From IMG/VR virus record IMGVR_UViG_3300048593_000385: DNA of 64,000 bases. One strand, written 5' to 3'. Of the stretch, positions 1-64,000 are shown piece by piece; the first letter of the stretch is position 1; each line of letters begins with the position of its first letter. The stretch is from a virus. Lineage: Duplodnaviria; Heunggongvirae; Uroviricota; Caudoviricetes. Both the position numbers and the translations under genes were made by a program. The notes under the pieces are model-generated. The model was not told the DNA's origin. It worked only from the letters and a program-made list of their open reading frames with translations, and made no database searches.

Positions 1-1489
1 CTGTATCTATAGCGTGTTTAATCGCTGCAGCTGCAGCATCAGGATCATCGTCTGTTGCCATACCGAAGTCTTCGACATTAGTAATAAAGCTAATCCCCGA
101 ACCTTTTGACTCCTCAGCAGCAACAGGAGCATCAAGAACAGCAGCTTCAGCTGCGATGGGTGCAGTGACGGAAGCAGTAGTAGAACCCTTGATGTTAGTT
201 GTATCGTCGGGTGAATTATGAGTTCCCTTGAGGTTCGTTGTCCCTGCATTCAGTGTGGTGATGTTTGCAGTTGTTACATCTAATGTTGCCGTATCAATTG
301 GCGAAGATGCAACAAGAGGTGCCTTGAGGTTGATATTGCCCGCACCTTCGACATTAACAGCAGCGCCTGATTTGATATTTGTTTCTGCAGTAGATTGGAT
401 AGATGTTTTTGCATCAGAGGCAAGAGAAATATCAGTAGTGGCGTGCTGTGATATCTTTTTGGCATCAACAATAAACTGTTCGCCAACAGTCATCGAGGTC
501 ATCTGAGTGCTATCAATATGATTAGCTTTAGACTTGATGTCGAGTTTTTCTGCTGATGTGATAATAGTATCCTTGGCCGACTTGGTGGTAATATTTCCGC
601 TAGTTGATTCCATGTTGATGGATCTTGCTTTGACACGGAAATCGCCCTTGGTTGACACATTCACACCCTGATCAGCTGACACTGTCAGATATCCACCAAC
701 TCTTAGCTGGCAGTTGCCCTTTACTACGATCTGAGCAGCGCCCTCGACACTGATAAAATCATCACCACAAACGATGGTATAATTGTCGTTAACAACCTTA
801 TGGACATAATTCCCGTTAGGTTTCATTTCTCTATATGTGCCGCTAACGTGCTGCTCTAACAATCTCTGATGATCAGGCGTGTCGTCGATCTCTATAAGGT
901 GTCCACCTTCAGATACGTAAACTTTGTTGTAAGGATATTCACCCTTAAACTCATCAACAGGCTCATTGGCAACGGGTGTCACCTGTCTGTCGTTAGGTCT
1001 TGCGCTTCCAGGATTTGCCGTAGGATCTAGAGGATTCTGTCTTGTTTCTGTCAGAGAAGGATCAACTGCAACTGAAGGATTTGCCAATATGACATCAGTA
1101 GCTTCATCGACCGTAGCTGATTTTGAGTCTCCCGTTGTGCCAATAGCCTCTGCAGTTGATATTAAAAGAGTTTCGATATCAGGCGTGTCAATGTTTAGAA
1201 TATAATCAGTAAAGGAGAAATCGTCAGGCAATAGATTACCAAACAGAGTGACCAAATCTAATGCACTTGATTCTGACGCATTGATGATTGTTCCAACAGC
1301 AAGAGAGTTGGATCCTATAATTAGTGTGTTGACCTTAAACTCGCCGATGAGTGGAGGATCAACAGAAATTGTATTATCAGTAGGGTTAACAGCTTTTACT
1401 GTAGAAGAAACAATTCCTGATGTTACTGTCTCGCCAATCTCGAATTGACCGAAAGTAGTCTTCACATTAAGTGTTATTAACGTTGCCAT
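1..1489 (-). CDS. Baseplate central spike / beta-helix protein (gp5 C-terminal-like), 3'-partial; runs off the window start
   Basis: Hand translation of the minus strand from an ATG at 1487-1489 (SD AAGGA upstream) gives about 495 codons with no stop down to position 1. It is absent from the ORF track because it is open-ended. It carries a YPYNKVYVSEGGHLIEIDDTPDHQRL motif and Val/Thr/Asn-rich beta-helix-like repeats typical of gp5/VgrG-type spikes. It sits immediately downstream of the OB-fold+lysozyme gene. Confidence 0.4.
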   Translation of the reverse strand, partial: MATLITLNVKTTFGQFEIGETVTSGIVSSTVKAVNPTDNTISVDPPLIGEFKVNTLIIGSNSLAVGTIINASESSALDLVTLFGNLLPDDFSFTDYILNIDTPDIETLLISTAEAIGTTGDSKSATVDEATDVILANPSVAVDPSLTETRQNPLDPTANPGSARPNDRQVTPVANEPVDEFKGEYPYNKVYVSEGGHLIEIDDTPDHQRLLEQHVSGTYREMKPNGNYVHKVVNDNYTIVCGDDFISVEGAAQIVVKGNCQLRVGGYLTVSADQGVNVSTKGDFRVKARSINMESTSGNITTKSAKDTIITSAEKLDIKSKANHIDSTQMTSMTVGEQFIVDAKKISQHATTDISLASDAKTSIQSTAETNIKSGAAVNVEGAGNINLKAPLVASSPIDTATLDVTTANITTLNAGTTNLKGTHNSPDDTTNIKGSTTASVTAPIAAEAAVLDAPVAAEESKGSGISFITNVEDFGMATDDDPDAAAAAIKHAIDT

Positions 1490-1498
1490 ATTATATCC

Positions 1499-2545
1499 TT
1501 ATTTGCTTGGCGTATTGGCTGTTGGTTTGCCCGTAGACCTGACAGGTGCACCTGCTTTATTCAGAGCAGCAAGTGTGGTTTTCGCATGCTTGATACGAGT
1601 ATCCGCAGAACTATACGCATACTTCTCTGCAGGTCGTTCATAATCGCCAATAAAATATCTTGTGGCACCCTCAATGGTGTTGACATTGTGTGGACCTTTG
1701 GGATGCCAAGGTGCTTTGTGTTCGCCACCTTTTCTGAATTTGGCTATAATATTTTTGAAGTCTGTCTGTAGCTCATACAAGAAGAAGTCTACGTTAGCAT
1801 TGTAGTCAGTTATCTGTCTGCCATTCTTTGCTGCCCAGTTGCAGAAATTAGTATAGCGTCCTGCGTTTGGTCGATTGTTGGTCCATTGAGCAAGTCCCCA
1901 GCCATTACCAACACCGTGACCAGACTGTGGCGGCGGAGTTTTCTTACCACCTTCGCGAACAATGCCGAGCGCACCGCCAGACTCATAAATCAAATTACCA
2001 ACAGCTGCGCATGCTTGGGCTGCAGATATTCCTGGGAACCTCTGCATCATACGAGAAGCAATGTCTGCTCCCTTCTGGTATACAGGTTTCTTTGGATCTA
2101 GATTACCAGGAGGAGCAGAAACCTGACCATCGCCTTGTGGTCCATAAGCAGAGTTTCCGTCGCTTCCTGTTGCTGGTGTGCCTTGCTCAGTTCCATAATT
2201 GAAATGTCCACCAGCGCCAGCGATAACACCAAAGAAGAACGGCTGCTGACGATCATAACCATCAGCAAAGAAACCTACGACATTGGTTCCAACAACAGGT
2301 CCAACTGCAGAGTGACCAGCTCCACCAAGAGCAGAGTTACCGAGGATAGGCATAACAGGAAATGCCCAAGGAAGCTGTTCTGTAGATACAAGCTCTTTGT
2401 CATCAGGATGCACTCCGAAAATACGGACTTTACATCTACCGAGATACAATGGATCACTACGATCTTCTACGATCCCGAAGAAAGGAAGGAATCGATCTAA
2501 TCCAAAAAAGTGTGGGTTCTCTGGGTTATTTTCGTGCGGGTTCAT
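1499..2545 (-). CDS. Baseplate hub subunit with N-terminal OB-fold and peptidoglycan hydrolase (tail lysozyme) domain, gp5 N-terminal-like
   Basis: 348 aa. The N-terminal GRCKVRIFGVHPDDKEL resembles the T4 gp5 OB-fold. The central/C-terminal region has a GWGLAQWTNNRPNAGRYTNF motif typical of phage tail lysozyme/peptidoglycan hydrolase domains. gp5 function appears split over two ORFs here. Confidence 0.55.
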   Translation of the reverse strand: MNPHENNPENPHFFGLDRFLPFFGIVEDRSDPLYLGRCKVRIFGVHPDDKELVSTEQLPWAFPVMPILGNSALGGAGHSAVGPVVGTNVVGFFADGYDRQQPFFFGVIAGAGGHFNYGTEQGTPATGSDGNSAYGPQGDGQVSAPPGNLDPKKPVYQKGADIASRMMQRFPGISAAQACAAVGNLIYESGGALGIVREGGKKTPPPQSGHGVGNGWGLAQWTNNRPNAGRYTNFCNWAAKNGRQITDYNANVDFFLYELQTDFKNIIAKFRKGGEHKAPWHPKGPHNVNTIEGATRYFIGDYERPAEKYAYSSADTRIKHAKTTLAALNKAGAPVRSTGKPTANTPSK

Positions 2546-4116
2546 AGCAATCCTCTTAATACATTTGAAACAGTTCCTACTACCCCATTATCAGGGACAT
2601 TGGGGAACAAGCTTCCTGGATCATTTTCTTCTTGATAATTATCTTGCTTAGACTTATTGTCTGTCGGCTTGGTCTTGGTTGAAGCAGCTTCAGGAGTAGA
2701 CTCAACCTTCTTGCCAAACGAATTCTTATACACATCCCATTTCGCCTGATATGTAGTCTGTGTCAGAATGTGGTTAATTGTGGCAACCAGATAATACCCA
2801 GTAAGATATGGATTCAGTGCGCTAGGGTCTTGTGGATTACCAGCTGGCATAGTAATGAAAACAACATCCCCAGCATTAATCTTTGGGTTGCCGTATACAT
2901 CAAGCGTAAACATATTCTGAGCTAATCGAGTGAAGTATGATGCTCTGGCTGGATAGATTTGATCCATAAACGAATCTTGGTTAGTCGATGATAGATCCTT
3001 GGGAATGAAGAAGAATCGACTGTATTTGACTTCTTTATCATCCTTAGAAGTAACACTGTTCATGAACGTGATGCTGTTTTCAGGATAAGATTGCTCTTTC
3101 TCGTTGCCCAGAGTCAGTGACTTGTTGTTTGTTTTGTCACCATTATCCAGAAAACGGAATCTTGATGGTATAGCCTTCTGATTGATATAATCGTAAACAA
3201 TAACATCAGATTCAAACATACCACGCTTTAGTTTCGCAACAGTATCAAAAAAGCTCTTTTGTTGCATCTTCAGAATAGTGTTAGTTTCTCTTGGATTAAT
3301 TGCTTCTTTCTGAGTGCCAATAAGAGGATTCTCAAACACATATTTGAATGGGTGTGGCTTGTTGTCAGTAGAAGGAAGACCTCCTGCTGATTTAATCTTT
3401 TCCATTCCCTTCTTGATCAGATACTCAACATCGCAGAAATTGAATCCTTTGAAGTTCTCGAAGAACAGATATGTTGCTGACACAAACTCATCAGAGCTGG
3501 AGATAGATCTTCTGGCAAGAAACTGACACGCTTGAAGGGGTGTGAGTCTAGGAATAACTACGTTTTGTAGACCTTTGGTTTCTTGCTTTTTGTTGAGAGT
3601 TTTAACTCTTTTGCCCTTGAATGGATTGTTTGCTTTGTCGATTAACAGATAATCTTTTGTTAGATCATCGATGTTATCGCTATGTGCTCTGTTATAGCTT
3701 TTCATAACAACACTTGTTGCGTCGATTAAATGCTCTTCGCTACAGAAGTTAAGAGTGTATTCTTTCAGTGTGTTGTTCTGTGCGTAATTGATATTCTCGA
3801 TAGCATATACAGCAAAACGCAGACTAACTTCAGCCAGATTACCATCTGCTGTTTCTGTAGCATAATCAATCTCAAGAAACTCTTCGCCGATAATAGGAAA
3901 GCTCGTGTCCTTTGCATTGGAAATATTCGCGAGACCACCCAATAGGTCTACAGCGTCTTTGATTCGTAATGCACCATAAAGTGTGTTCTTGAATATATCC
4001 TCAGTGATGGAGATATTTAACACTAGATTTGAAATGTTACGCTCTCTGGTGCCATCCGCATTCTTGAGGATGACTTTAAATTTCTTTAAACCACCAGGAA
4101 TATATGTCTCAGTCAT
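2542..4116 (-). CDS. Baseplate structural protein (wedge component, unassigned)
   Basis: 524-aa ORF between the gp53-like and gp5-like genes in a late-promoter-driven baseplate operon. No specific motif recognised. Confidence 0.35.
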   Translation of the reverse strand: MTETYIPGGLKKFKVILKNADGTRERNISNLVLNISITEDIFKNTLYGALRIKDAVDLLGGLANISNAKDTSFPIIGEEFLEIDYATETADGNLAEVSLRFAVYAIENINYAQNNTLKEYTLNFCSEEHLIDATSVVMKSYNRAHSDNIDDLTKDYLLIDKANNPFKGKRVKTLNKKQETKGLQNVVIPRLTPLQACQFLARRSISSSDEFVSATYLFFENFKGFNFCDVEYLIKKGMEKIKSAGGLPSTDNKPHPFKYVFENPLIGTQKEAINPRETNTILKMQQKSFFDTVAKLKRGMFESDVIVYDYINQKAIPSRFRFLDNGDKTNNKSLTLGNEKEQSYPENSITFMNSVTSKDDKEVKYSRFFFIPKDLSSTNQDSFMDQIYPARASYFTRLAQNMFTLDVYGNPKINAGDVVFITMPAGNPQDPSALNPYLTGYYLVATINHILTQTTYQAKWDVYKNSFGKKVESTPEAASTKTKPTDNKSKQDNYQEENDPGSLFPNVPDNGVVGTVSNVLRGLL

Positions 4117-4702
4117 TCAAAAGGTTACCCAATTCAGTTGCAACCAATGCCTTCAGCTTGTTGTCGATGAGGTTGATGTTTCTTTTTTCTTCGTTCAATT
4201 CTAATTCATGATCATATGCATAAACAGCAGAGTAATTCAAAGGATCTTCAACATCAGCAAAACTGTCAACAGTAATCCTTAGATCGGTATTGCTTAATAC
4301 GATATTCATATTAGAATTTGCTGTTGGCGAGAAGGTGGATCCATCAACAGAAACATAGCTGACATCTGGGTTTCTTCTGTAGAATAGGATCTCCGATCTT
4401 GCAGCCACAACAGACCCATACTTCTTTGCGATATATGCTTCGAACTGTTGGGTGGACTTTGGCCATTGTGTATGTGGATCAATGATGTTGTTTGCGAGAT
4501 AGATTAACCAGTCATATTCAGGCTTATCGTAATACCAAGAAGCAATAGCATCGGCTGTTTCTCCATCCTCAATAGTATAAGGGAAGTATACCAACGACTC
4601 TAATTTTAATCTTTCTAAGAAAGCTGCTCTGAGTGTAATGTTTGGTGCTACTACGTTGAAGTAGTTGATTCTTGGGAAGTTTTCGAAATAGCGGATTGAC
4701 AT
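4109..4702 (-). CDS. 53: Baseplate wedge protein gp53-like
   Basis: 197 aa (T4 gp53 is 196 aa). The segment WYYDKPEYDWLIYLANNIIDPHTQWPKSTQQFEAYIAKKYG parallels T4 gp53 IYGNPQLYWVLLMCNDNYDPYYGWITSQEAAYQASIQKYKN. It sits in a T4-like 53/5 neighbourhood. Confidence 0.5.
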   Translation of the reverse strand: MSIRYFENFPRINYFNVVAPNITLRAAFLERLKLESLVYFPYTIEDGETADAIASWYYDKPEYDWLIYLANNIIDPHTQWPKSTQQFEAYIAKKYGSVVAARSEILFYRRNPDVSYVSVDGSTFSPTANSNMNIVLSNTDLRITVDSFADVEDPLNYSAVYAYDHELELNEEKRNINLIDNKLKALVATELGNLLND

Positions 4703-4704
4703 TG

Positions 4705-5538
4705 TTAGCCTCGGATATCTTCAGATGTGACGATACTTCTTTCAAGGAAAGACATAGATAGAGTGACTTCTACAGGACTATTGCTTCCTGTGAAGAAAGC
4801 AGGGTGCGTTTGTCCCATATAGTCAACGCTTACGCTTTCAATGAATGCACCTTTGTTGCTGAACGTGATCAGTCCATTTTCCTTTGGACCTACAACTTGC
4901 AGGTATGCAATATCAGGATAATTCAGACCAAAGTTGCCACCGCTGGTTCTTGATGGTAGAGCAGCTTGTTTAAACTGTGTCACCATATTTTCCAGTTTGT
5001 TTGATTCGCTTTGGTTATATGCAATCATTCTCCATGTGAATGTATGCTTCCTTAGATTAACACCTTTAAATAAAGCAGCAAGGTTAGGGTTGTTAATTGC
5101 ACCTGTAGCCAACTGCACAGCATTAACACCAGCATCACCCAAAGCAGCGCCCATGGCTTCTTCGCCGAGAGTTCTGCCTAACGCACCAAGACCAGACAGA
5201 ACGTTTCCTACGATGCTAGAAGGGTTGTTGATTGCATCAACAACGGAAGAACCTACGCCACCAACAGCACCCATTTTTTGAGATTCTATTTGAATGTCAA
5301 AATTATCCTTTAGTCCAGCGACAGGCATAGGAAGAAAGAAGTGTTTGCCACCTGGACCAGCAACACCACCGCCACCACCAGGATTGATGTTTGCGCCCAC
5401 TGAGTATGGTCGCATTGTGATGGCAAAGTAATTTGGCTGTTGTGCGATGTCAGGAGGGAAACTACCTCCTGTTCCAGATAACCTCAACGCCTGAGCTTTC
5501 TTTGTTCCTGGATTACTGGTGTTAGTTGGTCTTGACAT
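4705..5538 (-). CDS. Baseplate tail-tube-family protein (gp48/gp54-like)
   Basis: 277 aa with a Gly-rich N-terminus and C-terminal beta-rich segments. It is the first gene after a TATAAATA late promoter at 5566-5573 (minus). Confidence 0.35.
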   Translation of the reverse strand: MSRPTNTSNPGTKKAQALRLSGTGGSFPPDIAQQPNYFAITMRPYSVGANINPGGGGGVAGPGGKHFFLPMPVAGLKDNFDIQIESQKMGAVGGVGSSVVDAINNPSSIVGNVLSGLGALGRTLGEEAMGAALGDAGVNAVQLATGAINNPNLAALFKGVNLRKHTFTWRMIAYNQSESNKLENMVTQFKQAALPSRTSGGNFGLNYPDIAYLQVVGPKENGLITFSNKGAFIESVSVDYMGQTHPAFFTGSNSPVEVTLSMSFLERSIVTSEDIRG

Positions 5539-5565
5539 TATTCACCTAAATATTTCTGTTACTTC

Positions 5566-5573
5566 TATTTATA
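5566..5573 (-). promoter_or_regulatory. T4-type late promoter TATAAATA for the baseplate operon
   Basis: Minus strand reads CACTATAAATAG about 28 nt upstream of the ATG at 5538. Confidence 0.5.
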
Positions 5574-5586
5574 GTGTGGACCCAGA

Positions 5587-6015
5587 ATGTTTAAGACGTA
5601 CAAAGGTAAATATCTACCGAAAAATCCAGAAAAATACATGGGTGACCCGAACAACATTATTTATAGAAGCAATTGGGAACAGCGTATGTTCTATCGGCTG
5701 GATGTAGATCCAGGAGTTGTCAAATGGGCATCAGAGGAATTCTCTATACCTTACCTAAGTCCTATTGACAACAAGTTACACAGATACTTTCCTGATGTGT
5801 ATGTTGAAAATGTCCATGGACAGAAGTATGTTATTGAAATAAAGCCAGATGCGCAGACCAGAGCTCCTGCCAAGAAGCCAAGGAATACTAAGAGATATCT
5901 CACAGAGGTAAGCACATACCTTATAAATAGTGCTAAGTGGAATGCAGCCGAAAGATTCTGTGAAGAACGAGGCTGGAAATTCCAGATTGTAACCGAAAAA
6001 GACTTGGGAATTTAA
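5587..6015 (+). CDS. 4: Head completion protein gp4
   Basis: 142 aa. The N-terminus MFKTYKGKYLPKNPEKYMGDPNNIIYRSNWEQR matches the conserved gp4 N-terminus (T4: MSLYKGKFKPKNPQKY..ITYRSSWER). It is divergent from the baseplate operon, as in T4. Confidence 0.7.
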   Translation: MFKTYKGKYLPKNPEKYMGDPNNIIYRSNWEQRMFYRLDVDPGVVKWASEEFSIPYLSPIDNKLHRYFPDVYVENVHGQKYVIEIKPDAQTRAPAKKPRNTKRYLTEVSTYLINSAKWNAAERFCEERGWKFQIVTEKDLGI

Positions 6016-6656
6016 TGGCTGTAACAACAGACAATTACATCTATTCTCGCCTTCTTAAGAGGGCTGCACAAGAGCGCATCATTCCGAACAAGACTAAAGA
6101 AGCCAGAGAGTGGTTTCGTTCTAAAGCTCAAAGGTATAATGGTAATAGAATCAGCCAAGACAAGCTGTTCGAGAAGTCAATCGTAACCAGCAGCATCATG
6201 CCTGGACGCATGTATATGTACGTATACGATGCCAAGACTAAAGACAAGCTACCCTACTGGGATGCTTTCCCTGTTATCTTTCCAGTCAGTACATTTGCTG
6301 GTGGATTTACAGGTCTGAATCTACACTATCTTCCGCCTCTTATGAGAGCAAGGTTGATGGATGCGCTTTATACTATTGCGAACAACGACAGATTCGACGA
6401 CACAACAAAACTCAAGATCTCATACGAAGCATTGAAGAGCGCTGGTTCAATGAAGCTGTTCGCTCCATGTTTCAAAAAATATTTATATTCGCAAGTCAAA
6501 TCTAGGTTCATCTATGTTGAACCGAAAGAATGGGACATTGCTATGTTTCTACCACTGCAGAGATTCCAGGGAGCAACAGCAGAGGAAGTTTGGGCAGACT
6601 CAGCATCAGGCGAACAGCCTTGGCAAAAATGGAAAACTGGAAGAGGGAAACGATAA
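6015..6656 (+). CDS. 2: DNA end protector protein gp2-like
   Basis: 213 aa with a conserved PGRMYMYVYDAKTKDKLPYWDAFP block. It is adjacent to gp4 as in T4 (genes 3-2-4). Confidence 0.5.
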   Translation: MAVTTDNYIYSRLLKRAAQERIIPNKTKEAREWFRSKAQRYNGNRISQDKLFEKSIVTSSIMPGRMYMYVYDAKTKDKLPYWDAFPVIFPVSTFAGGFTGLNLHYLPPLMRARLMDALYTIANNDRFDDTTKLKISYEALKSAGSMKLFAPCFKKYLYSQVKSRFIYVEPKEWDIAMFLPLQRFQGATAEEVWADSASGEQPWQKWKTGRGKR

Positions 6657-7274
6657 GTGGCTTTTAACATCAACAATTTTCTCCACGCTTTGCCTGATGG
6701 TCTGGCAAGAGAAGCGCATTTCGAAATGGAGATTGATCTTCCTTCAATCGTTGAGGGAGACTCAAGACAGCTGTCATTGATGTGCTCATCCGCCAGCCTT
6801 CCTAATAGAACTGCTGATATTACGCAAATTAGAAGAGGTGGTCAGGGTCTGCTGTCTCCATATGCCACAGGCTTGTCATATACTCCACTCAATGTTGCGT
6901 TCTATTGCGATGTTGAATCTAATACTATTCGCTCTCTTCAGAAATGGTTAGACTCATATATGGATCTAAACATCGGCAACATGTATGCGATGCAATATAA
7001 AGAGAACTACGTAACTGACATCAGGCTAATTCAATATGACTCGAAGGGCGACGCGATCGCGAACTATACGTTCTATGCATCATTCCTACAGTCCTTTGGT
7101 CCAGTCAATTTCAGCTGGGCTGCTCAGAACAGTCTCGTGATTGTTCCTGCAACCTTTGCATACACCTATTATAAGATTGATGATACGCCGCCAAGATCAA
7201 CAAAGAACAGCTCGACTACGCTACAACCAGCTCAAAACAATGGACTTCCTGTTACAGGAAACACACCAACTTGA
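6657..7274 (+). CDS. Tail-tube-fold protein (gp3 tail completion / gp19-like)
   Basis: 205 aa. The N-terminus FNINNFLHALPDGLAREAHFEMEIDL and LSLMCSSASLPNRTA resemble the gp19/gp3/gp54 tail tube family pattern (FQVEISY ... FQCKATALPAG). Synteny with gp2/gp4. Confidence 0.4.
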   Translation: MAFNINNFLHALPDGLAREAHFEMEIDLPSIVEGDSRQLSLMCSSASLPNRTADITQIRRGGQGLLSPYATGLSYTPLNVAFYCDVESNTIRSLQKWLDSYMDLNIGNMYAMQYKENYVTDIRLIQYDSKGDAIANYTFYASFLQSFGPVNFSWAAQNSLVIVPATFAYTYYKIDDTPPRSTKNSSTTLQPAQNNGLPVTGNTPT

Positions 7275-7292
7275 TATTAAAGTGAGGATACT

Positions 7293-7991
7293 ATGAAACT
7301 ACCAGTAATCGATTCGCCTATTTTTGAAATTAAACTGGTTTCTCTCGAGGAGCCTGTCAAGTTCCGCCCATTCACAGTCAAAGAAGAGAAAATCTTATTG
7401 ATTGCTGAAGAGAGCAACGATGATAAAGACATTCTAAATGCGATTAGACAAGTGATCAACAACTGTTGTATATCAAAGGTTGATGTCAACAAGCTGCCTC
7501 TGTTTGATATTGAATATCTGTTCCTTCAGCTTCGTTCTAAGTCTGTGAGCAATATTTCCACATTGCGTTATCGCGACAAAGAAGATAATGAAGTCAGAGA
7601 ATTTCAGGTTGATCTTGACACAATCAAACCGCACATGGATCCTGATCATAGCACAACTATAAAGCTATCTGACAATATTACTGTTACGTTCAAGTATCCT
7701 ACGATTGAAGATGTATCCAAGATTAAAACGGAATCAGATGATGCTGCAATCGAACTGGTGGCTTCTTGTATTGATACCATTTTAGACGGAGATGAGCTGT
7801 TCATTGCTGATAACTTTACCTTAGAGGAAAAGATTGAGTTTATCAACCAATTGAACACAAAGAGTTTCGAGAATGTTCTCGTCACCTTTGTTGAGAGCAT
7901 GCCGAAGATGACACATACGCTGAAGTATACAAACAATAAAGGGAATCCCAGAGAGATCGTCCTCGAAGGGTACAGAAGTTTTTTTCCGTAG
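7293..7991 (+). CDS. Hypothetical structural protein
   Basis: 232-aa ORF with SD GAGGA upstream, in the plus-strand late structural block. Confidence 0.35.
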   Translation: MKLPVIDSPIFEIKLVSLEEPVKFRPFTVKEEKILLIAEESNDDKDILNAIRQVINNCCISKVDVNKLPLFDIEYLFLQLRSKSVSNISTLRYRDKEDNEVREFQVDLDTIKPHMDPDHSTTIKLSDNITVTFKYPTIEDVSKIKTESDDAAIELVASCIDTILDGDELFIADNFTLEEKIEFINQLNTKSFENVLVTFVESMPKMTHTLKYTNNKGNPREIVLEGYRSFFP

Positions 7992-8167
7992 GGCTGAGTC
8001 ATAATACTCTGCTGAATTATTACTATTTGATTTTTAATTTGGCTCAGCACCATAAATATTCAATTGGAGAGATTGAAGCGATGTTTCCTTTCGAACGGGA
8101 CATTTATATTGGTTTGTTATACAAGATGATACAGGATGAAATAGCAGAAAACAAAAAAGGGTAAACG

Positions 8168-10231
8168 GTGGCCAGAAGAGATCCAAGCAGAACAGTAAGC
8201 ATTCATGGTGATAAGTACACCTATGATCCTGACAAAAACAAATGGATGTCAGGAAAGAAGGAAGCCACACCTGCAACAGCTGCGATGCTGGACATGGTTC
8301 TTGAACAACTGAGCCCAGACTCGGACGAAGAAGTTGAATCGTTCGTAGGAACAGCCAACATCACCCCACAAGATACTCCTGACGAAGAATCGCCAGAAGC
8401 AATACGTGACAAAGAAGAAGCTCACGAAAGAAAGCAAGAAGCCCAAGAAGATATGGAGGATTCGCCTCCTCCAGCAGAAGCAGAAGCCGAGCAGCTCAAG
8501 CCACCACCATTAGAACCCACATCGCTGAAGCCGCCTGAGCCTGAGCCAGAAGTTCCGACACCAGAGCCGACTCCTGCTGCACCAGAGCCAACTCCTCTCG
8601 AGAGAAGAGCTGGGACACTCAAGGATGAGTATACTGAGAGACTTAGAGAACGACTAGCCAAGCGTATGTCTCTGTTGAGGTTGTTTACTGACAAGCTAGA
8701 AGATCCTAAAAAGGCACCACAGGCTACTCGAGCTGCTGAGCAAGTCAAACCAAAACCTCTTGAAGCTGATCAGCTGAAACCTACTGCCGAGCAAACTGAT
8801 CAAGCTGCTCCTCAAGCAGAAGCAGAGCCAGCAAGAGAGCAAACTCCATTCGAGAGAAGATTCGGTAGACTCAAGGATGAATACACCGAAAGGTTTGCTG
8901 AGAGAATAAAGAAGCGCATGCCTCTGGCAAGGCTATTCACTGACAGGTTGGAAGACCCTAAGAGTGTTGCTAAGAAAGAGTCAACACCAGCCGATACACC
9001 AGCTGCTAAAGGCATTGGTGGATTCAGCAAAGAAGCAATTGATGCTCTCAAATCCATCGACAATTCTATAAAAGAAATTCTTGGTCTGTTCAAAGAGAAC
9101 AAAAAAGAGCAGAAACAAGACCAAACAAGAGAAACGACCGAAGAGCAGAAACAAGAACTTCAATCTGAATCTGCCAAAAGAGAACAGGCTGTCGACAATC
9201 TAGAGCAAAGAGGATTCGCCGATAGACCAGAGACTATGTTTAAGGCTCCGGAACCGCAACCTCTGCAGACAGATGATGCATATGAAGAGCCTGATTCTGA
9301 TGAAGGGTTTGGTCAGCAAATAAAGCAATATGCTGCCAAAAAAATCAAAGGTGGATTGAGAAGCAGAGGAAAGAGATTATTCTCTGGCATTAAAAGCAAG
9401 CTAGGGTTTGGTGCTGCTGCAGAAGTAGCAGAAGTAGCTGCCAAAGAACCTAAGATTGCTGAAGAGATAGCCTCTACAGGAACCAAAAGATTCAGAGATA
9501 AAGCAACTGGAAGATTTGTAACACAAGCAGTTGAAAAAGAAGGTGTCAAGGCTGCAGAAAAAGTTGGAGCCAAAGGCATCGCCAAAACTGCAGGCAGAAG
9601 TCTTCTAAAGAAAATTCCTGGAGTTGGACTTCTTGCTGGTCTGGCGTTTGGTGCTGGTCGTTTGATGAAAGGCGACCTGCTGGGTGCAGTCGGCGAAGTC
9701 GGCAGCGGATTGGCTTCGACAGTTCCTGGAGTTGGCACGGCAGCAAGTGTTGCTATTGATTCTGGCTTGGCCGCAAGAGATATCTACAAGTCTAAGGATG
9801 CAGAAAAAGAGCCAAGAGAATATGCTGATGGTGGCATCGTCAATAATCCGAAGCCACTTACATTGTTCGCAGATGGTGGTGTTGTAGATTCTCCTACAGC
9901 ATTCTCGCATGAAGGCGGAACAGGGATTATGGGAGAAGCTGGACCAGAAGCTATCATGCCTCTACAGAAAGGTGCAGATGGGAAGCTGGGCGTTAAGATG
10001 CAAGCTGATCCTGTTCCTAAAAATAGTATTACTCCTCAGACTAATGCTCTTGAACAAGCAGAAGAACAGAGAAAACTGGCCGAGCAGAAGAAGGAACAAA
10101 CTCCTGGAGCAAGTCCTACAATTATAAATAATAGTACTACCAATAACAACCAAAGTGGTGGCAGTGGTGGCGGTTCAGTCCCTACTGCTGGTCCAAGGAA
10201 TTCTCTGGATCTCAATTATTATGCTCAATAA
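8168..10231 (+). CDS. Putative tail tape-measure / gp29-like protein with internal duplication
   Basis: 687 aa. It has a Pro/Glu-rich spacer and a duplicated about 45-aa module (ERRAGTLKDEYTERLRERLAKRMSLLRLFTDKLEDPK vs ERRFGRLKDEYTERFAERIKKRMPLARLFTDRLEDPK). A Gly/Ala/Lys-rich amphipathic stretch and the C-terminal YADGGIV/FADGGVV motifs complete it. A rho-independent terminator follows at 10542-10573. Confidence 0.35.
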   Translation: MARRDPSRTVSIHGDKYTYDPDKNKWMSGKKEATPATAAMLDMVLEQLSPDSDEEVESFVGTANITPQDTPDEESPEAIRDKEEAHERKQEAQEDMEDSPPPAEAEAEQLKPPPLEPTSLKPPEPEPEVPTPEPTPAAPEPTPLERRAGTLKDEYTERLRERLAKRMSLLRLFTDKLEDPKKAPQATRAAEQVKPKPLEADQLKPTAEQTDQAAPQAEAEPAREQTPFERRFGRLKDEYTERFAERIKKRMPLARLFTDRLEDPKSVAKKESTPADTPAAKGIGGFSKEAIDALKSIDNSIKEILGLFKENKKEQKQDQTRETTEEQKQELQSESAKREQAVDNLEQRGFADRPETMFKAPEPQPLQTDDAYEEPDSDEGFGQQIKQYAAKKIKGGLRSRGKRLFSGIKSKLGFGAAAEVAEVAAKEPKIAEEIASTGTKRFRDKATGRFVTQAVEKEGVKAAEKVGAKGIAKTAGRSLLKKIPGVGLLAGLAFGAGRLMKGDLLGAVGEVGSGLASTVPGVGTAASVAIDSGLAARDIYKSKDAEKEPREYADGGIVNNPKPLTLFADGGVVDSPTAFSHEGGTGIMGEAGPEAIMPLQKGADGKLGVKMQADPVPKNSITPQTNALEQAEEQRKLAEQKKEQTPGASPTIINNSTTNNNQSGGSGGGSVPTAGPRNSLDLNYYAQ

Positions 10232-10242
10232 GGAGAAAATAA

Positions 10243-10488
10243 ATGAAAAAGATTCTCGATTATCTAAAAGGTATGATGCAGGATAGCCAAGGTTCTCCGT
10301 CGTCAAAACGTTGGGTTACTATTCTTGCTGTACTTTTGGTCGCTGTGGGCTATGTTGCTAATTTGTTTTGGGATTACACTGTAGAGCAATTTATGTTCGA
10401 GTCAATGATGTATATTGTTATTGCTGGTCTTGGTATCACTGGAGCTGAAAAATTCGCTCCGAAAAAGTCACCAACAGACAGTGAATAA
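10243..10488 (+). CDS. Small membrane protein (holin-like?)
   Basis: 81 aa with a single strong TM helix (ILAVLLVAVGYVANLFW) plus a second hydrophobic segment. SD AAGGAG upstream. Confidence 0.4.
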   Translation: MKKILDYLKGMMQDSQGSPSSKRWVTILAVLLVAVGYVANLFWDYTVEQFMFESMMYIVIAGLGITGAEKFAPKKSPTDSE

Positions 10489-10541
10489 ATAAAACGATTG
10501 GAAGATGTGGCAAACAATAAAACATAAGCCGCATACAACTT

Positions 10542-10573
10542 GGGGAGAGGTTTTTGGCCTCTCCCCTTTTTTG
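10542..10573 (+). terminator. Rho-independent terminator ending the plus-strand structural block
   Basis: GGGGAGAGG-TTTTTGG-CCTCTCCCC hairpin followed by TTTTTTG. Confidence 0.6.
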
Positions 10574-10738
10574 TTATTCGACGATCAACTCAGGTCCTCC
10601 GCCTTCGGTCCATTCCTGAACCGCAGCTTCGGCAATTTCCTTAGACTCGACACGACTCTCATGAACCTTCTGTCCATTTTCAAATCGTTTCACAGTCCAA
10701 GCCATAAAATTCGAGTTAAACTCGTAAGATGCATTTCT
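10565..10738 (-). CDS. Small hypothetical protein (57 aa, below ORF-track threshold)
   Basis: Hand translation gives MARNASYEFNSNFMAWTVKRFENGQKVHESRVESKEIAEAAVQEWTEGGGPELIVE. It directly follows the GapR-like gene on the same strand. Confidence 0.3.
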
Positions 10739-10745
10739 TGCCATA

Positions 10746-10985
10746 TTAGTCGATTCCTAGTGCTGCTTTGTATGTATCAAGGATTGCTTCCATCTCAGCG
10801 CGATCATGAGATTCCATCTTGCGCAGACGAACAATCTGCCTCATGATTTTGCCATCGTAACCACGAGATTTGGCTTCGCTGTAGACATCTTTCTTGTCAT
10901 CGCGAATGCTCTTTTCTTCTTCTTCAAGACGTTCAATTCGCTCAATAAGCAAACGAAGTTCGTCTGCTGAAACATTACCACTCAT
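10746..10985 (-). CDS. gapR: GapR-like nucleoid-associated protein (DUF2312/UPF0335 family)
   Basis: 79 aa. [49 protein letters not shown] matches the hallmark DUF2312/GapR consensus ([34 protein letters not shown]). This family is essentially restricted to Alphaproteobacteria and their phages. Confidence 0.7.
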
Positions 10986-11008
10986 TATAAAATCTCCATA
11001 TTGAAAGT

Positions 11009-11082
11009 TGGATGCTCCTTTAGGACTCGAACCTAAATTGACGGATTCAAAGTCCGATCTCTTACCTTTAGAGGAAGGAGCA
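11009..11082 (-). tRNA. tRNA-Gln (anticodon TTG)
   Basis: Hand-folded cloverleaf: acceptor TGCTCCT/AGGAGCA, D GCTC..GAGC-like, anticodon loop CTTTGAA, T-arm TTAGG-TTCGAGT-CCTAA, CCA encoded. Confidence 0.6.
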
Positions 11083-11091
11083 GCTAGTCAA

Positions 11092-11292
11092 TTACTTGCT
11101 GTCAGGTGCATGAGCTGCACGAGCTTCGCTGTGATCGCGGTCGGCTGGGTTAACAGCTACATCGGCTGGGGCAGCTTCAGTAACAGCTGTATTGGCTTCA
11201 GTAGCAGCTTCAGTAGCAGCTTCTGGTGCTTCCTGAGCACATGCAGAAGTAAGAGCAACAACAGCAGCGGCGATAAAAGTTTTGATATTCAT
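11092..11292 (-). CDS. Small secreted lipoprotein
   Basis: 66 aa with signal peptide and lipobox (VALTSAC), followed by an Ala/Glu/Thr-rich low-complexity region. SD AAGGA upstream. Confidence 0.4.
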   Translation of the reverse strand: MNIKTFIAAAVVALTSACAQEAPEAATEAATEANTAVTEAAPADVAVNPADRDHSEARAAHAPDSK

Positions 11293-11320
11293 GTGTTAAT
11301 CCTTAGAATAAAATTGAAAC

Positions 11321-11412
11321 TGGAGGAAGCGGTGGGATTCGAACCCACGGTACGCTCATCACGTACGGCAGTTTTCAAGACTGCAGGCATCAACCACTCG
11401 CCCACGCTTCCG
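11321..11412 (-). tRNA. tRNA-Ser (anticodon TGA), long variable arm
   Basis: Type II tRNA fold with anticodon loop CTTGAAA, variable arm GTACGTGATGAGCGTACC, T-arm GTGGG-TTCGAAT-CCCAC, CCA encoded. Confidence 0.6.
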
Positions 11413-11467
11413 TAACATTGGGGATGGAATGAAAGGAAGAAACTTTCCACCCCCAACGAACTGATAT

Positions 11468-12427
11468 TTAGTCTTCTTCGGCCAAACGCTTGAAGAAGGC
11501 CATATCGTCATCCTCATCAGTAGAGGTTTCGGCAGCTGGAGCAGTCCAAGGCAGGTCTTCATCTTCCTCGACCTTAGTCTCGAAGGCTGGCTTTGCAGTC
11601 TTACCTACTGGAGCTTCCTCGCGACCATAATGACGATTGTCGTCACGATTGATGTGAGTGTTCAGATCAAGAACTTCGTTCAGACGCTTTTCGAGGTCGG
11701 CAAACGACTTGAAGTTAGCAGCATCAAGGAACGGCTGTAGCTTATGTTCCTTCTGCCAGATTGCTTCGAGCGCATCATCATCCTCAAGAAGTGGCTTAGA
11801 ATCACCGAAGGAAGACTTGTCGTAGTTACGATAGCCATCAACCTGACGGATACGAAGATAGAAGTCAGCACCAGACCACATATCGAATGGATTGACTGGC
11901 TTGATTTCTTCAATACCATCATCCATTGGATGCATAAGTTCGTTCAGCTTTTCAAAGATCTTCTTGCCGAAGTCATAGAGGAAAACCTTACCGTTGTTAT
12001 CAGGATTAGCAGGATCCTTGACAACATAGATATTTGCGGCATAGTGAAGGCGACGCTTCTGCTTACGAGCCTGCTTGCGCTGAGGAGAGTCATCATTATC
12101 TGATTCCTTCCAGAGCTTGCTGTTATATTCAGCAACAGGATCCTTTTCGCCGAGGCTGGTCAACGACTTCTCGATATACCACTTTCCACTTGGACCTTGG
12201 AAACCATGATCCCAGTAACGAACAAACGGAACATCCTCGCCCTCGGGAGCAGGAAGAAAGCGAATAATCGCCGAACCATTACCAGCCTTATCGACTGTTG
12301 GCTTCCAGAATTGTTCGTTGTTTTTATCGGAATTTTCGCCGCCACCAGCGGACATCTTGCTAACCTGTTCGGTTAACTTACGGAGAGAATCCTGACTCGA
12401 ATTCTTCAGAGATGCAAAATTTGACAT
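11468..12427 (-). CDS. 32: Single-stranded DNA-binding protein gp32
   Basis: 319 aa. GNGSAIIRFLPAPEGEDVPFVRYWDHGFQGPSGKWYIEKSLTSLGE aligns with T4 gp32 [44 protein letters not shown]. Acidic C-terminal tail as in gp32. Confidence 0.9.
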   Translation of the reverse strand: MSNFASLKNSSQDSLRKLTEQVSKMSAGGGENSDKNNEQFWKPTVDKAGNGSAIIRFLPAPEGEDVPFVRYWDHGFQGPSGKWYIEKSLTSLGEKDPVAEYNSKLWKESDNDDSPQRKQARKQKRRLHYAANIYVVKDPANPDNNGKVFLYDFGKKIFEKLNELMHPMDDGIEEIKPVNPFDMWSGADFYLRIRQVDGYRNYDKSSFGDSKPLLEDDDALEAIWQKEHKLQPFLDAANFKSFADLEKRLNEVLDLNTHINRDDNRHYGREEAPVGKTAKPAFETKVEEDEDLPWTAPAAETSTDEDDDMAFFKRLAEED

Positions 12428-12470
12428 ATGTTTATTTCCTTATACAGTGTATGACAGTTTATACAGTTTA

Positions 12471-13043
12471 TTAATCAACAAAGTTTCTGTTCAGAAGAAA
12501 GATACTCTGCTCTCTTATATAGCGTTCTCTCATCGTTGACGCTTTGCGGATAGCATTAGTCTCTTCGAGAAGGATGGAGTATCCAAACGCATTCATGATA
12601 TGTGCCCAATATTCCGTGGTCTGGCAATTCACGTGGTGATGTCCAGGCTGTCCAGGGAATGCATGAGTCATAAGCACATACTTGCACTTATCCATCGTAG
12701 CAACAAAGTTGCGGATGTATTGCTCTTCAATATGCTCAACAAACTCGACCGTCCATGCTAGGTCGTAGCTTTTCTCCGGAACATATGGAGCTTTCTGGTA
12801 GTCATGGATGACGATGTCATCAACCTTGCGATCAACGACGAAGTCGCCATCCACGCCTAACACCTCGAGACCCTTTTCGCGAGCAAGTTCAACCATGCCC
12901 GCAGGACCACAACCAATATCGACCATGCTCTTGACACCGAGTTTCTCGATGATATAATCAAGAGCACCGTCATCAAGATGGGTCTCGCCTTCATGACCGC
13001 CCAAGTGCATGGGCAGACCATTGTCAGTAAATGTAATTTTCAT
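12471..13043 (-). CDS. Class I SAM-dependent methyltransferase
   Basis: 190 aa with motif I VDIGCGPAGMVELA and downstream acidic motif II (DDIVIHD). Confidence 0.75.
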   Translation of the reverse strand: MKITFTDNGLPMHLGGHEGETHLDDGALDYIIEKLGVKSMVDIGCGPAGMVELAREKGLEVLGVDGDFVVDRKVDDIVIHDYQKAPYVPEKSYDLAWTVEFVEHIEEQYIRNFVATMDKCKYVLMTHAFPGQPGHHHVNCQTTEYWAHIMNAFGYSILLEETNAIRKASTMRERYIREQSIFLLNRNFVD

Positions 13044-13101
13044 TCAATATCCTTTCTCATCATATTTCCACTATACTATAGATAGTTTAAAAAGTCAAGC
13101 A

Positions 13102-13329
13102 TTAAATTGGTAGCATTGCACTTTTAGGAAGATAGTGTAGACTCTCTGCTTCGAGTTGAAGTTTTGCTTTAAGCATATCGTTGGTTTTAATTGCCTTGGC
13201 AAATATTTCCACCTCCACATTATTCTCTTCGCAGTAATAGATGATTGCATCCATATACGAGAGATCGTGTTTCCACACGAGTTCTTCAATTGTTTCGCAA
13301 ATTACTTTCATTCGAGTCATTGAGTTCAT
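13102..13329 (-). CDS. Hypothetical protein (possibly gp33-like late transcription accessory)
   Basis: 75-aa ORF in the position that 33/59 occupy next to gene 32 in T4. No motif confirmation. Confidence 0.3.
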   Translation of the reverse strand: MNSMTRMKVICETIEELVWKHDLSYMDAIIYYCEENNVEVEIFAKAIKTNDMLKAKLQLEAESLHYLPKSAMLPI

Positions 13330-13332
13330 AAT

Positions 13333-13965
13333 TTAGCCTTCTCTATAAAAAATATGTGCACCAATTCGTGTGACTCTTTCTAGATTCCAACGTGGATTTA
13401 CATAGTTCGCATGATAGAATTTAGCTCCCCCTGTAATGTCCCCGTAATTGCCAAGATATACTTGTTCAGCAATTTTCTTTGATTCGACAAATTGCTCACG
13501 GCTACGAATTTTCTTCTGACCTTCACATTTCCAAGAAAATTGACATGTTCTTTTGTTTCTTTGTGAAACAACTGCACATGCTGTCTTTCCGAAACGACCT
13601 TTAGGATCATTTACTCTATTCATAACTACATTGTTGACGGCAATCTTGCCTTTGGTTGATTGGTTACCAGCCTCGAAATATGTGTTTTCGGCGAGGCACT
13701 GGATCTGTTTTTGATCATTATGATCCAGTTTTACAGGAACTTTCACGATTGTTGGCTTTTCAACAATCTTGATCACGGGAACCTTTTGGATCACCGGAAC
13801 TTCTACAGTAATTGCTTTGGCAGGAGCTAGTGCAGATATAGTTAGAATGGCAACCATTCCCATGCAAAAACCTGAGCCATATGTTAGATTTGGGTAATCA
13901 ATTCTCTGTTCGAATAATTTATCAATATTAAATTTTGATGTGAGATTTTTGAAGAAATTCTTCAT
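13333..13965 (-). CDS. SleB-family cell wall hydrolase with N-terminal signal-anchor (candidate endolysin)
   Basis: 210 aa. An N-terminal TM segment is followed by NTYFEAGNQSTKGKIAVNNVVMNRVNDPKGRFGKTACAVVSQ ... FYHANYVNPRW ... IGAHIFY, matching the Hydrolase_2 (SleB) family signature. Confidence 0.7.
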   Translation of the reverse strand: MKNFFKNLTSKFNIDKLFEQRIDYPNLTYGSGFCMGMVAILTISALAPAKAITVEVPVIQKVPVIKIVEKPTIVKVPVKLDHNDQKQIQCLAENTYFEAGNQSTKGKIAVNNVVMNRVNDPKGRFGKTACAVVSQRNKRTCQFSWKCEGQKKIRSREQFVESKKIAEQVYLGNYGDITGGAKFYHANYVNPRWNLERVTRIGAHIFYREG

Positions 13966-14397
13966 TTGTATCCTCTTTAGTTTAATGAGTCGGCGACTGT
14001 TCCGTGTATAACATACAAGAACAATACCGCTACGAGAAGATACAATAATAAAGAAAGTCGAGGTATCTTCTAATCCATTTCCCTCTTACTGGAAATGCGA
14101 ATCATTATGGTTTGGTCGGTAGTAGGCGAGCCTACTGCTTTCTGTGCCCTAAAGACTGAAGCTGTGTAAGAGTCAATGGAGGAAGACCCCCAGAGGTAAC
14201 ATTTTATTTAGGTCTCGAGTTTACCCCAAAACCTTCGGTCTGCCGCTATAAACCTTCGGTTAGACTTAGATGGACACACGTTGCGCAACTCAGTCGATCT
14301 GTCGTGACATTACATCCTGTGCAATGTGGTTGAAAGACTGTGTGTCCATCTAAGTGGCGGGATTCTGTTGCAAGGTTCCCGCCAGACCCCAATTTAA

Positions 14398-14604
14398 TTA
14401 ATTGCCATCAACGAAAGATTTGAGAAGTTGTGCTTCAGCAATAATGTCATCTGTGGCAGGATAAGCAACTTCTGGAAGAGGCGTATTGTGCAACCTAGAA
14501 TTCTCATAGGCAGCATTCATACTCGCATGGAATTTTTCTGAGGCTCTTTGTTGAGCTAGTTTGATCATGTCCATACGGAGCAAGAAAGGTGTATCATTAG
14601 ACAT
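14398..14604 (-). CDS. Hypothetical protein
   Basis: 68-aa ORF immediately downstream of the tmRNA coding piece. Confidence 0.35.
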   Translation of the reverse strand: MSNDTPFLLRMDMIKLAQQRASEKFHASMNAAYENSRLHNTPLPEVAYPATDDIIAEAQLLKSFVDGN

Positions 14605-14619
14605 AGTTATTTTCCTTAT

Positions 14620-14799
14620 GTGTGTAGTGTGTATTTGAGCCCGTTCTGTTTCGAGGTGGAACTCATACCCAATGCTAGCTGTTAGGCAGCTAGAGCAAAG
14701 GCAACGTCATTGTCGTTTGCATTTACAGTTTGTGGCACTTTGCCAGTCAATCAGTCTCGGACGCCCTATTACACGAAAATCGATATCCAGGTCACCCCC
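14620..14799 (-). ncRNA. ssrA: tmRNA (ssrA) coding piece of a permuted two-piece tmRNA; tag reading frame 14682-14720 encodes ANDNDVAFALAA
   Basis: The minus strand reads GGGGGUGACCUGGAUAUCGAUUUUCG (cf. E. coli GGGGCUGAUUCUGGAUUCGACGGG), then ..GCAAACGACAAUGACGUUGCCUUUGCUCUAGCUGCCUAA, a classic A-N-D...ALAA tag plus UAA. The 3' boundary is approximate. Confidence 0.7.
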
Positions 14800-14949
14800 A
14801 TCATAGACAAAGCACCAACTTGAAGTAACATCCAAGGTCATGACTCCTATCCAGTTACTCGTCCCCAAACATTATCTCCCTTGAGGCAAGCCATGCGGTC
14901 GGCCAGTTCCTATATTACGTACGCTGTATAGTCCCTGTTGCTTTATCTA

Positions 14950-15030
14950 TGGTGGAGGTGAGGGGAGTCGAACCCCTGTCTTTCCGCTTTTACTGTTGCC
15001 TGTCAGCAACTGATATTTTATTTAGGTATT
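14950..15030 (-). ncRNA. ssrA: tmRNA acceptor piece (T-arm + 3' acceptor strand + CCA), located upstream of the coding piece (permuted gene order)
   Basis: The minus strand reads ..GACAGGGGUUCGACUCCCCUCACCUCCACCA. The 3' acceptor strand CACCUCC pairs (one G-U) with the GGGGGUG 5' end at 14799. No matching 5' acceptor strand exists adjacent to it, so it is not a stand-alone tRNA. The 5' boundary is approximate and overlaps the 3' end of the 14990-15313 ORF. Confidence 0.6.
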
Positions 15031-15313
15031 TTACCTTCTCTTTGATCCAGTTATCAAACGGAAGGTGCATACCAGTGGAACCATTCCAGTCGGCGAATGC
15101 ATCATCATAAAAGCCAATCTTGGACTTTTTCACCTGCAGTTCGGTCAACTCGTCAGCCCACTGTTGCCACTTTTCGTCAGTGATAACTGGATCATCAAGC
15201 ACATAATACCGATACGAATGTACCAGCATTTGTGTCCGACGCTGTTTGATTTTCTCATCCAGCGTCTGGACTTCATTCACCAGATCCGCCTCGAAAAACG
15301 AATCTAGGCTCAT
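14990..15313 (-). CDS. Small protein resembling the NAD-dependent DNA ligase (LigA) N-terminal Ia domain
   Basis: 107 aa. QRRTQMLVHSYRYYVLDDPVITDEKWQQWADELTELQ resembles the LigA Ia pattern [29 protein letters not shown]. No adenylation domain follows. Confidence 0.4.
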   Translation of the reverse strand: MSLDSFFEADLVNEVQTLDEKIKQRRTQMLVHSYRYYVLDDPVITDEKWQQWADELTELQVKKSKIGFYDDAFADWNGSTGMHLPFDNWIKEKVKYLNKISVADRQQ

Positions 15314-15537
15314 TATATCTTAACTTTCAATTCGTTCAGAACACCCAAACAAATCAGAGCAACCCCGATGGAGCAACGAATAAGGATTTCAGAAAGGCTG
15401 ATCGGTGGACCAGCAACACAGTCAGCAGCAGCACGACATTCTTCATAGAAGTCACTAGCACCGACCGTGCCGAGAACAGCAAAAAAACCAACTCCGACGA
15501 GCAACAAATTCACGATCTTCATAAGCTTCCCTTTCAT
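15313..15537 (-). CDS. Small membrane protein
   Basis: ORF-track entry 15313..15579 starts with a non-ATG codon that sits inside the promoter cassette. The likely start is the ATGATG at 15532-15537 right after the AATAGGA leader. TM segment IVNLLLVGVGFFAVLGTV. Confidence 0.4.
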   Translation of the reverse strand: MKGKLMKIVNLLLVGVGFFAVLGTVGASDFYEECRAAADCVAGPPISLSEILIRCSIGVALICLGVLNELKVKI

Positions 15538-15550
15538 CATCCTATTATTC

Positions 15551-15579
15551 ACTATAACCCGAATCGGAAATAATAGCAA
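15551..15579 (-). promoter_or_regulatory. Early sigma70-like promoter cassette copy 1 (-35 TTGCTA, 17 bp, -10 TATAGT)
   Basis: Minus strand reads GTGCTTGCTATTATTTCCGATTCGGGTTATAGTGAATAATAGG. Member of the approx. 50-bp repeated cassette. Confidence 0.5.
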
Positions 15580-15588
15580 GCACTATTT

Positions 15589-16032
15589 TCATTCTTCTTC
15601 AAAATTATAATGCTCGGGGATGTCATACATCTCCATGAGATAGTCAGGGATGTTGCTGAAATCGTCTGGATCAATCTCGAAATCTTCATCCACACCATTG
15701 CTGAATTCACCAACATATCCTGCTCCTGGTTCGAAATACTGAGCCTCGACCTCAAACCCAAGACGCTCTAGAGCCTCATAGAACTTGATTGGAGGAGCCC
15801 AAGCAGTTTCGAACATGCAGTCAAGGCTGGTCTCATCAGACTCAAAGACTTGACCTTCGTTGATGTCCCATTTGGTGCCCCAATTTTGCACACACCAGTC
15901 ATAATCCCAGCCTGTTGGACAGGCAACGAACTCATTGAGCAGTGTGTCCTGTTCAATGGCAGTTTTTGCACGAACAATCATCTCTGGATCATTGTGGGTA
16001 AGAGTCACATTATTTGAGCACCAATTAGGCAT
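15589..16032 (-). CDS. Hypothetical conserved phage protein (acidic)
   Basis: 147-aa ORF starting MPNWCSNNVTLTH, preceded by cassette copy 2. Confidence 0.5.
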   Translation of the reverse strand: MPNWCSNNVTLTHNDPEMIVRAKTAIEQDTLLNEFVACPTGWDYDWCVQNWGTKWDINEGQVFESDETSLDCMFETAWAPPIKFYEALERLGFEVEAQYFEPGAGYVGEFSNGVDEDFEIDPDDFSNIPDYLMEMYDIPEHYNFEEE

Positions 16033-16060
16033 AAAATTTCCTTTTCAATTCCTATTATTC

Positions 16061-16089
16061 ACTCTAACCTATTTTTAAAAATAAAGCAA
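16061..16089 (-). promoter_or_regulatory. Early promoter cassette copy 2 (TTGCTT-17-TAGAGT)
   Basis: Minus strand reads AATAGTGCTTGCTTTATTTTTAAAAATAGGTTAGAGTGAATAATAGGAATTGAAAAGG, then ATG. Confidence 0.55.
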
Positions 16090-16092
16090 GCA

Positions 16093-16323
16093 CTATTTTT
16101 CTTGATTCTTGAGCTTCTCACGCTTACGATCACCGAGCCAGAAGAGACCAAAGAACGGTCCGATGATAATTACGGCAGCAAGTACAACTGGCCACGTCAG
16201 AGATCCAATAAAGGTGACCCAAAATATACCAAACTTACTATCAATATCTGTATCAAGCGTGCCGACTACGTACGAACCTACTGCAATAAACAAAATAGCA
16301 ACAATTAACCACAACCAAAACAT
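16093..16323 (-). CDS. Small integral membrane protein
   Basis: 76 aa with three predicted TM helices. Confidence 0.45.
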   Translation of the reverse strand: MFWLWLIVAILFIAVGSYVVGTLDTDIDSKFGIFWVTFIGSLTWPVVLAAVIIIGPFFGLFWLGDRKREKLKNQEK

Positions 16324-16324
16324 A

Positions 16325-16555
16325 TTAAACTTCCTTCTTATCTATATTCCATTTAAAATGATTCCGAGTATATACAATCGCAAGAGCGATGCTCATCGGA
16401 ATCAATCCCCATGCTTCGCTGGCAATAATCCATGTCACCCAGAGGACTTGGTTGGCAAGACCGACCGCCCATGCACGAGGATGATTATTGCCAGCGAGTA
16501 ATGTCATCCAGATAGTAAGGCATGACATCAACCATGGTAGATACGTTACAATCAC
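16325..16555 (-). CDS. Small integral membrane protein
   Basis: 76 aa, hydrophobic, Trp-rich. Confidence 0.45.
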   Translation of the reverse strand: MIVTYLPWLMSCLTIWMTLLAGNNHPRAWAVGLANQVLWVTWIIASEAWGLIPMSIALAIVYTRNHFKWNIDKKEV

Positions 16556-17514
16556 GCAGCTTCAGCCATCTCGAGCGCGAGGTTACCAGCCTCAAGCTTG
16601 CGACGCTGGTTATAACCAAACCAAGCCGAAGTCAGGCGAGTGTCAGCCGAACGACCAAGAAGGTGATCGGTTGAGTAGGTAACAGCATTAAATGCCTGCC
16701 ACCAAGAGCCAGCAGCATATTCGGCTCCAGGCTGAGTCTCGAGAACTTCGTAAGCCAGCTTGGCAGCACGCGACTGCAGTTCCAACGGATCGACTTCCTT
16801 GCGAGTGGTCATCGGGAATACACGATTGAAATATTCAACGATCGACTCGTTGTTATAACGCTTGGTCGAGAGATACTCAGCCATTTCCTTGTAACGAGCC
16901 AGCTTATCCTTAGAGACGCCGAGGACTTCCTTGACCATATCGCCGTCAAACACCTGACGGTGGTTCATCTTGAACATACGCTCAGCTGTGCCGTTCAGCG
17001 ACATAGTCAGAGTGTTGTTGCAGACAACACGGATGGGAGTGAAACGAACGTCAACGGTCTTGCCGTACTGGTGAGGATTCGAGAAGAGAAGGTATCCTTC
17101 AACCTTGTCGTCACCGTTGATCTCGAAGGATTCGTTAACCTTTGCGAGAGCCCAGATATTACGACCACCCTTGAGCGAGCCAGCCGTATGCATTTCCATA
17201 TCGCCAGCAGCGATAAAGTCATTGAAGAATTCGAATGCCTCACGATTCTGGACAGGATTCCAGTCATCGCCAACCATGTCGAAGAACTTATTGTCAGAGG
17301 TGCGAACCAAAGCGGAACGACCAGTGTCAATGCGCTTGCCATTAACTTCGGCAAAAGCAGGGAACTTCTCGACTTCCCAGTCGAGACCAGCAGCCTTCAT
17401 CATCTGCTCGGGCGAGAGATCCGAAGGAACCTTGGTACCAAGACCGTGCCAAGGCAGGTCGCCAGCGTAAGCCATCGAAGCAGCATCGCCGATCATTTCA
17501 AGTTCATGAGCCAT
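16552..17514 (-). CDS. DUF932-like phage/plasmid protein
   Basis: 320 aa starting MAHELEMIGD. Overall resemblance to the phage/plasmid-like DUF932 (TIGR03299-type) family is from memory only. Its 5' UTR contains a perfect hairpin (17536-17559) between the promoter cassette and the ATG. Confidence 0.45.
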   Translation of the reverse strand: MAHELEMIGDAASMAYAGDLPWHGLGTKVPSDLSPEQMMKAAGLDWEVEKFPAFAEVNGKRIDTGRSALVRTSDNKFFDMVGDDWNPVQNREAFEFFNDFIAAGDMEMHTAGSLKGGRNIWALAKVNESFEINGDDKVEGYLLFSNPHQYGKTVDVRFTPIRVVCNNTLTMSLNGTAERMFKMNHRQVFDGDMVKEVLGVSKDKLARYKEMAEYLSTKRYNNESIVEYFNRVFPMTTRKEVDPLELQSRAAKLAYEVLETQPGAEYAAGSWWQAFNAVTYSTDHLLGRSADTRLTSAWFGYNQRRKLEAGNLALEMAEAA

Positions 17515-17569
17515 AATATAATTTCCTTTTCAAACGGAGAGGGAACCATTCCCCTCTCCTCATATTCTC

Positions 17570-17598
17570 AATATAACCTAGTTTTTAAAATAAAGCAA
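17570..17598 (-). promoter_or_regulatory. Early promoter cassette copy 3 (TTGCTT-17-TATATT)
   Basis: Minus strand reads AATAATGCTTGCTTTATTTTAAAAACTAGGTTATATTGAGAATATGAGG. Confidence 0.55.
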
Positions 17599-17614
17599 GC
17601 ATTATTTTTAAAAA

Positions 17615-17968
17615 TTAAGCAGCAAAAAGATATTTCGCACGATCAGCTGTCGTCTTGAACATCTTACCGTTTTCTTCATAGATGAACGGGAACTTCGGCT
17701 TGCGAGTATCGTAGCGAACCAGCTTGCGACCGTTCTTTTCCATAACCAGATTGTATGCTTCAATCATACGCTGCAGGTTCAGGTCGGTGCGAGTAACAGC
17801 ACCCTTGATTTTGGTGGTCAGCTTAATCGTAGCTTCAGCTTCGCTAAAACGAATACCACCAATATCAAAATCAAGACCAGACTTTGCAGCGTAGGCATCC
17901 AGAACAGTCTGGAGATCATCACGAAGAGCCTTCAGCGAGGCACGGTCAAAAGAGGTAAACTTGGTCAT
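17615..17968 (-). CDS. Hypothetical protein
   Basis: 117-aa ORF downstream of cassette copy 4. Confidence 0.5.
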   Translation of the reverse strand: MTKFTSFDRASLKALRDDLQTVLDAYAAKSGLDFDIGGIRFSEAEATIKLTTKIKGAVTRTDLNLQRMIEAYNLVMEKNGRKLVRYDTRKPKFPFIYEENGKMFKTTADRAKYLFAA

Positions 17969-17999
17969 AAAAACTTCCTTTCTTCATTTCCTATTATTC

Positions 18000-18028
18000 A
18001 CTCTAACCTAATTTTAAAAATAAATCAA
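18000..18028 (-). promoter_or_regulatory. Early promoter cassette copy 4 (TTGATT-17-TAGAGT)
   Basis: Minus strand reads AATAATGCTTGATTTATTTTTAAAATTAGGTTAGAGTGAATAATAGGAAATGAAG. Confidence 0.5.
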
Positions 18029-18606
18029 GCATTATTTTCAGAATCATAAACTTTTTTTCCGTGCTTATAAATTTGCTTTTTGGTCAGCACACCCTGCATG
18101 CGTGGATCCTTGATTCGGTCGTTAGCCTTTAAGGTTTCGTAACGCTTTTTGAGTTTCGGGAGCAGGAGATCATATACAGTCTGACAATCCATCTGCCAGA
18201 TCTCCATGCATTCTCCATTTTCCCATCGAGAATGGTAGTGATTTTTGTATGCCAAAATCTTTTGGTCAAGATATTCCAGTTGCTCTTCCCATGTAGGGAA
18301 GAACGAAATTCCGCCATACACTGCATCAAACTTTCCTTTATACACTGCATCTTCGCCAGGAGAGCAAGATTTAATCTCGGCAGGTCCATCGGCGTCGTAA
18401 GCATCTGCTCCACTCACAGAGTTGCTGATTGTAAATCCAAGAATATTGCAGACGACGATCTCTTGACTTCGACCTGGAACAAAGGGATTACCCCATTTAT
18501 TTTGTCGGCAGACTTTTTGCGAACCAGAGCTATAAAAGGCGAATTTTTCTTCAGGAGAATATTTTCCTAAGATAGCTTCGATTGCCAGTTTGTCCTGCTC
18601 AAGCAT
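18025..18606 (-). CDS. Hypothetical protein (Cys/Trp-rich)
   Basis: 193-aa ORF. No motif recognised. Confidence 0.5.
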   Translation of the reverse strand: MLEQDKLAIEAILGKYSPEEKFAFYSSGSQKVCRQNKWGNPFVPGRSQEIVVCNILGFTISNSVSGADAYDADGPAEIKSCSPGEDAVYKGKFDAVYGGISFFPTWEEQLEYLDQKILAYKNHYHSRWENGECMEIWQMDCQTVYDLLLPKLKKRYETLKANDRIKDPRMQGVLTKKQIYKHGKKVYDSENNA

Positions 18607-18608
18607 GG

Positions 18609-18809
18609 TTATGCTTCCACCAACATATGCTTTTCGATGTAATGGTCACGAAAATCTTCGTAGAGGTAGCCCTCTTCTTGGGCAACGATCAAACCATCAC
18701 CATTACAGATGGAACGTTCACCATGGCAATTTTCCATGATATACACCATATGCTGATCCTGGAGATCATAGGAGTTATCGTACATGTTATCAAATTCATC
18801 ATAAGTCAT
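18609..18809 (-). CDS. Hypothetical small acidic protein
   Basis: 66-aa ORF adjacent to the previous gene. Confidence 0.35.
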   Translation of the reverse strand: MTYDEFDNMYDNSYDLQDQHMVYIMENCHGERSICNGDGLIVAQEEGYLYEDFRDHYIEKHMLVEA

Positions 18810-18831
18810 AATTCATTTCCTTTTCTCATCT

Positions 18832-18839
18832 TATAAATA
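18832..18839 (+). promoter_or_regulatory. T4-type late promoter TATAAATA on plus strand
   Basis: Exact TATAAATA 69 nt upstream of the plus-strand small basic ORF. Confidence 0.4.
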
Positions 18840-18840
18840 C

Positions 18841-18869
18841 ACCATAACCTGTTTTTTAAAATAAAGCAA
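18841..18869 (-). promoter_or_regulatory. Early promoter cassette copy 5 (TTGCTT-17-TATGGT)
   Basis: Minus strand reads AATAACTCTTGCTTTATTTTAAAAAACAGGTTATGGTGTATTTATAAG. Confidence 0.5.
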
Positions 18870-18907
18870 GAGTTATTTTCTAAAAAATATGATTGGGAGA
18901 AAAAATT

Positions 18908-19057
18908 ATGGCTAAAAAATCTACTGCTGTCGGAAAAGAGATACATGTCCGCAGACCCAAGAAAACAGCTCAGGACATTCGGTATCCTAAGTTGAGTTCG
19001 ATGAACAAGCGCAAAAGAAGCAACTTCAAGAAATATCGCGGTCAGGGTCGCCCATAA
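18908..19057 (+). CDS. Small highly basic protein (49 aa), unannotated in ORF track
   Basis: Hand translation gives MAKKSTAVGKEIHVRRPKKTAQDIRYPKLSSMNKRKRSNFKKYRGQGRP. SD GGGAGAAAAAATT-ATG. It is the only plus-strand gene in a minus-strand block, with a late promoter upstream and a hairpin terminator downstream. Confidence 0.4.
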   Translation: MAKKSTAVGKEIHVRRPKKTAQDIRYPKLSSMNKRKRSNFKKYRGQGRP

Positions 19058-19061
19058 AAAA

Positions 19062-19078
19062 GGAGGCTCGAAGCCTCC
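19062..19078. terminator. Bidirectional hairpin terminator
   Basis: GGAGGCT-CGA-AGCCTCC, flanked by AAAAA on one side and TTAATT on the other. It separates the convergent genes 18908-19057 (+) and 19079-19363 (-). Confidence 0.5.
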
Positions 19079-19363
19079 TTAATTATTCACAACATTTTCT
19101 AGAATGGCAATAAACTCATCGATCTTTTTTCCTCGATGTGGCCAATAGATATACTCATTTTTGTCTGCATCTTTCTTAAGATTTAGCAGCAGAGGCATGA
19201 TCATTTTGTAGATCTTTTCGACCTTTACATTTGATGCTTCAGTTACCTCTTTGGTGACCTGCTGGACAACAGTCGTTTCTTTGATCTTGAAGTCTTGCTC
19301 GGAGACAGTGGTGAATCCAAAGTCGAACGACTCGTCGTCATACTCAAATGTTTGTTTGGTCAT
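19079..19363 (-). CDS. Hypothetical protein
   Basis: 94-aa ORF at the end of the sugar operon. Confidence 0.45.
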   Translation of the reverse strand: MTKQTFEYDDESFDFGFTTVSEQDFKIKETTVVQQVTKEVTEASNVKVEKIYKMIMPLLLNLKKDADKNEYIYWPHRGKKIDEFIAILENVVNN

Positions 19364-19844
19364 GGCTTTTACCTTTTAGAAAATAGTGTTCTTTTATATA
19401 GGCTATCGTTGTCTTCACGTCAACATGGACAATCGCTTCACCGCCAGCTTCAATGAAATCTTGACAATTGTTTGCTTGATCATCAATCAAAAGATAATTC
19501 TCTCGAGCAAATTGTTTCTTGATGCCTTTAGAGGGAACGATGATGGTCGGCAGGTCAATTCCGTTCTTGCGCAGAGCTTCAAGCTTCTGGTCAACAATTT
19601 CTTCAAATCTGGATGCACCACCAGCTGATGATAGAAAATTGACGTTTACATTTTCACAAAGAAACTCTATCAATTCATAAGCATATGGTAGAAGAGGCAG
19701 ATCCGCGAACCCACCAACGTCGATAAATGCAGGAAATCCTTCGTTCCACCATTTTTCTTTGTCATTTAGCTGGTCGCCGACCACACTATGAAAATCAAAG
19801 ACAACTCCATCAAGATCTAGAAAGACAAAATCAATCTGTTTCAT
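19344..19844 (-). CDS. gmhB: HAD-family phosphatase, likely D,D-heptose 1,7-bisphosphate phosphatase (GmhB-like)
   Basis: 166 aa. N-terminal FVFLDLDGVVFD matches the HAD motif I DxDGT/V. Context is GmhA and a GHMP kinase. Confidence 0.6.
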   Translation of the reverse strand: MKQIDFVFLDLDGVVFDFHSVVGDQLNDKEKWWNEGFPAFIDVGGFADLPLLPYAYELIEFLCENVNVNFLSSAGGASRFEEIVDQKLEALRKNGIDLPTIIVPSKGIKKQFARENYLLIDDQANNCQDFIEAGGEAIVHVDVKTTIAYIKEHYFLKGKSHDQTNI

Positions 19845-20443
19845 CAGTATTTAATATCCCTTGGATCTTTGTTAGAAGCCCAACGTCTCATCAGTTGAGC
19901 CATGAAATGCATAATGGCTTGGCTGGCATCTTCAATGATACCATAATTGTCAGAATCGATATGAATGACAATGTTAGCAAGTTGTTTCGCATCGCCACCA
20001 TCAAATCCAACAATGGCAATAGTTTCCATTCCCTTTTCTTCTGCCTTAGAAATCGCATTAAGAATGTTCGGGGAATTACCGCTGGAACTGATAGCGATCA
20101 GAACATCGGCAGCACCATCTTTGACCTGCCATTCAATTTGTTTTGAAAAGATTTCATTATATCCAATGTCGTTGGCAATGGCAGAGATGAGAGGGAAGTT
20201 GGACGCTAGAGATGTGATGTTCAACCACTGCCCTAGATCTGATTCCATAGCAACACCCTTCATACAGTCACAGGTCAGATGTTCCGCGATAGCTGCCGAA
20301 CCGCCATTACCACAGACATAAATGTTTCCTTTGGTAGCGTAAATCTTTCTGGTTGCTAGGTCAAGTTCTTTCAGATCAACAGTGCTCAATGCACGTGACA
20401 GTTCTGCTGCGTATGAATCTAGAGTATAATATGGTGTTGTCAT
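19844..20443 (-). CDS. gmhA: SIS-domain phosphoheptose isomerase (GmhA)
   Basis: 199 aa. GNGGSAAIAEHLTCDCMKG corresponds to the GmhA GNGGSAADAQHFAAEL motif, and the C-terminal SSSGNSPN matches the SIS motif. Confidence 0.8.
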   Translation of the reverse strand: MTTPYYTLDSYAAELSRALSTVDLKELDLATRKIYATKGNIYVCGNGGSAAIAEHLTCDCMKGVAMESDLGQWLNITSLASNFPLISAIANDIGYNEIFSKQIEWQVKDGAADVLIAISSSGNSPNILNAISKAEEKGMETIAIVGFDGGDAKQLANIVIHIDSDNYGIIEDASQAIMHFMAQLMRRWASNKDPRDIKY

Positions 20444-20445
20444 GT

Positions 20446-21390
20446 TTAATCCTTGTATACTACTCTTGCCCCGTCTAATGCGACAGCCACATCAAGACAG
20501 ACTCGATCAGAAAACTCATGCTTCAATTTGTTTTTGTTGTCAGTCAGAGCCAGCATATATCCACCTCCTCCTGCGCCAAGCAGCTTTGCCCCTGACGCAC
20601 CAGCCTTCAGGCATCGGTCATAAAGAGAATCAATCTCTGGGCTGCTGATTCCACCTTCCAGCTGTTTCTTAAACTTCCATGCTTCGTTGAGCAGTGGACC
20701 GTAGAGATCGTAGGTCGGAGAAAGGTCGGCATGCATATCCGCCATGTGTGACATTTCACGAATGAGGTATGTCTTTTGATCAAAATCAATTTTATTGAGA
20801 ATCTCTGCAGCATGGCGCTGAATGTTTGTCGGAATCAAAACCATGGAGCTATCGATGCCTTTAGGGTCGATTCTCTGGACCAACACCCGATCGCTGGCAA
20901 GATATTCAATATAATTCATGCCACCGAAGGCAGAGGCATACTGATCTTGCTTCCCGATTGCCCAGCCGCACATATCGATCTCAATGTTACATGCAGCTTC
21001 CGCTAACTCATATTCGCTATACCGTTTACCGTTAGGGAAATATTCAGCAAGAGCAGCCACCAGTGCACAGGCGAAAGCAGAAGAACCTGCCAACCCTGTG
21101 CCAACTGTAGGAATATCAGCGAACGTGGTGATCTCGATATTAGATTTGATACCGAAATATTTTAAGGCATTCTTGACAATTTCATTTTGAATGTCATCAA
21201 CAGCAGTCACCAATTCTTGTTTAGAATAGTTGATCTTGATGTGATTCTGAGGAGTTCTTCCTACTGCAACGTAGACATACTTGTCAATCGCAGTAGAGAT
21301 TGTTGATCCGCCCCAACGAAGGTAGTGGGCAGGAATATCCGACCCACCACCAAAGAAGGAAACTCGAAGAGGTGCCTTAGCAAGAATCAT
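20446..21390 (-). CDS. hddA: GHMP-family sugar kinase (D-glycero-D-manno-heptose 7-phosphate kinase, HddA-like)
   Basis: 314 aa. MILAKAPLRVSFFGGGSDIP at the N-terminus and the GHMP motif PTVGTGLAGSSAFACALVAAL. Confidence 0.75.
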   Translation of the reverse strand: MILAKAPLRVSFFGGGSDIPAHYLRWGGSTISTAIDKYVYVAVGRTPQNHIKINYSKQELVTAVDDIQNEIVKNALKYFGIKSNIEITTFADIPTVGTGLAGSSAFACALVAALAEYFPNGKRYSEYELAEAACNIEIDMCGWAIGKQDQYASAFGGMNYIEYLASDRVLVQRIDPKGIDSSMVLIPTNIQRHAAEILNKIDFDQKTYLIREMSHMADMHADLSPTYDLYGPLLNEAWKFKKQLEGGISSPEIDSLYDRCLKAGASGAKLLGAGGGGYMLALTDNKNKLKHEFSDRVCLDVAVALDGARVVYKD

Positions 21391-21392
21391 AA

Positions 21393-22421
21393 TTACGACT
21401 TGTAGATAAACTTGGGAGCAGGAACAGACAGATCCTTACCTTCGTATTCATTCAACAACGATTCGCAGAGCGCATTCCATTGACTACCAATCTTATCCCA
21501 GTTGTAGCGATAGTCGGCATAAGTCTTTTGGAACTGTAGATACGGCATCATATCATTGTCGCGCATCTTTTGGATTGTGTCATCCAGAACAGCATAGAAC
21601 ATATTCGCATGAACATTGACATCCTGATCCCAATGGTACTGAATGGTAATGCTACCCGAGGTATCGGTAAGACCAGCATAGTTCGGGTGAACACAGACAG
21701 CACCAGATGACATTGCCTCGATCAACGACTGGCTGTTGCATTCTGGCCAGATCGAAGGATAGGCAAAGATATGTGCCTTTGCGACAGTCTCACGAACTGT
21801 TTCGTTCGGAGCAAAGCCATGGTAGTTAATCTTAGGATGATTACGACACTTGTCAAACAGATCCTCGAACTGTTGATCAGCATTTTCCCAACCGTAGATC
21901 TTATAGCTTGAGAAAACGTCAAGCACGATATTGTCATACTTTTCGCATAGCTTCTCGAACACAGGAACAAGAATGTTCAGACCACGTTGAGGAGTGCTGG
22001 TGTAAACCAAACGAATTTCTTCTTTCGGATCACTCTTGTTGATTGGGCCAAAAGGAGTTGTCGCAGTATCAATGACACAGCTTTGCTGAGTGTGCGGAAT
22101 TCCCAAATGATTTTGGTACATGTTCATCTGCCACTGGCCACAGTAGACAATCTTGTGGAAACGGTTGCGACTGTTCTCGGCGGTCAAATGCTTGGTCTCG
22201 GGATCCCAAGGCAAATCGTGCAACCAATAGATACGGATGCGATCATCATGCAGCTCGCGCACACGCGAGGGGATAATCTGAAACTTTTCGTGGTACTCTG
22301 GCTTCAATCGAGCCAGAACACCTTCCATCATTCGCTCTGTCCCACCTTGAGACTTTGCGTTCAATTCATTACGTTCCCAAATACTACTCATTGTAATTTC
22401 CCATCGTAAGTTCGGAGCCAT
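21393..22421 (-). CDS. Putative glycosyltransferase (GT-B, family 1/4-like)
   Basis: 342 aa. The C-terminal half (IRLVYTSTPQRGLNILVPVF ... AYPSIWPECNSQSLIEAMSSGAVCV) resembles the GT1/GT4 nucleotide-sugar-binding domain. Confidence 0.45.
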   Translation of the reverse strand: MAPNLRWEITMSSIWERNELNAKSQGGTERMMEGVLARLKPEYHEKFQIIPSRVRELHDDRIRIYWLHDLPWDPETKHLTAENSRNRFHKIVYCGQWQMNMYQNHLGIPHTQQSCVIDTATTPFGPINKSDPKEEIRLVYTSTPQRGLNILVPVFEKLCEKYDNIVLDVFSSYKIYGWENADQQFEDLFDKCRNHPKINYHGFAPNETVRETVAKAHIFAYPSIWPECNSQSLIEAMSSGAVCVHPNYAGLTDTSGSITIQYHWDQDVNVHANMFYAVLDDTIQKMRDNDMMPYLQFQKTYADYRYNWDKIGSQWNALCESLLNEYEGKDLSVPAPKFIYKS

Positions 22422-23383
22422 GGTTGCCCAACAAGCATCTGGCTACTAATAGATTCAAAGTGTGAAGTGATGATGTCGGCGAGATCATACTTTGGACCTT
22501 CTGGCCACATCAACGACAATTTATATGGATCGCCAATCAGGAATCCAGGATCGCCTGGACGAACTTCCGCAATATCATATTCCAGAGGATATAGTTTTGC
22601 GAATGTAAGAGCAAGTTGCAGATTCGACACAGGTTTGCCACTGCAAACATTGAAGGTGTCGTATTCACGTTCAGGCTTATTATATAGTTGTTCTGCTGCA
22701 GCAACCAGAGCATCACACACATCAGCTACGTGGATATAATCTCTTACGCATGTTCCATCAAAGGTGTCGTATTCATTACCGTTGATGTAGAATGTGTCAT
22801 CAGTCAAAGATGCCTTTGACATTTTGGTAAGGATATGTGGTTGATTAGCAGCTTGGCCGATACCTTTGTATGCACCAGCAACATTGAAGAAGCGCATTGA
22901 GTATGCCTTGAGGCCATACGCTTCGCATGATTCTTTCAACATCATCTCACCAACCCACTTGGTTGAGCCATAGGGATTGATTGGACTTCCAGCCACAACT
23001 TCAGGCAAAGGATCAGGGCTGCGCATATCACCATATGTTGCAGCAGAGGATGCAAAGATAAATGCACCCTTCCAGTTTTCTCTAGCTAAATTGGACAGCA
23101 TATCGCACATACTACTAACGTTATTATCATAGTAGTATAGTGGTTTGGATACCGATGGCCCAAGCAAACTGTTAGCGCCAAGATGGAAGATTGCATCAAC
23201 GCCATCCAGATCGCCGTCAGAGGCAATTGTTGCATAATTATCAATAAAAAACTCATCAGTGTTCCAGTCGTAATTGTCACACTTTACGTCTACGCCAATG
23301 ACATAATAACCAGCTTCTTTCAGCTTTAGCTGGAGAACACGCCCGATGAACCCTGATGCTCCAGTAACAATCGCCTTCTTCAT
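22388..23383 (-). CDS. NAD-dependent nucleotide-sugar epimerase/dehydratase (SDR extended family)
   Basis: 331 aa. N-terminal Rossmann motif MKKAIVTGASGFIGRVL and the YxxxK catalytic pair further downstream. Confidence 0.8.
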   Translation of the reverse strand: MKKAIVTGASGFIGRVLQLKLKEAGYYVIGVDVKCDNYDWNTDEFFIDNYATIASDGDLDGVDAIFHLGANSLLGPSVSKPLYYYDNNVSSMCDMLSNLARENWKGAFIFASSAATYGDMRSPDPLPEVVAGSPINPYGSTKWVGEMMLKESCEAYGLKAYSMRFFNVAGAYKGIGQAANQPHILTKMSKASLTDDTFYINGNEYDTFDGTCVRDYIHVADVCDALVAAAEQLYNKPEREYDTFNVCSGKPVSNLQLALTFAKLYPLEYDIAEVRPGDPGFLIGDPYKLSLMWPEGPKYDLADIITSHFESISSQMLVGQPWLRTYDGKLQ

Positions 23384-23601
23384 GCTGCAGCCTGAATTTT
23401 GGTGATCACATCCTCATATGTATCGAACTGATCCAGAGATAAGGGAATTTCGCCTTCTTTTGCTAATATGATATATGCGGCGGCGCTATAAACGCCATGT
23501 GCCGGAATCTTTTTCACATCGATGATATGATTTACATTAATATAGTGTTCAAACTTGTCGCGATCTCTTACCCAAATAAACTTACTCATCGATTGCCTCA
23601 A
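23380..23601 (-). CDS. Hypothetical protein
   Basis: 73-aa ORF. A further 51-aa membrane ORF (MQPLTRWEYIRAVVAKWIVVNVASRISALAVLALCLEISEKYMEQIEAIDE) lies at about 23596-23751 on the minus strand. Confidence 0.4.
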   Translation of the reverse strand: MRQSMSKFIWVRDRDKFEHYINVNHIIDVKKIPAHGVYSAAAYIILAKEGEIPLSLDQFDTYEDVITKIQAAA

Positions 23602-23736
23602 TCTGTTCCATATATTTTTCTGAAATTTCTAAGCAGAGTGCCAACACCGCCAGCGCACTGATGCGACTGGCGACGTTGACTACAATCCACTTTGCTACAA
23701 CTGCTCGGATATATTCCCAACGAGTAAGCGGCTGCA

Positions 23737-24264
23737 TTATTCTACATCCTCAAAGACCATATAGCTCTTCACCGAATTGAGACGGAAGCTGCGCCATTCG
23801 TTCTTCTCTAGATCGAAGACAACAACCAGACCATCGGTATCCTTACGAGTCCGTTCAGTTTTCTTTTCAGGAGCAGTGTATTGCTCAGAGATAACCTGAG
23901 AGTTCTTGGTGCAGAGCATGGTGCGCTCGGTGCCATCAGCCTTGGTGAACACAACACTGAGAGTTGCACCTTCATCGAGAGCCTGTTCAATTTCACTCTT
24001 CTCGAACGATGCCTTCAGTTCCTGGAAACCACCAATGTGAGTCCAATTTTCTTTGAGTTTGTTAGTATCTTGGATCAGCCAAATCTGTGGAACAGACCGA
24101 GCTTCTGGGGCCATAGCAAACAAATCTTCACGGTCATAATCTACGTTCAGTGTAAGATAGTCAAACTTCATACCTTTGGAGGTCAGAAGTGCCTTAGCCT
24201 GTTCACAGAAAGGGCAATCATCTTTGCCGTAAATCACATAAATATTTTCCATAATCATTTCCAT
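23737..24264 (-). CDS. Glutaredoxin-domain protein (NrdC-like) with C-terminal extension
   Basis: 175 aa with an N-terminal CPFC active site in a glutaredoxin context (VIYGKDDCPFCEQAKALL). Confidence 0.6.
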   Translation of the reverse strand: MEMIMENIYVIYGKDDCPFCEQAKALLTSKGMKFDYLTLNVDYDREDLFAMAPEARSVPQIWLIQDTNKLKENWTHIGGFQELKASFEKSEIEQALDEGATLSVVFTKADGTERTMLCTKNSQVISEQYTAPEKKTERTRKDTDGLVVVFDLEKNEWRSFRLNSVKSYMVFEDVE

Positions 24265-24452
24265 TCTACATTGTTAATAATAATTTCGGAGTTGGGGTAA
24301 GTGCGCTTCAGATATGCCTGAACAGCAAAATCTGACTTCGCGTTGTTGAGGTGGATTGTGGGAGAACCTTGAAGCATCCGCCGATTGCTGATGCCATTCT
24401 TGTTCTCATAAAAGTCAACCATAAAGTTAGTCATATCAATCTCCTATTATTC

Positions 24453-24481
24453 ACTCTAACCTATTTCGGAAATTAAAGCAA
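24453..24481 (-). promoter_or_regulatory. Early promoter cassette copy 6 (TTGCTT-17-TAGAGT)
   Basis: Minus strand reads AAAGTCCTTGCTTTAATTTCCGAAATAGGTTAGAGTGAATAATAGGAGATTG. Confidence 0.5.
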
Positions 24482-25138
24482 GGACTTTTTATAGAGATTG
24501 ATGCGATCCATGGCTTTGTAGATCCAATCGTTTCGCTTTTCGACAAAGACAGAAGGTTTGGTTGACTCTTCGGTGCCGATCAGAATGACCAGCTGAGGAA
24601 CAGGAATTCCTGTAAGTTCCTCGAACATCACTGCATATATAGATGTCTGCAGAAAGTAGTCCTCAATCCATTCACGCTTCTTGACCTTGTTACTGGACTT
24701 ATAGTCAATGATTGAGGTCTTTCCTTGCCAATCAGCAACGAGATCGACTCGACCTGCGATACCAAGGAAGTTTGAATATAGAGGAGATTCAACACCTCTG
24801 ATATTGTTGACATTTTCCTGTATGACTGGTCGCAGCTGACTGAACAACTGCACAGGAACAGGCATTTCTTTTCGAAGATCATAGGGTTGGTTAAGGACTA
24901 GCTTCTCGCACAATAGGTGGAGAGCAGTTCCTCGATCAGCTGTTCTCTTGCTCTCTCGAGCAGCAGCCTCTTCGCCTAATCTTTCTTTCCATTTCTGGAG
25001 ATGAGATTGGTCTTTTGTTGCACCTAGAACAGTGGTGACGGAAGGATACACAATTCCCTCAGGAGTAGTGTAGAACCTTCCGTCTTCACGTGTTTCAGAT
25101 TCAAGTTCAGTAAAGTCTATAAGATTCAATTCAAACAT
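24473..25138 (-). CDS. PD-(D/E)xK family nuclease (Cas4/RecB-exonuclease-like)
   Basis: 221 aa. Motifs GRVDLVADWQGKTSIIDYKSS (D..E/D.K core) and the C-terminal QTSIYAVMFEEL. Confidence 0.5.
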   Translation of the reverse strand: MFELNLIDFTELESETREDGRFYTTPEGIVYPSVTTVLGATKDQSHLQKWKERLGEEAAARESKRTADRGTALHLLCEKLVLNQPYDLRKEMPVPVQLFSQLRPVIQENVNNIRGVESPLYSNFLGIAGRVDLVADWQGKTSIIDYKSSNKVKKREWIEDYFLQTSIYAVMFEELTGIPVPQLVILIGTEESTKPSVFVEKRNDWIYKAMDRINLYKKSLL

Positions 25139-25147
25139 AACAATGTT

Positions 25148-25176
25148 ACTATAACCTAGTTAGAGAAAAAAGTCAA
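25148..25176 (-). promoter_or_regulatory. Early promoter cassette copy 7 (TTGACT-17-TATAGT)
   Basis: Minus strand reads ATATCGCTTGACTTTTTTCTCTAACTAGGTTATAGTAACATTG. Confidence 0.5.
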
Positions 25177-25994
25177 GCGATATTTAACTCTGCGATGATA
25201 AATTCTTTGACGAATCCAGAACGAACGATATCCTGGATCTCAAACTCAATCTTGGAAACCGATGGAATTCTATCCATAATTTTCATGATTGATTTAAGAC
25301 CAGATTCTTCGCTGTATCTGGAGCTGGTTAGATCGTCCTGATTGACATCTCCGCAGATAACGATCTTAGAGTTATCTCCGACACGAGTCAATACAGTTTT
25401 TAATTCTTGGTAGGAAAGGTTTTGCGCTTCATCGATGATAATGATTGCATCATCAATCGTGGTACCGCGAAGGAACGATGTTGATTCAAATTCAACAATT
25501 CCCTTATTCTTTAGAACTTGGTATGCGTCGCCTCGATCAAACAACTTAGAACAGATCGAGGAGTAGGGTGTTTCATAGACTTCCATCTTTTGTTTTGCAG
25601 TTCCTGGTAAGAAACCGATGCCTTTGGAAGATTGTGCGCTTCGGATGATTACAACTTTTTGAAGTTTTGAATTATTGTTGGCCAATTCATCTAGAGCAAG
25701 GTAAAGGCTGATAAAGGTCTTTCCGCTTCCTGGGACTCCATGAAGCAATAGATTTTTACCTGTCGAGTATTCTCTAAATGTCTTTCGTTGATTTTCAGTT
25801 TTCGGTTTAATGTTTTCTAGCTGAAGAGGATTCGGTTGATGTAATTGGACAACGTTATTAGGTTTACCTCTTTGAGATTTTCTAGACATCTTTCTCTCTT
25901 TACGAGTCGGTCTATAATTGTTTTCTTCTGTAATATCAAAAGCAGTTTGAGACATAGGGATAAGCTCCATGTTAGGAACGGTTGATACGATCAA
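25173..25994 (-). CDS. phoH: PhoH-like ATPase
   Basis: 273 aa. Walker A LLHGVPGSGKTFISLYLA and Walker B IIIIDEAQN. This is the typical PhoH core common in marine phages. Confidence 0.9.
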   Translation of the reverse strand: MIVSTVPNMELIPMSQTAFDITEENNYRPTRKERKMSRKSQRGKPNNVVQLHQPNPLQLENIKPKTENQRKTFREYSTGKNLLLHGVPGSGKTFISLYLALDELANNNSKLQKVVIIRSAQSSKGIGFLPGTAKQKMEVYETPYSSICSKLFDRGDAYQVLKNKGIVEFESTSFLRGTTIDDAIIIIDEAQNLSYQELKTVLTRVGDNSKIVICGDVNQDDLTSSRYSEESGLKSIMKIMDRIPSVSKIEFEIQDIVRSGFVKEFIIAELNIA

Positions 25995-26022
25995 ATACCC
26001 ATAACAAAATGCTAAAATCTCT

Positions 26023-26337
26023 TTACATTGTAGTAGTGTTTATTCCGTGACGCTTTTGTGCTGCCTTGACAGCATCGCGTGTTTTGCTTGCTTTGATACC
26101 CTTGTCGCCGTACTTATCAGCCAGAGGTGATCCAGGATTTGCGCGAGCAATCCGTCCGAGCATGTCGTTCATGCCAGACTCGACCTTAACTCGGTCGCCT
26201 GTTCCGCCAATGACGTTTATTGAAAATACGGGATTAATGTGAGGATTGTCGGCAAGAAATTTCTTCATGTCATCATAGGACATGAGATTGGTCCACTGTT
26301 CTTCAGTTTCTGTATTGTAAAATTCGTAGAGCGGCAT
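26023..26337 (-). CDS. Hypothetical protein
   Basis: 104-aa ORF. Confidence 0.45.
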   Translation of the reverse strand: MPLYEFYNTETEEQWTNLMSYDDMKKFLADNPHINPVFSINVIGGTGDRVKVESGMNDMLGRIARANPGSPLADKYGDKGIKASKTRDAVKAAQKRHGINTTTM

Positions 26338-26354
26338 TAGTCCTCCATCATCTT

Positions 26355-26543
26355 TTATTTAGTAGTTTTGCGCCATTGAAACCCAAAACAAAGTTCTTGC
26401 ATTTTACGATGAAACCAGTTAGGTTCCATTCCTTTTCGAGCTCGGTATACGACAGCGCCATATTGACTCTTGCCATAATCACCCATTAACCAGCAAGACC
26501 AGTCAGAATATTCTGGCTCCAAATTGATTCTCATGTTTTCCAT
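26355..26543 (-). CDS. Hypothetical small protein (probable true start at the internal MENMRINLEPEY)
   Basis: The N-terminal 50 aa of the 112-aa track ORF look non-protein-like. The C-terminal 62 aa look genuine, and they overlap the stop of the upstream ORF by about 10 nt in another frame. Confidence 0.3.
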   Translation of the reverse strand: MENMRINLEPEYSDWSCWLMGDYGKSQYGAVVYRARKGMEPNWFHRKMQELCFGFQWRKTTK

Positions 26544-26550
26544 TTTAAAT

Positions 26551-26787
26551 TCACCATTCAGGTCCACTAGATTTCTCCGTCTTTTCATAAATTTGAAACC
26601 AGTCGACACCATATGCAGGGCAGATATGGATTCGTTCGGGAAGGTTGTTTTGATCCTTCTCGCCACCTTCACCACAGATGAAGTAAATTCCACCCATTTT
26701 TTCTGCTAGACCAGTATGTTTCACTAGCTTGTAGCAATGCCGAAGCATCGCTAGTTCGCCTTCATATGCTTCTAATTCTAGATTCAT
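26551..26787 (-). CDS. Hypothetical protein
   Basis: 78-aa ORF starting MNLELEAYEGELAMLRHCYKL. Confidence 0.4.
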   Translation of the reverse strand: MNLELEAYEGELAMLRHCYKLVKHTGLAEKMGGIYFICGEGGEKDQNNLPERIHICPAYGVDWFQIYEKTEKSSGPEW

Positions 26788-26904
26788 TTAGAGCTTTCTC
26801 TGCAATATTGGCGCAGGTGTATCCACGCCCATGTCCATGCGAATGACCAAATTCTTTGATTTTCTCAAGAGCCTTGATCAAAATCTCGAATCTTTCATTT
26901 TTGG

Positions 26905-27186
26905 TCACCGAACAATCAGTCCTGTGGTTTGCTTGATGTATTCAGCCTTAACTGCATCAAAGGTCTTGGTAATTGCTGCGACCGCAGTCTGAGCAATCTC
27001 AAACTGAGCATTCGGATCTGCTGTGAGAACCCAAGGAATCAACCCGAATCCTCCCTTATCGAGCATCACACCATGTGGTTTGGTAACAACATATGCCCGA
27101 CCTTCCCAGACTTCAACCAGCTTGGCAACTACCTCGTCACCAGAGACCAGCTTCATTGTTACAATATCATTTTCTTTAACAGCCAT
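26905..27186 (-). CDS. Hypothetical protein
   Basis: 93-aa ORF. Confidence 0.45.
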   Translation of the reverse strand: MAVKENDIVTMKLVSGDEVVAKLVEVWEGRAYVVTKPHGVMLDKGGFGLIPWVLTADPNAQFEIAQTAVAAITKTFDAVKAEYIKQTTGLIVR

Positions 27187-27389
27187 TATTCAGGGATCCT
27201 ATACCATTCAATTATAAGGTTCAGAGCATCAATGTGCTTCTGAATTTCGATGTCATCTGCTTCTGGGTCGCCCCAGACAAATACATTACTGTTTGCGCCA
27301 AGGTCTTTGGTAAGACTATCGCGAGTTTCTTCAAGTTGTTTCCAAACGATCCTATCGACCTGTTCGTACTGTAATTCTATACTAACCAT
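27186..27389 (-). CDS. Hypothetical protein
   Basis: 67-aa ORF. Confidence 0.4.
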   Translation of the reverse strand: MVSIELQYEQVDRIVWKQLEETRDSLTKDLGANSNVFVWGDPEADDIEIQKHIDALNLIIEWYRIPE

Positions 27390-27634
27390 TATACTTTCCT
27401 ATCCAATACAATAAAAATCGCTAGTAGTACTACTAGCATAGCGACAAAGGTCCAACCGAGGATATACCATTCAGTCATTATACTAACTCCTCATACACAC
27501 CAACGATCTCTGCGAGACCGTAACCCAATCCAAGAATGAATACGGCAACAGATGGATTGCTCATCATCAAGCAAGCAACGCAGCTCGCAGCAATTCTTAT
27601 ACCACTCTTTACAAAAGAGATTAACTGGTGTTTC

Positions 27635-28048
27635 TTAGGATCTGGATGTTTCATTGTCTACTACCTTCTTGTAACGATTGTAAGTTCCATCAGCCTCTTC
27701 GATCATGATCTCATCAAGCTCAGTATTACATGCTATAACACGCTGTTCACCTTCTGCTACAATACGAGCAGCTGATCGAAGCCTACGCAATACAGCATTG
27801 GCAATACCAAACTTATTACGATTGGTTTCAATAGCTTCTTCTACCGCATCAGCACATTGACGATACAATTCATCAGGAAGTTCCCACGAATGATCGACAG
27901 CGTTTGCAAAGTCACCGACCCGACGAAGGTATGCTTGCCCACCATCCACCGAGATAGAGCCACAGGTGCAAGTTACAAAATCGTGACGGTGCTTAGAGAC
28001 GATGAAGTCTCCGCAGCCTAGACACGTTACAGCATTCTGAATAATCAT
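27635..28048 (-). CDS. Zinc-ribbon protein
   Basis: 137 aa with CLGCGD ... CTCGS Cys pairs near the N-terminus. Confidence 0.45.
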   Translation of the reverse strand: MIIQNAVTCLGCGDFIVSKHRHDFVTCTCGSISVDGGQAYLRRVGDFANAVDHSWELPDELYRQCADAVEEAIETNRNKFGIANAVLRRLRSAARIVAEGEQRVIACNTELDEIMIEEADGTYNRYKKVVDNETSRS

Positions 28049-28287
28049 GACGAAACCTTTTGATGAACCAAGGTAATATGCTTACATTTACCGTGGAAGT
28101 TGAATCCCATACAATCACACACCCAACCAGTTGCAACCATGGTTGTGTTGTATTGTTTACCTTTTGAATTTATATAGGGCCAAGTGAAACCGACCAGATG
28201 GTGTTCTTCGCTGAAATTTATTCCAGGAAGAGCAACAGGAGTTCGATAAGGACTTACTCCAGAAACTTGCATCATATAACCTCTCAA
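28045..28287 (-). CDS. SWIM zinc-finger domain protein
   Basis: 80 aa. WVCDCMGFNFHGKCKHI fits the SWIM CxCxnCxH signature. Confidence 0.5.
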   Translation of the reverse strand: MRGYMMQVSGVSPYRTPVALPGINFSEEHHLVGFTWPYINSKGKQYNTTMVATGWVCDCMGFNFHGKCKHITLVHQKVSS

Positions 28288-28297
28288 TCAATAATTC

Positions 28298-28326
28298 ACT
28301 ATACCCCATTTTTTAAAATAAAGCAA
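28298..28326 (-). promoter_or_regulatory. Early promoter cassette copy 8 (TTGCTT-17-TATAGT)
   Basis: Minus strand reads AATCCTTGCTTTATTTTAAAAAATGGGGTATAGTGAATTATTG. Confidence 0.5.
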
Positions 28327-28329
28327 GGA

Positions 28330-30411
28330 TTATTTTGAGGTTGCGCGATAAACACCATCCCAATTTTTAGGAGCAGCTTTGGCTTCGTTCATACGATCGA
28401 GCATGGCTTCGTAGTAGCCTTTGAGTTCTCCATTCCACAATGGACCCATTTCATATGCCATGGCCATGGCTCTGCCCCAATCACCTGAGCGATATGCATC
28501 CAGGAATCTGTTGTGAGCAATTTCAGCCTTTTCGTTCTTTTCTTCAAGAACTGTATAGATTCGAGCTGGTTCAGTTTTGCCTTTAACAGCAATCAAATCA
28601 AGTTCAATTACTTGGTATACATCCCTAACCAGTTCGGCAGTTTGTGGTCCGACGATGAGTTTGACCCCATAAGGTTTGGTTTGACCTTCGAGGCGAGCAG
28701 CCAAATTAACCCCATCACCCAAGCAAGTGTAATCAAAACGCTGGTCGCTGCCCATATTACCAACAACCACAGTGGCAGTGTTAATACCAAGACCCATACC
28801 GAAAGCTGGAATGCCTTCCCCTTTAATTTCGCCATTAAATATCTCCAGGTCTTTTAGCATCTGGAAAGCAGTGCGCACCGAATCCAAAGCATGTTGAGGG
28901 TTATCTACTGGTGCATTCCAGAAAGCCATCTGTGCGTCACCAATATACTTATCAAGTGTTCCTTTGTTTTCCAGAATAGCTCTTGTCATCACAGTCATAT
29001 ATCTATTCATTATGGAAGTAAGACCTTCAACGTCTTCGCCATAGTGTTCGGAAATAGTAGTGAAGCCACGAACATCAGTAAACATAATCGACAACTGTTG
29101 TTTTGTTCCACCTAGCTTGAGTAACTCTGGCTGTTTCTGCAGCTGAGCAACCAAGTCTGGCGACAGATACGTGCCAAACTGTTTCTTAATCTGTTGCTTT
29201 TGTAGGAATTCGCTGATAAACTTGGCAGTATATAGATGTATATATACAAACAGTGCAGCAGCAATATTGAACGACACATCAAAAAGGATGTGTTCTTTGG
29301 TAAATAAATAGAATGGTAGATACAGATATCCGCCCATGATCACGGCGATATATATAATTGAATAGCGGAAACGAGAAACAACAATCAATGACAGGCAAAC
29401 AAAAACAAATGCACCAAGATCAGCAAGTTGCCCCCACAGAGGAATCGCAACCGAATCACCATTTATCAGAGTCTGAAGAATTGACGCTTGCAACTGATGG
29501 GGATACTGCGCACCTTGTGGAGTCGCTACAGGATTCGCGATACCAGCGGCAGTTACGCCAAGTATCACAATTTTACCTGTCAGATCAGGCAAAGCCTTGT
29601 CACCAATTTCGAATGACGCAAATTTATAGTTCGGATTGACGAACACTCGACCATATTCATCAGTTTTAATTGTTTCGAAGGAAGGAATTCGTAATGCCTC
29701 AACTCCCGTCTGATTTATCTTCGCTTGATATGACGGATCTCCAGCAGCTACACGCAGCATCTCTAGAGCAAATGCGGGATAGTATTCGCCAGATGATTGT
29801 GCTAGAAGAGGAACTCGCCGTACGACCCCGTCTGCCTCAGGTAATGTTGATGTTATCCCAACACCGACAGCGGCTTCTTGCAGAGGTGCAATATTACTTA
29901 GAACGCATGGATATTGAGGAAGAAATTCAGTTGGTTCTCCATCGCCGATTACGGCAACGCCTGTCTTCCGAATTGTCGCACTTGCCTGAGGTGAACCTCG
30001 GCCAGTGGTCGATCCAGCAATACAGTCAGCGGAAACAGTCTGACTGAGTACAACTGGATATTCGCTTAGAGCATTCGCAAGAACTCTATCAGTCCCCAAG
30101 CGGTCAGGCTCAGGCATAAGTATAGTGCTGCCAACAGCGCCAGCCCCTCTGCTGTATATATCGCCAATGATTTTAGCATGGACTTCCCTCGGGAAAGGCC
30201 ACTGACCATATTTTTCAATTGATTTCTCCCCTAAATTAGCGACTACAATCTGCTCAGATTGCTTTGGTGTATCCAGCATGATGTAGTCATAAAATTTAAG
30301 GCGAGACGCTTCAACCAAAAATGGATCTTGTAGCTTTACTACAAGCAGTAGCGCAAATGTGATCAGTACCAACCACGGAGACAATAAAATTTTAATCGCT
30401 TTGTTTGACAT
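28330..30411 (-). CDS. Membrane-bound class III adenylate cyclase with periplasmic CHASE2 sensor domain
   Basis: 693 aa. N-terminal TM, then about 300 aa extracytoplasmic CHASE2-like domain, 3-4 TM helices, then the cyclase homology domain (FTDVRGFTTISE ... DKYIGDAQMAFWNAP ... GINTATVVVGNMG ... DYTCLGDGVNLAARLE). The Lys before YIGD indicates ATP specificity. Confidence 0.85.
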   Translation of the reverse strand: MSNKAIKILLSPWLVLITFALLLVVKLQDPFLVEASRLKFYDYIMLDTPKQSEQIVVANLGEKSIEKYGQWPFPREVHAKIIGDIYSRGAGAVGSTILMPEPDRLGTDRVLANALSEYPVVLSQTVSADCIAGSTTGRGSPQASATIRKTGVAVIGDGEPTEFLPQYPCVLSNIAPLQEAAVGVGITSTLPEADGVVRRVPLLAQSSGEYYPAFALEMLRVAAGDPSYQAKINQTGVEALRIPSFETIKTDEYGRVFVNPNYKFASFEIGDKALPDLTGKIVILGVTAAGIANPVATPQGAQYPHQLQASILQTLINGDSVAIPLWGQLADLGAFVFVCLSLIVVSRFRYSIIYIAVIMGGYLYLPFYLFTKEHILFDVSFNIAAALFVYIHLYTAKFISEFLQKQQIKKQFGTYLSPDLVAQLQKQPELLKLGGTKQQLSIMFTDVRGFTTISEHYGEDVEGLTSIMNRYMTVMTRAILENKGTLDKYIGDAQMAFWNAPVDNPQHALDSVRTAFQMLKDLEIFNGEIKGEGIPAFGMGLGINTATVVVGNMGSDQRFDYTCLGDGVNLAARLEGQTKPYGVKLIVGPQTAELVRDVYQVIELDLIAVKGKTEPARIYTVLEEKNEKAEIAHNRFLDAYRSGDWGRAMAMAYEMGPLWNGELKGYYEAMLDRMNEAKAAPKNWDGVYRATSK

Positions 30412-31483
30412 TTATAATAGTCCCGCCCGATGGTTGATTTACTTCGATTAGAAATGACTTTCCATTACTATCTATGTATAATGTTTTGTTTGAATCTTTT
30501 TTGACAACAATGTCAACAGTACTACTTAGTGTCCGAACGAGCCGTAGATAATCTCCAGAAAGAATTGTAGTTATCTGTGTAGTATTATCTAGCCCAAATG
30601 TTGTTCCGCACAACTTGGTGTCTTCTCTGGTGACACAATTATCTGCTCCTAAAGCATTGTCTAAAAAGTCTTCGCCGAGGTAATTTGCATCGATTGCATT
30701 AATATCAAGATCCGAACTTGCAAGTGCATTTTCTTGTAGATCATCTTTGGCAAGGAAATCTACATCAAGTTCAGAGAGATCCAGCATGTTAGTCCTGATA
30801 TCTCTCAATTCCTCCTCAGTCTTGAATTCTTCGGCAGGTGCTACGATGAGCATATTATCAATTTGATCAAGTGACATATTCAGAATGACTGGACGAGTAG
30901 GTCTGCTGTCTGTGGTTGATACTATGGTCGCTTGAAACGCTCTGGTCAAAATGACTGAGCCAGCAGCATTTGAAACAGTAATCTCACCAACTGATCCATC
31001 TTCCTCTGGCAGAAGGATGACCAAACTCTTTCCAAAATCATCGACTGTGGTCGCAAAGTCTGTTCCACGAACAGCAATCGTGGCTGTTGGTGTTCTCAGA
31101 TTAATATTGCCTTTGTTGATTTTTCCGGATTTACCTGTCGCAAATCTGGCAGTCCCCGAAGCAAATTTGAGAACCATTTTTGATGTTGATGGATTGCCGC
31201 TGTAAACAAAATCATCAACAACAAGCCTAGAATTTTCAGTGACTTTGACGGTAGAGTCGTCTAAAAAAGTTATCTCGACTCTACCGTTTCCAGTCTGCAC
31301 TTTGTCCATCTTGGCAATAGGTAACTGAAGTCGTGAAGGAACCTTTGCAGTTTTCTTCACAACTTCGCTCGAACCTCGAGTTTGAGTTACCTTACCAATA
31401 TTAGCATGGACCACCTGCGTTGCACTGATTAATAGTAATAGTGCTGCCGTTGCTCGTGCTATCAACTTTAAGTGTGTCAACAT
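30392..31483 (-). CDS. Secreted FecR-domain protein
   Basis: 363 aa. Signal peptide (LLLLISATQVVHA). FecR-type beta-rich pattern including ATIAVRGTDFATTV (the a.v.GT.F.v hallmark). Confidence 0.6.
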   Translation of the reverse strand: MLTHLKLIARATAALLLLISATQVVHANIGKVTQTRGSSEVVKKTAKVPSRLQLPIAKMDKVQTGNGRVEITFLDDSTVKVTENSRLVVDDFVYSGNPSTSKMVLKFASGTARFATGKSGKINKGNINLRTPTATIAVRGTDFATTVDDFGKSLVILLPEEDGSVGEITVSNAAGSVILTRAFQATIVSTTDSRPTRPVILNMSLDQIDNMLIVAPAEEFKTEEELRDIRTNMLDLSELDVDFLAKDDLQENALASSDLDINAIDANYLGEDFLDNALGADNCVTREDTKLCGTTFGLDNTTQITTILSGDYLRLVRTLSSTVDIVVKKDSNKTLYIDSNGKSFLIEVNQPSGGTIINVKQSD

Positions 31484-32096
31484 TTGTTGTGCTCTGCTGA
31501 TTTATTGTTAATGTATTTGTACTGCCTGTAAGAACCAATTCAATATTCTTCCCAGCATTGCCATTCTGCAGCGTAGTAATAGTATTACCATCACCAACAA
31601 TAGTCTTAGTGTTCACCACATCATCCGCATTTATGGTGGATGTCATTGTGTTGGTGTCACCAGTGATTGCGATAGTTTGTGTAGCATTAGTGGCTGATGC
31701 CGCTGTACCCTGATTAAAGGTCAAGTCGTTTGAATCCCCAGTCACTGTAAGTGTTTTGGTGGATCCAGCCACACTACCGCTATCGCCTTCGTCATACGTC
31801 AACTTATTGTTGTCGCCAGTAACAGTAACATCCTTATCGACATTATCTGCTTGAACAATAGAGCCTTGGATAATGTTTCCATTACCTTCTTGTTTGACTG
31901 TAACTGTTTGGTTATTACCTTCAATTACTACTCGATTCTGCTCAGAACCGATGCTGTTGGTTTGACCTTTTTGGGTAATAGTAATAGTGCTACTATCACC
32001 GACCTGATCAATAAAAATCGAGTTGGTTGTTGTTTGTGCAAAACTCACCGAACTCGTCATCAGAAACATAATGAAAAGAGCTATTTTATTTTTCAT
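31401..32096 (-). CDS. Secreted curlin-repeat protein (CsgA/CsgB-like amyloid subunit)
   Basis: 231 aa. Signal peptide. Tandem degenerate repeats of the form ITQKGQTNS / VKQEGNGNIIQG / TVTGDNNKLTYDEGDSG / TVTGDSNDLTFNQG / AITGDTNTMTS / LTGSTNTLTINQ, resembling curlin repeats (S-x5-Q-x-G-x-G-N). Confidence 0.6.
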   Translation of the reverse strand: MKNKIALFIMFLMTSSVSFAQTTTNSIFIDQVGDSSTITITQKGQTNSIGSEQNRVVIEGNNQTVTVKQEGNGNIIQGSIVQADNVDKDVTVTGDNNKLTYDEGDSGSVAGSTKTLTVTGDSNDLTFNQGTAASATNATQTIAITGDTNTMTSTINADDVVNTKTIVGDGNTITTLQNGNAGKNIELVLTGSTNTLTINQQSTTNVDTLKVDSTSNGSTITINQCNAGGPC

Positions 32097-32101
32097 TACC
32101 C

Positions 32102-32920
32102 TTATTCCTTTAATGATACCGATCGATCGATATCGATCTTCGGTGCGAACTTAAAATATCCTTTCTCGATACCCTGTTTTATCAATTGTAAAACTGCTTC
32201 TTCAATCGCCATTTTGACTGCCATGGTGTTGGCTTCATTTTCGGTCATGCCTGCTTCGGCTTCCACCAATTTTGTGCCAACATCGACAAATTTAAACAGT
32301 GACAGATCTTTACCGACAGATAATACTGTTTTAGAAACTTGCACATTAAGAACAACTTCTCCAGTATTAGTGTTGACTCCTCGCAGAGAAACAACAACCT
32401 GATCTTTTCGGTAGACGACAGAGCCTCCTACACCAAGATATCTTGCTCCTGCTCCGCCTGTCTGTATGTTACTATCATACCCGATAATACCACCTTGGAT
32501 GATGAGCCCAGCGAACAGCATTGGTTCGAGTTTATTTGCACCCTCACCAAGATATTCTTCACGAGTCTGTCTAACAATCTGACGTTCTTTGGCAAGATCC
32601 TCGACACGATTTCGTTCTACAACTCTAAACCATGTTCCTCCACCTGCATCCCTCAAAGCAGAAATTAATAGTGGTGTTCCGCCTTGTGTGACTGCAGTTG
32701 ATATGCTGGCAATACCATCTTTATCTCTGCGTTGACCTGTCATATCAGGAAAGTCATAAACCGCTACTACTGCTTGTCTGTCAGGCGCAGGAAGGTTGTA
32801 TAATTCTTTGACTTGTGTCTTTACAATCTTTGCATCTTCTTTTAATTGAAGACCAACAGGTCCAGATGCCACGCAACCACACAGAAGAAAAGGTAATAAT
32901 AGAATCTTCCACATTACCAC
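32102..32920 (-). CDS. csgG: Curli production assembly/transport outer-membrane lipoprotein CsgG
   Basis: 272 aa. Lipobox LLCGC. Extensive collinearity with E. coli CsgG, for example AVVAVYDFPDMTGQ (VSVYNIQDETGQ) and GLIIQGGIIGYDSNIQTGGAGARYLGVGG (NIMVEGSIIGYESNVKSGGVGARYFGIGA). Confidence 0.9.
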   Translation of the reverse strand: MVMWKILLLPFLLCGCVASGPVGLQLKEDAKIVKTQVKELYNLPAPDRQAVVAVYDFPDMTGQRRDKDGIASISTAVTQGGTPLLISALRDAGGGTWFRVVERNRVEDLAKERQIVRQTREEYLGEGANKLEPMLFAGLIIQGGIIGYDSNIQTGGAGARYLGVGGSVVYRKDQVVVSLRGVNTNTGEVVLNVQVSKTVLSVGKDLSLFKFVDVGTKLVEAEAGMTENEANTMAVKMAIEEAVLQLIKQGIEKGYFKFAPKIDIDRSVSLKE

Positions 32921-33366
32921 TTGAATCCACTTGTTGGAACTATAATCTCAGTTTGATTGCCAGCTGCATCAATGATCACAAGTTTAATTTCTGTTTCAGT
33001 TTTTTCATACTTGATAGTGTTGCCTTCGAGTATGAATTCTCCAGCCTCTCCGCCATCTTCGCCAAACAAATTATTGGTAAGCTGTTGTGCCAGCTGAGAA
33101 TAGATACGAGACTGCAAGTTATTCAAGAAACGATTCAAAATAGAGTTTTTTTCTTCGAGAGCCTTTGCTTTCAAATCAGCTTCTATCTTGTCCTGTATAG
33201 TTTTTTTACGCAGAGTCTCTTGATTTTCAATCGTCAGCCATTGCGCTCCAGCATTGACGCCAGAGAATGAAGGATTTTTAAATTGATGGACCAGTTCACT
33301 TGCTTGCAGGTGGCTGCTTGTCAGGAGCAGCATTAGTGCCGTCACTCGTTTTAGCATCTTTCCCAT
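32914..33366 (-). CDS. csgF: Curli assembly protein CsgF-like
   Basis: 150 aa. Signal peptide, then LVHQFKNPSFSGVNAGAQWLTIENQ (E. coli CsgF: [25 protein letters not shown]). C-terminal KLVIIDAAGNQTEIIVPTSG ([30 protein letters not shown]). Confidence 0.7.
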   Translation of the reverse strand: MGKMLKRVTALMLLLTSSHLQASELVHQFKNPSFSGVNAGAQWLTIENQETLRKKTIQDKIEADLKAKALEEKNSILNRFLNNLQSRIYSQLAQQLTNNLFGEDGGEAGEFILEGNTIKYEKTETEIKLVIIDAAGNQTEIIVPTSGFKW

Positions 33367-33422
33367 CCTTTATTTTTTTGTTTGAACAAAAAGAAAAGTT
33401 GAGCTCGAAGACTTTGAGGATT

Positions 33423-33689
33423 TCAATCTTTAGATTTACTTGCATTTTTATGCTCCTCGTGAACCTGCAGCACAACGTTAACCTTTTGTTGTAACCTAAT
33501 TAGATCATTGTCCAACATTCTAATACGATCAATCAGTGCGATCAAAATTACATTTGTTTCACCAATCAGAGGCATTAATCTGTCAGTAACAAACTTATAG
33601 ATAAAGAATACAAAGTAACCCATTCCCACAGACGCTACGATCGGGAAACCATATTGTTTTATTAACTCCGCAACAACTTGTGGATCCAT
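33423..33689 (-). CDS. Small single-TM protein, paralog 1 (holin-like?)
   Basis: 88 aa with N-terminal TM (FPIVASVGMGYFVFFIYKFV) followed by a coiled-coil. Tandem paralog of the next ORF. Confidence 0.4.
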   Translation of the reverse strand: MDPQVVAELIKQYGFPIVASVGMGYFVFFIYKFVTDRLMPLIGETNVILIALIDRIRMLDNDLIRLQQKVNVVLQVHEEHKNASKSKD

Positions 33690-33976
33690 CAGTCCCTCCG
33701 AGCATCATTCTTTCCATCTGCTCGGGCGATTCTATCCAAATCAGGTCGAAGACCAAGAGCAGAACTAACTACAGCATCAACACGAATAATGTCGTGGTTC
33801 ATAGTTTTCACTCGGTTGTCCAACCCCATAATGATACCTTGCATTCCTTTGATTGCTTTCAAAACACTCTCAAGAATATAGTTGATCACAAAATACACGA
33901 AAACCCCACCGAGCAAACAAGCTGCGATGGGGAAGCCGACATCGGCGATCAGTTGAAAGATAACATCATATTGCAT
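33689..33976 (-). CDS. Small single-TM protein, paralog 2 (holin-like?)
   Basis: 95 aa. Same architecture (FPIAACLLGGVFVYFVINYI, then a coiled-coil). Confidence 0.4.
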   Translation of the reverse strand: MQYDVIFQLIADVGFPIAACLLGGVFVYFVINYILESVLKAIKGMQGIIMGLDNRVKTMNHDIIRVDAVVSSALGLRPDLDRIARADGKNDARRD

Positions 33977-34168
33977 GCATCTATTTATAATAAAAGCGAA
34001 GTGGGAGGATTTAGGTATACCTCCAAGGTCCAGTCAATTACTATCTGTAATCTCGACCCACGACTCGTTAGCTGGTTAAGCAGGAGACCAATCCCCGAGT
34101 CTACTTTATCCCCACTGACGAGGGGATTATTCAGTCACACTTCTTACTAGACCCGTCGGTCCAGATAT

Positions 34169-34245
34169 TTGGTACGGGATGACAGGCTCGAACTGCCGAC
34201 ATTCTGCGTGTAAAGCAGACGCTCTACCAACTGAGCTAATCCCGC
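34169..34245 (-). tRNA. tRNA-Val (TAC)
   Basis: Cloverleaf with anticodon loop TTTACAC, T-arm GGCAG-TTCGAGC-CTGTC, CCA encoded. Confidence 0.65.
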
Positions 34246-34246
34246 A

Positions 34247-34684
34247 TTAACTTCTTACCATATGGTCAGCTGCATGCGTTGCAGCAAATGCCTCAGGTTT
34301 AACTTTTGCATCAAGACCAGTAGTTCCTTTGACATATCCCAATGCTTCTTTTATCGCAATACTAGATTTGTGCTTAGGATCAGGATTGATGTCAAGGTGA
34401 ATTTCTAGTTTGCGATCGCCAACAACATCAATAATTTCTGTTGCTGCTTGGATCGCAAATCCAGCTTCGGTGATCATTCTTTGACGAAGGTTTCCGTAGT
34501 CGCGCATGTCAACCGAATTGTGCCAAAGCTGACAACCATGCTTCGAATCCTTGTGCAGGATGATCACGGTCGAATACTTTGCCCACCACTCCTTGTTCTT
34601 TTTATATCGAATGCTATCGGCACCAACATAAATTGTAGAAGTGTCGCTTGATTCTATAATTGCCTTCTTTGCTTCATCAAACAT
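34247..34684 (-). CDS. Hypothetical protein, possibly RNase H-like fold nuclease
   Basis: 145-aa ORF embedded in the tRNA array. Acidic residues are spaced as in RuvC/YqgF-like nucleases (IYVGADS ... ITEAGF ... EIHLDINPD), which is weak evidence. Confidence 0.3.
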   Translation of the reverse strand: MFDEAKKAIIESSDTSTIYVGADSIRYKKNKEWWAKYSTVIILHKDSKHGCQLWHNSVDMRDYGNLRQRMITEAGFAIQAATEIIDVVGDRKLEIHLDINPDPKHKSSIAIKEALGYVKGTTGLDAKVKPEAFAATHAADHMVRS

Positions 34685-34698
34685 AAATCACCTAAAAA

Positions 34699-34773
34699 CT
34701 GGCGAAGGTGCCGAGACTCGAACTCGGAACGACGGTTTTGGAGACCGTAATGATAGCCATTTCACCACACCGA
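34699..34773 (-). tRNA. tRNA-Trp (CCA), acceptor stem with two mismatches
   Basis: Anticodon arm ACGGT-CTCCAAA-ACCGT, T-arm CCGAG-TTCGAGT-CTCGG, CCA encoded. The acceptor GTCGGTG/CACCTTC has two non-pairing positions. Confidence 0.5.
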
Positions 34774-34779
34774 CAAAAA

Positions 34780-34857
<78 letters not shown>

Positions 34858-34862
34858 AATTA

Positions 34863-34944
34863 TGGAGCCCAAGACAGGATTCGAACCTGCATCTTACTTC
34901 CAGTTACCTTTGGCTCCGTTCGTAGCGGAGAGGGATACTTGGGC
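34863..34944 (-). other. Degenerate tRNA-like element (perfect acceptor stem, T-arm and CCA, but aberrant D/anticodon region)
   Basis: Acceptor GCCCAAG/CTTGGGC, T-arm GCAGG-TTCGAAT-CCTGT, CCA. The interior contains a perfect 5-bp/7-nt hairpin CTCCG-CTACGAA-CGGAG (anticodon-like ACG) but no orthodox D-arm. Confidence 0.3.
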
Positions 34945-34949
34945 AAAAG

Positions 34950-35024
34950 TGGAGCGGATGATCGGGATCGAACCGACGACGAACAGCTTGGAAGGCTGAC
35001 ACTCTACCACTGAGTTACATCCGC
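34950..35024 (-). tRNA. tRNA-Gly (TCC)
   Basis: Anticodon loop CTTCCAA, T-arm GTCGG-TTCGATC-CCGAT, CCA encoded. Confidence 0.6.
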
Positions 35025-35039
35025 ATTAAACTTATTTAG

Positions 35040-35115
35040 TGGCGAGGACGATGGGTTTCGATCCCACTACCTCCAGCGTGACAAGCTGGTGCTCTCCCGA
35101 TTGAGCTACGCCCCC
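35040..35115 (-). tRNA. tRNA-Asp (GTC)
   Basis: Anticodon arm CCAGC-TTGTCAC-GCTGG, CCA encoded. Confidence 0.65.
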
Positions 35116-35117
35116 AA

Positions 35118-35202
35118 TGGTGGGTCAGTGAGGTATCGATCCTCCCCCGAAGACGGATCGGATTTACAGTCCGACTGCCAGAGCCACTGGCTTTACCGAC
35201 CC
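35118..35202 (-). tRNA. tRNA-Tyr (GTA), long variable arm
   Basis: Anticodon arm TCGGA-CTGTAAA-TCCGA, extended variable arm, CCA encoded. Confidence 0.6.
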
Positions 35203-35208
35203 TTAAAA

Positions 35209-35291
35209 TGGTACGGGTAGAGGGACTTGAACCCCCACGCCGAAGCGCTAGTACCTAAAACTAGTGTGTCTGCCAATTCCACCATACCCGC
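35209..35291 (-). tRNA. tRNA-Leu (TAG), long variable arm
   Basis: Anticodon arm CTAGT-TTTAGGT-ACTAG, T-arm GGGGG-TTCAAGT-CCCTC, CCA encoded. Confidence 0.6.
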
Positions 35292-35380
35292 ATAGGAGTA
35301 TCTCACGTCTCGATACACGTGCTAAACATTCACGACAGACTCCATACACCATACGGTATGCGAGTAGTTTAGCTATTAAC

Positions 35381-35456
35381 TGGTGCCTTCGGAGGGAGTC
35401 GAACCCCCGACACGTGGATCTTCAATCCACTGCTCTACCAACTGAGCTACAAAGGC
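35381..35456 (-). tRNA. tRNA-Phe (GAA)
   Basis: Anticodon arm GTGGA-TTGAAGA-TCCAC, T-arm GGGGG-TTCGACT-CCCTC, CCA encoded. Confidence 0.65.
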
Positions 35457-35548
35457 AAATAAAAACTCCTTAACAAATGCGTTTCCTAGGACACAAATGT
35501 TACCGCCTGTCAGTTCAGGTCGGAACTTAAACCAGAGGTCGGAGTCAA

Positions 35549-36565
35549 TTAGATAATTATTGCTGCCGTACAATTTGCACATATCTCACGATATGCTCGT
35601 TCAACTGTAGCGGCATGGGCATCGCTGCCCCAAATTTCTCGAATAGTTTGGGTGTTAATGTTTCCAAACTTATAGTCGAAATTATAATCGTTACAACAAA
35701 GAATCACGTCACCTGCTGCATTGATATGCAGCCATTCGGTGGTTCTGTCGCCCCAATTTCCACAACCGACAACGGTGCGAGTCTCGAGTCTGCGTTCCTG
35801 CATCTCTTTGTTAGAAATATAATCAGAAAGCAAACCAGTGCGATCCATCAACGAACCTTTGCCGACATTAAACTTGGGGAACCTTCGATCAGCGATCACC
35901 CACTGTCGTTCCCACTCGCCATGTTCTCTGTCTAAGTTAATATCAAGTTCGTCAAACTTTGGACCTTTGGTTGTTCGACCATTGAAATCTTCAGTGTTAA
36001 CACCGTTGACATGGATATTGAGTTCTATAAGCCCATGCAGAGTTTCTCCTGCATAATCCAGATTCTCCATCAATTCGTCGAACCGTCTTTCAGGAAACCC
36101 AGCACGCTTTGCCCACAGTTCCTTCTCAAAAGCAGGAATGTTCAGCCCAATATGAGGAACAACATCTTTATACTCTTTGATCAGATCGACTTTTTCTTTG
36201 TTCAGGTTCATACCATTACTGAGAATAAAAGTCTGCAGCTTATATTTTCTGGCAAGTTCCAACAGCCCAGCAAAATCCTTATACAAAAGAATCTCGCTAT
36301 AATGAGTTGTCATAAACAAACTAAAGCTGCGATCAACAACACCTTCTTCTTTGTCTCGTTCTTCTACAAATTGCTTGAAGATTTTCTCGACAGTTTCCAA
36401 AGGCATTTGAACCATGCCTTCTTCTGGCTGAGGAATATATCTTACAGGGCAATACCAACATTTGGCATTACAGAATCCAAACACATCAAGCTGAAGCATT
36501 TTGATCTTCGCCTTGGCGAGTCTAGATTGCACATAAGTCATATTACTGTCGCTAGAAGATAACAT
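35549..36565 (-). CDS. Radical SAM domain protein (Cys-rich C-terminal, SPASM/twitch-like)
   Basis: 338 aa. CNAKCWYCP matches the CxxxCxxC radical-SAM cluster motif near the N-terminus. The C-terminal CGNWGD ... CCNDYNF ... CANCT gives an auxiliary cluster signature. Confidence 0.7.
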   Translation of the reverse strand: MLSSSDSNMTYVQSRLAKAKIKMLQLDVFGFCNAKCWYCPVRYIPQPEEGMVQMPLETVEKIFKQFVEERDKEEGVVDRSFSLFMTTHYSEILLYKDFAGLLELARKYKLQTFILSNGMNLNKEKVDLIKEYKDVVPHIGLNIPAFEKELWAKRAGFPERRFDELMENLDYAGETLHGLIELNIHVNGVNTEDFNGRTTKGPKFDELDINLDREHGEWERQWVIADRRFPKFNVGKGSLMDRTGLLSDYISNKEMQERRLETRTVVGCGNWGDRTTEWLHINAAGDVILCCNDYNFDYKFGNINTQTIREIWGSDAHAATVERAYREICANCTAAIII

Positions 36566-36719
36566 TTTAATTCCTTTTTATGAGCGACCACCCACAGTGT
36601 GCCTTGATCAATTACTTCCGGACGCTTGATCTTCCTAGATAGTCTTTACTGTTGCAACAGCAAGCGCTACCCTTTTCTCTATGTGGTTTCCCACGAGGTT
36701 CAGCAGAGGTGGTCTATAA

Positions 36720-36795
36720 TGGTGGAGGATAACGGGATCGAACCGTTGACCTTCTGCGTGCAAGGCAGACGCTCTCCCAGCTGAGCTAATCCCCC
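36720..36795 (-). tRNA. tRNA-Ala (TGC)
   Basis: Anticodon arm CTGCC-TTGCACG-CAG.., T-arm AACGG-TTCGATC-CCGTT, CCA encoded. Confidence 0.65.
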
Positions 36796-36944
36796 AATTC
36801 TTTAAACACAATTTTAATATTCGAAACTTTATATATCTCTGCTAAAACCGTTTCATCTGTAAATGCCGCACGATTCAAAGGTGTATCGGGCACATACATC
36901 ACACATTCTGCAGATTCGCTTCTCATATTCATATCCTAGAATAA

Positions 36945-37020
36945 TGGTGCCCTCATGAGGACTCGAACCCCAGACCCCCTGCTTACAAGGCAGGTGCTCT
37001 ACCAACTGAGCTATAAGGGC
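36945..37020 (-). tRNA. tRNA-Thr (TGT)
   Basis: Anticodon arm CCTGC-CTTGTAA-GCAGG, T-arm CTGGG-TTCGAGT-CCTCA, CCA encoded. Confidence 0.65.
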
Positions 37021-37205
37021 AGTAAACTTCTTAAATGACCACACTGGCTACTGAGATGTTGCCACGCACACTGGCAGTAATTTCGCTCTTTACGTTCCTA
37101 TCTTCCCCCGAGCGCTTGGTCGCCACAGGAACTTCCAGTGTGGTCATCTAAAAGGTCTAACAATTTCAAAGAGCAACGTATTTAGTGATTTTCTCACTAT
37201 AATTC

Positions 37206-37234
37206 ACTATAACTCGAAATAAATAATATGTCAA
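37206..37234 (-). promoter_or_regulatory. Early promoter cassette copy 9, perfect consensus (TTGACA-17-TATAGT), driving the tRNA sub-cluster
   Basis: Minus strand reads AGTGCTTGACATATTATTTATTTCGAGTTATAGTGAATTATAGTGAG. Confidence 0.6.
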
Positions 37235-37245
37235 GCACTATTTTA

Positions 37246-37323
37246 TGGTAGGGGTAGTGGGACTCGAACCCACACTGTGGGGATTTTAAGTCCCCTGACT
37301 CTAACCAATTGGCCTATACCCCC
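37246..37323 (-). tRNA. tRNA-Leu (TAA)
   Basis: Anticodon arm GGGGA-CTTAAAA-TCCCC, T-arm GTGGG-TTCGAGT-CCCAC, CCA encoded. Confidence 0.6.
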
Positions 37324-37324
37324 A

Positions 37325-37400
37325 TGGGGTGATCGACGGGTAACGATCCCGCAACTCCGGATTCACAATCCAGCATGTATCCATTAACACCTCGACCACC
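37325..37400 (-). tRNA. tRNA-His (GTG) with encoded G-1
   Basis: Anticodon arm CTGGA-TTGTGAA-TCCGG, T-arm GCGGG-ATCGTTA-CCCGT, an extra 5' G pairing opposite the discriminator (typical of bacterial tRNA-His), CCA encoded. Confidence 0.5.
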
Positions 37401-37507
37401 ATAAACTCTGTGTGGAACAGTCCCCGCTGCTCTGTATTACTGTTTGCTCAATGGGGTTACATAAGGTCGACCTCATCTCTTTTCTATGCAAACAAACCAC
37501 GCAAACT

Positions 37508-37596
37508 TGGCGGAACGTCTGGGAGTCGAACCCAGTCTACCCTTTACAGGTAGTACAGATTAGCAGTCTGCTGCATTACCGTCCTGCCCACGTTCC
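37508..37596 (-). tRNA. tRNA-Ser (GCT), long variable arm
   Basis: Acceptor GGAACGT/ACGTTCC, anticodon loop CTGCTAA, long variable arm, T-arm CTGGG-TTCGACT-CCCAG, CCA encoded. Confidence 0.55.
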
Positions 37597-37602
37597 TATG
37601 TC

Positions 37603-38400
37603 TTACTTTACGTTGACAATACCCTTGAAGTCATAAGGAACAACGATGGTGTTAACCTTGCCGTCCTTAATCGCTTCAGCAATCGTCACGATAGCAGTAG
37701 CTTCCATATACTTAGTTGCGCCAGCGTTAGCATTCAATGCAGAGATACGCTGTGCTTCAAGTTTTGCAGTAGAAACTTCTACTTCCTTACGCTTGTTTTC
37801 ATTTTGCGCTTGGACCAAAAGGTTAGCAGACTGCACGATATTGGCTGCAGGCTTGACCTGACGAACCAGAACCTGTGAGATAGAAATTGAGTTATCTAGC
37901 TTTTCAGATGCGAGGCTTGCAATAATTTCCTGACGAACAAGCTGTTCGATTTCAGCACGATTGTCTGCCATCTTCAGTGACTCGTAGCGACGAGCAACCT
38001 TGTATGCAGCATTACGACCCAACTGACGAATGTAGTTATACATCAACAGCGTATCACCTTCTTCGGTGTCAGCGTGGAAGCCACGATTCTTCTCGATGTA
38101 GAGTTCGGCAACCGAACCTGGATTGATCGAGTAGATGACTGCCATGTCGAAGTCAGCAACGGTCGAGTTATCTGACGCGAGTGGAGTCAAGTCAGCAACG
38201 TCAACAGAAACGTCCTTGGTAGGAAACGTCATAACATCGCCAAACAGTGTCTGGTTGATTGATCCTGGCATCAACTCTGTGGTTTCAATGGTCTTGTCGA
38301 TAGCACGACGAACACCTACTTCACCTGTTTCAATTCGAGTACAAGCAGCAGTCGTAGCCATGAGACCAGCGAGCACAGCAATCTTAGCAATACGATTCAT
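37603..38400 (-). CDS. SPFH/Band-7 (prohibitin/HflKC-like) domain protein with N-terminal signal-anchor
   Basis: 265 aa with an N-terminal hydrophobic segment, followed by a domain with SPFH-type periodicity and a C-terminal Ala/Gln-rich coiled-coil. Confidence 0.6.
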   Translation of the reverse strand: MNRIAKIAVLAGLMATTAACTRIETGEVGVRRAIDKTIETTELMPGSINQTLFGDVMTFPTKDVSVDVADLTPLASDNSTVADFDMAVIYSINPGSVAELYIEKNRGFHADTEEGDTLLMYNYIRQLGRNAAYKVARRYESLKMADNRAEIEQLVRQEIIASLASEKLDNSISISQVLVRQVKPAANIVQSANLLVQAQNENKRKEVEVSTAKLEAQRISALNANAGATKYMEATAIVTIAEAIKDGKVNTIVVPYDFKGIVNVK

Positions 38401-38412
38401 AATATATCTTCC

Positions 38413-38637
38413 TTAAAACAAAACGATAATAGCAAGAGCAAATAGCGACGCGATTGTCGCAATGCCCAACGAGTAACTGGCCAACTTAACAAACTCCATC
38501 TTTTCTTTTCCGGTCAGCCGACGGAAAATATCAATGCTTGTATATAAAATTATACACATTGACAAGAAAGCAAAAATCATTTTACCCATAACAATCTCCA
38601 AAAATGGTGGACGGTCTGGGGTTTGAACCCAGGACAC
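38413..38637 (-). CDS. Small membrane protein
   Basis: 74 aa with two TM segments. Confidence 0.35.
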   Translation of the reverse strand: MSWVQTPDRPPFLEIVMGKMIFAFLSMCIILYTSIDIFRRLTGKEKMEFVKLASYSLGIATIASLFALAIIVLF

Positions 38638-38680
38638 ACAGGTTAAAAGCCCGTTGCTCTACCTACTGAGCTAACCGTCC
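38605..38680 (-). tRNA. tRNA-Lys (TTT)
   Basis: Anticodon arm ACGGG-CTTTTAA-CCTGT, T-arm CTGGG-TTCAAAC-CCCAG, CCA encoded. It overlaps the predicted start of the small membrane ORF. Confidence 0.6.
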
Positions 38681-38684
38681 GAAT

Positions 38685-38760
38685 TGGTAGACCCTGTTGG
38701 ATTCGAACCAACGACCTGCGGATTAAGAGTCCGATGCTCTACCGACTGAGCTAAGGGTCC
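38685..38760 (-). tRNA. tRNA-Lys (CTT)
   Basis: Anticodon arm TCGGA-CTCTTAA-TCCGC (first pair mismatched), T-arm GTTGG-TTCGAAT-CCAAC, CCA encoded. Confidence 0.5.
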
Positions 38761-38768
38761 ATTAAACT

Positions 38769-38984
38769 TTAACCGATGTAGATCCGATGACGTTCGGAAT
38801 CTACAGGAGCGCCGACTACACGATGCTCGATGTAGTAAAAATCGATGAATTGATCGCCGTCACGAGTATACACACCGTAGGCAGTCCGTGCTTCTTCTTC
38901 AGATGCATACACGCCCAACAACAGCGAACCGTGGTGATCAAACTCACCTAACAATGCAAAAACTTCCATTTCGAATTCCTTCAT
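38769..38984 (-). CDS. Hypothetical protein
   Basis: 71-aa ORF preceded by cassette copy 10. Confidence 0.35.
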   Translation of the reverse strand: MKEFEMEVFALLGEFDHHGSLLLGVYASEEEARTAYGVYTRDGDQFIDFYYIEHRVVGAPVDSERHRIYIG

Positions 38985-38996
38985 TTCCTATTATTC

Positions 38997-39025
38997 ACTC
39001 TAACCTAGAATTAAAAATAAAGCAA
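38997..39025 (-). promoter_or_regulatory. Early promoter cassette copy 10 (TTGCTT-17-TAGAGT)
   Basis: Minus strand reads ACTTCTTGCTTTATTTTTAATTCTAGGTTAGAGTGAATAATAGGAAATGAAGG. Confidence 0.5.
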
Positions 39026-39054
39026 GAAGTATTTTCAAAAATCGTCCATCAAAC

Positions 39055-39555
39055 TTAGCACACGTACTCATAATCCTCTTTATAGTAATTTCTTACCATT
39101 TCTTCCAGATCATCGTCAAGTTCTAAGAATGTTACTGTTTTATGTAGTCTAGGTATATCAGCGCCTGTAGACCCAAATATGGTCTCTAGAAATCTAATAC
39201 TAGTTTCGTACTCAGAGAAGGGAAGAATCGTTAAATTCGGCACATTCTTATACCACTCACACTGAGGTTTAAAGAGCATTAAAGGAGGGTCGCCAGACAT
39301 TAAGCCTGTAATAATCTCTCTAGCATCCCATACTGTTCCATCCTCGTCAGTCTCATTAAAGAACTTCACAGCAGACTTAAACCGATCTACAGGGTCTCTC
39401 CAAAATGCATACACATTATCGAACTCCCCTTGTATATCTTGGTATAGTATATGAGGTTCTAATATGCTTACTCGCTCACCAACTAGAAATTCTCTGGCAG
39501 TTGTGGACCCACACTTAGGCACTCCAAGGAGTAGGTTTCTTTGATTTTTTAACAT
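39055..39555 (-). CDS. Sulfotransferase-like protein
   Basis: 166 aa. N-terminal LLLGVPKCGSTTAREFL resembles the 5'-PSB (PAPS-binding) motif PKxGTT of sulfotransferases. Confidence 0.45.
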   Translation of the reverse strand: MLKNQRNLLLGVPKCGSTTAREFLVGERVSILEPHILYQDIQGEFDNVYAFWRDPVDRFKSAVKFFNETDEDGTVWDAREIITGLMSGDPPLMLFKPQCEWYKNVPNLTILPFSEYETSIRFLETIFGSTGADIPRLHKTVTFLELDDDLEEMVRNYYKEDYEYVC

Positions 39556-39583
39556 TTGTTTTTACAAAACCTAATAAACAAAT

Positions 39584-39659
39584 TGGTACGGGTAACAGGG
39601 TTCGAACCTGTGACCTAACGATTATCGGTCGTTTGCTCTACCAGCTGAGCTATACCCGT
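39584..39659 (-). tRNA. tRNA-Ile (GAT)
   Basis: Anticodon arm AACGA-CCGATAA-TCGTT, T-arm ACAGG-TTCGAAC-CCTGT, CCA encoded. Confidence 0.6.
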
Positions 39660-39660
39660 A

Positions 39661-39737
39661 TGGTATCCCGTAGGGGATTCGAACCCCTGATCTCTGCCGT
39701 GAAAGGGCAGTGTCCTAGACCGCTAGACGAACGGGAC
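39661..39737 (-). tRNA. tRNA-Glu (TTC)
   Basis: Anticodon arm CTGCC-CTTTCAC-GGCAG, T-arm AGGGG-TTCGAAT-CCCCT, CCA encoded. Confidence 0.6.
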
Positions 39738-39738
39738 A

Positions 39739-39813
39739 TGGTACCTCTGGTTGGACTCGAGCCAACAACCTTTCGCGTATGAAGCGAATGCTCTACCGTT
39801 GAGCTACAGAGGT
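39739..39813 (-). tRNA. tRNA-Met (CAT) with A1-U72 (could be elongator Met or Ile-lysidine)
   Basis: Anticodon arm TTCGC-TTCATAC-GCGAA, T-arm GTTGG-CTCGAGT-CCAAC, CCA encoded. The 5' end overlaps the last codons of the 39793-40227 ORF. Confidence 0.55.
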
Positions 39814-40227
39814 GTTTGATACTGCATTACAAAATTCAACAGAACCATAATTGTGCCAGTAATTATTGATCATAACTCTCATATTGTGGTTTTGTTTTGC
39901 GCCAAATTCATAGATCCAAGCAAGAATCTGAGAACTGATTATTGCATCAGTTTCTCTGAATTCATAATATAATCCATCCTGCCATTCTCTAGTAGTAATA
40001 ATAACCTTTGAGATGTCAGGACGCATCCATTCTGGGAATACATCTTGCCGTAGCCAATCACAAGAATAGTCAATGCAAGGATCCTTTGGTCTATCTTCGT
40101 AGATAGTGCATCCATTGCATAAAAATTGACAGGGTCGTCCTGGGAACATATCATATCCCAGAACGCTCCCCATATGCCAACCTTCGCAGCATGCAGTGCA
40201 ATCACCGCATTGTCTGACTTTCTCCAT
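39793..40227 (-). CDS. YkgJ/UPF0153-like CxxCxxCC Fe-S/zinc-binding protein
   Basis: 144 aa. QCGDCTACCEGW matches the CxxCxxCC signature, with further Cys pairs (CQFLCNGC, CIDYSCD). Confidence 0.5.
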   Translation of the reverse strand: MEKVRQCGDCTACCEGWHMGSVLGYDMFPGRPCQFLCNGCTIYEDRPKDPCIDYSCDWLRQDVFPEWMRPDISKVIITTREWQDGLYYEFRETDAIISSQILAWIYEFGAKQNHNMRVMINNYWHNYGSVEFCNAVSNTSVAQR

Positions 40228-40234
40228 AGAAATT

Positions 40235-40813
40235 CTATGCGCTTGTTTTTAACCAAGCCAGAATGTTTTCTGGTGACGTTTCGCCGTATGGATCAGTGTC
40301 AGCATTATCGCGAGGATCAGGTTCGATGAACCATTTCTCAATCTTGCCGTTGTTCACAACACAAGCATAACGCCAAGAACGCTCGCCAAAACCAAGATTG
40401 TCTTTCTGAACCCGCATATGCATCTTGCTAGTAAACTCGCACGATCCGTCAGGAATTACCTTGACCTTCTTAATCTTTTGAGCCTTAGCCCAGCAGTTCA
40501 TTACGAATGCATCATTGACTGAGATGCAGTAGATATCCTTGATACCCAGAGCCTTAAACTCGGCGAAGCTGTTTTCAAACCCAGGAAGCTGCATTGTCGA
40601 ACAAGTCGGAGTAAATGCACCTGGAAGCGAGAACAGAACAACACGTTTGCCAGCGAACAGATCAAAGGATGTCACATCTTCCCAACGATAGGGATTGTCA
40701 CCTTCAATCGAGTTATCGCGAACACGAGTCTTGAAGACTACGCTAGGAACTACCTGAGGTAAGTTTTCGCCTTCTTCATCCCAAGAACGCTTAATCTTAA
40801 TTTTTTCTGTCAT
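40235..40813 (-). CDS. Peroxiredoxin (Prx5-like, AhpC/TSA family)
   Basis: 192 aa. VVLFSLPGAFTPTCSTMQLPGF contains the peroxidatic PGAFTPTCS motif of Prx5-type peroxiredoxins. Confidence 0.8.
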   Translation of the reverse strand: MTEKIKIKRSWDEEGENLPQVVPSVVFKTRVRDNSIEGDNPYRWEDVTSFDLFAGKRVVLFSLPGAFTPTCSTMQLPGFENSFAEFKALGIKDIYCISVNDAFVMNCWAKAQKIKKVKVIPDGSCEFTSKMHMRVQKDNLGFGERSWRYACVVNNGKIEKWFIEPDPRDNADTDPYGETSPENILAWLKTSA

Positions 40814-40835
40814 ATTTAAATCCTCAAATTAAAAA

Positions 40836-40913
40836 TGGAGTGCCGAGTGGGATTCGAACCCACGACTGGAAGGATTTGCAGTCCTTTGCATTTGACCACT
40901 CTGCCATCGACAC
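40836..40913 (-). tRNA. tRNA-Cys (GCA)
   Basis: Anticodon arm AAGGA-CTGCAAA-TCCTT, T-arm GTGGG-TTCGAAT-CCCAC, CCA encoded. Confidence 0.6.
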
Positions 40914-40917
40914 AATT

Positions 40918-40991
40918 GGTACTCCCGAAGGGATTCGAACCCCTAACCAAACCGTTATGAGCGGTCGGCTCTACCGTTGAGCTACAGGAGT
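40918..40991 (-). tRNA. tRNA-Met (CAT), second copy, A1-U72
   Basis: Anticodon arm GACCG-CTCATAA-CGGTT, T-arm AGGGG-TTCGAAT-CCCTT, CCA encoded. Confidence 0.55.
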
Positions 40992-40992
40992 A

Positions 40993-41069
40993 TGGTGCGC
41001 TGTGCAGGACTCGAACCTGCTGCCTCAAGATTAGAAGTCTCGCGCTCTATCCAGATGAGCTAACAGCGC
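40993..41069 (-). tRNA. tRNA-Arg (TCT)
   Basis: Anticodon arm CGAGA-CTTCTAA-TCTTG, T-arm GCAGG-TTCGAGT-CCTGC, CCA encoded. Confidence 0.55.
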
Positions 41070-41077
41070 AATAAACT

Positions 41078-41272
41078 TTAACTCTCCGATGTCATCAAAA
41101 AGTTGTTTGCCGTATCCATCCAGTCAAGAGCCTCAGGATCCAGCTTAACACCATTGCGATAATCATTGATGAGTTCGCAAAATGTGCGCTCGATTGCAGT
41201 ACGAGAACCGTCATTAAGAGCAGGAAATTTAAACACTAATACTTCAGTCATAATCTTTTTTCCTTTTCGCAC
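41078..41272 (-). CDS. Hypothetical protein
   Basis: 64-aa ORF between tRNA-Arg and tRNA-Asn. Confidence 0.35.
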   Translation of the reverse strand: MRKGKKIMTEVLVFKFPALNDGSRTAIERTFCELINDYRNGVKLDPEALDWMDTANNFLMTSES

Positions 41273-41278
41273 AATAGT

Positions 41279-41353
41279 TGGCTCCCTGAGAAGGATTCGA
41301 ACCTCCGACCAATTGATTAACAGTCAACTGCGCTACCGCTGCGCCATCAGGGA
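41279..41353 (-). tRNA. tRNA-Asn (GTT)
   Basis: Anticodon arm GTTGA-CTGTTAA-TCAAT, T-arm GGAGG-TTCGAAT-CCTTC, CCA encoded. Confidence 0.6.
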
Positions 41354-41369
41354 ATAAACTTTATAATTC

Positions 41370-41398
41370 AATATAACCTATCTAATTAAATAAGTCAA
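41370..41398 (-). promoter_or_regulatory. Early promoter cassette copy 11 (TTGACT-17-TATATT) upstream of tRNA-Asn
   Basis: Minus strand reads CCTTGACTTATTTAATTAGATAGGTTATATTGAATTATAAAG. Confidence 0.55.
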
Positions 41399-41551
41399 GG
41401 TTTTATTTAGGAGAAAATCACGATTTTTGCCAAACCTTTTTCAACTTCCTTCTTGCGAGCAGCCTGACTCTTGGACACTTGTTTGTGTCTCATACTCATT
41501 CCACCTGCCCATTCGTAGCGCTCGAGCAAGACTCCATTGATATCCATATAC

Positions 41552-41977
41552 TCAGGCATCAGCAGCCTCCGACACCCACTTGGCGATTGAACCGTACTTG
41601 AGGTTCAATTCGTTCTCAAGAATCTCGAGACCATAGAAATCGAACTCTCGTTCACTGATGCCTTCGGCTTCGGCAATGATCTCGATCGCACGCTCGCGAG
41701 TGGTGCCTTCGACAAGGTACATCGTGGCTGCAACACGAGCAGTAAACTCCAGGAATGCCTTCTCCTGCCGATCCTGTTCGTAAGCGATCTGCTTATCGAG
41801 TTTCAACGAGAGATACTCGAAGTCAGCATCGAATGCTTCGACCGACTCAAACGTAGGATTATATGGACGACATCCATACACTTCCTTGTAGAGATCCGAG
41901 TAGATGCTTGCATCTTTCGAACCAGTGGCGGCATCAATATCGCGAAGAGTCAACATAATCAATTCCCTTTCAATCAA
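41552..41977 (-). CDS. Hypothetical protein
   Basis: 141-aa ORF, acidic, preceded by cassette copy 12. Confidence 0.5.
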   Translation of the reverse strand: MIERELIMLTLRDIDAATGSKDASIYSDLYKEVYGCRPYNPTFESVEAFDADFEYLSLKLDKQIAYEQDRQEKAFLEFTARVAATMYLVEGTTRERAIEIIAEAEGISEREFDFYGLEILENELNLKYGSIAKWVSEAADA

Positions 41978-41988
41978 CCTTATATTTC

Positions 41989-42017
41989 ACTCTAACCTAT
42001 TTTTTAAAAAAAGTCAA
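41989..42017 (-). promoter_or_regulatory. Early promoter cassette copy 12 (TTGACT-17-TAGAGT)
   Basis: Minus strand reads AGTCCTTGACTTTTTTTAAAAAATAGGTTAGAGTGAAATATAAGG. Confidence 0.55.
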
Positions 42018-42041
42018 GGACTATTTTTGGTCCAGACATTT

Positions 42042-42548
42042 TTATTTTTGTCTAAAGTGACCTTTCATATTGAACACGATATTGGCCCGAACAAACGTAT
42101 CATCCTGTATTGTCGCAGCATGTTTCTTGAGTCCATCAAACAACACAAAGCGATTGGCGACACTATCAACCTTGGTGTCTTCTACTATCGTAGGTCCATT
42201 GTTGGTATTGATGTAGTATATGCCTGTATAGTGAGGTTCATCAAAATCCACATGCATTGTTTGTGGCTTTATTTTGCCTTGGTTTGTGCACAGCGTACAG
42301 TTGATCCTCATCAGATTATCGATCACAAAGCCAAGCTTGTCATCCATAAAATACAGCACTGGTTTGATGTCATTGAATATAGGAGAAGTGTGCTCTTTGG
42401 CTATGACTTTGTGGACGAAATAAAATTCATCTTTTATATCGACGGAAGTACCTCCAGGCATATAGTTCCAGTTGATCTGATCACCCAACACAACATTTTT
42501 TAAGTCGTTGTATAAAGAGTCAGGCAAAAAATCATCAACAATCCACAT
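42042..42548 (-). CDS. 2OG-Fe(II) oxygenase superfamily protein
   Basis: 168 aa with an HxD motif (QTMHVDFDEPH) and a distal His (GLKKHAAT), consistent with the small 2OG-Fe(II)/PhyH-like oxygenases common in marine phages. Confidence 0.5.
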   Translation of the reverse strand: MWIVDDFLPDSLYNDLKNVVLGDQINWNYMPGGTSVDIKDEFYFVHKVIAKEHTSPIFNDIKPVLYFMDDKLGFVIDNLMRINCTLCTNQGKIKPQTMHVDFDEPHYTGIYYINTNNGPTIVEDTKVDSVANRFVLFDGLKKHAATIQDDTFVRANIVFNMKGHFRQK

Positions 42549-42563
42549 AGTTTAAACTTTCTC

Positions 42564-42851
42564 TTAAATATATTTTAGAAGTGGGTCGGTCGCCTTGACG
42601 TTTCCTTTTTGAATTTCGTACTCTAGTCGGTTCTGAATTGTTTCGGTGCCGTCTAGTTCTTCTATCGTGATCGTGGTCTCGTTGGCTCGTCTAAGCCAAC
42701 AAACTCGGTCTTGATCCTTTTTGAATTTGCGTTGCCGCTGTTCGAACTTTCCTAATTTTTCTATTTGCGCTCTGAGGTTTTGATACTCCTCGCGCATCTC
42801 GAAAATTTCGTACGATTCTAACTCTTGGAAAAGTGTGTAAACGTCGGTCAT
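42564..42851 (-). CDS. Hypothetical protein
   Basis: 95-aa ORF preceded by cassette copy 13. Confidence 0.45.
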   Translation of the reverse strand: MTDVYTLFQELESYEIFEMREEYQNLRAQIEKLGKFEQRQRKFKKDQDRVCWLRRANETTITIEELDGTETIQNRLEYEIQKGNVKATDPLLKYI

Positions 42852-42871
42852 GTTTCGTTCTCCTATTATTC

Positions 42872-42900
42872 ACTCTACCTTATTTTTAAAAATAAAGCAA
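42872..42900 (-). promoter_or_regulatory. Early promoter cassette copy 13 (TTGCTT-17-TAGAGT)
   Basis: Minus strand reads AATTCTTGCTTTATTTTTAAAAATAAGGTAGAGTGAATAATAGGAG. Confidence 0.5.
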
Positions 42901-42903
42901 GAA

Positions 42904-43326
42904 TTATTTTTTAGGATTCTTTACAGCATTCACATGGACCGAGGAAATCTTGACGCTTACCCAATCGTTATAGAAATCTTCCGATAGGATGGCATCGTGC
43001 TGGAAAATCAGCTTTGATTCGTAGTAGCTGCACTCGGATCGGTTGTAGCATATACGCACGATCTCTCGGGAGAAATCTTCTTTTCCGAATTCTTCTAATG
43101 CTCGTGACATTGAGGGGGATGATCCGTAGTAGTCTTTCCAATCAGACTCAAGACGGATCTTCTTGCGTTTCTTGTTGACAGTTTTGTATCCAGCTTTGGT
43201 AAAGAACTTTCTTCCGATGTATCTTTTACCAGTGGATATCTGAGTGATTATGTAAACGAACCCATACGCATTTTCAGGGATTTCTTCAAGAGCCTGACCT
43301 TGGAAAATCCAAGGCATCAATCCCAC
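42904..43326 (-). CDS. GIY-YIG domain nuclease-like protein
   Basis: 140 aa. YGFVYIITQISTGKRYIGRK matches the GIY-(x10-11)-YIG spacing of GIY-YIG homing-endonuclease/Seg-like proteins. It is short, with no obvious DNA-binding extension. Confidence 0.5.
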   Translation of the reverse strand: MGLMPWIFQGQALEEIPENAYGFVYIITQISTGKRYIGRKFFTKAGYKTVNKKRKKIRLESDWKDYYGSSPSMSRALEEFGKEDFSREIVRICYNRSECSYYESKLIFQHDAILSEDFYNDWVSVKISSVHVNAVKNPKK

Positions 43327-43329
43327 TCT

Positions 43330-43470
43330 TCATCTTCAAGCAGCTCTTCTTCTTCCTCTAATTCATAACCACAAAACGGACAGAAGCCAATGCTCTCATG
43401 ATTGTCCGAGATTACTCTGAATTCTAAGGTACAATTTCCACAGGTTGTCCAATCTTCTTTTTTCGCCATA
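43330..43470 (-). CDS. Small zinc-ribbon protein (about 47 aa), not in ORF track
   Basis: Hand translation gives MAKKEDWTTCGNCTLEFRVISDNHESIGFCPFCGYELEEEEELLEDDE, with CxxC ... CxxC and an acidic tail. End coordinate approximate. Confidence 0.3.
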
Positions 43471-43858
43471 CTTTAACTCCACATTTTTCTAAGAATTCAA
43501 TACCGATTTTATCTCGGTATTCTTCCTTATATATGACTTCTGCAATTCCTGCTTGGTAGAGCAGTTTTGCGCAGTCCATGCATGGAGCATGCGTGACAAA
43601 GGCAGTGGCATCCTTTGAAGATTCGGTAGATGCTGCTAGTTTGGTAATGGCATTTGATTCGGCGTGAATAACTTCTGGTTTGGTTTTGTTGTCATGCTCA
43701 CAACAGTTGTCCCAACCAGAGGGTGTTCCGTTGTATCCAATCGAAAGAATGCGACGATCCTTGACTATGACACAACCAACTTGTAGACGTTTCGCATACG
43801 AGAGGGCAGCTGTTTCTTCTGCCACTCTCATAAAATAATCAATGAATCTATTGTTCAC
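43424..43858 (-). CDS. cd: dCMP deaminase
   Basis: 144 aa. HAESNAI ... HAPCMDCAKLL matches the zinc-binding H(A)E ... PCxxC deaminase motifs. Confidence 0.85.
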   Translation of the reverse strand: MNNRFIDYFMRVAEETAALSYAKRLQVGCVIVKDRRILSIGYNGTPSGWDNCCEHDNKTKPEVIHAESNAITKLAASTESSKDATAFVTHAPCMDCAKLLYQAGIAEVIYKEEYRDKIGIEFLEKCGVKVWRKKKIGQPVEIVP

Positions 43859-44020
43859 CCAACTTTTCCAGTTCTAGCTTGGCTCTCTGTAGAGCCTGAA
43901 TTTCTACGCCCATGTCATGGATGCCGTGGGCATCTCTGTTCTGTAAAAATACTTCAGCCATATCCCAACAGATCATCTCACGATAGCCTATGCTGTCCAG
44001 AATCTCTTCTTGTCTGGTTC

Positions 44021-45097
44021 TCATAACGTAAATCCCTTGAATGTATCAGAATCAACATCCTTCTTGACTCCACCGCTGATATAGCTGGTGATCTCAGTTT
44101 CCTGAGGAGCAACCTGCACATCGCTTCCGCTGATCCATTTCTGTGTCCATGGCAGAGGATTTGCTCCTGGCTTACCATTGAGACCAATCGCGCCCATACG
44201 CTTCGCAGCAATGTGATCAACATAGTCACAGAGTAGTTGCTCATTTAGTCCGATCATGGATCCGTTCTGAAATAGGTAATGTGCCCAGCTTTTCTCTTGT
44301 TCGACCACGCTGTGAAACATGTCAATACACTCAGATCGTGTCTCCTCTTGTATGCGAGCAAAGTCTTCATCCTCTTTCGGGAGAATTTTGAGGAGCTGCT
44401 GAGTAGAGGCAAGGTGAACGTTCTCATCCCTCGCAATGAGTTTGATGATTTTCGCATTGCCTTCCATCTTCTTGACTTCAGCAAACGCCCACGAACAGGC
44501 AAAGGATACATAAAATCTCACTCCTTCTAATGCATTAACAGCATTGAGACACAACCATAATGCTTTCTTGTGATCATAATGCGCACCGCCATCTCCATTC
44601 CAGCGAACATTATAACTGATCAAGTCGTCATAATATTTGCTGATGTCATCGGCACACTCTCCGATTTCTTTAATGTCAAGCATCTGATCAAACACACTTG
44701 ACGGATCGCTGTAGACGTTACGAATAATGTGAGTATACGAACGAGAGTGAATTGTTTCCGAAAATGCCCAAGTTTGAATCCAAGTTTCTAATTCAGGCAA
44801 AGAACAGATAGGAAGAAAGGCGATCGATGGTGCTCTGCCTTGAACCGAATCCAAAAGAATTTGTCTCTTCAGATTTGAAGTGAAGATATGCTTTTCTTGT
44901 TCGCTCAATCCCTTGAAGTCTTTGCCGTCACGCGACAAATCAACTTCCTCTGGTCTCCAGAAAAACCCAAGCTGCTTGTCAGTCAGTTTCTCGAATATAG
45001 GATACTTTTGTTTGTCGTACCGAGCAATATTGACAGGACTGCCAAAAAAGCAATTCTGTTCCATTGCATCAACTTTATCTTTTTTAAATACTGGCAT
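44021..45097 (-). CDS. nrdB: Ribonucleotide reductase class Ia beta subunit NrdB
   Basis: 358 aa with the ferritin-like di-iron ligand pattern and overall R2 collinearity. It lies downstream of nrdA. Confidence 0.9.
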   Translation of the reverse strand: MPVFKKDKVDAMEQNCFFGSPVNIARYDKQKYPIFEKLTDKQLGFFWRPEEVDLSRDGKDFKGLSEQEKHIFTSNLKRQILLDSVQGRAPSIAFLPICSLPELETWIQTWAFSETIHSRSYTHIIRNVYSDPSSVFDQMLDIKEIGECADDISKYYDDLISYNVRWNGDGGAHYDHKKALWLCLNAVNALEGVRFYVSFACSWAFAEVKKMEGNAKIIKLIARDENVHLASTQQLLKILPKEDEDFARIQEETRSECIDMFHSVVEQEKSWAHYLFQNGSMIGLNEQLLCDYVDHIAAKRMGAIGLNGKPGANPLPWTQKWISGSDVQVAPQETEITSYISGGVKKDVDSDTFKGFTL

Positions 45098-45295
45098 TTA
45101 CCAATCCTTAGCTTCGAGCCATTCTATTTCGTGGAACGCAACAACACGTCTCAAAGTTTCACCAGTAGAGGTGTCTTCGAGGACCAAATGCGTAGCGGAA
45201 CTTTTTGGGTTTGGTCTGGAATATTCAACAACAGCCCAAACCTTATTTAGATCATCCCAGCTATCATTATTGATTTTTATGTATCTCATACTCAT
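45098..45295 (-). CDS. Hypothetical small protein between nrdA and nrdB
   Basis: 65-aa ORF tightly packed between the two RNR genes. Confidence 0.4.
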   Translation of the reverse strand: MSMRYIKINNDSWDDLNKVWAVVEYSRPNPKSSATHLVLEDTSTGETLRRVVAFHEIEWLEAKDW

Positions 45296-47559
45296 ATTTT
45301 ACAACTTTCACAATCTTCATCATCCATATCGCCAGCAGCAAGTGACTTATCTTCAATCTCACCAGCACCATCATTGGTGTTCAAATAGTATAGAGTTTTC
45401 CCGCCATACTTATAGTGCATCAAAAGGTGGCCAATCATTTCTGACATTGGGATCTTACCATCTTCATAGTGAGCAGGATTGTAGGAAGTGTTGACAGAGA
45501 TAGCCTGATCAATAAACTTCTGCAATACAGCCATAATCTTCAGATATCCTTCTGGCGATTTCTGATCCCAAAGCAATTCATACTTGTTTTTCAGAGTACG
45601 AATACCAGGAACAACCTGCTTGAGAACACCATCCTTAGACTGCTTGATCGAAACCAGAGCACGAGGAGGCTCAATACCATTGGTCGAGTTAGAGATCTGA
45701 GCTGAAGTTTCGGCTGGCATCAACGCCATCAGAGTTGAGTTACGGATACCAGATGCCAACGCCCGACTTGATAATATGCTCCAAGGCATCTTGTAGTCTG
45801 GTGCAACTAGCTCGTCCACCTCTTTCTTGTATGTATCGATTGGCATATACCCGTGACCATACTTGGTTTCATGATCGAGGGGGCATGCCCCTACTTCTTC
45901 AGCCAAGTCGACGGAGGCTTTAATGAGATAGTAACTCCATGCTTCAGCATACTCATGTACCAACTCAAGGTTTGGATTAGAATAATTACTGTCATTACGA
46001 GCCAGCCAATAAGCAAAATTAATGATGCCAATACCAAGAGGGCGACGATTCCGAGTACCAATAGCAGCGGCTCTAACAGGATAGTCCTGATAATCCAGTA
46101 AGGCATCCAAAGCACGTACTGCAAGGGTGCATGGCTTTTCGAAATCTGCTGGCTTTTTAATCTTTCCCCAATTGATTGCAGCAAGTGTGCAAAGGCTAAT
46201 TTCGCCTGATTCATCGTGAATATCCTTTAGCGGTGTAGTCGGTAGCGTGATCTCACAGCAGAGATTGCTCATCTTAATCGGAGCAGCCTGTGTAAACGAA
46301 CCATGGTCATTGACATGATCAACATTCATCAGATAGATTCGTCCAGTGTCTTTTCGCTCTTGCATAAAAGATGAGAAGAGATCAATCGCAGGGATGGTTT
46401 TCTTTCTGATTTTGGTTGAACGCTCATACTTTTCGTAGAGTTCTCGGAACTTATCAACGTCTGAAAAGAACTCTGCGTAGAGATCTGGGCAATCATGAGG
46501 CGAGAACAGGGTGATATTACCTCCAGACAGAAGTCTCTCATACATCACCTTGTTAAACTGGACACCATAATCAAGATGGCGGATGCGGTTATCTTCCGTT
46601 CCCTTGTTGTTCTTCAAAACAAGAAGATCTTCCACCTCATAATGCCAGATCGGGTAATAGACAGTCGCTGCTCCACCACGAACGCCACCTTGTGAACAAG
46701 ATTTAACAGCAGATTGAAAATGCTTCCAAAAAGGAATAACACCAGTATGGCTAGCATCGCCGTTGCGTATAGGAGATCCAACAGCCCTAATAGAACCGCC
46801 GCCAATACCAATTCCGGCTTTCTGAGAGACGTACTTAACAATCGCAGAAGAAGTCGCATTTATGGAATCCAGACTGTCATCTGTTTCGATAAGTACGCAC
46901 GAACTAAACTGGCGTTGAGGTGAGCGGACTCCTGCCATAATAGGAGTAGGCAGACTAATATCAAAAGTACTGATTGCATCATATAATTCCTTTACCCATT
47001 TAATTCTATCCGTCTTATAATTTTGAAAGAGTGTCATAGCAATCAACATGAATGCCATCTGAGGAGTTTCGTAGAACTTGTTTGTCACACGGTTACGAAT
47101 CAGATACTTGCCACGGAATTGTTCCATAGCAGCATAAGTCAGTAGGTTGTCGCGCTCATGGTCGATGTAACGATTGAGTTCGTCCCACTCACCACTTGTA
47201 TAAGATAATCCCAATTCTGGATCATAATATCCTTGAGTCATCACTTTAAGGTAATGTTCGTTCAACCAATCAGGCTCATACCGACCATAGACTTCTTTGC
47301 GAAGATGGTAGTTGATTAGACGACCAGCGACATACTGATAGTTTGGATGTTCTTCATCAATCAGATCAGCAGCTGCTTTGATCAGAGTTTCTTGAATGTC
47401 AGTTGACTTGATGCCATTGTAGAACTGGATATGCGTTTTAATTTCAAGATCAGAAACAGAAACTCCAGTCAAACCTTCGCATGCATAATTTGTAACTTTG
47501 TGGAATTTCTCGATATTCAATGGCTCTTTGGTACCATCACGTTTCGTCACTTGAATCAT
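45292..47559 (-). CDS. nrdA: Ribonucleotide reductase class Ia alpha subunit NrdA
   Basis: 755 aa with an N-terminal ATP-cone and conserved catalytic motifs including the C-terminal CESC pair. Confidence 0.95.
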   Translation of the reverse strand: MIQVTKRDGTKEPLNIEKFHKVTNYACEGLTGVSVSDLEIKTHIQFYNGIKSTDIQETLIKAAADLIDEEHPNYQYVAGRLINYHLRKEVYGRYEPDWLNEHYLKVMTQGYYDPELGLSYTSGEWDELNRYIDHERDNLLTYAAMEQFRGKYLIRNRVTNKFYETPQMAFMLIAMTLFQNYKTDRIKWVKELYDAISTFDISLPTPIMAGVRSPQRQFSSCVLIETDDSLDSINATSSAIVKYVSQKAGIGIGGGSIRAVGSPIRNGDASHTGVIPFWKHFQSAVKSCSQGGVRGGAATVYYPIWHYEVEDLLVLKNNKGTEDNRIRHLDYGVQFNKVMYERLLSGGNITLFSPHDCPDLYAEFFSDVDKFRELYEKYERSTKIRKKTIPAIDLFSSFMQERKDTGRIYLMNVDHVNDHGSFTQAAPIKMSNLCCEITLPTTPLKDIHDESGEISLCTLAAINWGKIKKPADFEKPCTLAVRALDALLDYQDYPVRAAAIGTRNRRPLGIGIINFAYWLARNDSNYSNPNLELVHEYAEAWSYYLIKASVDLAEEVGACPLDHETKYGHGYMPIDTYKKEVDELVAPDYKMPWSILSSRALASGIRNSTLMALMPAETSAQISNSTNGIEPPRALVSIKQSKDGVLKQVVPGIRTLKNKYELLWDQKSPEGYLKIMAVLQKFIDQAISVNTSYNPAHYEDGKIPMSEMIGHLLMHYKYGGKTLYYLNTNDGAGEIEDKSLAAGDMDDEDCESCKI

Positions 47560-47713
47560 GTTTGCTCTTTCCTAATTTAACTTTGCCATCATCATCGATA
47601 GTCCACACCAATTCTGTAGACTCGTCCCACCCCAGATCTTCCATAAGATCTGGGGGGAGCTCTATATATAATCCTTGTTCATCTTCCTGAACAGTTATTA
47701 TCATTAATTTAAA

Positions 47714-47923
47714 TTATTGTGCTTGTAATTGTTCTTGCGCTTGTTGAATCAGCTTCTTTATAATCGCATCAACAACACGATGCGGAAGCTCTTGGAGTCC
47801 AGCAACAACTACGTTCAATTCATTGATATCCAGTGTCAATGTGACAATTGGTGCAGCTGCTGGTTGGGCTTGCGCTTCAACAGTTGGCGTTTCAGTTTCT
47901 ACATTTTCTACATTATCAGTCAT
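47714..47923 (-). CDS. Hypothetical protein
   Basis: 69-aa ORF. An additional about 45-aa ORF (MIITVQEDEQGLYIELPPDLMEDLGWDESTELVWTIDDDGKVKLGK...) lies at about 47565-47700 and overlaps the nrdA start. Confidence 0.35.
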   Translation of the reverse strand: MTDNVENVETETPTVEAQAQPAAAPIVTLTLDINELNVVVAGLQELPHRVVDAIIKKLIQQAQEQLQAQ

Positions 47924-47939
47924 TATATTTTCTCCTTAA

Positions 47940-48320
47940 TTATGGGGTATTTGCACTTGCTTCTTCTGCAGGTGCTTCTACTGTTGGTGTTTCTTCCATC
48001 CATGGAAGAGTTGGGGTTATTACAGTTGGATTTTTACTAGCTTCGATTTGGCTGGCTACGCTTTGTTCGTAGGCTGCAACCTGTTCTTCGCCGAGGGCAT
48101 CATGCACCCAACCAATCACTTGTTCTTGTGTCAAATCAGCGAATGGAGTAAATTCTGTGTCTTCATCAATCTGAATTCCTACAGAACCATACACATAACC
48201 AGTATGAGTATCGTCGGTTCCTGTCAAATTCCAATGCACATTGAAGACTACGTTTGTTTCATTTTCATATTCTGGGTAAGCTTCAAGTTGAACAACTCCC
48301 CATGTATTTGTAATTGGCAT
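47940..48320 (-). CDS. Hypothetical acidic protein
   Basis: 126-aa ORF. Confidence 0.45.
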   Translation of the reverse strand: MPITNTWGVVQLEAYPEYENETNVVFNVHWNLTGTDDTHTGYVYGSVGIQIDEDTEFTPFADLTQEQVIGWVHDALGEEQVAAYEQSVASQIEASKNPTVITPTLPWMEETPTVEAPAEEASANTP

Positions 48321-48347
48321 ATTAATTCCTCTCTATTATATTTATTC

Positions 48348-49016
48348 TTATTCCATATCATCTAATGCTTTGATGACATCAGGGAAGTGGTGGCCGATAA
48401 TGTCCCAGCACAGTTCGGCAATGATACGGTGTTCTTTCTGAGTCGCCATGTCCATACGCAGCTGACAGTAGTGAACCCAACTACGAAGTGTGCCAGTCAC
48501 AATCATCACAGACTCGGTATTACCTTCAGGAAGAACTACGCGAGCCTGTTCCTTGGCGATACCATTTTCGATAGCCCACTCATAAGCATCTAATGCAGCA
48601 TCAGTAGCAGCTACCTGTCTCATCGCCCATTCTTCTTGCAGGCGATGGTCATCGACCTCTACTGAGTTCTGTCTGTTCTTGGCATCCTGGAGGCGTGCTT
48701 CCCGTACAACAAATCCCAGATCCTGGGTTGGATCGGCGTAACGCTGACTGTACTCTTGGAATGAGAAAGAACGATGCCGCAAAATCTGGCGGGCAATATC
48801 TCTTGTTGTTCGGATTTCCATTGATACATGTATCATCTCCAAAGGCGACCAATGCTTGTTCTTGATTAAATACTGAACCAGCTTGGATGCTGTTGCTGTG
48901 TTGTTCTGGTTAGACGGATTAGACACTCTTGCTGTCCAAGCCACCAATTCGTTTGCAGTAGTGCATCCTGTATACGCACTCGGCTTAGTGATGCCGATCA
49001 AATTAACTTCACTCAT
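48348..49016 (-). CDS. thyX: Flavin-dependent thymidylate synthase ThyX
   Basis: 222 aa. ILRHRSFSFQEYSQRY matches the ThyX RHRxxxxxxxSxR signature. Confidence 0.9.
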   Translation of the reverse strand: MSEVNLIGITKPSAYTGCTTANELVAWTARVSNPSNQNNTATASKLVQYLIKNKHWSPLEMIHVSMEIRTTRDIARQILRHRSFSFQEYSQRYADPTQDLGFVVREARLQDAKNRQNSVEVDDHRLQEEWAMRQVAATDAALDAYEWAIENGIAKEQARVVLPEGNTESVMIVTGTLRSWVHYCQLRMDMATQKEHRIIAELCWDIIGHHFPDVIKALDDME

Positions 49017-49282
49017 TAATCATCCAATCTATATAATTTCACAAATTCTTTACGTAGGACTTCCGCTTCCTTTAGATTATCGCGCATACCTGTAAGATCA
49101 TGAATGCTTGTTGCATCAATTTTAGTAGCTAACAATCGAGATCTAGTATCAAGTTCTTCTTCACTCATTTTTTACCCTTTATATGTGCTTCACAATATCT
49201 CTGACCATTCGTGGCTTTGTCGCCAAGAAGAGTGACCTTCCACACTTCTCCGCTTGCAGTTTTTATTTCATATTCATCAATC

Positions 49283-49990
49283 TTATGCATTGTTTCTGTA
49301 GATGTCAACTCTTCCAGTTTCTGTATTAGCAGTGTAGGCGATTGTTCTATTGGTGCGATACAAGTTAGTTACTGGATATTCGCCATATCCACCAGAAACA
49401 ATGCATTCCTGAAAATCATTGGGCAGCACATCGACGATCAGATATACTGTTCGAGTTAATCCGCGATTAATTTCAGTGTGAATATTGATATTATCGAATT
49501 CATACACTCCACCAACAGGCAGCGCCCCTTGGAATCCATTAATTTCTACAACATCATCTGCATTGGTTTCAAGAGCAACAATATTCTTAGAAACAAGAGG
49601 AACCAAAAGACAATCGCCATCTCCGTGACGATCAACTTCCGATTGAGGATCTAATTGTGAATAATATGCTCTTACTGCAACTCCATTGTGGTGCGCCTCA
49701 ATCTGTTCAACGAGAGGTTTCGCAAGCGCCCATAGCTCTGTGTCCATGTGAAACTTGTCAACAAAAGGATCAACATCTTGGCTGTGTTTCCAATCGAAAT
49801 TAGGATCAACAAACCATTTAAAGATAATTGACTTGGTAGCGCCCAAGCCCCAAGCAGGGTCTTCCTGTCGTCTGGTGTCTAGAGCCCAAATAGGATCCTC
49901 ATCAGGCGGCATGTTGGCAACGATATCAGAAACATCATAATCGAAAAGATGAACCTTTAAAGTATCATCGGTGAAATTACGCATCTTCAT
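49283..49990 (-). CDS. Hypothetical protein
   Basis: 235-aa ORF. A 50-aa ORF (MSEEELDTRSRLLATKIDATSIHDLTGMRDNLKEAEVLRKEFVKLYRLDD) lies at about 49022-49174. Confidence 0.5.
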   Translation of the reverse strand: MKMRNFTDDTLKVHLFDYDVSDIVANMPPDEDPIWALDTRRQEDPAWGLGATKSIIFKWFVDPNFDWKHSQDVDPFVDKFHMDTELWALAKPLVEQIEAHHNGVAVRAYYSQLDPQSEVDRHGDGDCLLVPLVSKNIVALETNADDVVEINGFQGALPVGGVYEFDNINIHTEINRGLTRTVYLIVDVLPNDFQECIVSGGYGEYPVTNLYRTNRTIAYTANTETGRVDIYRNNA

Positions 49991-50264
49991 TGAAAGAAAA
50001 CTCCTTGACTGTTTGAAACTGTGCTTTGCTCACGAATCCAATATCAATCAAATGATCCACACGACTTGATGCATCAGCATAATCAACATATACTCCATCA
50101 TCGAACCACCACCAGCGATCGAGACCTAGCGGCCACCTCGGCTGACGACGATACTCAACCAACCACTTACCGTCTGTGCGATGGATACGCAACTTAGTAA
50201 TTTTGATATGGTCAAATTCTACACCATATTCGTTTGCGACAAGATCGCTCATGTTTTCCTCCAT
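49977..50264 (-). CDS. Hypothetical protein (Trp-rich)
   Basis: 95-aa ORF. Confidence 0.45.
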   Translation of the reverse strand: MEENMSDLVANEYGVEFDHIKITKLRIHRTDGKWLVEYRRQPRWPLGLDRWWWFDDGVYVDYADASSRVDHLIDIGFVSKAQFQTVKEFSFNEDA

Positions 50265-51265
50265 GCGGCGAGTTTTAGCGTCGCCTCTAATTCTTTATAG
50301 CTGCATTTATTTATTAAGTCAAGCAATTTATTCGTCGTCATACCAGATAAAATCATGTCGTTGATGTCTTTTTCTACAACATCATCTGGCCAGATACAAA
50401 CTGTGTAGCCCTGATCAATTGTTTTCTGTATTCGTTTAACAATATCCTTGTTGCGAGGCTCGTTGTCAAATATAACTACAGTCTTTTCTGTATCCAACCA
50501 ATCCTGATTAACATCTGCTCCAGCCATAGCTAAACAGTTAGGCAGAAACATACTATCGATTGGACCCTCGACCATGTATACGGTCTTATTGAAGTCAACC
50601 TGATCAAGACCAAAGACTTTGCTGTGGTCGCCGCGAATCATAATCGAATAGTAACGGATTTTAGAATTAGGATCAAACGAACGACCCTGATATCCAAACA
50701 TCTTACCGTCTGCATCAAAGAACGGCATAACCAATCTTGGCTCGTCGCCCTTGGTCAAATCAAACTTATCAGGAATCATTGTATTTGTCCAAGCACAAAA
50801 CTTAGGAACATAATACAGCCTGAAATGCTGTTGAGAGGGGATGCCTCGCTTTAGAACATAATCTCTAGCAGGATGACCAACTGGCAGCTGCGAGATTTTC
50901 TTGACCTTCTTTAAAGGTGCGTTAGGATCCCCAGGATTTAAATACTCATGCTTGAGCGGTTTCGCTTCGATAGGAGCATTGGCTCTCATCTCAGCAAACA
51001 ATTCTAAGTCATATTCTTTTTTAAGAGTTGGGTCTATGTCTTTCAGCAGACTAGAGACAGATCGAGTGCACCCACAGTTGTGACACTTCATTAGAATCTT
51101 ATTCTTCTGTTGGAAGAAGTATGCTCTTTTCTTATACAGATTCTTTTTAGAGTCGCCACATACAGGACAACGACTGTTGGCTAGGTAAGGGTTAGTCGAC
51201 TTGACCGTAAACATTGGTATTCTGGCAGACAACATCCCCAGATACTTCGCATCAATCCAATACAT
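50249..51265 (-). CDS. 61: DNA primase (gp61-like; zinc-binding N-terminus + TOPRIM)
   Basis: 338 aa. N-terminal CPVCGDSKKNLYKKRAYFF ... CHNCGC zinc ribbon as in T4 gp61, with a downstream acidic TOPRIM-like region. Confidence 0.8.
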   Translation of the reverse strand: MYWIDAKYLGMLSARIPMFTVKSTNPYLANSRCPVCGDSKKNLYKKRAYFFQQKNKILMKCHNCGCTRSVSSLLKDIDPTLKKEYDLELFAEMRANAPIEAKPLKHEYLNPGDPNAPLKKVKKISQLPVGHPARDYVLKRGIPSQQHFRLYYVPKFCAWTNTMIPDKFDLTKGDEPRLVMPFFDADGKMFGYQGRSFDPNSKIRYYSIMIRGDHSKVFGLDQVDFNKTVYMVEGPIDSMFLPNCLAMAGADVNQDWLDTEKTVVIFDNEPRNKDIVKRIQKTIDQGYTVCIWPDDVVEKDINDMILSGMTTNKLLDLINKCSYKELEATLKLAAWRKT

Positions 51266-51294
51266 AATATTCCAATCATCAAAGGCTACATCCC

Positions 51295-51322
51295 ATTATA
51301 CCCTAAATCGAAATAAAAGCAA
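51295..51322 (-). promoter_or_regulatory. Early promoter cassette copy 14 (TTGCTT-16-TATAAT) upstream of primase
   Basis: Minus strand reads ACTTCTTGCTTTTATTTCGATTTAGGGTATAATGGGATG. Confidence 0.5.
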
Positions 51323-51336
51323 GAAGTATTTTATGG

Positions 51337-51690
51337 CTAGAAGAGTTTTATTCCTAAAACCTTGGACAATATATATCCAGCTACTGTGGCCATACCAACA
51401 ACAATCCAACGCCATTTGTTGAGATCATTTAGTTTGTCGCTTATCTTGGTAAGAAGTTGGTTCTGAGCCTCGATCTTCTTTTCTAAATCAACCTTTAGAG
51501 TATTAATATCCTCTTTGAGCTCAGTCCTAAAGTCTTCCATACGATCATAAATCTTTCCGGTATTATGATTGCTTTCCTCTCTGTGCTTTTCCATTGCAGT
51601 GTTCATTCTGTCAAGCGATGTGTTCGCTCTTAGCATGTCATTTTCAAGCAAAGAAATTCTTGTGGATACAGACGGATTCTTTTCAACCAT
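51337..51690 (-). CDS. Coiled-coil protein with C-terminal TM anchor
   Basis: 117 aa with heptad-like repeats and the C-terminal WRWIVVGMATVAGYILSKVLG. Confidence 0.45.
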   Translation of the reverse strand: MVEKNPSVSTRISLLENDMLRANTSLDRMNTAMEKHREESNHNTGKIYDRMEDFRTELKEDINTLKVDLEKKIEAQNQLLTKISDKLNDLNKWRWIVVGMATVAGYILSKVLGIKLF

Positions 51691-51691
51691 T

Positions 51692-52420
51692 TTATTTGTC
51701 TTTCTGCTTATTGAGAACTTGGTTGCCGATATCGATCAGGCGACCTTTAGTGCTCTTTGCGAATCCTGTTGGGTTCTCAGCAGTTTTTGAGTTTGATGCA
51801 ATAAGTTCTTTCTGGTTCTTGACAGTGTCTTCCTTGACATCATCAGCAGAAACCTTATACAGAGGATGCTTCATAGCCTTTACGTCGGCATCATCCTTTG
51901 ACTTATGTTTAGAAACAACTTCGGTTCCTTTCTTCACAACCCAATTTTCTTTGGTCATGAAGTTTTGTGGACCAACGCCAGAATCTGAAGCCTTGATCTT
52001 TGTGTTTTTCTTGTGGAAATTTGCAAAGGATTCCATATTTACTGCTCCAGTTATTTTACGTGGGTTTTGTGGTCCGACTCTGTTGGATACTCCGGAACTC
52101 GGAGCCTTCACAGCAGGAGTTTCTGAATGAGGTCCAAGCACCGAGGCTCTTCTATCTAGGGTATGTTTTTGGACTGTTTGTGTTCTGACCAAATCTGCAT
52201 TTTTTCTTTGTTTCACATCAGCAGACATTTTGGATTTTTCTCTTTGTTGCTGGGTGTCTGGGTCATTCTGTTCGCCCATAGCAGCGGCAACATATTTCTT
52301 CTGCATCTTTTTAGAAACAGGAACAGTGTTCTTGTCGTCACCAGCGCCAGCTACGCCAGCTACGCCTGTGCCGACACCAGCAGCGCCACCATCTTCAGCG
52401 AATTGTTTGAACGACTTCAT
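51692..52420 (-). CDS. Low-complexity lysine-rich protein (possible internal virion protein)
   Basis: 242-aa ORF with a Gly/Ala-rich N-terminus and Lys-rich body. Confidence 0.4.
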   Translation of the reverse strand: MKSFKQFAEDGGAAGVGTGVAGVAGAGDDKNTVPVSKKMQKKYVAAAMGEQNDPDTQQQREKSKMSADVKQRKNADLVRTQTVQKHTLDRRASVLGPHSETPAVKAPSSGVSNRVGPQNPRKITGAVNMESFANFHKKNTKIKASDSGVGPQNFMTKENWVVKKGTEVVSKHKSKDDADVKAMKHPLYKVSADDVKEDTVKNQKELIASNSKTAENPTGFAKSTKGRLIDIGNQVLNKQKDK

Positions 52421-52848
52421 ATCTTCTTTAATACCTTTATTATGTTTTCGTCGCTATTGATATCAGAACAATCTATTTTTTTGTTCGTGATACCAATATT
52501 AATAACTGTATTTGGCAAATAGCCAAGAAAATCTAAGAACGGTTTCAAATATTCGTAGTGTTCAGTCATTCTAAAGAATAACATTCTGGTAGCAGGAACA
52601 ACTCCGAATACATTATAAAGAACAATGATATGATTTAATATCAATCGTTCTTTTAATTCGCCACTCTCTTGGTACTTGTTGAATAAACGCTTGAGATACT
52701 TGAATCTTTTTAAATCAGAAAAAAATTCCTCTGTGTCGAAACACTCGGGATTATCATAGTGTCTAGCAGCATACAGAACAAAATTGGTTTCATCAAGGCT
52801 ATCGTTCATATCAATTACCGATTTTTCGGTATACTCCATCATAGGCAA
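52417..52848 (-). CDS. Hypothetical protein
   Basis: 143-aa ORF. Confidence 0.45.
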   Translation of the reverse strand: MPMMEYTEKSVIDMNDSLDETNFVLYAARHYDNPECFDTEEFFSDLKRFKYLKRLFNKYQESGELKERLILNHIIVLYNVFGVVPATRMLFFRMTEHYEYLKPFLDFLGYLPNTVINIGITNKKIDCSDINSDENIIKVLKKI

Positions 52849-53278
52849 CCCAAGTATATACCTCTCCGATAGAGGTCAGACTTGTAGTATTACCAACAGA
52901 ACCGCCTGTAGCAGCTTCAATTGTTGTAACAGATGTGTTGCTTGTTGTTACAATTACGCTGTATGGTCCAGGAGCAATACATTTGATTGTGAAGATCTTA
53001 TTGTTTGCACCTGCTGGCAAAGTGACAGTAATGTCTTCACCAGCAGTGTTTGGGTTGCAAAGAATAATATCAGTCGAAAGATTGGCAACGAATGTATCGT
53101 TGGCAACAAAAGTTACTGCTCTTGTACTGGTTACTTTATTGGCAACGTAGCTGTAGATTGTGTTGGCTACGACGACGTATGTATTACCATCCGCCCTCTC
53201 GATCGCAAACAAGTCAGTATCAGCGACACTAGCAGTGTTTGACGTCTTGTAGATATCGCTGTACTTTTTACCTGCCAT
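52811..53278 (-). CDS. Hypothetical structural protein (Thr/Val-rich beta)
   Basis: 155-aa ORF. Confidence 0.4.
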   Translation of the reverse strand: MAGKKYSDIYKTSNTASVADTDLFAIERADGNTYVVVANTIYSYVANKVTSTRAVTFVANDTFVANLSTDIILCNPNTAGEDITVTLPAGANNKIFTIKCIAPGPYSVIVTTSNTSVTTIEAATGGSVGNTTSLTSIGEVYTWVAYDGVYRKIGN

Positions 53279-53301
53279 TTAATCAATTCCCTCTATAACT
53301 A

Positions 53302-54120
53302 TCAGGCGTCAGGGAATACTGTATCTTCAGCGTCCGCACCAGCATTGTTCATCGAGCGAACAACAGCAATATTTTCATACTGAACGCGACCAGAACGACC
53401 ACCGACAGTGATGCCAGCAAGAGTTCCGCCTGTAGAAGCAACAGCATTCGCGCCGAACGTAGCACCCGAACCACCTGAAGCTCCACCAGTCGAGTTAGCA
53501 ATAGTAACAACCAACTGGTTATTTGCGGTCGTGTTAGCAACTGTTCCTGAGTTCGTGACTGTGAAAGTCAGAGAACCACCAGTAGCATTGGTCGAGACTG
53601 TTGCTGTAGCATTGACGATCGCATTTGCAACTGTAACAACGTCGGTGTTGCTATAGCCTGTCGCAGTTCCTGTGTAGGTGATCACAGTGACATGCTTTTC
53701 GCGATTGAAACCTGCAACAACGACAGAAGCATTAACGTAGCCTGAACCCAGACCACTACCGTTGATGCCAACGGAAACAAGATTTCCTGTAGCATTTGCG
53801 GTCAGAGTTGCTGTAGCATTAGCCGAACCATTCGAAACAGTGATAGTGTCACCTGTCTTGAACCCTGTTCCGCCTGTTGCAGTCATTGCAGTGATCGGAC
53901 CAGTGCCAGTACGAACGATATTCCAACCTGGAGTCACGCCCTTAGCTTTGACTGTTGCTTCTGTTTGGTCAACGCCAAAAAGACCAGCAACCTGCTTGTC
54001 GACAACTGCATTTGGTGTATTATTACTGAAGATCGTATTGCCACGATATTCAGTGCCAGCAATAACGCTTGTTTGTCTTGGTGCATTATTAGCTTGGTCT
54101 AGTTTTCCCCATAGAGCCAT
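53302..54120 (-). CDS. Thr/Gly/Ala-rich repeat structural protein (fibre or decoration-like)
   Basis: 272-aa ORF with TATG/NATG-type low-complexity repeats. Confidence 0.4.
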   Translation of the reverse strand: MALWGKLDQANNAPRQTSVIAGTEYRGNTIFSNNTPNAVVDKQVAGLFGVDQTEATVKAKGVTPGWNIVRTGTGPITAMTATGGTGFKTGDTITVSNGSANATATLTANATGNLVSVGINGSGLGSGYVNASVVVAGFNREKHVTVITYTGTATGYSNTDVVTVANAIVNATATVSTNATGGSLTFTVTNSGTVANTTANNQLVVTIANSTGGASGGSGATFGANAVASTGGTLAGITVGGRSGRVQYENIAVVRSMNNAGADAEDTVFPDA

Positions 54121-54135
54121 TTCTAGTTTCTCCTG

Positions 54136-55230
54136 TTATACTTTATATTTATTGAAGTAGTCAACGACTTCCATACTACCCGTCGAGACATTGAGCCAAT
54201 CTTGGCGCTGTTCAGGGGAAATGATGGTGATATTTGAAGCATCTTCAAACATCTTGCGTTTCTCGAAAGTTTTTGCCATAACATCAAGTACAGCAGATTC
54301 AACAGCTGGAACTCTCTTGTTGACCGAAGTAGCATTCATAGCGTCGCCAGACTTGCCTGACTTCTTGTAGATTTCACCAGTCTTTGATTGTGCGATTTGA
54401 TCAGCACCACCCATTGAAGTGTCAGTCATGCAACCTTCACTTTCTTCCTTGGCAAGTTTTCTAACTGCAGTCAAAACGCCCAAAGAACGCTTTACAGCTT
54501 TGGCATCTTCTTTTTCGCCAGCAGATGAATCTGTGTCGCCACGCTCGCCTTGCTCGAATCCACCCTTAGAAGCCAAATTGCTGATCGACTTTTCGCTGCT
54601 AGGAGCTAGGGATTTGATCACATAAGAATTGAGAGTTCCCTTCGACAATTCGTCAAGTTCTTCAGCTTCTTCCTTGGTCAGTTTATTAACAGCGAGTTTA
54701 ATACCCTTTTCGCGCTTGCCCATGTCCTTAAAGTTCTTGCTCGACTTTTCGTCTGCAGCAATCTTCAGGCCAGCTGTAACACCTTGACTGCCCATTTTTG
54801 TGGCAGCCTTGTTGATATAACGACCCATTGTATCCTTTGAAAGTTCATCAATCTGTTCTGCGTCTTCTTTGGTCAACTTCTTGACAGCAGTTTCAATACC
54901 TCTATGGCGCTTGTCGAGCTTTTTGCCTAAAGATGCGACATGCTTTGGGTTAGCGGCCACATCAGCTTCTTTGTGACCTTGTCTCCAAGCAGTTAGATCA
55001 ATAGAGTTTTTTGCTTTATTGATATAGCGACCAAGTGTTGGCTTTGAGATCTCATCAAGATCTTCAACTTCTTCAGCAACTTTGTTCTTACCACGAAGAA
55101 GTTTGAAGTCATGAGCATCAACCTTGCCATTCTTGTTGGCATCAATCTTATGCTGATTACCTTTTAGTTCATCGATCTGCTCGAACTTCGCTCGAGCCTC
55201 CGACAACTTCATTTTAATGAATTCTGACAT
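54136..55230 (-). CDS. Lysine-rich protein with three about 65-aa ELDELSK-TLG-YI-KA repeats (family member 1)
   Basis: 364 aa. Repeats EDLDEISKPTLGRYINKA / EQIDELSKDTMGRYINKA / EELDELSKGTLNSYVIKS, each ending in AV-KLTKEE. TATAAATA late promoter at 55255-55262. Confidence 0.5.
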   Translation of the reverse strand: MSEFIKMKLSEARAKFEQIDELKGNQHKIDANKNGKVDAHDFKLLRGKNKVAEEVEDLDEISKPTLGRYINKAKNSIDLTAWRQGHKEADVAANPKHVASLGKKLDKRHRGIETAVKKLTKEDAEQIDELSKDTMGRYINKAATKMGSQGVTAGLKIAADEKSSKNFKDMGKREKGIKLAVNKLTKEEAEELDELSKGTLNSYVIKSLAPSSEKSISNLASKGGFEQGERGDTDSSAGEKEDAKAVKRSLGVLTAVRKLAKEESEGCMTDTSMGGADQIAQSKTGEIYKKSGKSGDAMNATSVNKRVPAVESAVLDVMAKTFEKRKMFEDASNITIISPEQRQDWLNVSTGSMEVVDYFNKYKV

Positions 55231-55254
55231 GTTATTCTCCCAAATTTTATTATC

Positions 55255-55262
55255 TATTTATA
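55255..55262 (-). promoter_or_regulatory. T4-type late promoter TATAAATA
   Basis: Minus strand reads TATAAATAG about 25 nt upstream of the ATG at 55230. Confidence 0.45.
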
Positions 55263-55282
55263 ATTATCGGTATCTTATGATC

Positions 55283-56692
55283 TCAACGATACTTGGGCAT
55301 GCCATAATCACCACTGTCTTTGTGGGCAGGTGTTGGCTCGGAAACAGCTTTTACGAATGCATCATGCGAAGCACTGGCTTTCTTTTGGAACGCAGCTTTA
55401 TCTTGAGTCGTTCTGCGAGCAGCCATGTGATCATTAAATGCAGTAATATGTCTTGGGTGAATCTCATGTTTTTTGCCATCATCAAATTCTACATGAGAAT
55501 TGATTGATGCTGCTTTGCGAAGTTGCATACCAAGAGCAACTGGCTCTTCTTTTGGCTTACCTGCAGAAGCTGCAGCCTGTTGGCGATGCCAAGCTGCCGA
55601 GCCTTCTTTGGCTGGGCGACCGCGACCTTCTTCGAGTTTCTTAAGAACACCAGTTAAAAATTTGTTTTCTTTCATGACTTCTTCCTTGGTAAGTTTATCA
55701 GCTGCTCTTGTGATTCCTGTTTCGCGATTTTTACGGAGACGCTCTGCTTTGTCGTAAGTTGCTTGGTTGAATCTTTTGCCAAAGTGTCCTGTTTCACTAT
55801 CGCCTTGATATGCAGCGATTTTTGTCAGAGGAAGATTCTTTGGTGACATTACATTCTTTGGCTGTTCAGCACCAGATGCCTTCTTGATATATGAACCAAG
55901 AGTTCCCTTTGACAATTCGTCAAGTTCTTCAGCTTCTTCCTTGACAGCATTCTGACGAAGACTCTTGTAACGACGGACAGCAGCTTTTCGCTCAGAAGAA
56001 CCACCAGGAGTTTTTAGAAGATCAGCATACGCCTTCTTGATTTCTGGATTTGTCACACCTTCATCAATTTCAACTTCTTCGTTGGTTTTCTTGGCCTTCT
56101 CAATTGTTCTGAGCGCACGGGCAGTGCTCTTCATATCTTTGTTCATCTTACCAAAAGACTGCGGCTTCTTTAACTTGCTAGATTTGCCATCTGGACTGAT
56201 ATCGTAATCTCTTTCACGCTTTCCTTTTAGATAGCGATGAGCCATATCAGAAGAAATCTCATCCATCTGCTCAACTTCTTCATTTGCTGGGAGGTGTGGA
56301 GTCACCTTAAACTTATGAAGTGGACCATTGGCATTTTTTCCACTCTTGTTGTATGCACGGATGTGAACGCTCGCGCCATCATTTTTTGTTACGGTGCCAT
56401 AATGTTTGTCGCCAGTTCCTGGAAGATAGTAGTCGACATCATCATTTTTATTCATGTCCTTTGCCATATCAGGATGCATCAAACCATGAGAAGCATAGGC
56501 GCGATGACTATAATTAGCTTCAGCCATATAGTCGTCAAAGTTTTGTTGAAGATGAGACACAGCAGCACCTTCATGCGATGCGCCATGGTCAGCAACAGAG
56601 AAAGATGCCTTGATGTCACCGTCTTTACCTAGGACATGCGAACCTGACTCGTCAGAAAATACTGTTGGTTTCTTAAACATTTGTGTCTCCAT
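55283..56692 (-). CDS. Lysine-rich ELDELSK-repeat protein (family member 2)
   Basis: 469 aa. Contains EEAEELDELSKGTLGSYIKKA and EVEQMDEISSDMAHRYLKGK repeats homologous to those in 54136-55230. Confidence 0.5.
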   Translation of the reverse strand: METQMFKKPTVFSDESGSHVLGKDGDIKASFSVADHGASHEGAAVSHLQQNFDDYMAEANYSHRAYASHGLMHPDMAKDMNKNDDVDYYLPGTGDKHYGTVTKNDGASVHIRAYNKSGKNANGPLHKFKVTPHLPANEEVEQMDEISSDMAHRYLKGKRERDYDISPDGKSSKLKKPQSFGKMNKDMKSTARALRTIEKAKKTNEEVEIDEGVTNPEIKKAYADLLKTPGGSSERKAAVRRYKSLRQNAVKEEAEELDELSKGTLGSYIKKASGAEQPKNVMSPKNLPLTKIAAYQGDSETGHFGKRFNQATYDKAERLRKNRETGITRAADKLTKEEVMKENKFLTGVLKKLEEGRGRPAKEGSAAWHRQQAAASAGKPKEEPVALGMQLRKAASINSHVEFDDGKKHEIHPRHITAFNDHMAARRTTQDKAAFQKKASASHDAFVKAVSEPTPAHKDSGDYGMPKYR

Positions 56693-57129
56693 TACTTTAC
56701 TGTGGCTCTAAGCATCCAGCCATGCTTGTTGTGAATATCTAGGCGATCCTGCATAAAGTTCTCAATGCCCTTATGCTTTGGATCTTTTCCTGCTTCTGCG
56801 ATCGCAGCAATAACAGAATCAATTACCTTGTCGTTATCAGACAACAGTGTTTTGATCATGGCGCGAGCATCAGGAACAGTTTCAATTGTGCCAATTGTTG
56901 ATAATTCTTGGAAACGCTTATAGCTTCCTGGAGCATATTCATCAAGAGTGCGAATGTGCTCTGCGATTGCATCCACAGCACCAAAAACTTCGCTGTAGAG
57001 AGTTTCGAACAATGCATGATATTGTGGGAAATTATCCCCTTCTACGTTCCAGTGAAAGTAGTGAGATTTCAAATAGAATGTAAAGCTGTCCGCTAAGACA
57101 ACCTTTAGTTTGTCACCCAGTGTGCTCAT
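56692..57129 (-). CDS. dps: Dps (DNA-binding ferritin-like protein)
   Basis: 145 aa. FYLKSHYFHWNVEGDNFPQYHALFETLYSEVFGAVDAIAEHIRTLD matches the Dps ferroxidase-centre helix pattern (H..W.V.G..F...H..FEE.Y ... D.IAER). Confidence 0.8.
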   Translation of the reverse strand: MSTLGDKLKVVLADSFTFYLKSHYFHWNVEGDNFPQYHALFETLYSEVFGAVDAIAEHIRTLDEYAPGSYKRFQELSTIGTIETVPDARAMIKTLLSDNDKVIDSVIAAIAEAGKDPKHKGIENFMQDRLDIHNKHGWMLRATVK

Positions 57130-59120
57130 TTCTTGCCTTCCATAATTGCCTTGACTCTGTCTGTCAGAGATTCCTCAGAGACAGTATCAACTTTGGCATG
57201 TTTCTTTGCTTTTTCTAGAGCCGAATCAGCAAGTCTCCAATATTTAACGTGGTATCCATCGGAAGATTTATAACCGACTTGCTTACCGTTTTCTGAATAT
57301 GGCTTTACATATGGAGTTGCTTTGGCTTCTTTAATTGCTTCAATCTCGCTGGCTTTCAGATGAAGATTAGAACCATGTTTGTCAGTAGCAACTACGTAGC
57401 TGTCGCTAGCAGCATCATACATGTCGATGTTACCCTTACCAGTGTATCCATCTTTCTTGATCATTACTCGATCGCCACGATGAAATTGACCAGCCTTTTG
57501 TGTATGACCTTCGTCACCATCATCATATTCGATTTCTTCGCAGTTCCAAGCACGACGAGACCAGTAGTTGGCCGAAGACTTGTCAGTCAGATTGCCTTGA
57601 CCGCCAGAACGAGCGCAATATGATTTCTTGCGAGCAGGAATATTCTTTTTAATGCTGAGAGTCTTGTCGCCGAAGTTTACCTTCTTAGCTTTGCCGTCAC
57701 CATCTGGATCGACATAGACCTTTGACTTCTTAACATCGCCAGCCATTGGCTTGTTTAGAGGAACTTTCTTGCCTTGATATGTGGCTTCATCAATCTCGAC
57801 TTCTTCTTTCGGAACACAATTAGGAACGGTCTTGCCGTTTTTCTTCTTGGTGCCTACAGGCTCGTAGCCTTTCCAGCAAGGATTATCGGTGCGCAGACTT
57901 TCACGAACAGGCTTAAACTTCTTGGTCTTTTCAGCAGTTGTTGGAATGCCATCCATAGATTGGTTGGCGCTGCCTGATTCGCCAGTTTCGCCGTTAGCAA
58001 TATCAGCAGCGAACAATCCCTCTGCCTTGATTCTCTTGCCACCGATGCGGCTAGTCTTCATTGCTTGTGTTGTTGGAGCATTTGACTCTGGAGCTTTTGG
58101 TGTATCTAAAGCACCTGTTCCCTCAATGTCATCATAACCCTCAAGGAAACCAGCCGACAGTTGGCGCTTCTTAGATCTACGACGCATTAGCTCAAAATTA
58201 GTCTGGTCGCTATCATCTTTTTTGTTCGAATCAAGACCAATATTGCCTTTGTCCTCAGGAGGTGGCAATTTGTTCAGTGGTGATTTCTTGCCGATGAAGT
58301 CACGAGCAGTTCTGGTTGGAATGGCAGGGACAGGATATCCACTTGCATCGCCACCAGCTTCGTTCATAGGTTTTGCTGTATTCAGACCCATACCATTATG
58401 AAGGTCGTCATATAGTTCTTTGGCATGTTTATCTGACACGTGTGACGGAACAGCATTTGTGCGGAATTTCTTATAATCCCCTGCTTCAACTGTTTCTCTG
58501 CTCTTTGTTCCAGACCATCCTGCAGCACCAGTGGCAGCGGCATCGCGCTGTTCTCCAGCAGCAACTACGCTGATTTTCGGAAAATTGAAATATCCATGTT
58601 TGCCAGCTTCGCCATTGTATCTGTTCAGCAATCTTTCGTATTCAGATACGCGATCCGATCCAGCAACAACCATAAGGTGCTTGTGCCCCTTTTGGTGAAG
58701 TTCAGCAGCTTGGCTAAGGAGATTTGGTCTTTCCTCAGAAGCCATTTGAATGTTTGCTTTAGGGAAAAATCTTTTGGCGTGCTTTAGTTTTTGATCAGGC
58801 GTCAAAGGATTGCGAACGCCAGAGCCTGTCTTTTTCTTGATGACATCATGCGAACGAGTAAGTATAATATGGTGAGGTGCGCCATGAGCCTTAGCTAGTT
58901 GCATTGCTTTGTCGACAACAATACCATGAGAAGGTGTAGGAGGAGACATGCGCATCGGCGCAAGAACAACTGGTTTGTCACCTGGAGCTGATGGATCAAC
59001 AGATTCATTCTGTGTTGCACGGCTGACGATAACCTCGTTAGGAGTCTTGCCAGTAAGAGTCACATCTCTTTTTGGCTCTAACCCTAACTTTGCTCTAATT
59101 TTATTAAGAAACTGACCCAT
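57126..59120 (-). CDS. Large lysine-rich protein with N-terminal HxGH-type nucleotidyltransferase-like domain
   Basis: 664 aa. The N-terminal VVLAPMRMSPPTPSHGIVVD (HIGH-like) and the later ISVVAAGEQRD (ISST-like) resemble the cytidylyl/adenylyltransferase alpha/beta fold. The long C-terminal region is Lys/Gly/Asp-rich. Confidence 0.4.
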   Translation of the reverse strand: MGQFLNKIRAKLGLEPKRDVTLTGKTPNEVIVSRATQNESVDPSAPGDKPVVLAPMRMSPPTPSHGIVVDKAMQLAKAHGAPHHIILTRSHDVIKKKTGSGVRNPLTPDQKLKHAKRFFPKANIQMASEERPNLLSQAAELHQKGHKHLMVVAGSDRVSEYERLLNRYNGEAGKHGYFNFPKISVVAAGEQRDAAATGAAGWSGTKSRETVEAGDYKKFRTNAVPSHVSDKHAKELYDDLHNGMGLNTAKPMNEAGGDASGYPVPAIPTRTARDFIGKKSPLNKLPPPEDKGNIGLDSNKKDDSDQTNFELMRRRSKKRQLSAGFLEGYDDIEGTGALDTPKAPESNAPTTQAMKTSRIGGKRIKAEGLFAADIANGETGESGSANQSMDGIPTTAEKTKKFKPVRESLRTDNPCWKGYEPVGTKKKNGKTVPNCVPKEEVEIDEATYQGKKVPLNKPMAGDVKKSKVYVDPDGDGKAKKVNFGDKTLSIKKNIPARKKSYCARSGGQGNLTDKSSANYWSRRAWNCEEIEYDDGDEGHTQKAGQFHRGDRVMIKKDGYTGKGNIDMYDAASDSYVVATDKHGSNLHLKASEIEAIKEAKATPYVKPYSENGKQVGYKSSDGYHVKYWRLADSALEKAKKHAKVDTVSEESLTDRVKAIMEGKK

Positions 59121-59153
59121 ATTTCGCTCTCTTTTTATATATTTATCTATTTA

Positions 59154-60398
59154 TTATTCTGGCGTGTTAGTGGGTTGACTGCGATTCTTTGACATAGCAA
59201 AGTTCGCAGCACTAAATGCTGGCTTTCCAGGTTCATCTTGGCGGCGAACAAACTTGGATATGTTATTGTCTTTATCAACAGAAACAAATCCTTCAGGTCC
59301 AGACTTCTGTCCGCCTAAAGAATATCCATATTGCTTGTTGTTTTCCAAAGAATTGATCAGAGTGTTCTTGGCTTTCTGCAGGTGATTGTGCAGTCTCAAT
59401 GCTCGCTCAATGTGCGGCTTGTTTACTTGAATATGTGCCAATCTTTGATCAAGCAGAGCTCTCTTGCGGTCTATAGCCGAAGGAGTTTTGAGTTTGGCAA
59501 TAGCCTTTTCTTCTTTTTCTCTGACATGACGCATGAAACCAGCATGAGTCGGAGCACCATTTTGCCTAATCTCATGGTTCAAATATGTTCCGATAGCATC
59601 AGCATGCTGACCAACAGCATCATGGCCATGCTTAGGCATTGCTTGAAATTCTTTTTCAGCAGAATTCATATGATCAAGAAACTTCAATTTCTCTTCATCA
59701 GAATAGTGAGAAGAGTCAACAGGAACCTTGGTCGAAATTACGTGGACATCTGAATGGGATTTGAATCTAGCCAAGTTTGGCATGAATTTCGGACTCATTC
59801 CAGCAAGAGTATTAGTGCCATCGCCTTGATATTCAGTATGCGTTGACACACCAATCTTTGCGTTAGAAACCTTCTTGCCCTCTGTAGAGTTTTTGTCTAC
59901 ATCGTATTTCAAGGTGTTTGGAGTGAAGGAATAAGTTTTACCTTCATCCTGCACATCAGGTTTAGTATACATAACATCGCCCTGATACACCTTATTTCCA
60001 GGAGTAACTTTAGGCAGATGCTCTAGAGCTGCGTTCATCTTCTCGACCAGACCAGGAGCATGACCGTGATTACGTTCAATATCTTCTGGTGTATAGTTTA
60101 TCTTTGGTGTCTTGTTGCCGATTGCTTTGGTTGCAACAAAGAATTTGCCATTTTCGGGATTTGTGCCCCAAACCAATGATGGACTGCCATCATCTTTTCT
60201 TCCGACTTTAACATCAGAAGGAAGTCCACGCATCGCATTGTGCATGCCAATGAGGTGTTTGACTGCATGGCGATAGCCATCTGCTCCATGCATATACGAA
60301 TAATCTTCGACATGAGTCGTATGCCCATGCACTTTACCCGAAGGCTCTTCGGTTTGTTGAGGAGCCTCCTCGGCAAACAATAGATTAAACTTTTTCAT
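59154..60398 (-). CDS. Hypothetical His/Lys-rich protein
   Basis: 414-aa ORF preceded by a TATAAATA late promoter at 60427-60434. Confidence 0.5.
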   Translation of the reverse strand: MKKFNLLFAEEAPQQTEEPSGKVHGHTTHVEDYSYMHGADGYRHAVKHLIGMHNAMRGLPSDVKVGRKDDGSPSLVWGTNPENGKFFVATKAIGNKTPKINYTPEDIERNHGHAPGLVEKMNAALEHLPKVTPGNKVYQGDVMYTKPDVQDEGKTYSFTPNTLKYDVDKNSTEGKKVSNAKIGVSTHTEYQGDGTNTLAGMSPKFMPNLARFKSHSDVHVISTKVPVDSSHYSDEEKLKFLDHMNSAEKEFQAMPKHGHDAVGQHADAIGTYLNHEIRQNGAPTHAGFMRHVREKEEKAIAKLKTPSAIDRKRALLDQRLAHIQVNKPHIERALRLHNHLQKAKNTLINSLENNKQYGYSLGGQKSGPEGFVSVDKDNNISKFVRRQDEPGKPAFSAANFAMSKNRSQPTNTPE

Positions 60399-60426
60399 GC
60401 ATTATTCCTTACTGTGTCCACAGCTC

Positions 60427-60434
60427 TATTTATA
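60427..60434 (-). promoter_or_regulatory. T4-type late promoter TATAAATA
   Basis: Minus strand reads TTATTATAAATAGAG 29 nt upstream of the ATG at 60398. Confidence 0.45.
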
Positions 60435-60460
60435 ATAAAAAAGGACAAGGAGTTTCCCCC

Positions 60461-61573
60461 TTATCCTAGTTTGAACGCACCAGCCATACCTTTGTGTGGA
60501 CCAGATGTGGCTTTGAAAATTTGGGATGCGACTTTCGTTGGCTTGCCCGTTTCCTTATGGGTTCCCCAAATTTCAGAAGAGATACCTCTGCCTTGTTTTA
60601 CATGTAAGTGCGCAAATTTATCCAGATGTTCGTTGGCAATATCTGCAGCATTATGGATCAGAGGAACTGCAGAACCATCGGATTGAACGTGGCCATGAGC
60701 AACAATATGCGGATATACAGTTGGAGCAGAAACTTGGCTCACTATATGTCTACGCAAATGAGCATCTTGGAGTTCTGGATTGTGTTGGTCTCTGCTCAAC
60801 CCCTGTTCATGCATTCTTGCCATTCTCTGTCTGGCATCAAGAGAAGAAGCTTCTGCAGCAGCAACCTTTGCCTGCACTTCAGGATCCTCAGACTTCAAGT
60901 CTTGCTTGTACTGAGCATGTCTTTCTTTCTTTGATCCTTCGTAGCCCAACTCTGTCATTTTAGAATCATGGTCTCGAGCTATTCTCGTGTAAGAACCTTT
61001 GGCATGACCAGCCTGAGATTCTAATGATTCTAATCCAGAGTTGCGGAAATTTGGTTGCTTTTCTGAACCATATTTTGCCGAAATAGGAATAAAGTTTCGT
61101 TCGCCAGCAGCATTCGTTGTGGTCGCGATAATGTCAGCGTTTGAGTTGACATCTTTGATTCCTGTTGTTTTTTCGTGGTCACCTGCTTTTTTATCTGTGT
61201 CAGCATTAGAAGTCCAGCTGACATCAGCAATCTTGTGACCTCCTGATCCACCAAGCATTCCCTGCCTACCGAGATGGTCTTTTACTGCATCAGCAGTTGC
61301 TCGCGCATGCTCGTGCAACTCATTATATGCTTCCTCGCCAATCTTTTCTCGAAGTCGATCGTGGACTTGCTGGGGAGTTCCGCCGTATTCTTCGTTCTCA
61401 GAACGATGGTGAGAGGGCAATTGTTTCTTACTATCATCTGTGTGTGACATATGATGTGCCAAAAGCAACTCAAACATTTTGCCTTTGTCATCATTTGATA
61501 CTTTAGATGTGGCGGAGAGACTTGGTTTTCTCGCCTCATCCAGATAGTGTTTGTATTCTTTAAAAGATAACAT
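60461..61573 (-). CDS. Hypothetical His/Lys-rich protein (possible paralog of 59154-60398)
   Basis: 370-aa ORF of similar composition, with a TATAAATA late promoter at 61599-61606. Confidence 0.5.
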   Translation of the reverse strand: MLSFKEYKHYLDEARKPSLSATSKVSNDDKGKMFELLLAHHMSHTDDSKKQLPSHHRSENEEYGGTPQQVHDRLREKIGEEAYNELHEHARATADAVKDHLGRQGMLGGSGGHKIADVSWTSNADTDKKAGDHEKTTGIKDVNSNADIIATTTNAAGERNFIPISAKYGSEKQPNFRNSGLESLESQAGHAKGSYTRIARDHDSKMTELGYEGSKKERHAQYKQDLKSEDPEVQAKVAAAEASSLDARQRMARMHEQGLSRDQHNPELQDAHLRRHIVSQVSAPTVYPHIVAHGHVQSDGSAVPLIHNAADIANEHLDKFAHLHVKQGRGISSEIWGTHKETGKPTKVASQIFKATSGPHKGMAGAFKLG

Positions 61574-61598
61574 AAGTCCCCCAGGATCGCATTTTTAT

Positions 61599-61606
61599 TA
61601 TTTATA
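61599..61606 (-). promoter_or_regulatory. T4-type late promoter TATAAATA
   Basis: Minus strand reads TTTATAAATAATAAAAATG 26 nt upstream of the ATG at 61573. Confidence 0.45.
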
Positions 61607-62249
61607 AAATCCAGGAAGGTGCCTCTCTCTTTTTCCAGGCATGCATTCTAGCTTTGCCGATTTTGTAGTAGTTTCGATAGTTCGTAACGGGATCTTTGCT
61701 GATGATATACTCCTGATCCATACAAGATGGCATTTCGGTCATATCATATTCAGTCAGATTTAAAGGAGGAGACTGAAGCATATAGCCCAGTTTCTCTATA
61801 GTTTTGTGCGTTTTCCCGTAACGATAGCTATACTCAGAACCAAGAGCAAGAAGATGATCGGCGAGCCAAACATAATTGCAAACAGACTCACGACACCAAA
61901 CAGCGCTAGGGTGATTAATATGAGTTGCATTATACATGACATCATTTCGGTTATCATCAAGCACCCAAACTTTCTTTTTTCTGAGTTTGTCTGTCGAAGG
62001 AACACGATATGTCACCTCGACAGGAGCACCGTCAAGCACACGATGAGCAGTGGAGAGAAGCTGTGCCGACTCAAGAATCATCTTGACGACATGCTTGTCA
62101 ACCATCCACTCAGCGCATTGCTTGGGATCTTCATGAAGATAGAAGATATTCATATTTATATCACTCGTATGCGTATGCAACGATGTCTTGCACAATATCT
62201 GAGGTTCTACGATAATTGGGATGCACCCTATCTTTGGTAGGAATACCAA
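61602..62249 (-). CDS. Hypothetical protein
   Basis: 215-aa ORF. Start uncertain; there is an internal MNIFYLHEDPKQCAEWMV candidate start. Confidence 0.45.
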   Translation of the reverse strand: MVFLPKIGCIPIIVEPQILCKTSLHTHTSDINMNIFYLHEDPKQCAEWMVDKHVVKMILESAQLLSTAHRVLDGAPVEVTYRVPSTDKLRKKKVWVLDDNRNDVMYNATHINHPSAVWCRESVCNYVWLADHLLALGSEYSYRYGKTHKTIEKLGYMLQSPPLNLTEYDMTEMPSCMDQEYIISKDPVTNYRNYYKIGKARMHAWKKREAPSWIL

Positions 62250-62580
62250 TAGCGCCTAGATCTACAATGGCATCAGGGAACTGTTGTGCAACCTTGCGAA
62301 TCGCAGCTGCTGCTTTTCGGTCATATGGTAGAATCCACACAACAAAGCCAACGTCTAATGATTCGCGAAGCTTCAGCGCATTCTGATAGTTGCGAGGATT
62401 CATAGGAGCATTAGAGCCCATAGAGATTACCGCATGACCGCCTACCTTGGTGCCAGAAAACTTCTTGACAATAAAATCAGTATCAGCGCCAACCTTGGCA
62501 TAGATGCCACAGCTAGGTTCATACTTCTGTAAACCAACAGCGATACTGTCGCCGATATAAACACAATCCATCATGGCCAC
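62161..62580 (-). CDS. SGNH/GDSL-like hydrolase (short)
   Basis: 139 aa. The N-terminal VYIGDSIAVG matches GDSL block I. It overlaps the previous ORF in another frame. Confidence 0.4.
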   Translation of the reverse strand: MAMMDCVYIGDSIAVGLQKYEPSCGIYAKVGADTDFIVKKFSGTKVGGHAVISMGSNAPMNPRNYQNALKLRESLDVGFVVWILPYDRKAAAAIRKVAQQFPDAIVDLGAIGIPTKDRVHPNYRRTSDIVQDIVAYAYE

Positions 62581-62639
62581 ATTTCCTTATCATTTAACAT
62601 TTCATCACGTTCTTCGGGAGAAACCCGACTAACAATTAC

Positions 62640-62668
62640 ACTATACGCTGTATATGAAATTAAAGCAA
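62640..62668 (-). promoter_or_regulatory. Early promoter cassette copy 15 (TTGCTT-17-TATAGT)
   Basis: Minus strand reads TTTGTGCTTGCTTTAATTTCATATACAGCGTATAGTGTAATTG. Confidence 0.5.
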
Positions 62669-62691
62669 GCACAAAAAGAAAGAGATATGTA

Positions 62692-62958
62692 TTACTTGTC
62701 ATAATTCACCTTGTGGACATATTCCATCGCCTTCTCTGGCCCCCATTCTACAAGATATGGATGGTCTTCGAAAAACAGAACAGGAATTTCTTCATCTCCG
62801 ATCTCTCGACAACCAACGATATTCTCGTCAATATGAAGCTGACCAAACTCATCTGCCTCGTTCATAGTGACAGTGTCTTTGGCATGTTCAGCGCTGTCAC
62901 AATCCACAACATAACGAATACGAAACATTGAAACTGTTTCAACAAGATATTTCGGCAT
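62692..62958 (-). CDS. Hypothetical protein
   Basis: 88-aa ORF. Confidence 0.4.
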   Translation of the reverse strand: MPKYLVETVSMFRIRYVVDCDSAEHAKDTVTMNEADEFGQLHIDENIVGCREIGDEEIPVLFFEDHPYLVEWGPEKAMEYVHKVNYDK

Positions 62959-64000
62959 CAGAGTGCTCCGAAGTAGTTAAACTTCTCAGTCTTTTCGCGA
63001 GTCAATTTGAGACGCGAGCCATCCTTCGACTTATATTCAAAGGTGCCAGTCTCGCCATTGATATTGATCAATTCAGACTGATGGAACGAATAAGTCACCT
63101 CGTCTTCGTTGTCTGGGTCGACCAACCAAGAAGGAATGCCGTCAGCATCCTCATTCACTTCGATGACGATAGTGTTTGAAGACAGAGGGTTGCGATTCCA
63201 GGTTTTAGTATAGAGAAATTTGTCTTCAACCTTCTGGCCATTCTCGGCAATCAGTTCGACCTTAAACTTGGTTTCAGATTGAGAATCATACTCAGGCTTC
63301 GCATTGAGAAGCTGCATGACCTGTTGAGGAGTTTCGCCGTAACGATTCATGTCTTCGACCATCGCCTTGAGCATATCGAAGTTGAATTGACTGAACAGAG
63401 AAGCGATCTTGACCATCTGTTCGATATAGCTCTTGTTTTCCAGATTGTCATTGCAATATTCTACAATGAATTCTGGATCAAGACCCTTGAAGTCAATCAT
63501 GTAGAAGATGCGTCCAGGACGATTGCGCATATGCTGGTCAATACGCCACTTGTCATTGCAAGTCAGAATGAACAGCTTCTTGCTAGGAAACACACCATCG
63601 AGCAGAGTCAGAATAGCTTCTTGCTGGCGCTGGTCGTAGACCTTCTCGAACTCGTCAAAGAGAACGATGCAAGGCTGGTCAATGTCAGCCATAAACTTAT
63701 TGAATTTGTCGCCATTCCATGCATTGTTGATGACGATGGTGGGAATGTCGTAACGATATCCGGAAATCGACAGTTCCTTGGCCAACAGAGTCTTACCAGA
63801 ACCCTTCTCGCCAGTTAGCATTACGCCTGTCGAGTTAGGACGATCTGAAAATGTGCGGTGGATACGATCGGCATGCCGCAACGTGTCGCCGTAGTATTTC
63901 GAGAGAGGCTTAAATTTATCAGTTTCTTCCAGGAACAGATTCCCGAACTGATCTTCCTTGATGATGTAATTGCCTGCAGGAAGAGTCTCATGCAGGCAAT
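62958..64000 (-). CDS. AAA+ ATPase (MoxR/CobS-like), 5'-partial; runs off the window end
   Basis: Walker A GVMLTGEKGSGKTLLAKEL and Walker B CIVLFDEFEKV ... QEAILTLLD. The reading frame stays open upstream to position 64000, and the track start at 63881 is a TTG inside the continuous frame. Confidence 0.55.
   Translation of the reverse strand, partial: CLHETLPAGNYIIKEDQFGNLFLEETDKFKPLSKYYGDTLRHADRIHRTFSDRPNSTGVMLTGEKGSGKTLLAKELSISGYRYDIPTIVINNAWNGDKFNKFMADIDQPCIVLFDEFEKVYDQRQQEAILTLLDGVFPSKKLFILTCNDKWRIDQHMRNRPGRIFYMIDFKGLDPEFIVEYCNDNLENKSYIEQMVKIASLFSQFNFDMLKAMVEDMNRYGETPQQVMQLLNAKPEYDSQSETKFKVELIAENGQKVEDKFLYTKTWNRNPLSSNTIVIEVNEDADGIPSWLVDPDNEDEVTYSFHQSELININGETGTFEYKSKDGSRLKLTREKTEKFNYFGAL

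Follow-up and report, generated by a model that had tools for sequence, protein, structure and literature searches.

What is made by the enzymes encoded at positions 19344-23383 of this phage DNA, and what is the product used for? An earlier note on the same stretch (64,000 nucleotides, hereafter the window) had described five consecutive genes of nucleotide-heptose synthesis at this location. The ORFs are real and fill these coordinates: ORF calling gave five consecutive minus-strand frames, all of which are likewise annotated as genes on the contig of origin (JGI 3300044716 Ga0453708_0000020, 160,657 bp). We examined the identity of each gene product, the conservation of the locus in related phages and the source of the nucleotidyl step.

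Layout of the operon

The operon follows a gene for an nrdC-like glutaredoxin with a fused WYL_2 domain (23737-24264, minus strand; Pfam Glutaredoxin 1.9e-10, WYL_2 2.1e-14), within the early region of nucleotide metabolism and replication. That region also encodes ribonucleotide reductase (RNR), ThyX and dCMP deaminase. The phage carrying the operon is marine and T4-like.

Neighbouring genes of the operon overlap or stand 2 nt apart. The stop of the first gene, an extended SDR, overlaps the start of the glycosyltransferase (GT) gene by 4 nt under the public gene call, which places the GT start at 22391. The final gene of the transcription unit, p94 (19079-19363, minus strand), is a small ORF with no assigned function, sharing 20 nt with the preceding HAD gene. 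Gene calls on three contigs include it, and it is kept after the HAD gene in two relatives (L003 and L107). Directly after the p94 stop, an intrinsic-terminator-like hairpin (19060-19080, minus strand) closes the operon: read from 19080 to 19060, its 9-bp stem includes 5 G-C pairs, the loop is 3 nt long and the tail is TTTTAT. The operon is predicted to be transcribed as a single unit ending at 19060, and the HAD gene is predicted to be co-transcribed with the cassette.

Enzymes of the operon

The isomerase (19844-20443, minus strand; 199 aa) is a GmhA-like SIS-domain sugar-phosphate isomerase. It matched Pfam SIS_2 at 9.6e-19, and its best NCBIfam matches were phosphoheptose isomerases. Against PDB sequences, the top 13 matches were all phosphoheptose isomerases (GmhA; 6e-22 to 2e-18), with DiaA weaker at 5e-15. 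The sedoheptulose-7-phosphate isomerase of the earlier note is therefore upheld as GmhA-like, and the protein probably converts sedoheptulose-7-phosphate to heptose-7-phosphate. Its score against TIGR00441 gmhA was 105 bits, under the curated equivalog cut-off of 209.45. Functional residues were compared at N53, G55, S121, T122, S123, S126, E66 and Q173 (Mtb numbering) and at H64 and H183 of the B. pseudomallei enzyme (PMC7705670). The Asn, the Gly, three Ser and both His are kept, while T122 is replaced by Ser, E66 by Asp and Q173 by Glu. The metal and catalytic positions thus read His, Asp (for Glu), Glu (for Gln) and His, and the Asp/Glu pair was also present in three other phage isomerases inspected (L116, L121 and L179). 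Because characterised GmhA enzymes carry Glu66 and Gln173 at these positions (PMC7705670), another keto-sugar phosphate is possible as the substrate.

The next enzyme (20446-21390, minus strand; 314 aa) is an HddA/WcbL-like GHMP kinase, with Pfam matches to GHMP_kinases_N (2.2e-15) and GHMP_kinases_C (9.6e-10). The earlier note had named an HddA-like kinase and had allowed that HMM searches might reveal a kinase unrelated to heptose: the best NCBIfam match was HddA (NF049969; 2.2e-37), though its 129 bits fall under the cut-off of 600, and fucokinase followed at 2.8e-20. PDB matches to 3k85 (1.5e-33), WcbL (4usk) and the C. jejuni structure 4n3o support the same identity, as do the catalytic residues. 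In WcbL, R13, D22, S118-S120, Q162 and D163 are essential by mutagenesis (PMC4691232). All are kept in the phage kinase except S118, which is changed to Gly; aligned with 4usk, the residues are R9, D18, G102-S103-S104 and the Gln and Asp of 'GKQDQY'. The enzyme is probably a D-glycero-D-manno-heptose-7-phosphate 1-kinase.

Identification of the GT gene product as a GT-B glycosyltransferase also held. The longest ORF spans 21393-22421, and the public gene call, starting at 22391, gives a 332-aa protein (21393-22391, minus strand). It matched Pfam Glycos_transf_1 (1.7e-10) and has the GT-B fold, an EX7E motif and an R/K-G diphosphate-binding motif, which mark it as a retaining, GT4-type enzyme. 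No match to Glyco_transf_9 (GT9, WaaC/WaaF type) was seen in the Pfam scan at E <= 0.01. EX7E and R/K-G are Leloir GT4 signatures and point to an NDP-sugar donor; since both are kept, such a donor is argued for here.

The SDR (22388-23383, minus strand; 331 aa) is an accessory gene of the cassette. It matched Pfam Epimerase at 1.9e-40 and NCBIfam galE (TIGR01179) at 187.7 bits, under the cut-off of 262.3. Its best PDB match was 8wxk (3e-39); the leading matches comprise more than 30 GalE structures, and all top matches are UDP-glucose 4-epimerases. The motifs 'GASGFIG' (GxxGxxG), 'YGSTK' (YxxxK) and 'RPGD' align with GalE 8wxk, and we take 'RPGD' to be the counterpart of R292/D295, which bind UDP in E. 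coli GalE. The protein is probably a UDP-hexose 4-epimerase. A heptose epimerase of the HldD type was rejected: heptose_epim (TIGR02197) scored 77.5 bits (cut-off 274.6) and NF008360 43.6 bits (cut-off 452). The SDR epimerase of the earlier note thus stands as an extended SDR epimerase, of GalE type and not for heptose.

The HAD protein (19344-19844, minus strand; 166 aa) is an NT5C-family phosphatase, as indicated by PHROG, the profile of its homologues and its predicted structure. On its own it gave no Pfam or NCBIfam match. It matched PHROG 2643 ('5'-3' deoxyribonucleotidase') at 6.8e-21, and 58 of 61 homologues matched Pfam NT5C (5'(3')-deoxyribonucleotidase). The family profile found only 5'(3')-deoxyribonucleotidases (mdN/cdN) in the PDB, at 1e-5 and weaker. 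The AF2 model has a HAD phosphatase fold (pLDDT 91.4), and its Foldseek matches were HAD hydrolases and deoxyribonucleotidases, with HisB-N only among the weak ones (3.5e-4). The motifs are DxDGV, SSxGG, K and DD. On the homologue and profile results, GmhB (HisB-type HAD) was rejected, and the GmhB-like phosphatase of the earlier note was not borne out. A role as the heptose 7-phosphatase of the cassette is possible. The HAD gene directly follows the isomerase gene only in the clade of the window phage (41-76% identity).

Relatives of the cassette and the nucleotidyl step

About 160 related phage loci were compared. In these, GT, kinase and isomerase form, in that order, the conserved core, which follows an nrdC-like glutaredoxin. 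The counts below come from 124 unique related loci; flank counts refer to 69 loci with full flanks, and the GT-anchored set to 65. The kinase had the GT upstream in 82 of 82 loci and the isomerase downstream in 91 of 92; this strict linkage of the kinase-isomerase pair to the GT agrees with the single cassette that had been described. The GT-kinase and kinase-isomerase junctions mostly overlap (-32, -4 or -1 nt). The GT was also found alone: kinase and isomerase were present in 54 of the 65 GT-anchored loci and both absent in 11 (GT alone or with the SDR only), and phages phiM12 and DLP6 carry the GT without either. A glutaredoxin homologue preceded the cassette in 68 of 69 full-flank loci, as well as in Cr30 and phiM12; 31 of the 69 included the SDR. 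In one relative (L115), the cassette also contains a gene for transaldolase, an enzyme that interconverts sedoheptulose-7-phosphate, the presumed isomerase substrate.

The Caulobacter phage Cr30 has the same order of glutaredoxin, epimerase, GT, kinase and isomerase, with identities of 47% (GT), 37-40% (kinase), 46% (isomerase) and 35% (SDR). Unlike the window phage, it lacks the NT5C-type HAD protein and p94, and has a 50-aa ORF between kinase and isomerase. A 365-aa conserved neighbour stands right after the Cr30 isomerase, whereas the homologous 360-aa gene of the window phage is about 20 kb away. For the Cr30 cassette genes, a literature search brought up no paper addressing their function.

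No nucleotidyltransferase is present among the operon genes, as the earlier note had observed. The 64-kb window holds no PF01467, PF00483 or PF12804 label, and searching it with a profile built for the cassette-linked cytidylyltransferases gave nothing (best E 0.25). The check elsewhere in the genome was productive: a 133-aa PF01467 cytidylyltransferase, TagD/HldE-domain-II-like, lies 1.3-1.7 kb beyond the left edge of the window, about 21 kb from the operon, on a contig 100% identical to window positions 1-11346. In 31 related loci a PF01467 gene stands directly upstream of the SDR or GT, and the 133-aa protein (55% and 50% identity) is an ortholog of such cassette-adjoining genes; the Cr30 ortholog, 'TagD', lies just beyond rnh in the neighbourhood of the cassette. 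PDB matches of the phage cytidylyltransferase were 3elb (4e-23), TagD (1e-13) and HldC (5e-6), which places it closer to phosphoethanolamine and glycerol-3-phosphate cytidylyltransferases than to HldC. RefSeq often labels phage homologues 'bifunctional heptose 7-phosphate kinase/heptose 1-phosphate adenyltransferase'. The family occurs in 131 phage records, the majority without the kinase. In a reconstituted phage gene cluster, a PF01467-type enzyme was needed for heptosylation (bioRxiv 10.1101/2023.12.21.572611).

The earlier note had suggested, besides the host, the 664-aa protein at 57126-59120 as a possible source of this step, one that we regard as extremely improbable. Residues 36-250 match PHROG 3041 'cytidyltransferase' (6e-42), and the letters 'TPSH' form a degenerate (T/H)xxH motif. 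However, sequence searches of Pfam and the PDB gave no match; the protein is missed by the cassette-linked cytidylyltransferase profile at the best E given above, and lies 35 kb from the operon. Its N-terminal nucleotidyltransferase-like domain was counted in 513 phage records, mainly of cyanophages, and the kinase in just 11, which makes the protein a general T4-like core gene unlinked to the cassette. By these comparisons, the 133-aa enzyme is the better candidate.

In bacteria, a GHMP HddA is paired with an NTP_transferase-fold HddC, and a PfkB kinase with HldC or HldE domain II and the beta anomer; we know of no precedent for the phage pairing of a GHMP kinase with a cytidylyltransferase-fold enzyme. 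The phage set resembles the HddA-type pathway in its GmhA-like isomerase and its GHMP anomeric heptose kinase, whose catalytic residues agree, and a retaining-type GT4 fits an alpha-linked NDP-sugar. It differs in lacking an NTP_transferase-fold HddC and a HisB/GmhB-type phosphatase, having instead the NT5C-type HAD protein and a cytidylyltransferase-fold enzyme elsewhere in the genome; the isomerase has Asp/Glu for the Glu/Gln of GmhA, and all scores are under equivalog cut-offs. With the ADP-L-glycero-beta-D-manno-heptose pathway (GmhA, HldE or HldA plus HldC, GmhB, HldD; GT9), the 133-aa enzyme shares the PF01467 fold of HldC and HldE domain II. In contrast to that pathway, the phage kinase is GHMP and not PfkB, the SDR is GalE-like and not HldD (77 vs 188 bits), the GT belongs to GT4 and lacks a Glyco_transf_9 match, and the cytidylyltransferase is nearer TagD/ECT than HldC. 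The Synechococcus cyanophages Bellamy and SynMITS9220M01 have a homologous GHMP kinase (30-34% identity), SDRs and a GT, noted as 'heptose-related LPS synthesis' auxiliary genes (PMC7378029). Their clusters differ in an adjacent 'nucleotidyl transferase', two SDRs, a carbamoyltransferase and the genomic position, and their GT is not an ortholog.

Proposed pathway and its alternatives

The reading that we favour, and to which we give an even chance, is that the operon is a phage auxiliary glycosylation cassette with the GT4 enzyme, the GHMP heptose kinase and the GmhA-like isomerase as its core. All four enzyme assignments are under the curated NCBIfam cut-offs. Going by family membership, the isomerase would convert host sedoheptulose-7-phosphate to D-glycero-D-manno-heptose-7-phosphate. 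The kinase, with its conserved catalytic residues, would act on C1, probably of the alpha anomer, to give heptose-1,7-bisphosphate, and the 7-phosphate would be lost through the NT5C-type HAD protein or host GmhB. Heptose-1-phosphate would then be nucleotide-activated, most likely by the 133-aa cytidylyltransferase, whose gene is present and whose substrate we infer, and the retaining GT4 enzyme would put the sugar on an acceptor. The GalE-like SDR would supply a 4-epimerised UDP-hexose, to be used in the same glycan or by host transferases. The GT may use a UDP-hexose donor instead, because 11 of 65 loci, phiM12 and DLP6 carry it without kinase and isomerase, and because the SDR is GalE-like.

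The genes might also serve separate ends: kinase and isomerase would only raise the host heptose-phosphate pool for LPS or capsule, GT and SDR would work on UDP-hexose, and the HAD protein would be an ordinary dNMP 5'-nucleotidase, one of the nucleotide-metabolism set around it. We consider this unlikely. Consistent with it are the NT5C family of the HAD protein, its setting with RNR, ThyX, dCMP deaminase and glutaredoxin, the different NT5C-like gene that phiM12, a phage lacking kinase and isomerase, carries in this region, the GalE-like SDR, and the 11 of 65 loci with the GT alone or with the SDR only. The constant company of kinase and GT (82 of 82) and the translationally coupled junctions are, however, hard to square with independence. 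An alpha-specific GHMP kinase would also not feed the usual ADP-L,D-heptose (beta) route (PMC4691232). Quite unlikely is a heptose phosphate as the acceptor: the GT4 enzyme would move hexose from the UDP-hexose of the SDR onto heptose-7-phosphate or heptose-1,7-bisphosphate, in the manner of sucrose-phosphate synthase and the maltose-1-phosphate synthase GlgM with their sugar phosphates, and the HAD protein would free a soluble hexosyl-heptose. In a variant, the GT would use heptose-1-phosphate without a nucleotide.

Modification of DNA, in which heptose (or hexose) would be put on a hydroxylated pyrimidine against restriction, as with glucosyl-hmC, arabinosyl-5hoC and heptosyl-5hmC, seems very unlikely. 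The enzyme logic is that of arabinosyl-5-hydroxycytosine in RB69, DLP3 and HY126: SIS isomerase, anomeric kinase, HAD phosphatase, nucleotidyltransferase and GT4-like GTs of the GT-B fold (PMC13326640). There is also a resemblance to a metavirome cluster ('contig 53') of HAD/APH, cytidylyltransferase and GT-B that yields heptosyl-5hmC (bioRxiv 10.1101/2023.12.21.572611). The GTs have PDB neighbours in common (6kih, 3mbo, 2gej and 7qsg), and the operon is surrounded by early genes of nucleotide metabolism and replication. In contrast to these systems, the phage isomerase is GmhA-type and not KdsD-type, and the kinase is GHMP and not APH-like. No 5hoC- or 5hmC-forming or DNA-hydroxymethylation gene (ThyA-homologue hydroxymethylase or hydroxylase, C5-methyltransferase plus TET) was found among the Pfam labels in about 80 kb of the genome.

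For the glycosylation cassette, our tentative choice of acceptor, somewhat short of an even chance, is a glycan of the host cell envelope (LPS core, O-chain or capsule) that would be altered as the phage infects. Phage heptose and GT gene sets of this kind have been annotated before, and their target was never identified. The operon appears to make an activated seven-carbon sugar from a host sugar phosphate, for transfer to a target.

Cassette layout and related loci

ORF calling upheld the five consecutive genes reported in the earlier note at 19344-23383, all on the minus strand: an SDR (22388-23383, 331 aa), a GT4-type glycosyltransferase (GT; longest ORF 21393-22421, 342 aa), a GHMP kinase (20446-21390, 314 aa), a SIS protein (19844-20443, 199 aa) and a HAD-like protein (19344-19844, 166 aa). 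The window corresponds to positions 88,252-152,251 of the metagenomic contig JGI 3300044716 Ga0453708_0000020 (160,657 bp), on which identical cassette genes were called; the contig call starts the GT at 22391 (332 aa), giving a 4-nt overlap with the SDR stop. Neighbouring cassette genes overlapped or were separated by 2 nt, a further small ORF, p94 (19079-19363, minus strand), overlapped the HAD gene by 20 nt, and a strong terminator-like hairpin (19080-19060, minus strand) followed directly. Because of the tight packing and the hairpin, the five genes and p94 seem to form the final part of a single transcription unit. No promoter was assigned, as promoter-like matches were no commoner here than by chance (17 versus 12.9 ± 3.7).

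The phage is a T4-like myovirus of marine or aquatic origin, with Pelagibacter phage HTVC008M and Methylophilales phage Melnitz among its relatives. Window genes include RNR, ThyX, a gp32-like protein, primase, PhoH and curli-type genes; the last have been described for pelagimyophages (PMC7029224). The curli-type secretion set (31401-33366, minus strand) comprises CsgG (32102-32920), a CsgF-like protein (32914-33366) and a curlin-repeat protein (31401-32096). Adjoining genes encode one protein with a FecR domain (30392-31483) and another with CHASE2 and adenylate/guanylate cyclase domains (28330-30411). A radical SAM/SPASM protein is encoded at 35549-36565 (minus strand), in the auxiliary-gene region.

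The region had no megablast match among 50,697 phage records; its relatives are therefore recognisable at protein level only. Loci anchored on the kinase (80 viral), on the GT (80 of at least 591 matches) and from genomes or MAGs (14) were fetched and annotated using the window's proteins. Their backbone order was an nrdC-like glutaredoxin (with WYL_2), a variable slot, GT, kinase, isomerase, a ~364-aa protein, a ~117-aa protein, RNase H, DUF6433, PhoH and PD-(D/E)XK, and core gene junctions mostly overlapped. The glutaredoxin and the WYL_2 (Sm-like SH3) domain are fused in the window (23737-24264, minus strand) and are two adjacent genes in most relatives.

Among 124 unique loci, the GT accompanied the kinase in all 82 with enough upstream sequence, and the isomerase lay downstream of the kinase in 91 of 92. 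Loci anchored on the GT carried both kinase and isomerase in 54 of 65 cases and neither in 11, and the two kinds were interleaved by GT identity. Of the two protein queries, GT and kinase, only the GT one matched seven cultured phages (phiM12, phiM7, phiM19, phiN3, DLP6, RHph_I1_18 and vB_OspM_OC); neither kinase nor isomerase was found near the GT in DLP6 or phiM12, the two loci inspected. Of 69 full loci, 31 had an SDR. The gene order of the cassette recurs in Caulobacter phage Cr30, which is so annotated in GenBank. In cyanophages Bellamy and SynMITS9220M01 a more distant kinase lies beside a nucleotidyl transferase (PMC7378029).

Related loci also carried sugar-tailoring extras: a TylF-like O-methyltransferase, a class I methyltransferase and a GDP-mannose-dehydratase-like SDR. 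One variant cassette (L115:6984-11027) has a second-type SIS protein (23% identity) and a transaldolase-like gene between GT and kinase, together with a classical SDR and a Gfo/Idh/MocA-type oxidoreductase, all named by eye from sequence; this gene content suggests a further-modified heptose. A SAM decarboxylase-like small protein (PF02675) lies near the cassette in some phages (L155:3491-4459, L184:13185-13565) and in some is fused to a TylF-like O-methyltransferase. ORFs resembling GIY-YIG homing endonucleases by eye were seen on the strand opposite to the cassette, between GT and kinase (L106:7539-8234, L123:6809-7747 and L159:1275-1775, minus strand) or after the isomerase (L121:6788-7414); a related cluster gave a weak SegE_GIY-YIG match (E 2.8e-4). 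Upstream of the GT in L133 is a QueC-like gene of the 7-deazaguanine pathway (2414-3136), in a clade with GT and SDR present and kinase and isomerase absent. The gene hints that some relatives may modify DNA by another route.

A genome scan for a cellular origin gave nothing beyond phage-like MAG contigs, a single weak match in Pelagibacterales (L096, 26% identity) and orphan GT homologues. The orphans (~40% identity; e.g. L090:7133-8936) sit on Paraburkholderia, Burkholderia and Caballeronia chromosomes among unrelated metabolic genes (MFS, LysR, aldehyde dehydrogenase, DUF2252). In 5 of 7 loci a conserved 287-aa ORF, possibly GT-A-like and with a DxD-like motif ('WIDADI'), lies ahead of the GT homologue. 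No polysaccharide locus was found around these homologues (L089-L095), and they therefore give no functional clue.

Identities of the five enzymes

The SIS protein matched Pfam SIS_2 (1e-18). GmhA models were its top NCBIfam matches at 105 bits, under the 209 cut-off, and its 13 top PDB sequence matches were all phosphoheptose isomerases, with DiaA lower, in keeping with the GmhA-type isomerase proposed before. Comparison with the B. pseudomallei and M. tuberculosis enzymes revealed that the phosphate-binding Ser loop, the Asn, the Gly and both His are kept; Asp replaces the catalytic Glu, and Glu replaces a Gln described as "fully conserved" (PMC7705670). The same Asp/Glu pair was found in all three other phage isomerases inspected, and the phage isomerase is therefore predicted to be a divergent GmhA subfamily.

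The kinase has both GHMP N and C domains. HddA was the top NCBIfam model (2e-37; 129 bits versus a cut-off of 600), and the closest solved structures were 3k85, WcbL (4usk) and C. jejuni HddA (4n3o). The kinase keeps WcbL residues R13, D22, S119, S120, Q162 and D163, mutation of any of which kills that enzyme (PMC4691232); S118 alone is changed, to Gly. WcbL binds the alpha anomer, and its product is the alpha-1,7-bisphosphate (PMC4691232). Best model and conserved catalytic residues agree with the earlier call of an HddA-like GHMP kinase.

The glycosyltransferase was likewise borne out, as a GT4 enzyme in which the EX7E pair is invariant and an R-G motif is present. Its AF2 model is confident (pLDDT 91.5), and the family is acidic (median pI 6.0) and large (>2,800 database homologues). 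The SDR is an extended SDR, as the earlier note had it, but its placement in the heptose pathway did not stand: galE scored 188 bits versus 77 bits for heptose 6-epimerase (NCBIfam), and more than 30 UDP-Glc/Gal 4-epimerase structures headed the PDB list (best 3e-39). By these matches the SDR is clearly GalE-like.

The GmhB-like phosphatase was not sustained. The HAD-like protein itself had no Pfam or NCBIfam match and matched PHROG 2643, "5'-3' deoxyribonucleotidase". In an exhaustive HMMER search, 58 of 61 homologues matched Pfam NT5C, the sole PDB matches of the family profile were mitochondrial and cytosolic 5'(3')-deoxyribonucleotidases, and the AF2 model (pLDDT 91.4) agreed. Since homologues, profile and model all point to NT5C, the protein is not of GmhB type. 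This NT5C-type protein was limited to the window's own clade (41-76% identity), always directly after the isomerase. It was also considered as a counterpart of the phiM12 NT5C/30.2-like gene near the GT, but the BLASTP match was not significant (E 0.045, motif I only) and does not establish orthology.

The nucleotidyltransferase

The cassette was said to lack a nucleotidyltransferase, with the 664-aa protein at 57126-59120 (minus strand) as a candidate for the nucleotidyl step. The N-terminal domain of that protein matched a PHROG named "cytidyltransferase"; the protein had no match in Pfam or by PDB sequence search. The domain occurred in 513 phage records, mostly cyanophages, and the kinase in 11. 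A specific link to the cassette was rejected on these grounds; the protein is the product of a general core gene. Its cyanophage-type domain has a degenerate TPSH motif and its C-terminal part is long, low-complexity and lysine-rich; the adjoining gene encodes a DUF6267 protein (59154-60398, minus strand), forming a widespread T4-like pair.

When unassigned ORFs of related loci were clustered, a PF01467 gene of ~130-210 aa emerged, marked by the motif "FDLLHAGH" and lying directly upstream of SDR/GT in 31 loci. The Cr30 ortholog (48% identity) is annotated TagD and lies ~1 kb past rnh on the same strand as the Cr30 cassette. The family profile found nothing in the 64-kb window (best E 0.25). 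A check elsewhere in the genome, through the gene tables of contigs carrying the window's own proteins, located a 133-aa PF01467 gene just outside it. Contig L184 is identical (100%) to window 1-11346 over 11,346 nt and places this gene 1,327-1,728 nt past window position 1, with an AdoMet_dc-like gene, DUF6433, RNase H and a ~360-aa backbone protein as neighbours. The 133-aa cytidylyltransferase (L184:12673-13074) shares 55% identity with the cassette-adjacent version and 50% with Cr30 TagD. It belongs to a displaced backbone block (L184:12673-17056, 1.3-5.7 kb past window position 1; cytidylyltransferase, AdoMet_dc-like, DUF6433, RNase H, p121, p360) that adjoins baseplate genes here and the cassette in most relatives. 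In this phage, then, the block has shifted ~20 kb and been inverted, the cytidylyltransferase moving along with it.

The family's top solved relatives were phosphoethanolamine and glycerol-3-phosphate cytidylyltransferases (4e-23 and 1e-13), with HldC at 5e-6; it occurred in 131 phage records of many kinds, and HldE-based names are frequent in RefSeq. Known bacterial routes pair HddA with HddC, or HldE-I with HldE-II. A GHMP kinase with a cytidylyltransferase-fold enzyme is not known from either. Either this pairing is genuinely new or it indicates some different role for the cytidylyltransferase.

Proposed pathway, acceptor and significance

The most likely scheme, to which as a whole we give about an even chance, is five-step heptose activation and transfer. 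Established by the analysis are the family assignments, the conserved residues, the operon layout, the strict dependency of kinase on GT, and the existence and synteny of the cytidylyltransferase; each substrate, and the acceptor, are inferred. The isomerase would convert sedoheptulose-7-P to heptose-7-P and the kinase would yield heptose-1,7-bisP. The phage HAD protein or host GmhB would remove the 7-phosphate to leave heptose-1-P, the small cytidylyltransferase would form NDP-heptose, and the GT4 enzyme would attach the sugar to its acceptor. A second sugar would come from the GalE-like SDR.

Structure comparison of the GT did not discriminate between acceptors. A host envelope glycan ranks first, as a tentative choice; a protein acceptor is improbable, and a soluble one is about equally so. 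DNA as the acceptor has precedents in arabosyl-5hoC and heptosyl-5hmC (PMC13326640; bioRxiv 10.1101/2023.12.21.572611), but is similarly improbable, weakened because no gene for a hydroxylated pyrimidine was found in the half of the genome covered. Every gene called over ~80 kb, starting 10 kb left of the window and ending ~6 kb past its right edge, was checked by Pfam label; the labels included ThyX, dCMP deaminase and RNR, with no ThyA homologue, C5-methyltransferase or TET, and the Cr30 annotation has only an ordinary thymidylate synthase and dCMP deaminase. An MshA-like inositol-phosphate acceptor, considered as Cr30 encodes an inositol-1-P synthase, was rejected: a homologue was found in neither the window nor any related locus. 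A phage-specific hybrid pathway is an unlikely reading. In it, a GHMP alpha-kinase and the cytidylyltransferase-fold enzyme would make an unusual activated heptose, for example CDP- or ADP-alpha-heptose, or the GT4 enzyme would use heptose phosphate directly. In >100 aquatic T4-like phage lineages the sugar would then go onto a non-classical target: phage DNA, a protein of virion or host, or some soluble metabolite.

Heptose-pathway genes have been annotated earlier in T4-like phages, namely Cr30 (GenBank), cyanophages and pelagimyophages (PMC7378029; PMC7029224); literature on Cr30 and heptose and on phage-encoded GmhA/HddA yielded no functional study. New here are the conserved three-gene core with its dependency pattern, the reassignment of the HAD protein and of the SDR, and the location of the cassette-linked cytidylyltransferase just past the window edge. 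Phage sugar genes, their targets not known, are usually dismissed as "LPS-related auxiliary genes". Testing is worthwhile for this cassette: it is widespread (>120 distinct loci) at a fixed position in T4-like aquatic phages, and its kinase and isomerase strictly depend on one glycosyltransferase. Because Cr30 is cultured, genetically tractable and shares the cassette, the cassette's function is directly testable. The outcome would tell whether abundant aquatic myoviruses alter the surface of their host, add sugar to components of their own or produce a novel activated heptose, and would also show the extent to which pentose-phosphate carbon is diverted in infection.

What the first reader, a model, noticed from the sequence alone, without database searches (positions are those of the whole stretch)
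27635..33976. One co-oriented block: SWIM/Zn-ribbon proteins, cyclase, FecR, curlin, CsgG, CsgF and two small TM paralogs
All nine genes are contiguous on the minus strand, with 0-40 bp gaps or overlaps (FecR and curlin ORFs overlap by about 80 nt; CsgG/CsgF by 7 nt). This suggests a single transcription unit coupling an envelope sensor/second-messenger generator to an amyloid secretion system. Such a genetic linkage is, to my knowledge, not described even in bacteria. The two tandem 88/95-aa single-TM paralogs directly upstream could be holin-like or accessory periplasmic components (a CsgE substitute?). No internal early-promoter cassette copy interrupts the block; the nearest are at 28298 and 37206.
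Basis: inference. Interest (0 to 1): 0.8.

Follow-up and report, generated by a model that had tools for sequence, protein, structure and literature searches.

The report
Phage curli-secretion plus adenylate-cyclase module
This phage carries an already published seven-gene envelope module (curli-type outer-membrane secretion genes, a periplasmic FecR-domain protein, a membrane adenylate cyclase and two small membrane proteins); it is real and conserved but not new, and the two zinc-finger genes next to it are not part of it.

Summary
All nine ORFs and nearly all domain calls are correct. The unit is smaller than claimed, and the linkage is already described.

- **The module.** Seven genes form it (28330-33976, minus strand): TM95, TM88, CsgF, CsgG, curlin, FecR and a CHASE2 adenylate cyclase. 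The same order recurs in Pelagibacter phage HTVC008M, Methylophilales phage Melnitz and about 90 viral contigs.
- **Prior description.** It matches the viral T8SS module of Wittmers 2022 (PMC9599517). Zaragoza-Solas 2020 and Buchholz 2022 also discuss it.
- **The two downstream genes.** The 80-aa CxC..CxH gene and the DUF7695 zinc-ribbon gene occur only in the closest relatives. They have their own conserved sigma70-like promoter at 28291-28326, inside the claimed block, and they survive natural deletion of the T8SS genes.

Findings beyond the literature I read:
- Caulobacterales genome bins carry CsgF-CsgG-curlin-curlin-FecR-CHASE2 cyclase among ordinary bacterial genes, without the TM pair. 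The linkage therefore exists in bacteria.
- The TM pair shows no histidine-kinase features. It is a stand-alone family of small membrane proteins.
- Identity patterns split the block into three exchange units: the TM pair, CsgF through FecR, and the cyclase.
- A T4-type late-promoter motif lies 5 nt before the first ATG, and a manA RNA lies just upstream.

Function remains inferred. Interest is moderate to low.

The parts
33994..34163 (-). manA RNA motif (Rfam RF01745). It lies between tRNA-Val and the first gene of the module. It may be a leader or terminator element, or an RNA linked to the tRNA array.
   Evidence: Score 66.1 bits against a gathering score of 55.2, E 1e-14, full-length match. 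It holds the same position in L036 and L038, lies 0.5-1.1 kb upstream in L018 and L022, and is absent from most other module carriers.
33982..33989 (-). TATAAATA, a T4-type late-promoter-like motif 5 nt upstream of the TM95 ATG.
   Evidence: The window has 11 copies against 2.1 expected. Other copies sit 25-29 nt upstream of the baseplate tail tube cap gene and three uncharacterised ORFs. The motif is conserved 5-7 nt before the ATG in L035, L036, L015-L018, L021, L022 and L024. In four of these it follows a GC hairpin and T-run. A similar motif lies within 45 nt upstream of the TM95-type gene in 64 of 103 loci.
33689..33976 (-). TM95, a small single-pass membrane protein (type A, conserved C-terminus LRPDLDRIARADGKNDARRD). 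It is specific to phage copies of the module.
   Evidence: phrog_18771, E 4e-29, and a weak hit to holin phrog_4898, E 0.003. No Pfam family. 2453 unnamed homologues. One hydrophobic segment at residues 13-31.
33423..33689 (-). TM88, paralog of TM95 (type B, with a variable charged tail). It is translationally coupled to TM95 (TGATG).
   Evidence: 26% identical to TM95, sharing the motif LDNR/IDRxRxxxNDLIR. phrog_18771, E 2e-30.
32914..33366 (-). CsgF homologue with a signal peptide and a mature N-terminus containing HQFKNPSFSG.
   Evidence: Pfam CsgF, E 4e-22, covering residues 8-144. Conserved in all module carriers.
32102..32920 (-). CsgG homologue, an outer-membrane lipoprotein channel with lipobox LLCGC.
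   Evidence: Pfam CsgG, E 1e-47. Full-length alignment to E. coli CsgG, E 5e-47. The lipobox Cys aligns with that of the other phage CsgG sequences, and the Gly four residues before it is invariant.
31401..32096 (-). Secreted curlin-repeat protein, the presumed T8SS substrate. It has a signal peptide and Q/N/G/T-rich repeats.
   Evidence: Pfam Curlin_rpt, 34.5 bits against a gathering score of 20.7, two repeats recognised. The repeat pattern is visible in the sequence. Homologues hold the same position in phages and in bacterial clusters.
30392..31483 (-). Periplasmic FecR-domain protein. It has a signal peptide, a FecR domain at residues 60-155, an acidic linker and a C-terminal beta-rich region. 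Its 5' end overlaps the curlin gene by 83 nt.
   Evidence: Pfam FecR, E 4e-12. The N-terminal signal peptide aligns from residue 1 in relatives and in bacterial L042 and L043. It has no second hydrophobic segment.
28330..30411 (-). Membrane adenylate cyclase. Order of parts: TM1, periplasmic CHASE2 domain, three TM segments, then a cytoplasmic class III cyclase domain.
   Evidence: Pfam CHASE2 and Guanylate_cyc. The best solved relatives are adenylate cyclases (a bacteriophytochrome-cyclase fusion 6fht, CyaB 3r5g, cyanobacterial 1wc0), and the D, K, D, T, N and R catalytic positions are visibly conserved in the alignment. Hydrophobic segments.
28291..28326 (-). Sigma70-like promoter cassette TTGCTT-N17-TATAGTGAATTAT, in the 42-nt gap after the cyclase stop codon.
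   Evidence: Sequence. It is one of 10 minus-strand copies of TA(T/G)AGTGAAT(A/T)AT; 11 copies on both strands against 2.3 expected. An equivalent promoter holds the same position in L035, L036 and L038.
28045..28287 (-). 80-aa protein with a CxCx8CxH signature. It is a neighbour, not part of the conserved module.
   Evidence: No Pfam or PHROG family. Homologues occur only in L035, L036 and L038. It is retained when the T8SS genes are deleted.
27635..28048 (-). DUF7695 zinc-ribbon protein. It is a neighbour, not part of the conserved module.
   Evidence: Pfam DUF7695, E 1.5e-21. Its distribution matches that of the 80-aa gene.
27419..27438 (-). First intrinsic-terminator-like hairpin downstream of the block on the minus strand.
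   Evidence: The scan found no more sites than shuffled sequence gives, so this is weak evidence.

Best explanation
**What it is (about 0.9).** The real unit is a seven-gene phage envelope module at window 28330-33976, minus strand. It belongs to the viral type VIII secretion (curli) - FecR - adenylate cyclase module already described in pelagiphages. Five of its genes (CsgF, CsgG, curlin, FecR, CHASE2 cyclase) correspond to a cluster that also exists in Caulobacterales genome bins. Phages add two small single-pass membrane paralogs. The two zinc-finger genes downstream form a separate unit with its own promoter.

**How it most likely works (inferred, about 0.35).**
1. The module is transcribed from its own late-type promoter. 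Translation is coupled across overlapping or abutting genes.
2. The lipoprotein CsgG forms the outer-membrane channel and CsgF caps it.
3. The Sec-exported curlin-repeat protein is secreted through this channel to the cell surface.
4. The soluble periplasmic FecR-domain protein shares its pattern of divergence with the T8SS genes. It couples the state of the channel or its substrate to the periplasmic CHASE2 domain of the cyclase.
5. The cyclase changes cytoplasmic cAMP in the infected cell.
6. The two small membrane proteins act at the inner membrane with the cyclase, or as a holin-like output.

The overall logic is an outer membrane to periplasm to inner membrane relay, like FecA-FecR cell-surface signalling, with cAMP as the output instead of a sigma factor.
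For: **Identity**
- Domain calls.
- The same gene order occurs in HTVC008M and Melnitz, in 32 CsgG-seeded viral contigs, and in 56 of 66 informative TM95-seeded viral contigs.
- Published descriptions: PMC9599517, PMC7029224, PMC9004378.

**Bacterial counterpart**
- The three bacterial CsgG loci closest to the phage protein are L042, L043 and L044 (Caulobacteraceae and Henriciella bins).
- They carry CsgF-CsgG-curlin-curlin-FecR-CHASE2 cyclase, at 40-65% identity to the window.
- In L042 and L044, the two whose flanks I scanned, the neighbours are a TonB-dependent receptor, an alanine-racemase-fold protein, FAA hydrolase, acyl-CoA dehydrogenase, cytochrome c and DsbA.
- Their GC is 51-53%, against 42% for the phage block.

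**Localisation and activity**
- Signal peptides, a lipobox and TM segments place every product in the envelope.
- The cyclase keeps all class III catalytic positions, with Lys and Thr at the substrate-specifying positions. Its closest solved relatives are adenylate cyclases.

**FecR is tied to the T8SS genes**
- CsgF, CsgG, curlin and FecR are all close or all distant together across relatives.
- The TM pair follows a different pattern.

**FecR paired with CHASE2 elsewhere**
- A periplasmic FecR-domain protein next to a CHASE2 sensor recurs in a Burkholderia operon whose disruption gave a strain lacking biofilm production (PMC5192318).
- A Sinorhizobium CHASE2 cyclase lacking its CHASE2 domain produces cAMP constitutively (PMC5498481).

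**Own promoter**
- A late-type motif is conserved before the first gene. In several relatives a terminator precedes it.

**Exclusion of the zinc-finger genes**.
Against: - Nothing has been tested experimentally. No transcript, fibre, cAMP or interaction data exist for this phage.
- Some relatives carry the TM pair plus the cyclase without T8SS or FecR (L185, L188, L193). Others carry the TM pair alone (L145, L146, L150, L152, L160, L036, L038). The cyclase and the TM pair can therefore persist without the proposed input arm.
- Only two curlin repeats are recognised by Pfam.
- The residues aligned with the E. coli CsgG constriction (Y51, N55, F56; numbering from memory) are not conserved.
- The cAMP receptor is unknown.
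- A structure model of FecR failed (pLDDT 32), so its C-terminal half is uncharacterised.
- The late-promoter motif is only 5 nt from the ATG. That implies either a leaderless mRNA or a motif with another role.
- The bacterial clusters come from metagenome bins, which can be mis-binned.
Confidence: 0.6

Rival explanations
1. One reading: all nine genes, including the CxC..CxH and DUF7695 zinc-finger genes, form one transcription unit and one functional system.
For: - All nine genes are co-oriented.
- The scan found no intrinsic terminator between the cyclase and the 80-aa gene, so read-through is possible.
- The close relative L035 has the same nine-gene arrangement.
Against: - A conserved sigma70-like promoter precedes the 80-aa gene in the window, L035, L036 and L038.
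- The two genes are absent from the module in 32 viral contigs, HTVC008M and Melnitz.
- They are kept when CsgF through the cyclase are deleted.
Confidence: 0.08
2. The published reading (Wittmers 2022, Zaragoza-Solas 2020). The module is a complete curli machine whose purpose is surface fibres: cell aggregation ('sibling capture') or blocking of competing phages. The cyclase and FecR act upstream as regulators of T8SS expression or function, as cAMP does for csgD in E. coli.
For: - CsgG, CsgF and a curlin-repeat substrate with a signal peptide are all present.
- The genes are expressed in ocean metatranscriptomes, according to PMC9599517.
- The module is widespread and conserved.
Against: - Neither the phage module nor the bacterial clusters contain a cAMP-responsive regulator.
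- A phage module driven by its own late-type promoter has little need for transcriptional control by cAMP.
- Buchholz saw no clumping of infected cells (PMC9004378).
- The CHASE2 sensor is periplasmic, so information flows from the envelope to cAMP, not the reverse.
Confidence: 0.25
3. Lysis-timing device. The CsgG-CsgF pore is repurposed as a gated envelope pore (Buchholz 2022). The two small membrane paralogs are a holin-antiholin pair. The FecR-CHASE2 cyclase senses the periplasm to set the time of lysis, analogous to T4 lysis inhibition.
For: - The TM pair has the features of a holin: small size, one TM segment and a charged C-terminal tail.
- Both paralogs weakly hit a PHROG holin family (E 0.003).
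- A late-promoter-like motif precedes them.
- The TM pair stays next to the cyclase in rearranged variants L031, L167, L171 and L186.
Against: - The holin hit is marginal, and Pfam gives no holin family.
- No endolysin or spanin gene is adjacent.
- CsgG sits in the outer membrane, whereas holins act at the inner membrane.
- The bacterial clusters work without the TM pair.
Confidence: 0.2
4. The genes are neighbours in a variable genome region near the tRNA array and have no joint function.
For: - Published work places the curli cluster in a variable region of pelagimyophage genomes (PMC7029224).
- Natural deletion variants exist.
- Sub-units recombine.
Against: - The order is conserved at 30-45% protein identity across phages of different hosts.
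- The five-gene core is also linked in bacterial chromosomes.
- TM95 homologues occur in exactly the six isolate phage records that carry the cyclase; the seventh CsgG hit is a 1.5-kb fragment.
- Genes overlap or are translationally coupled.
Confidence: 0.05

Closest known systems
Viral T8SS (curli) module of pelagiphages: HTVC008M, Melnitz, and HTVC023P-type podophages (Wittmers 2022, PMC9599517; Zaragoza-Solas 2020, PMC7029224; Buchholz 2022, PMC9004378)
   Same: - The gene order matches: two small proteins, CsgF, CsgG, curlin, FecR, adenylate cyclase.
- Protein identity to HTVC008M and Melnitz is 26-49%.
- All three have the T4-like myophage background, and the window and Melnitz also carry an alphaproteobacterial-type permuted tmRNA.
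   Different: - This phage belongs to a different lineage: 43% GC and 23 tRNAs, with no nucleotide match to any isolate.
- It lacks the second curlin gene between FecR and the cyclase.
- Its T8SS, FecR and cyclase proteins are closer to Caulobacterales homologues than to pelagiphage ones: CsgG 56-65% against 43-45%, cyclase 45-54% against 40%.
- By position, the small proteins labelled 'histidine kinase' in that paper appear to be the TM pair. The TM pair shows no kinase features here.
Alphaproteobacterial CsgF-CsgG-curlin-curlin-FecR-CHASE2 cyclase cluster (Caulobacteraceae bins CANGCO010000005 and CANGEH010000001; Henriciella bin CBFICP010000001), found here
   Same: It has the same five gene families in the same order and orientation, at 40-65% identity. 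FecR has a signal peptide in both.
   Different: - It has no TM95/TM88 pair.
- It has two curlin genes.
- It sits in a bacterial metabolic gene context at 51-53% GC.
- I did not find it described in the papers I read. About 65 other alphaproteobacterial CsgF-CsgG loci lack FecR and the cyclase within 10 kb.
E. coli curli system (csgBAC / csgDEFG)
   Same: - CsgG aligns over its full length (E 5e-47).
- The CsgF and curlin repeat families are present.
   Different: - No CsgE, CsgC or CsgD was detected among the module's proteins.
- There is one substrate gene rather than a CsgA/CsgB pair.
- The constriction-loop residues differ.
- FecR, the cyclase and the TM pair have no counterpart in the E. 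coli operons.
FecA-FecR-FecI cell-surface signalling
   Same: A FecR-domain protein sits in the periplasm between an outer-membrane component and an inner-membrane signalling protein.
   Different: - The protein has no N-terminal anti-sigma domain and no TM anchor; its only hydrophobic segment is the N-terminal signal peptide.
- The block contains no ECF sigma factor and no TonB-dependent transducer.
- The output would be cAMP.
Bacterial FecR-domain protein plus CHASE2 sensor pairs (Burkholderia BiofilmReg operon, PMC5192318; Sinorhizobium CHASE2 cyclases CyaD1, CyaD2 and CyaK, PMC5498481)
   Same: - A periplasmic FecR-domain protein is encoded next to a CHASE2 membrane sensor.
- In Sinorhizobium the CHASE2 domain is fused to a class III cyclase.
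   Different: - In Burkholderia the output is a histidine kinase and the FecR protein also carries LysM.
- Neither system is linked to CsgG or CsgF.
Phage holin-antiholin pairs (for example T4 t and rI)
   Same: The TM pair consists of two small membrane proteins with charged tails behind a late-type promoter motif. They weakly hit a PHROG holin family.
   Different: There is no significant homology, no adjacent endolysin, and no functional test.

Membership tests
Type VIII secretion / curli system | CsgG outer-membrane lipoprotein channel | tested here: met
   Pfam CsgG, E 1e-47. Full-length alignment to E. coli CsgG, E 5e-47. Lipobox LLCGC; the Cys aligns across the phage CsgG sequences and the Gly four residues before it is invariant.
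Type VIII secretion / curli system | CsgF accessory protein with an N-terminal segment that inserts into the channel | tested here: met
   Pfam CsgF, E 4e-22, covering residues 8-144. The mature N-terminus contains HQFKNPSFSG, which resembles the E. coli [10 protein letters not shown] motif (the E. coli motif is from memory). Direct phmmer against E. coli CsgF is weak (E 0.097).
Type VIII secretion / curli system | Secreted subunit built of curlin repeats | tested here: met
   Curlin_rpt, 34.5 bits against a gathering score of 20.7, two repeats. The sequence has a signal peptide and further Q/N/G/T-rich repeats. Amyloid formation itself cannot be tested here.
Type VIII secretion / curli system | CsgE, CsgC and CsgD accessory and regulatory genes of the E. 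coli type | tested here: not met
   None was detected among the nine proteins by Pfam. The literature reports that they are also absent from alphaproteobacterial curli loci (PMC9599517).
Viral T8SS-FecR-adenylate cyclase module (Wittmers 2022) | Conserved order: small protein(s), CsgF, CsgG, curlin, FecR, (second curlin), adenylate cyclase, in a phage genome | tested here: met
   Synteny with HTVC008M and Melnitz and with about 90 viral contigs. The phage context is shown by tRNAs, tmRNA, RNR, PhoH, baseplate and head genes.
Class III adenylate cyclase with a CHASE2 sensor | CHASE2 domain flanked by TM segments, plus a cyclase domain with intact metal-binding, substrate-specifying and transition-state residues | tested here: met
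   Pfam CHASE2 and Guanylate_cyc. TM segments at 6-24, 327-345, 352-370 and 375-393. D, K, D, T, N and R are conserved in alignments to adenylate cyclases 6fht and 3r5g.
FecR-type anti-sigma factor | N-terminal cytoplasmic anti-sigma domain, one TM anchor, and partner ECF sigma factor and TonB-dependent transducer genes | tested here: not met
   The protein has only a FecR domain behind an N-terminal signal-peptide-like segment. No sigma factor or TonB-dependent receptor gene lies in the block. It carries a FecR domain but is not a FecR anti-sigma factor.
Histidine kinase (label used in PMC9599517 for the small proteins preceding CsgF) | HisKA/DHp domain with an invariant phospho-accepting His, plus an HATPase_c domain | tested here: not met
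   - No kinase domain is found by Pfam at E up to 5.
- The only invariant column in 19 family members is one Gly. The His in MNHD is replaced by Asn in many members.
- The 150 best of 600 family clusters are all proteins of 61-209 aa, never part of a larger protein.
- That their 'HK' is this family is inferred from gene position only.
Holin | Small membrane protein with a charged C-terminus, homology to a holin family, and lysis-gene neighbours | tested here: inconclusive
   Size, single TM segment and charged tail fit. The PHROG holin hit is only E 0.003. Pfam gives a marginal YvrJ hit. No endolysin is adjacent.
SWIM zinc finger (80-aa protein) | CxCxnCxH signature recognised by the family profile | tested here: inconclusive
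   CDCMGFNFHGKCKH is visible in the sequence. There is no Pfam or PHROG hit at E up to 0.1 and 0.01 respectively.
manA RNA motif (RF01745) | Covariance-model score above Rfam's gathering score | tested here: met
   66.1 bits against 55.2, full-length match.

The most novel reading that the evidence does not exclude
The genes would build a trans-envelope sensory device. A T8SS-exported curlin structure on the cell surface would act as the input. The FecR-domain protein would relay its state to the CHASE2 adenylate cyclase. In phages the resulting cAMP signal would act with the holin-like TM pair to time lysis or respond to superinfection. The same five-gene core in Caulobacterales would then be an unrecognised 'curli-coupled cell-surface signalling' pathway of bacteria.
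Probability: 0.12. Interest if true: 0.8.

Novelty: new member of a known kind. Interest (0 to 1): 0.35.

Why it matters
The finding as written is not new. Phage-encoded curli secretion genes linked to FecR and an adenylate cyclase have been described in marine phage genomes since 2013-2022, but their function has never been tested.

This instance shows three things:
- The module extends to a distinct, tRNA-rich T4-like lineage.
- The whole five-gene core exists in bacterial chromosomes. This gives a culturable route to test what a CsgG/CsgF-FecR-CHASE2 cyclase assembly does.
- The module is built of exchangeable sub-units, and natural deletion variants exist.

These points sharpen which interactions to test: FecR with the T8SS parts, and the small membrane pair with the cyclase. 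They also correct the 'histidine kinase' label. If the relay idea holds, it would be a new way for a virus or a bacterium to convert an outer-surface state into cAMP.

Tried and rejected
- **Nucleotide search.** Megablast of the block against isolate phages found nothing. Protein searches were needed.
- **FecR structure.** An AlphaFold2 model built on an alignment of close homologues (76-93% identical) failed (mean pLDDT 32). I discarded it and ran no fold search.
- **Annotating the TM pair.** Pfam, a PDB profile search and a search of 1.84 billion cluster-representative proteins gave only coiled-coil noise, a marginal YvrJ hit and more small proteins. I rejected the histidine-kinase reading.
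- **manA RNA as a module-specific leader.** Rejected as a general rule. It abuts TM95 only in the window, L036 and L038, and those two relatives lack the T8SS genes. It is displaced or absent elsewhere. It tracks the tRNA array rather than the T8SS genes.
- **A small ORF between TM88 and CsgF.** A 41-43 codon ORF overlapping the end of TM88 and the start of CsgF is called in several contigs. It is similar among window relatives, but the HTVC008M ORF in that position is unrelated. This is inconclusive.
- **Generic promoter and terminator scans.** They found no more sites than shuffled sequence gives. I relied instead on phage-specific repeated motifs.

Full report
**1. The observation**

The nine minus-strand ORFs exist as described. 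Pfam confirms most domain calls:
- a 693-aa protein with CHASE2 and a class III cyclase domain
- a 363-aa FecR-domain protein
- a 231-aa curlin-repeat protein
- CsgG and CsgF
- a DUF7695 zinc-ribbon protein

The 80-aa 'SWIM' protein and the two small proteins have no Pfam family. The overlaps are as reported: curlin/FecR 83 nt, CsgF/CsgG 7 nt, FecR/cyclase 20 nt, and TM95/TM88 sharing one base.

The window is a T4-like phage genome. It has 23 tRNAs, a permuted alphaproteobacterial-type tmRNA, ribonucleotide reductase, PhoH, baseplate and head genes, and about 43% GC.

**2. The linkage is already known**

Megablast found no isolate relative. tblastn with CsgG and with the cyclase both hit Pelagibacter phage HTVC008M and the four Methylophilales Melnitz phages. 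Their annotations show the same cassette: two proteins of about 93 aa (92 and 115 aa as annotated in Melnitz), CsgF, CsgG, a curlin-associated protein, a FecR-domain protein, a second curlin-like protein, and the adenylate cyclase.

Three papers discuss it:
- Zaragoza-Solas 2020 (PMC7029224) reported a co-occurring 'curli operon' that includes two same-size hypothetical proteins, and proposed 'sibling capture'.
- Buchholz 2022 (PMC9004378) proposed a gated pore or pinholin that times lysis.
- Wittmers 2022 (PMC9599517) described the full module as HK (one or two), CsgF, CsgG, CsgA/B, FecR, a second CsgA/B and AC. They found it in both myo- and podoviruses, found it expressed in ocean metatranscriptomes, and placed its proteins closest to alphaproteobacterial ones.

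**3. Does the block move as a unit?**

A CsgG-seeded scan of viral contigs returned 32 loci. tblastn with all window proteins showed TM95-TM88-CsgF-CsgG-curlin-FecR-cyclase in the same order wherever the contig was long enough. Neither zinc-finger gene had a single hit.

The zinc-finger genes appear only in the nearest relatives, L035, L036 and L038. L036 and L038 are natural deletion variants:
- Homology to the window runs at 91% identity up to position 33364, which is the CsgF start codon.
- It then resumes at a 112-nt cyclase remnant (window 28797-28686).
- A promoter cassette and the two zinc-finger genes follow.

A sigma70-like promoter, TTGC(C/T)T-N17-TA(T/G)A(G/A)T, sits between the cyclase stop and the 80-aa gene in the window, L035, L036 and L038. 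It belongs to a family of 10 minus-strand copies in the window; 11 copies on both strands against 2.3 expected. None of these copies lies within 28330-33976.

The real unit is therefore seven genes. The zinc-finger pair is a separately promoted neighbour.

**4. Start of the unit**

TATAAATA, the T4-type late-promoter consensus, occurs 11 times in the window against 2.1 expected. It sits 25-29 nt upstream of the start codons of the baseplate tail tube cap gene and of three uncharacterised ORFs. One copy lies only 5 nt before the TM95 ATG.

That placement, 5-7 nt before the ATG, is conserved in at least ten relatives. In L018, L021, L022 and L024 a GC-rich hairpin with a T-run comes directly before it. 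A late-type motif occurs within 45 nt upstream of the TM95-type gene in 64 of 103 loci.

I infer that the module has its own late-type promoter. In this lineage the mRNA may be leaderless, but that is not shown.

Directly upstream, at 33994-34163, is a full-length manA RNA motif (66.1 bits against a gathering score of 55.2). manA is a riboswitch candidate known from T4-like cyanophages (PMC2864571). It abuts TM95 only in the window and in the deletion variants, and it is displaced or absent in other carriers. It is not a general part of the module.

**5. The parts**

- **CsgG.** It aligns with E. coli CsgG over its full length (E 5e-47) and has a lipobox. The residues aligned with the E. coli constriction are not conserved.
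- **CsgF.** It matches the Pfam profile across its length, including the N-terminal NP-F-G motif.
- **Curlin.** It has a signal peptide, two Pfam-recognised repeats and further Q/N/G/T-rich repeats.
- **FecR.** It has a signal peptide and no membrane anchor, so it is predicted to be soluble in the periplasm. It is not a FecR anti-sigma factor. The 363-aa reading, which creates the 83-nt overlap, is supported because the signal peptide aligns from residue 1 in relatives and in bacterial homologues.
- **Cyclase.** It has TM1, a periplasmic CHASE2 domain, three TM segments and a cytoplasmic class III domain. All catalytic residues are intact, with Lys and Thr at the specificity positions. Its closest solved relatives are adenylate cyclases.
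- **TM pair.** The two proteins are paralogs of one family (phrog_18771) with a shared LDNR/IDR...NDLIR motif.
  - The family has 2453 close homologues and 600 clusters at 50% identity. The 150 best-scoring clusters are all stand-alone proteins of 61-209 aa.
  - It has no invariant His and no kinase domain. The 'histidine kinase' label, which I match to these genes by position only, is not supported.
  - A holin reading has only marginal support (E 0.003).

**6. Bacterial counterpart**

I scanned one genome per species with a phage CsgG alignment. Among the hits were about ten metagenome-bin contigs that also carry the TM pair; I take these to be phage contigs placed in bacterial bins. Setting those aside, the three best hits are two Caulobacteraceae bins and a Henriciella bin. 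The Henriciella contig is 397 kb.

These three carry CsgF-CsgG-curlin-curlin-FecR-CHASE2 cyclase in the phage order, with no TM pair. Identities to the window are CsgG 56-65%, FecR 40-52% and cyclase 45-54%. All are higher than the window's identities to HTVC008M.

Their flanks (scanned in L042 and L044) encode ordinary bacterial functions:
- a TonB-dependent receptor
- an alanine-racemase-fold protein
- FAA hydrolase
- acyl-CoA dehydrogenase
- cytochrome c
- DsbA
- a TetR-family regulator

Their GC is 51-53%, against 42% for the phage block. About 65 other alphaproteobacterial CsgF-CsgG loci have no FecR or cyclase within 10 kb.

The linkage therefore exists in bacteria, though rarely. This goes beyond the statement in PMC9599517 that these genes are not within bacterial T8SS operons. 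The caveat is that these are metagenome bins.

**7. Sub-structure of the module**

Protein identities to the window across 65 loci fall into discordant groups:

| Group | Loci | TM95 | TM88 | CsgF to FecR | Cyclase |
|---|---|---|---|---|---|
| 1 | L015-L018, L021 | 92-94% | 82-84% | 75-86% | 71-80% |
| 2 | L003-L014, L019, L020, L023, L025 | 63-67% | 49-60% | 68-89% | 69-72% |
| 3 | L035, L024, L039 | 84-99% | 78-85% | 32-67% | 67-78% |

CsgF, CsgG, curlin and FecR thus behave as one exchange unit. The TM pair behaves as another, and the cyclase is intermediate.

Of 66 informative viral loci seeded with TM95:
- 56 have the TM pair immediately followed by CsgF-CsgG
- 1 has the T8SS genes elsewhere in the locus
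- 3 have the TM pair plus the cyclase only
- 6 have neither

In every rearranged variant (L031, L167/L169, L171, L186) the cyclase sits next to the TM pair. In the isolate collection, TM95 homologues occur in exactly the six records that carry the module. Where the T8SS genes are absent, unrelated genes follow the TM pair.

**8. Mechanism**

The following is shown:
- the gene families present
- the predicted envelope location of every product
- an intact adenylate cyclase catalytic site
- co-inheritance of the genes
- the exchange sub-units

The following is inferred. CsgG and CsgF export the curlin protein. FecR, whose sequence divergence tracks that of the T8SS genes, links the state of the channel or substrate to the CHASE2 domain. 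The cyclase sets cAMP, and the TM pair works at the inner membrane with the cyclase or as a lysis component.

Supporting context from the literature:
- A periplasmic FecR-domain protein sits next to a CHASE2 sensor in a Burkholderia operon whose disruption gave a strain lacking biofilm production (PMC5192318).
- A Sinorhizobium CHASE2 cyclase lacking its CHASE2 domain produces cAMP constitutively (PMC5498481).

I give the relay about 0.35. The fibre-first reading gets about 0.25, and a lysis-timing device about 0.2.

**9. Verdict**

The feature is real and the domain calls are largely correct. The unit is seven genes, not nine, and it is a new member of a known kind of phage module. The added value lies in the bacterial counterpart, the sub-unit structure, the natural deletion variants, the promoter layout and the correction of the kinase label. 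Interest is 0.35.

Noticed in passing
window 33994-34163 (-): A full-length manA RNA motif (RF01745, 66 bits) lies between tRNA-Val and the first module gene. Its 3' hairpin is followed by a U-rich stretch. It also occurs in L036, L038, L018 and L022, always at the end of the tRNA array.
   Followed up: partly
window 14591-15045 (-): A permuted (two-piece) alphaproteobacterial-type tmRNA gene with tag ANDNDVAFALAA. A similar one lies just downstream of the module in L039. Melnitz is reported to carry one as well.
   Followed up: no
window 34170-41353 (-) and 11009-11411 (-): There are 23 tRNA genes, mostly in one minus-strand array directly upstream of the module. The array is interrupted by an RNase H-like gene (34247-34684) and a radical SAM/SPASM gene (35549-36565).
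   Followed up: no
L035 7311-7744: A GOLLD RNA (RF02032, 209 bits) lies inside the tRNA array of the closest long relative. It has no counterpart in the window.
   Followed up: no
window 15544, 16054, 17993, 24446, 28291, 37199, 38990, 41363, 41982, 42865 (all -): A repeated promoter-like cassette, TA(T/G)AGTGAAT(A/T)AT, is preceded by a TTGACA-like hexamer at the two copies whose upstream sequence I read (28291, 37199); 11 copies on both strands against 2.3 expected. These are probably the phage's early promoters.
   Followed up: partly
window 33982-33989 (-): The late-promoter-like TATAAATA is only 5 nt from the TM95 ATG, against 25-29 nt at other genes. The spacing is conserved in relatives, which would give a leaderless mRNA if the motif is a promoter.
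   Followed up: partly
window 33296-33475 (-): A small ORF (about 42-49 codons from its ATG) overlaps the end of TM88 and the start of CsgF. Its peptide, INLKIEILKVF..FSFCS, is similar in L035, L036 and L039. It could be a real micro-gene, or the similarity could reflect conserved intergenic RNA.
   Followed up: partly
L039 (ENA GROS21-1 scaffold_25, 356.7 kb): The module also occurs on contigs of 320-357 kb that carry RNR, ThyX and a tmRNA. These may be jumbo phages, concatemers or misassemblies.
   Followed up: no
L036 and L038: These natural deletion variants of the window's lineage have lost CsgF through most of the cyclase. A 112-nt cyclase remnant is left behind.
   Followed up: yes
window 8168-10231 (+): A 687-aa protein gives PHROG hits to tape measure, peptidase and endolysin-like families. 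It may be a tail protein with a lytic domain. It is the only lysis-related hit I saw in the window.
   Followed up: no
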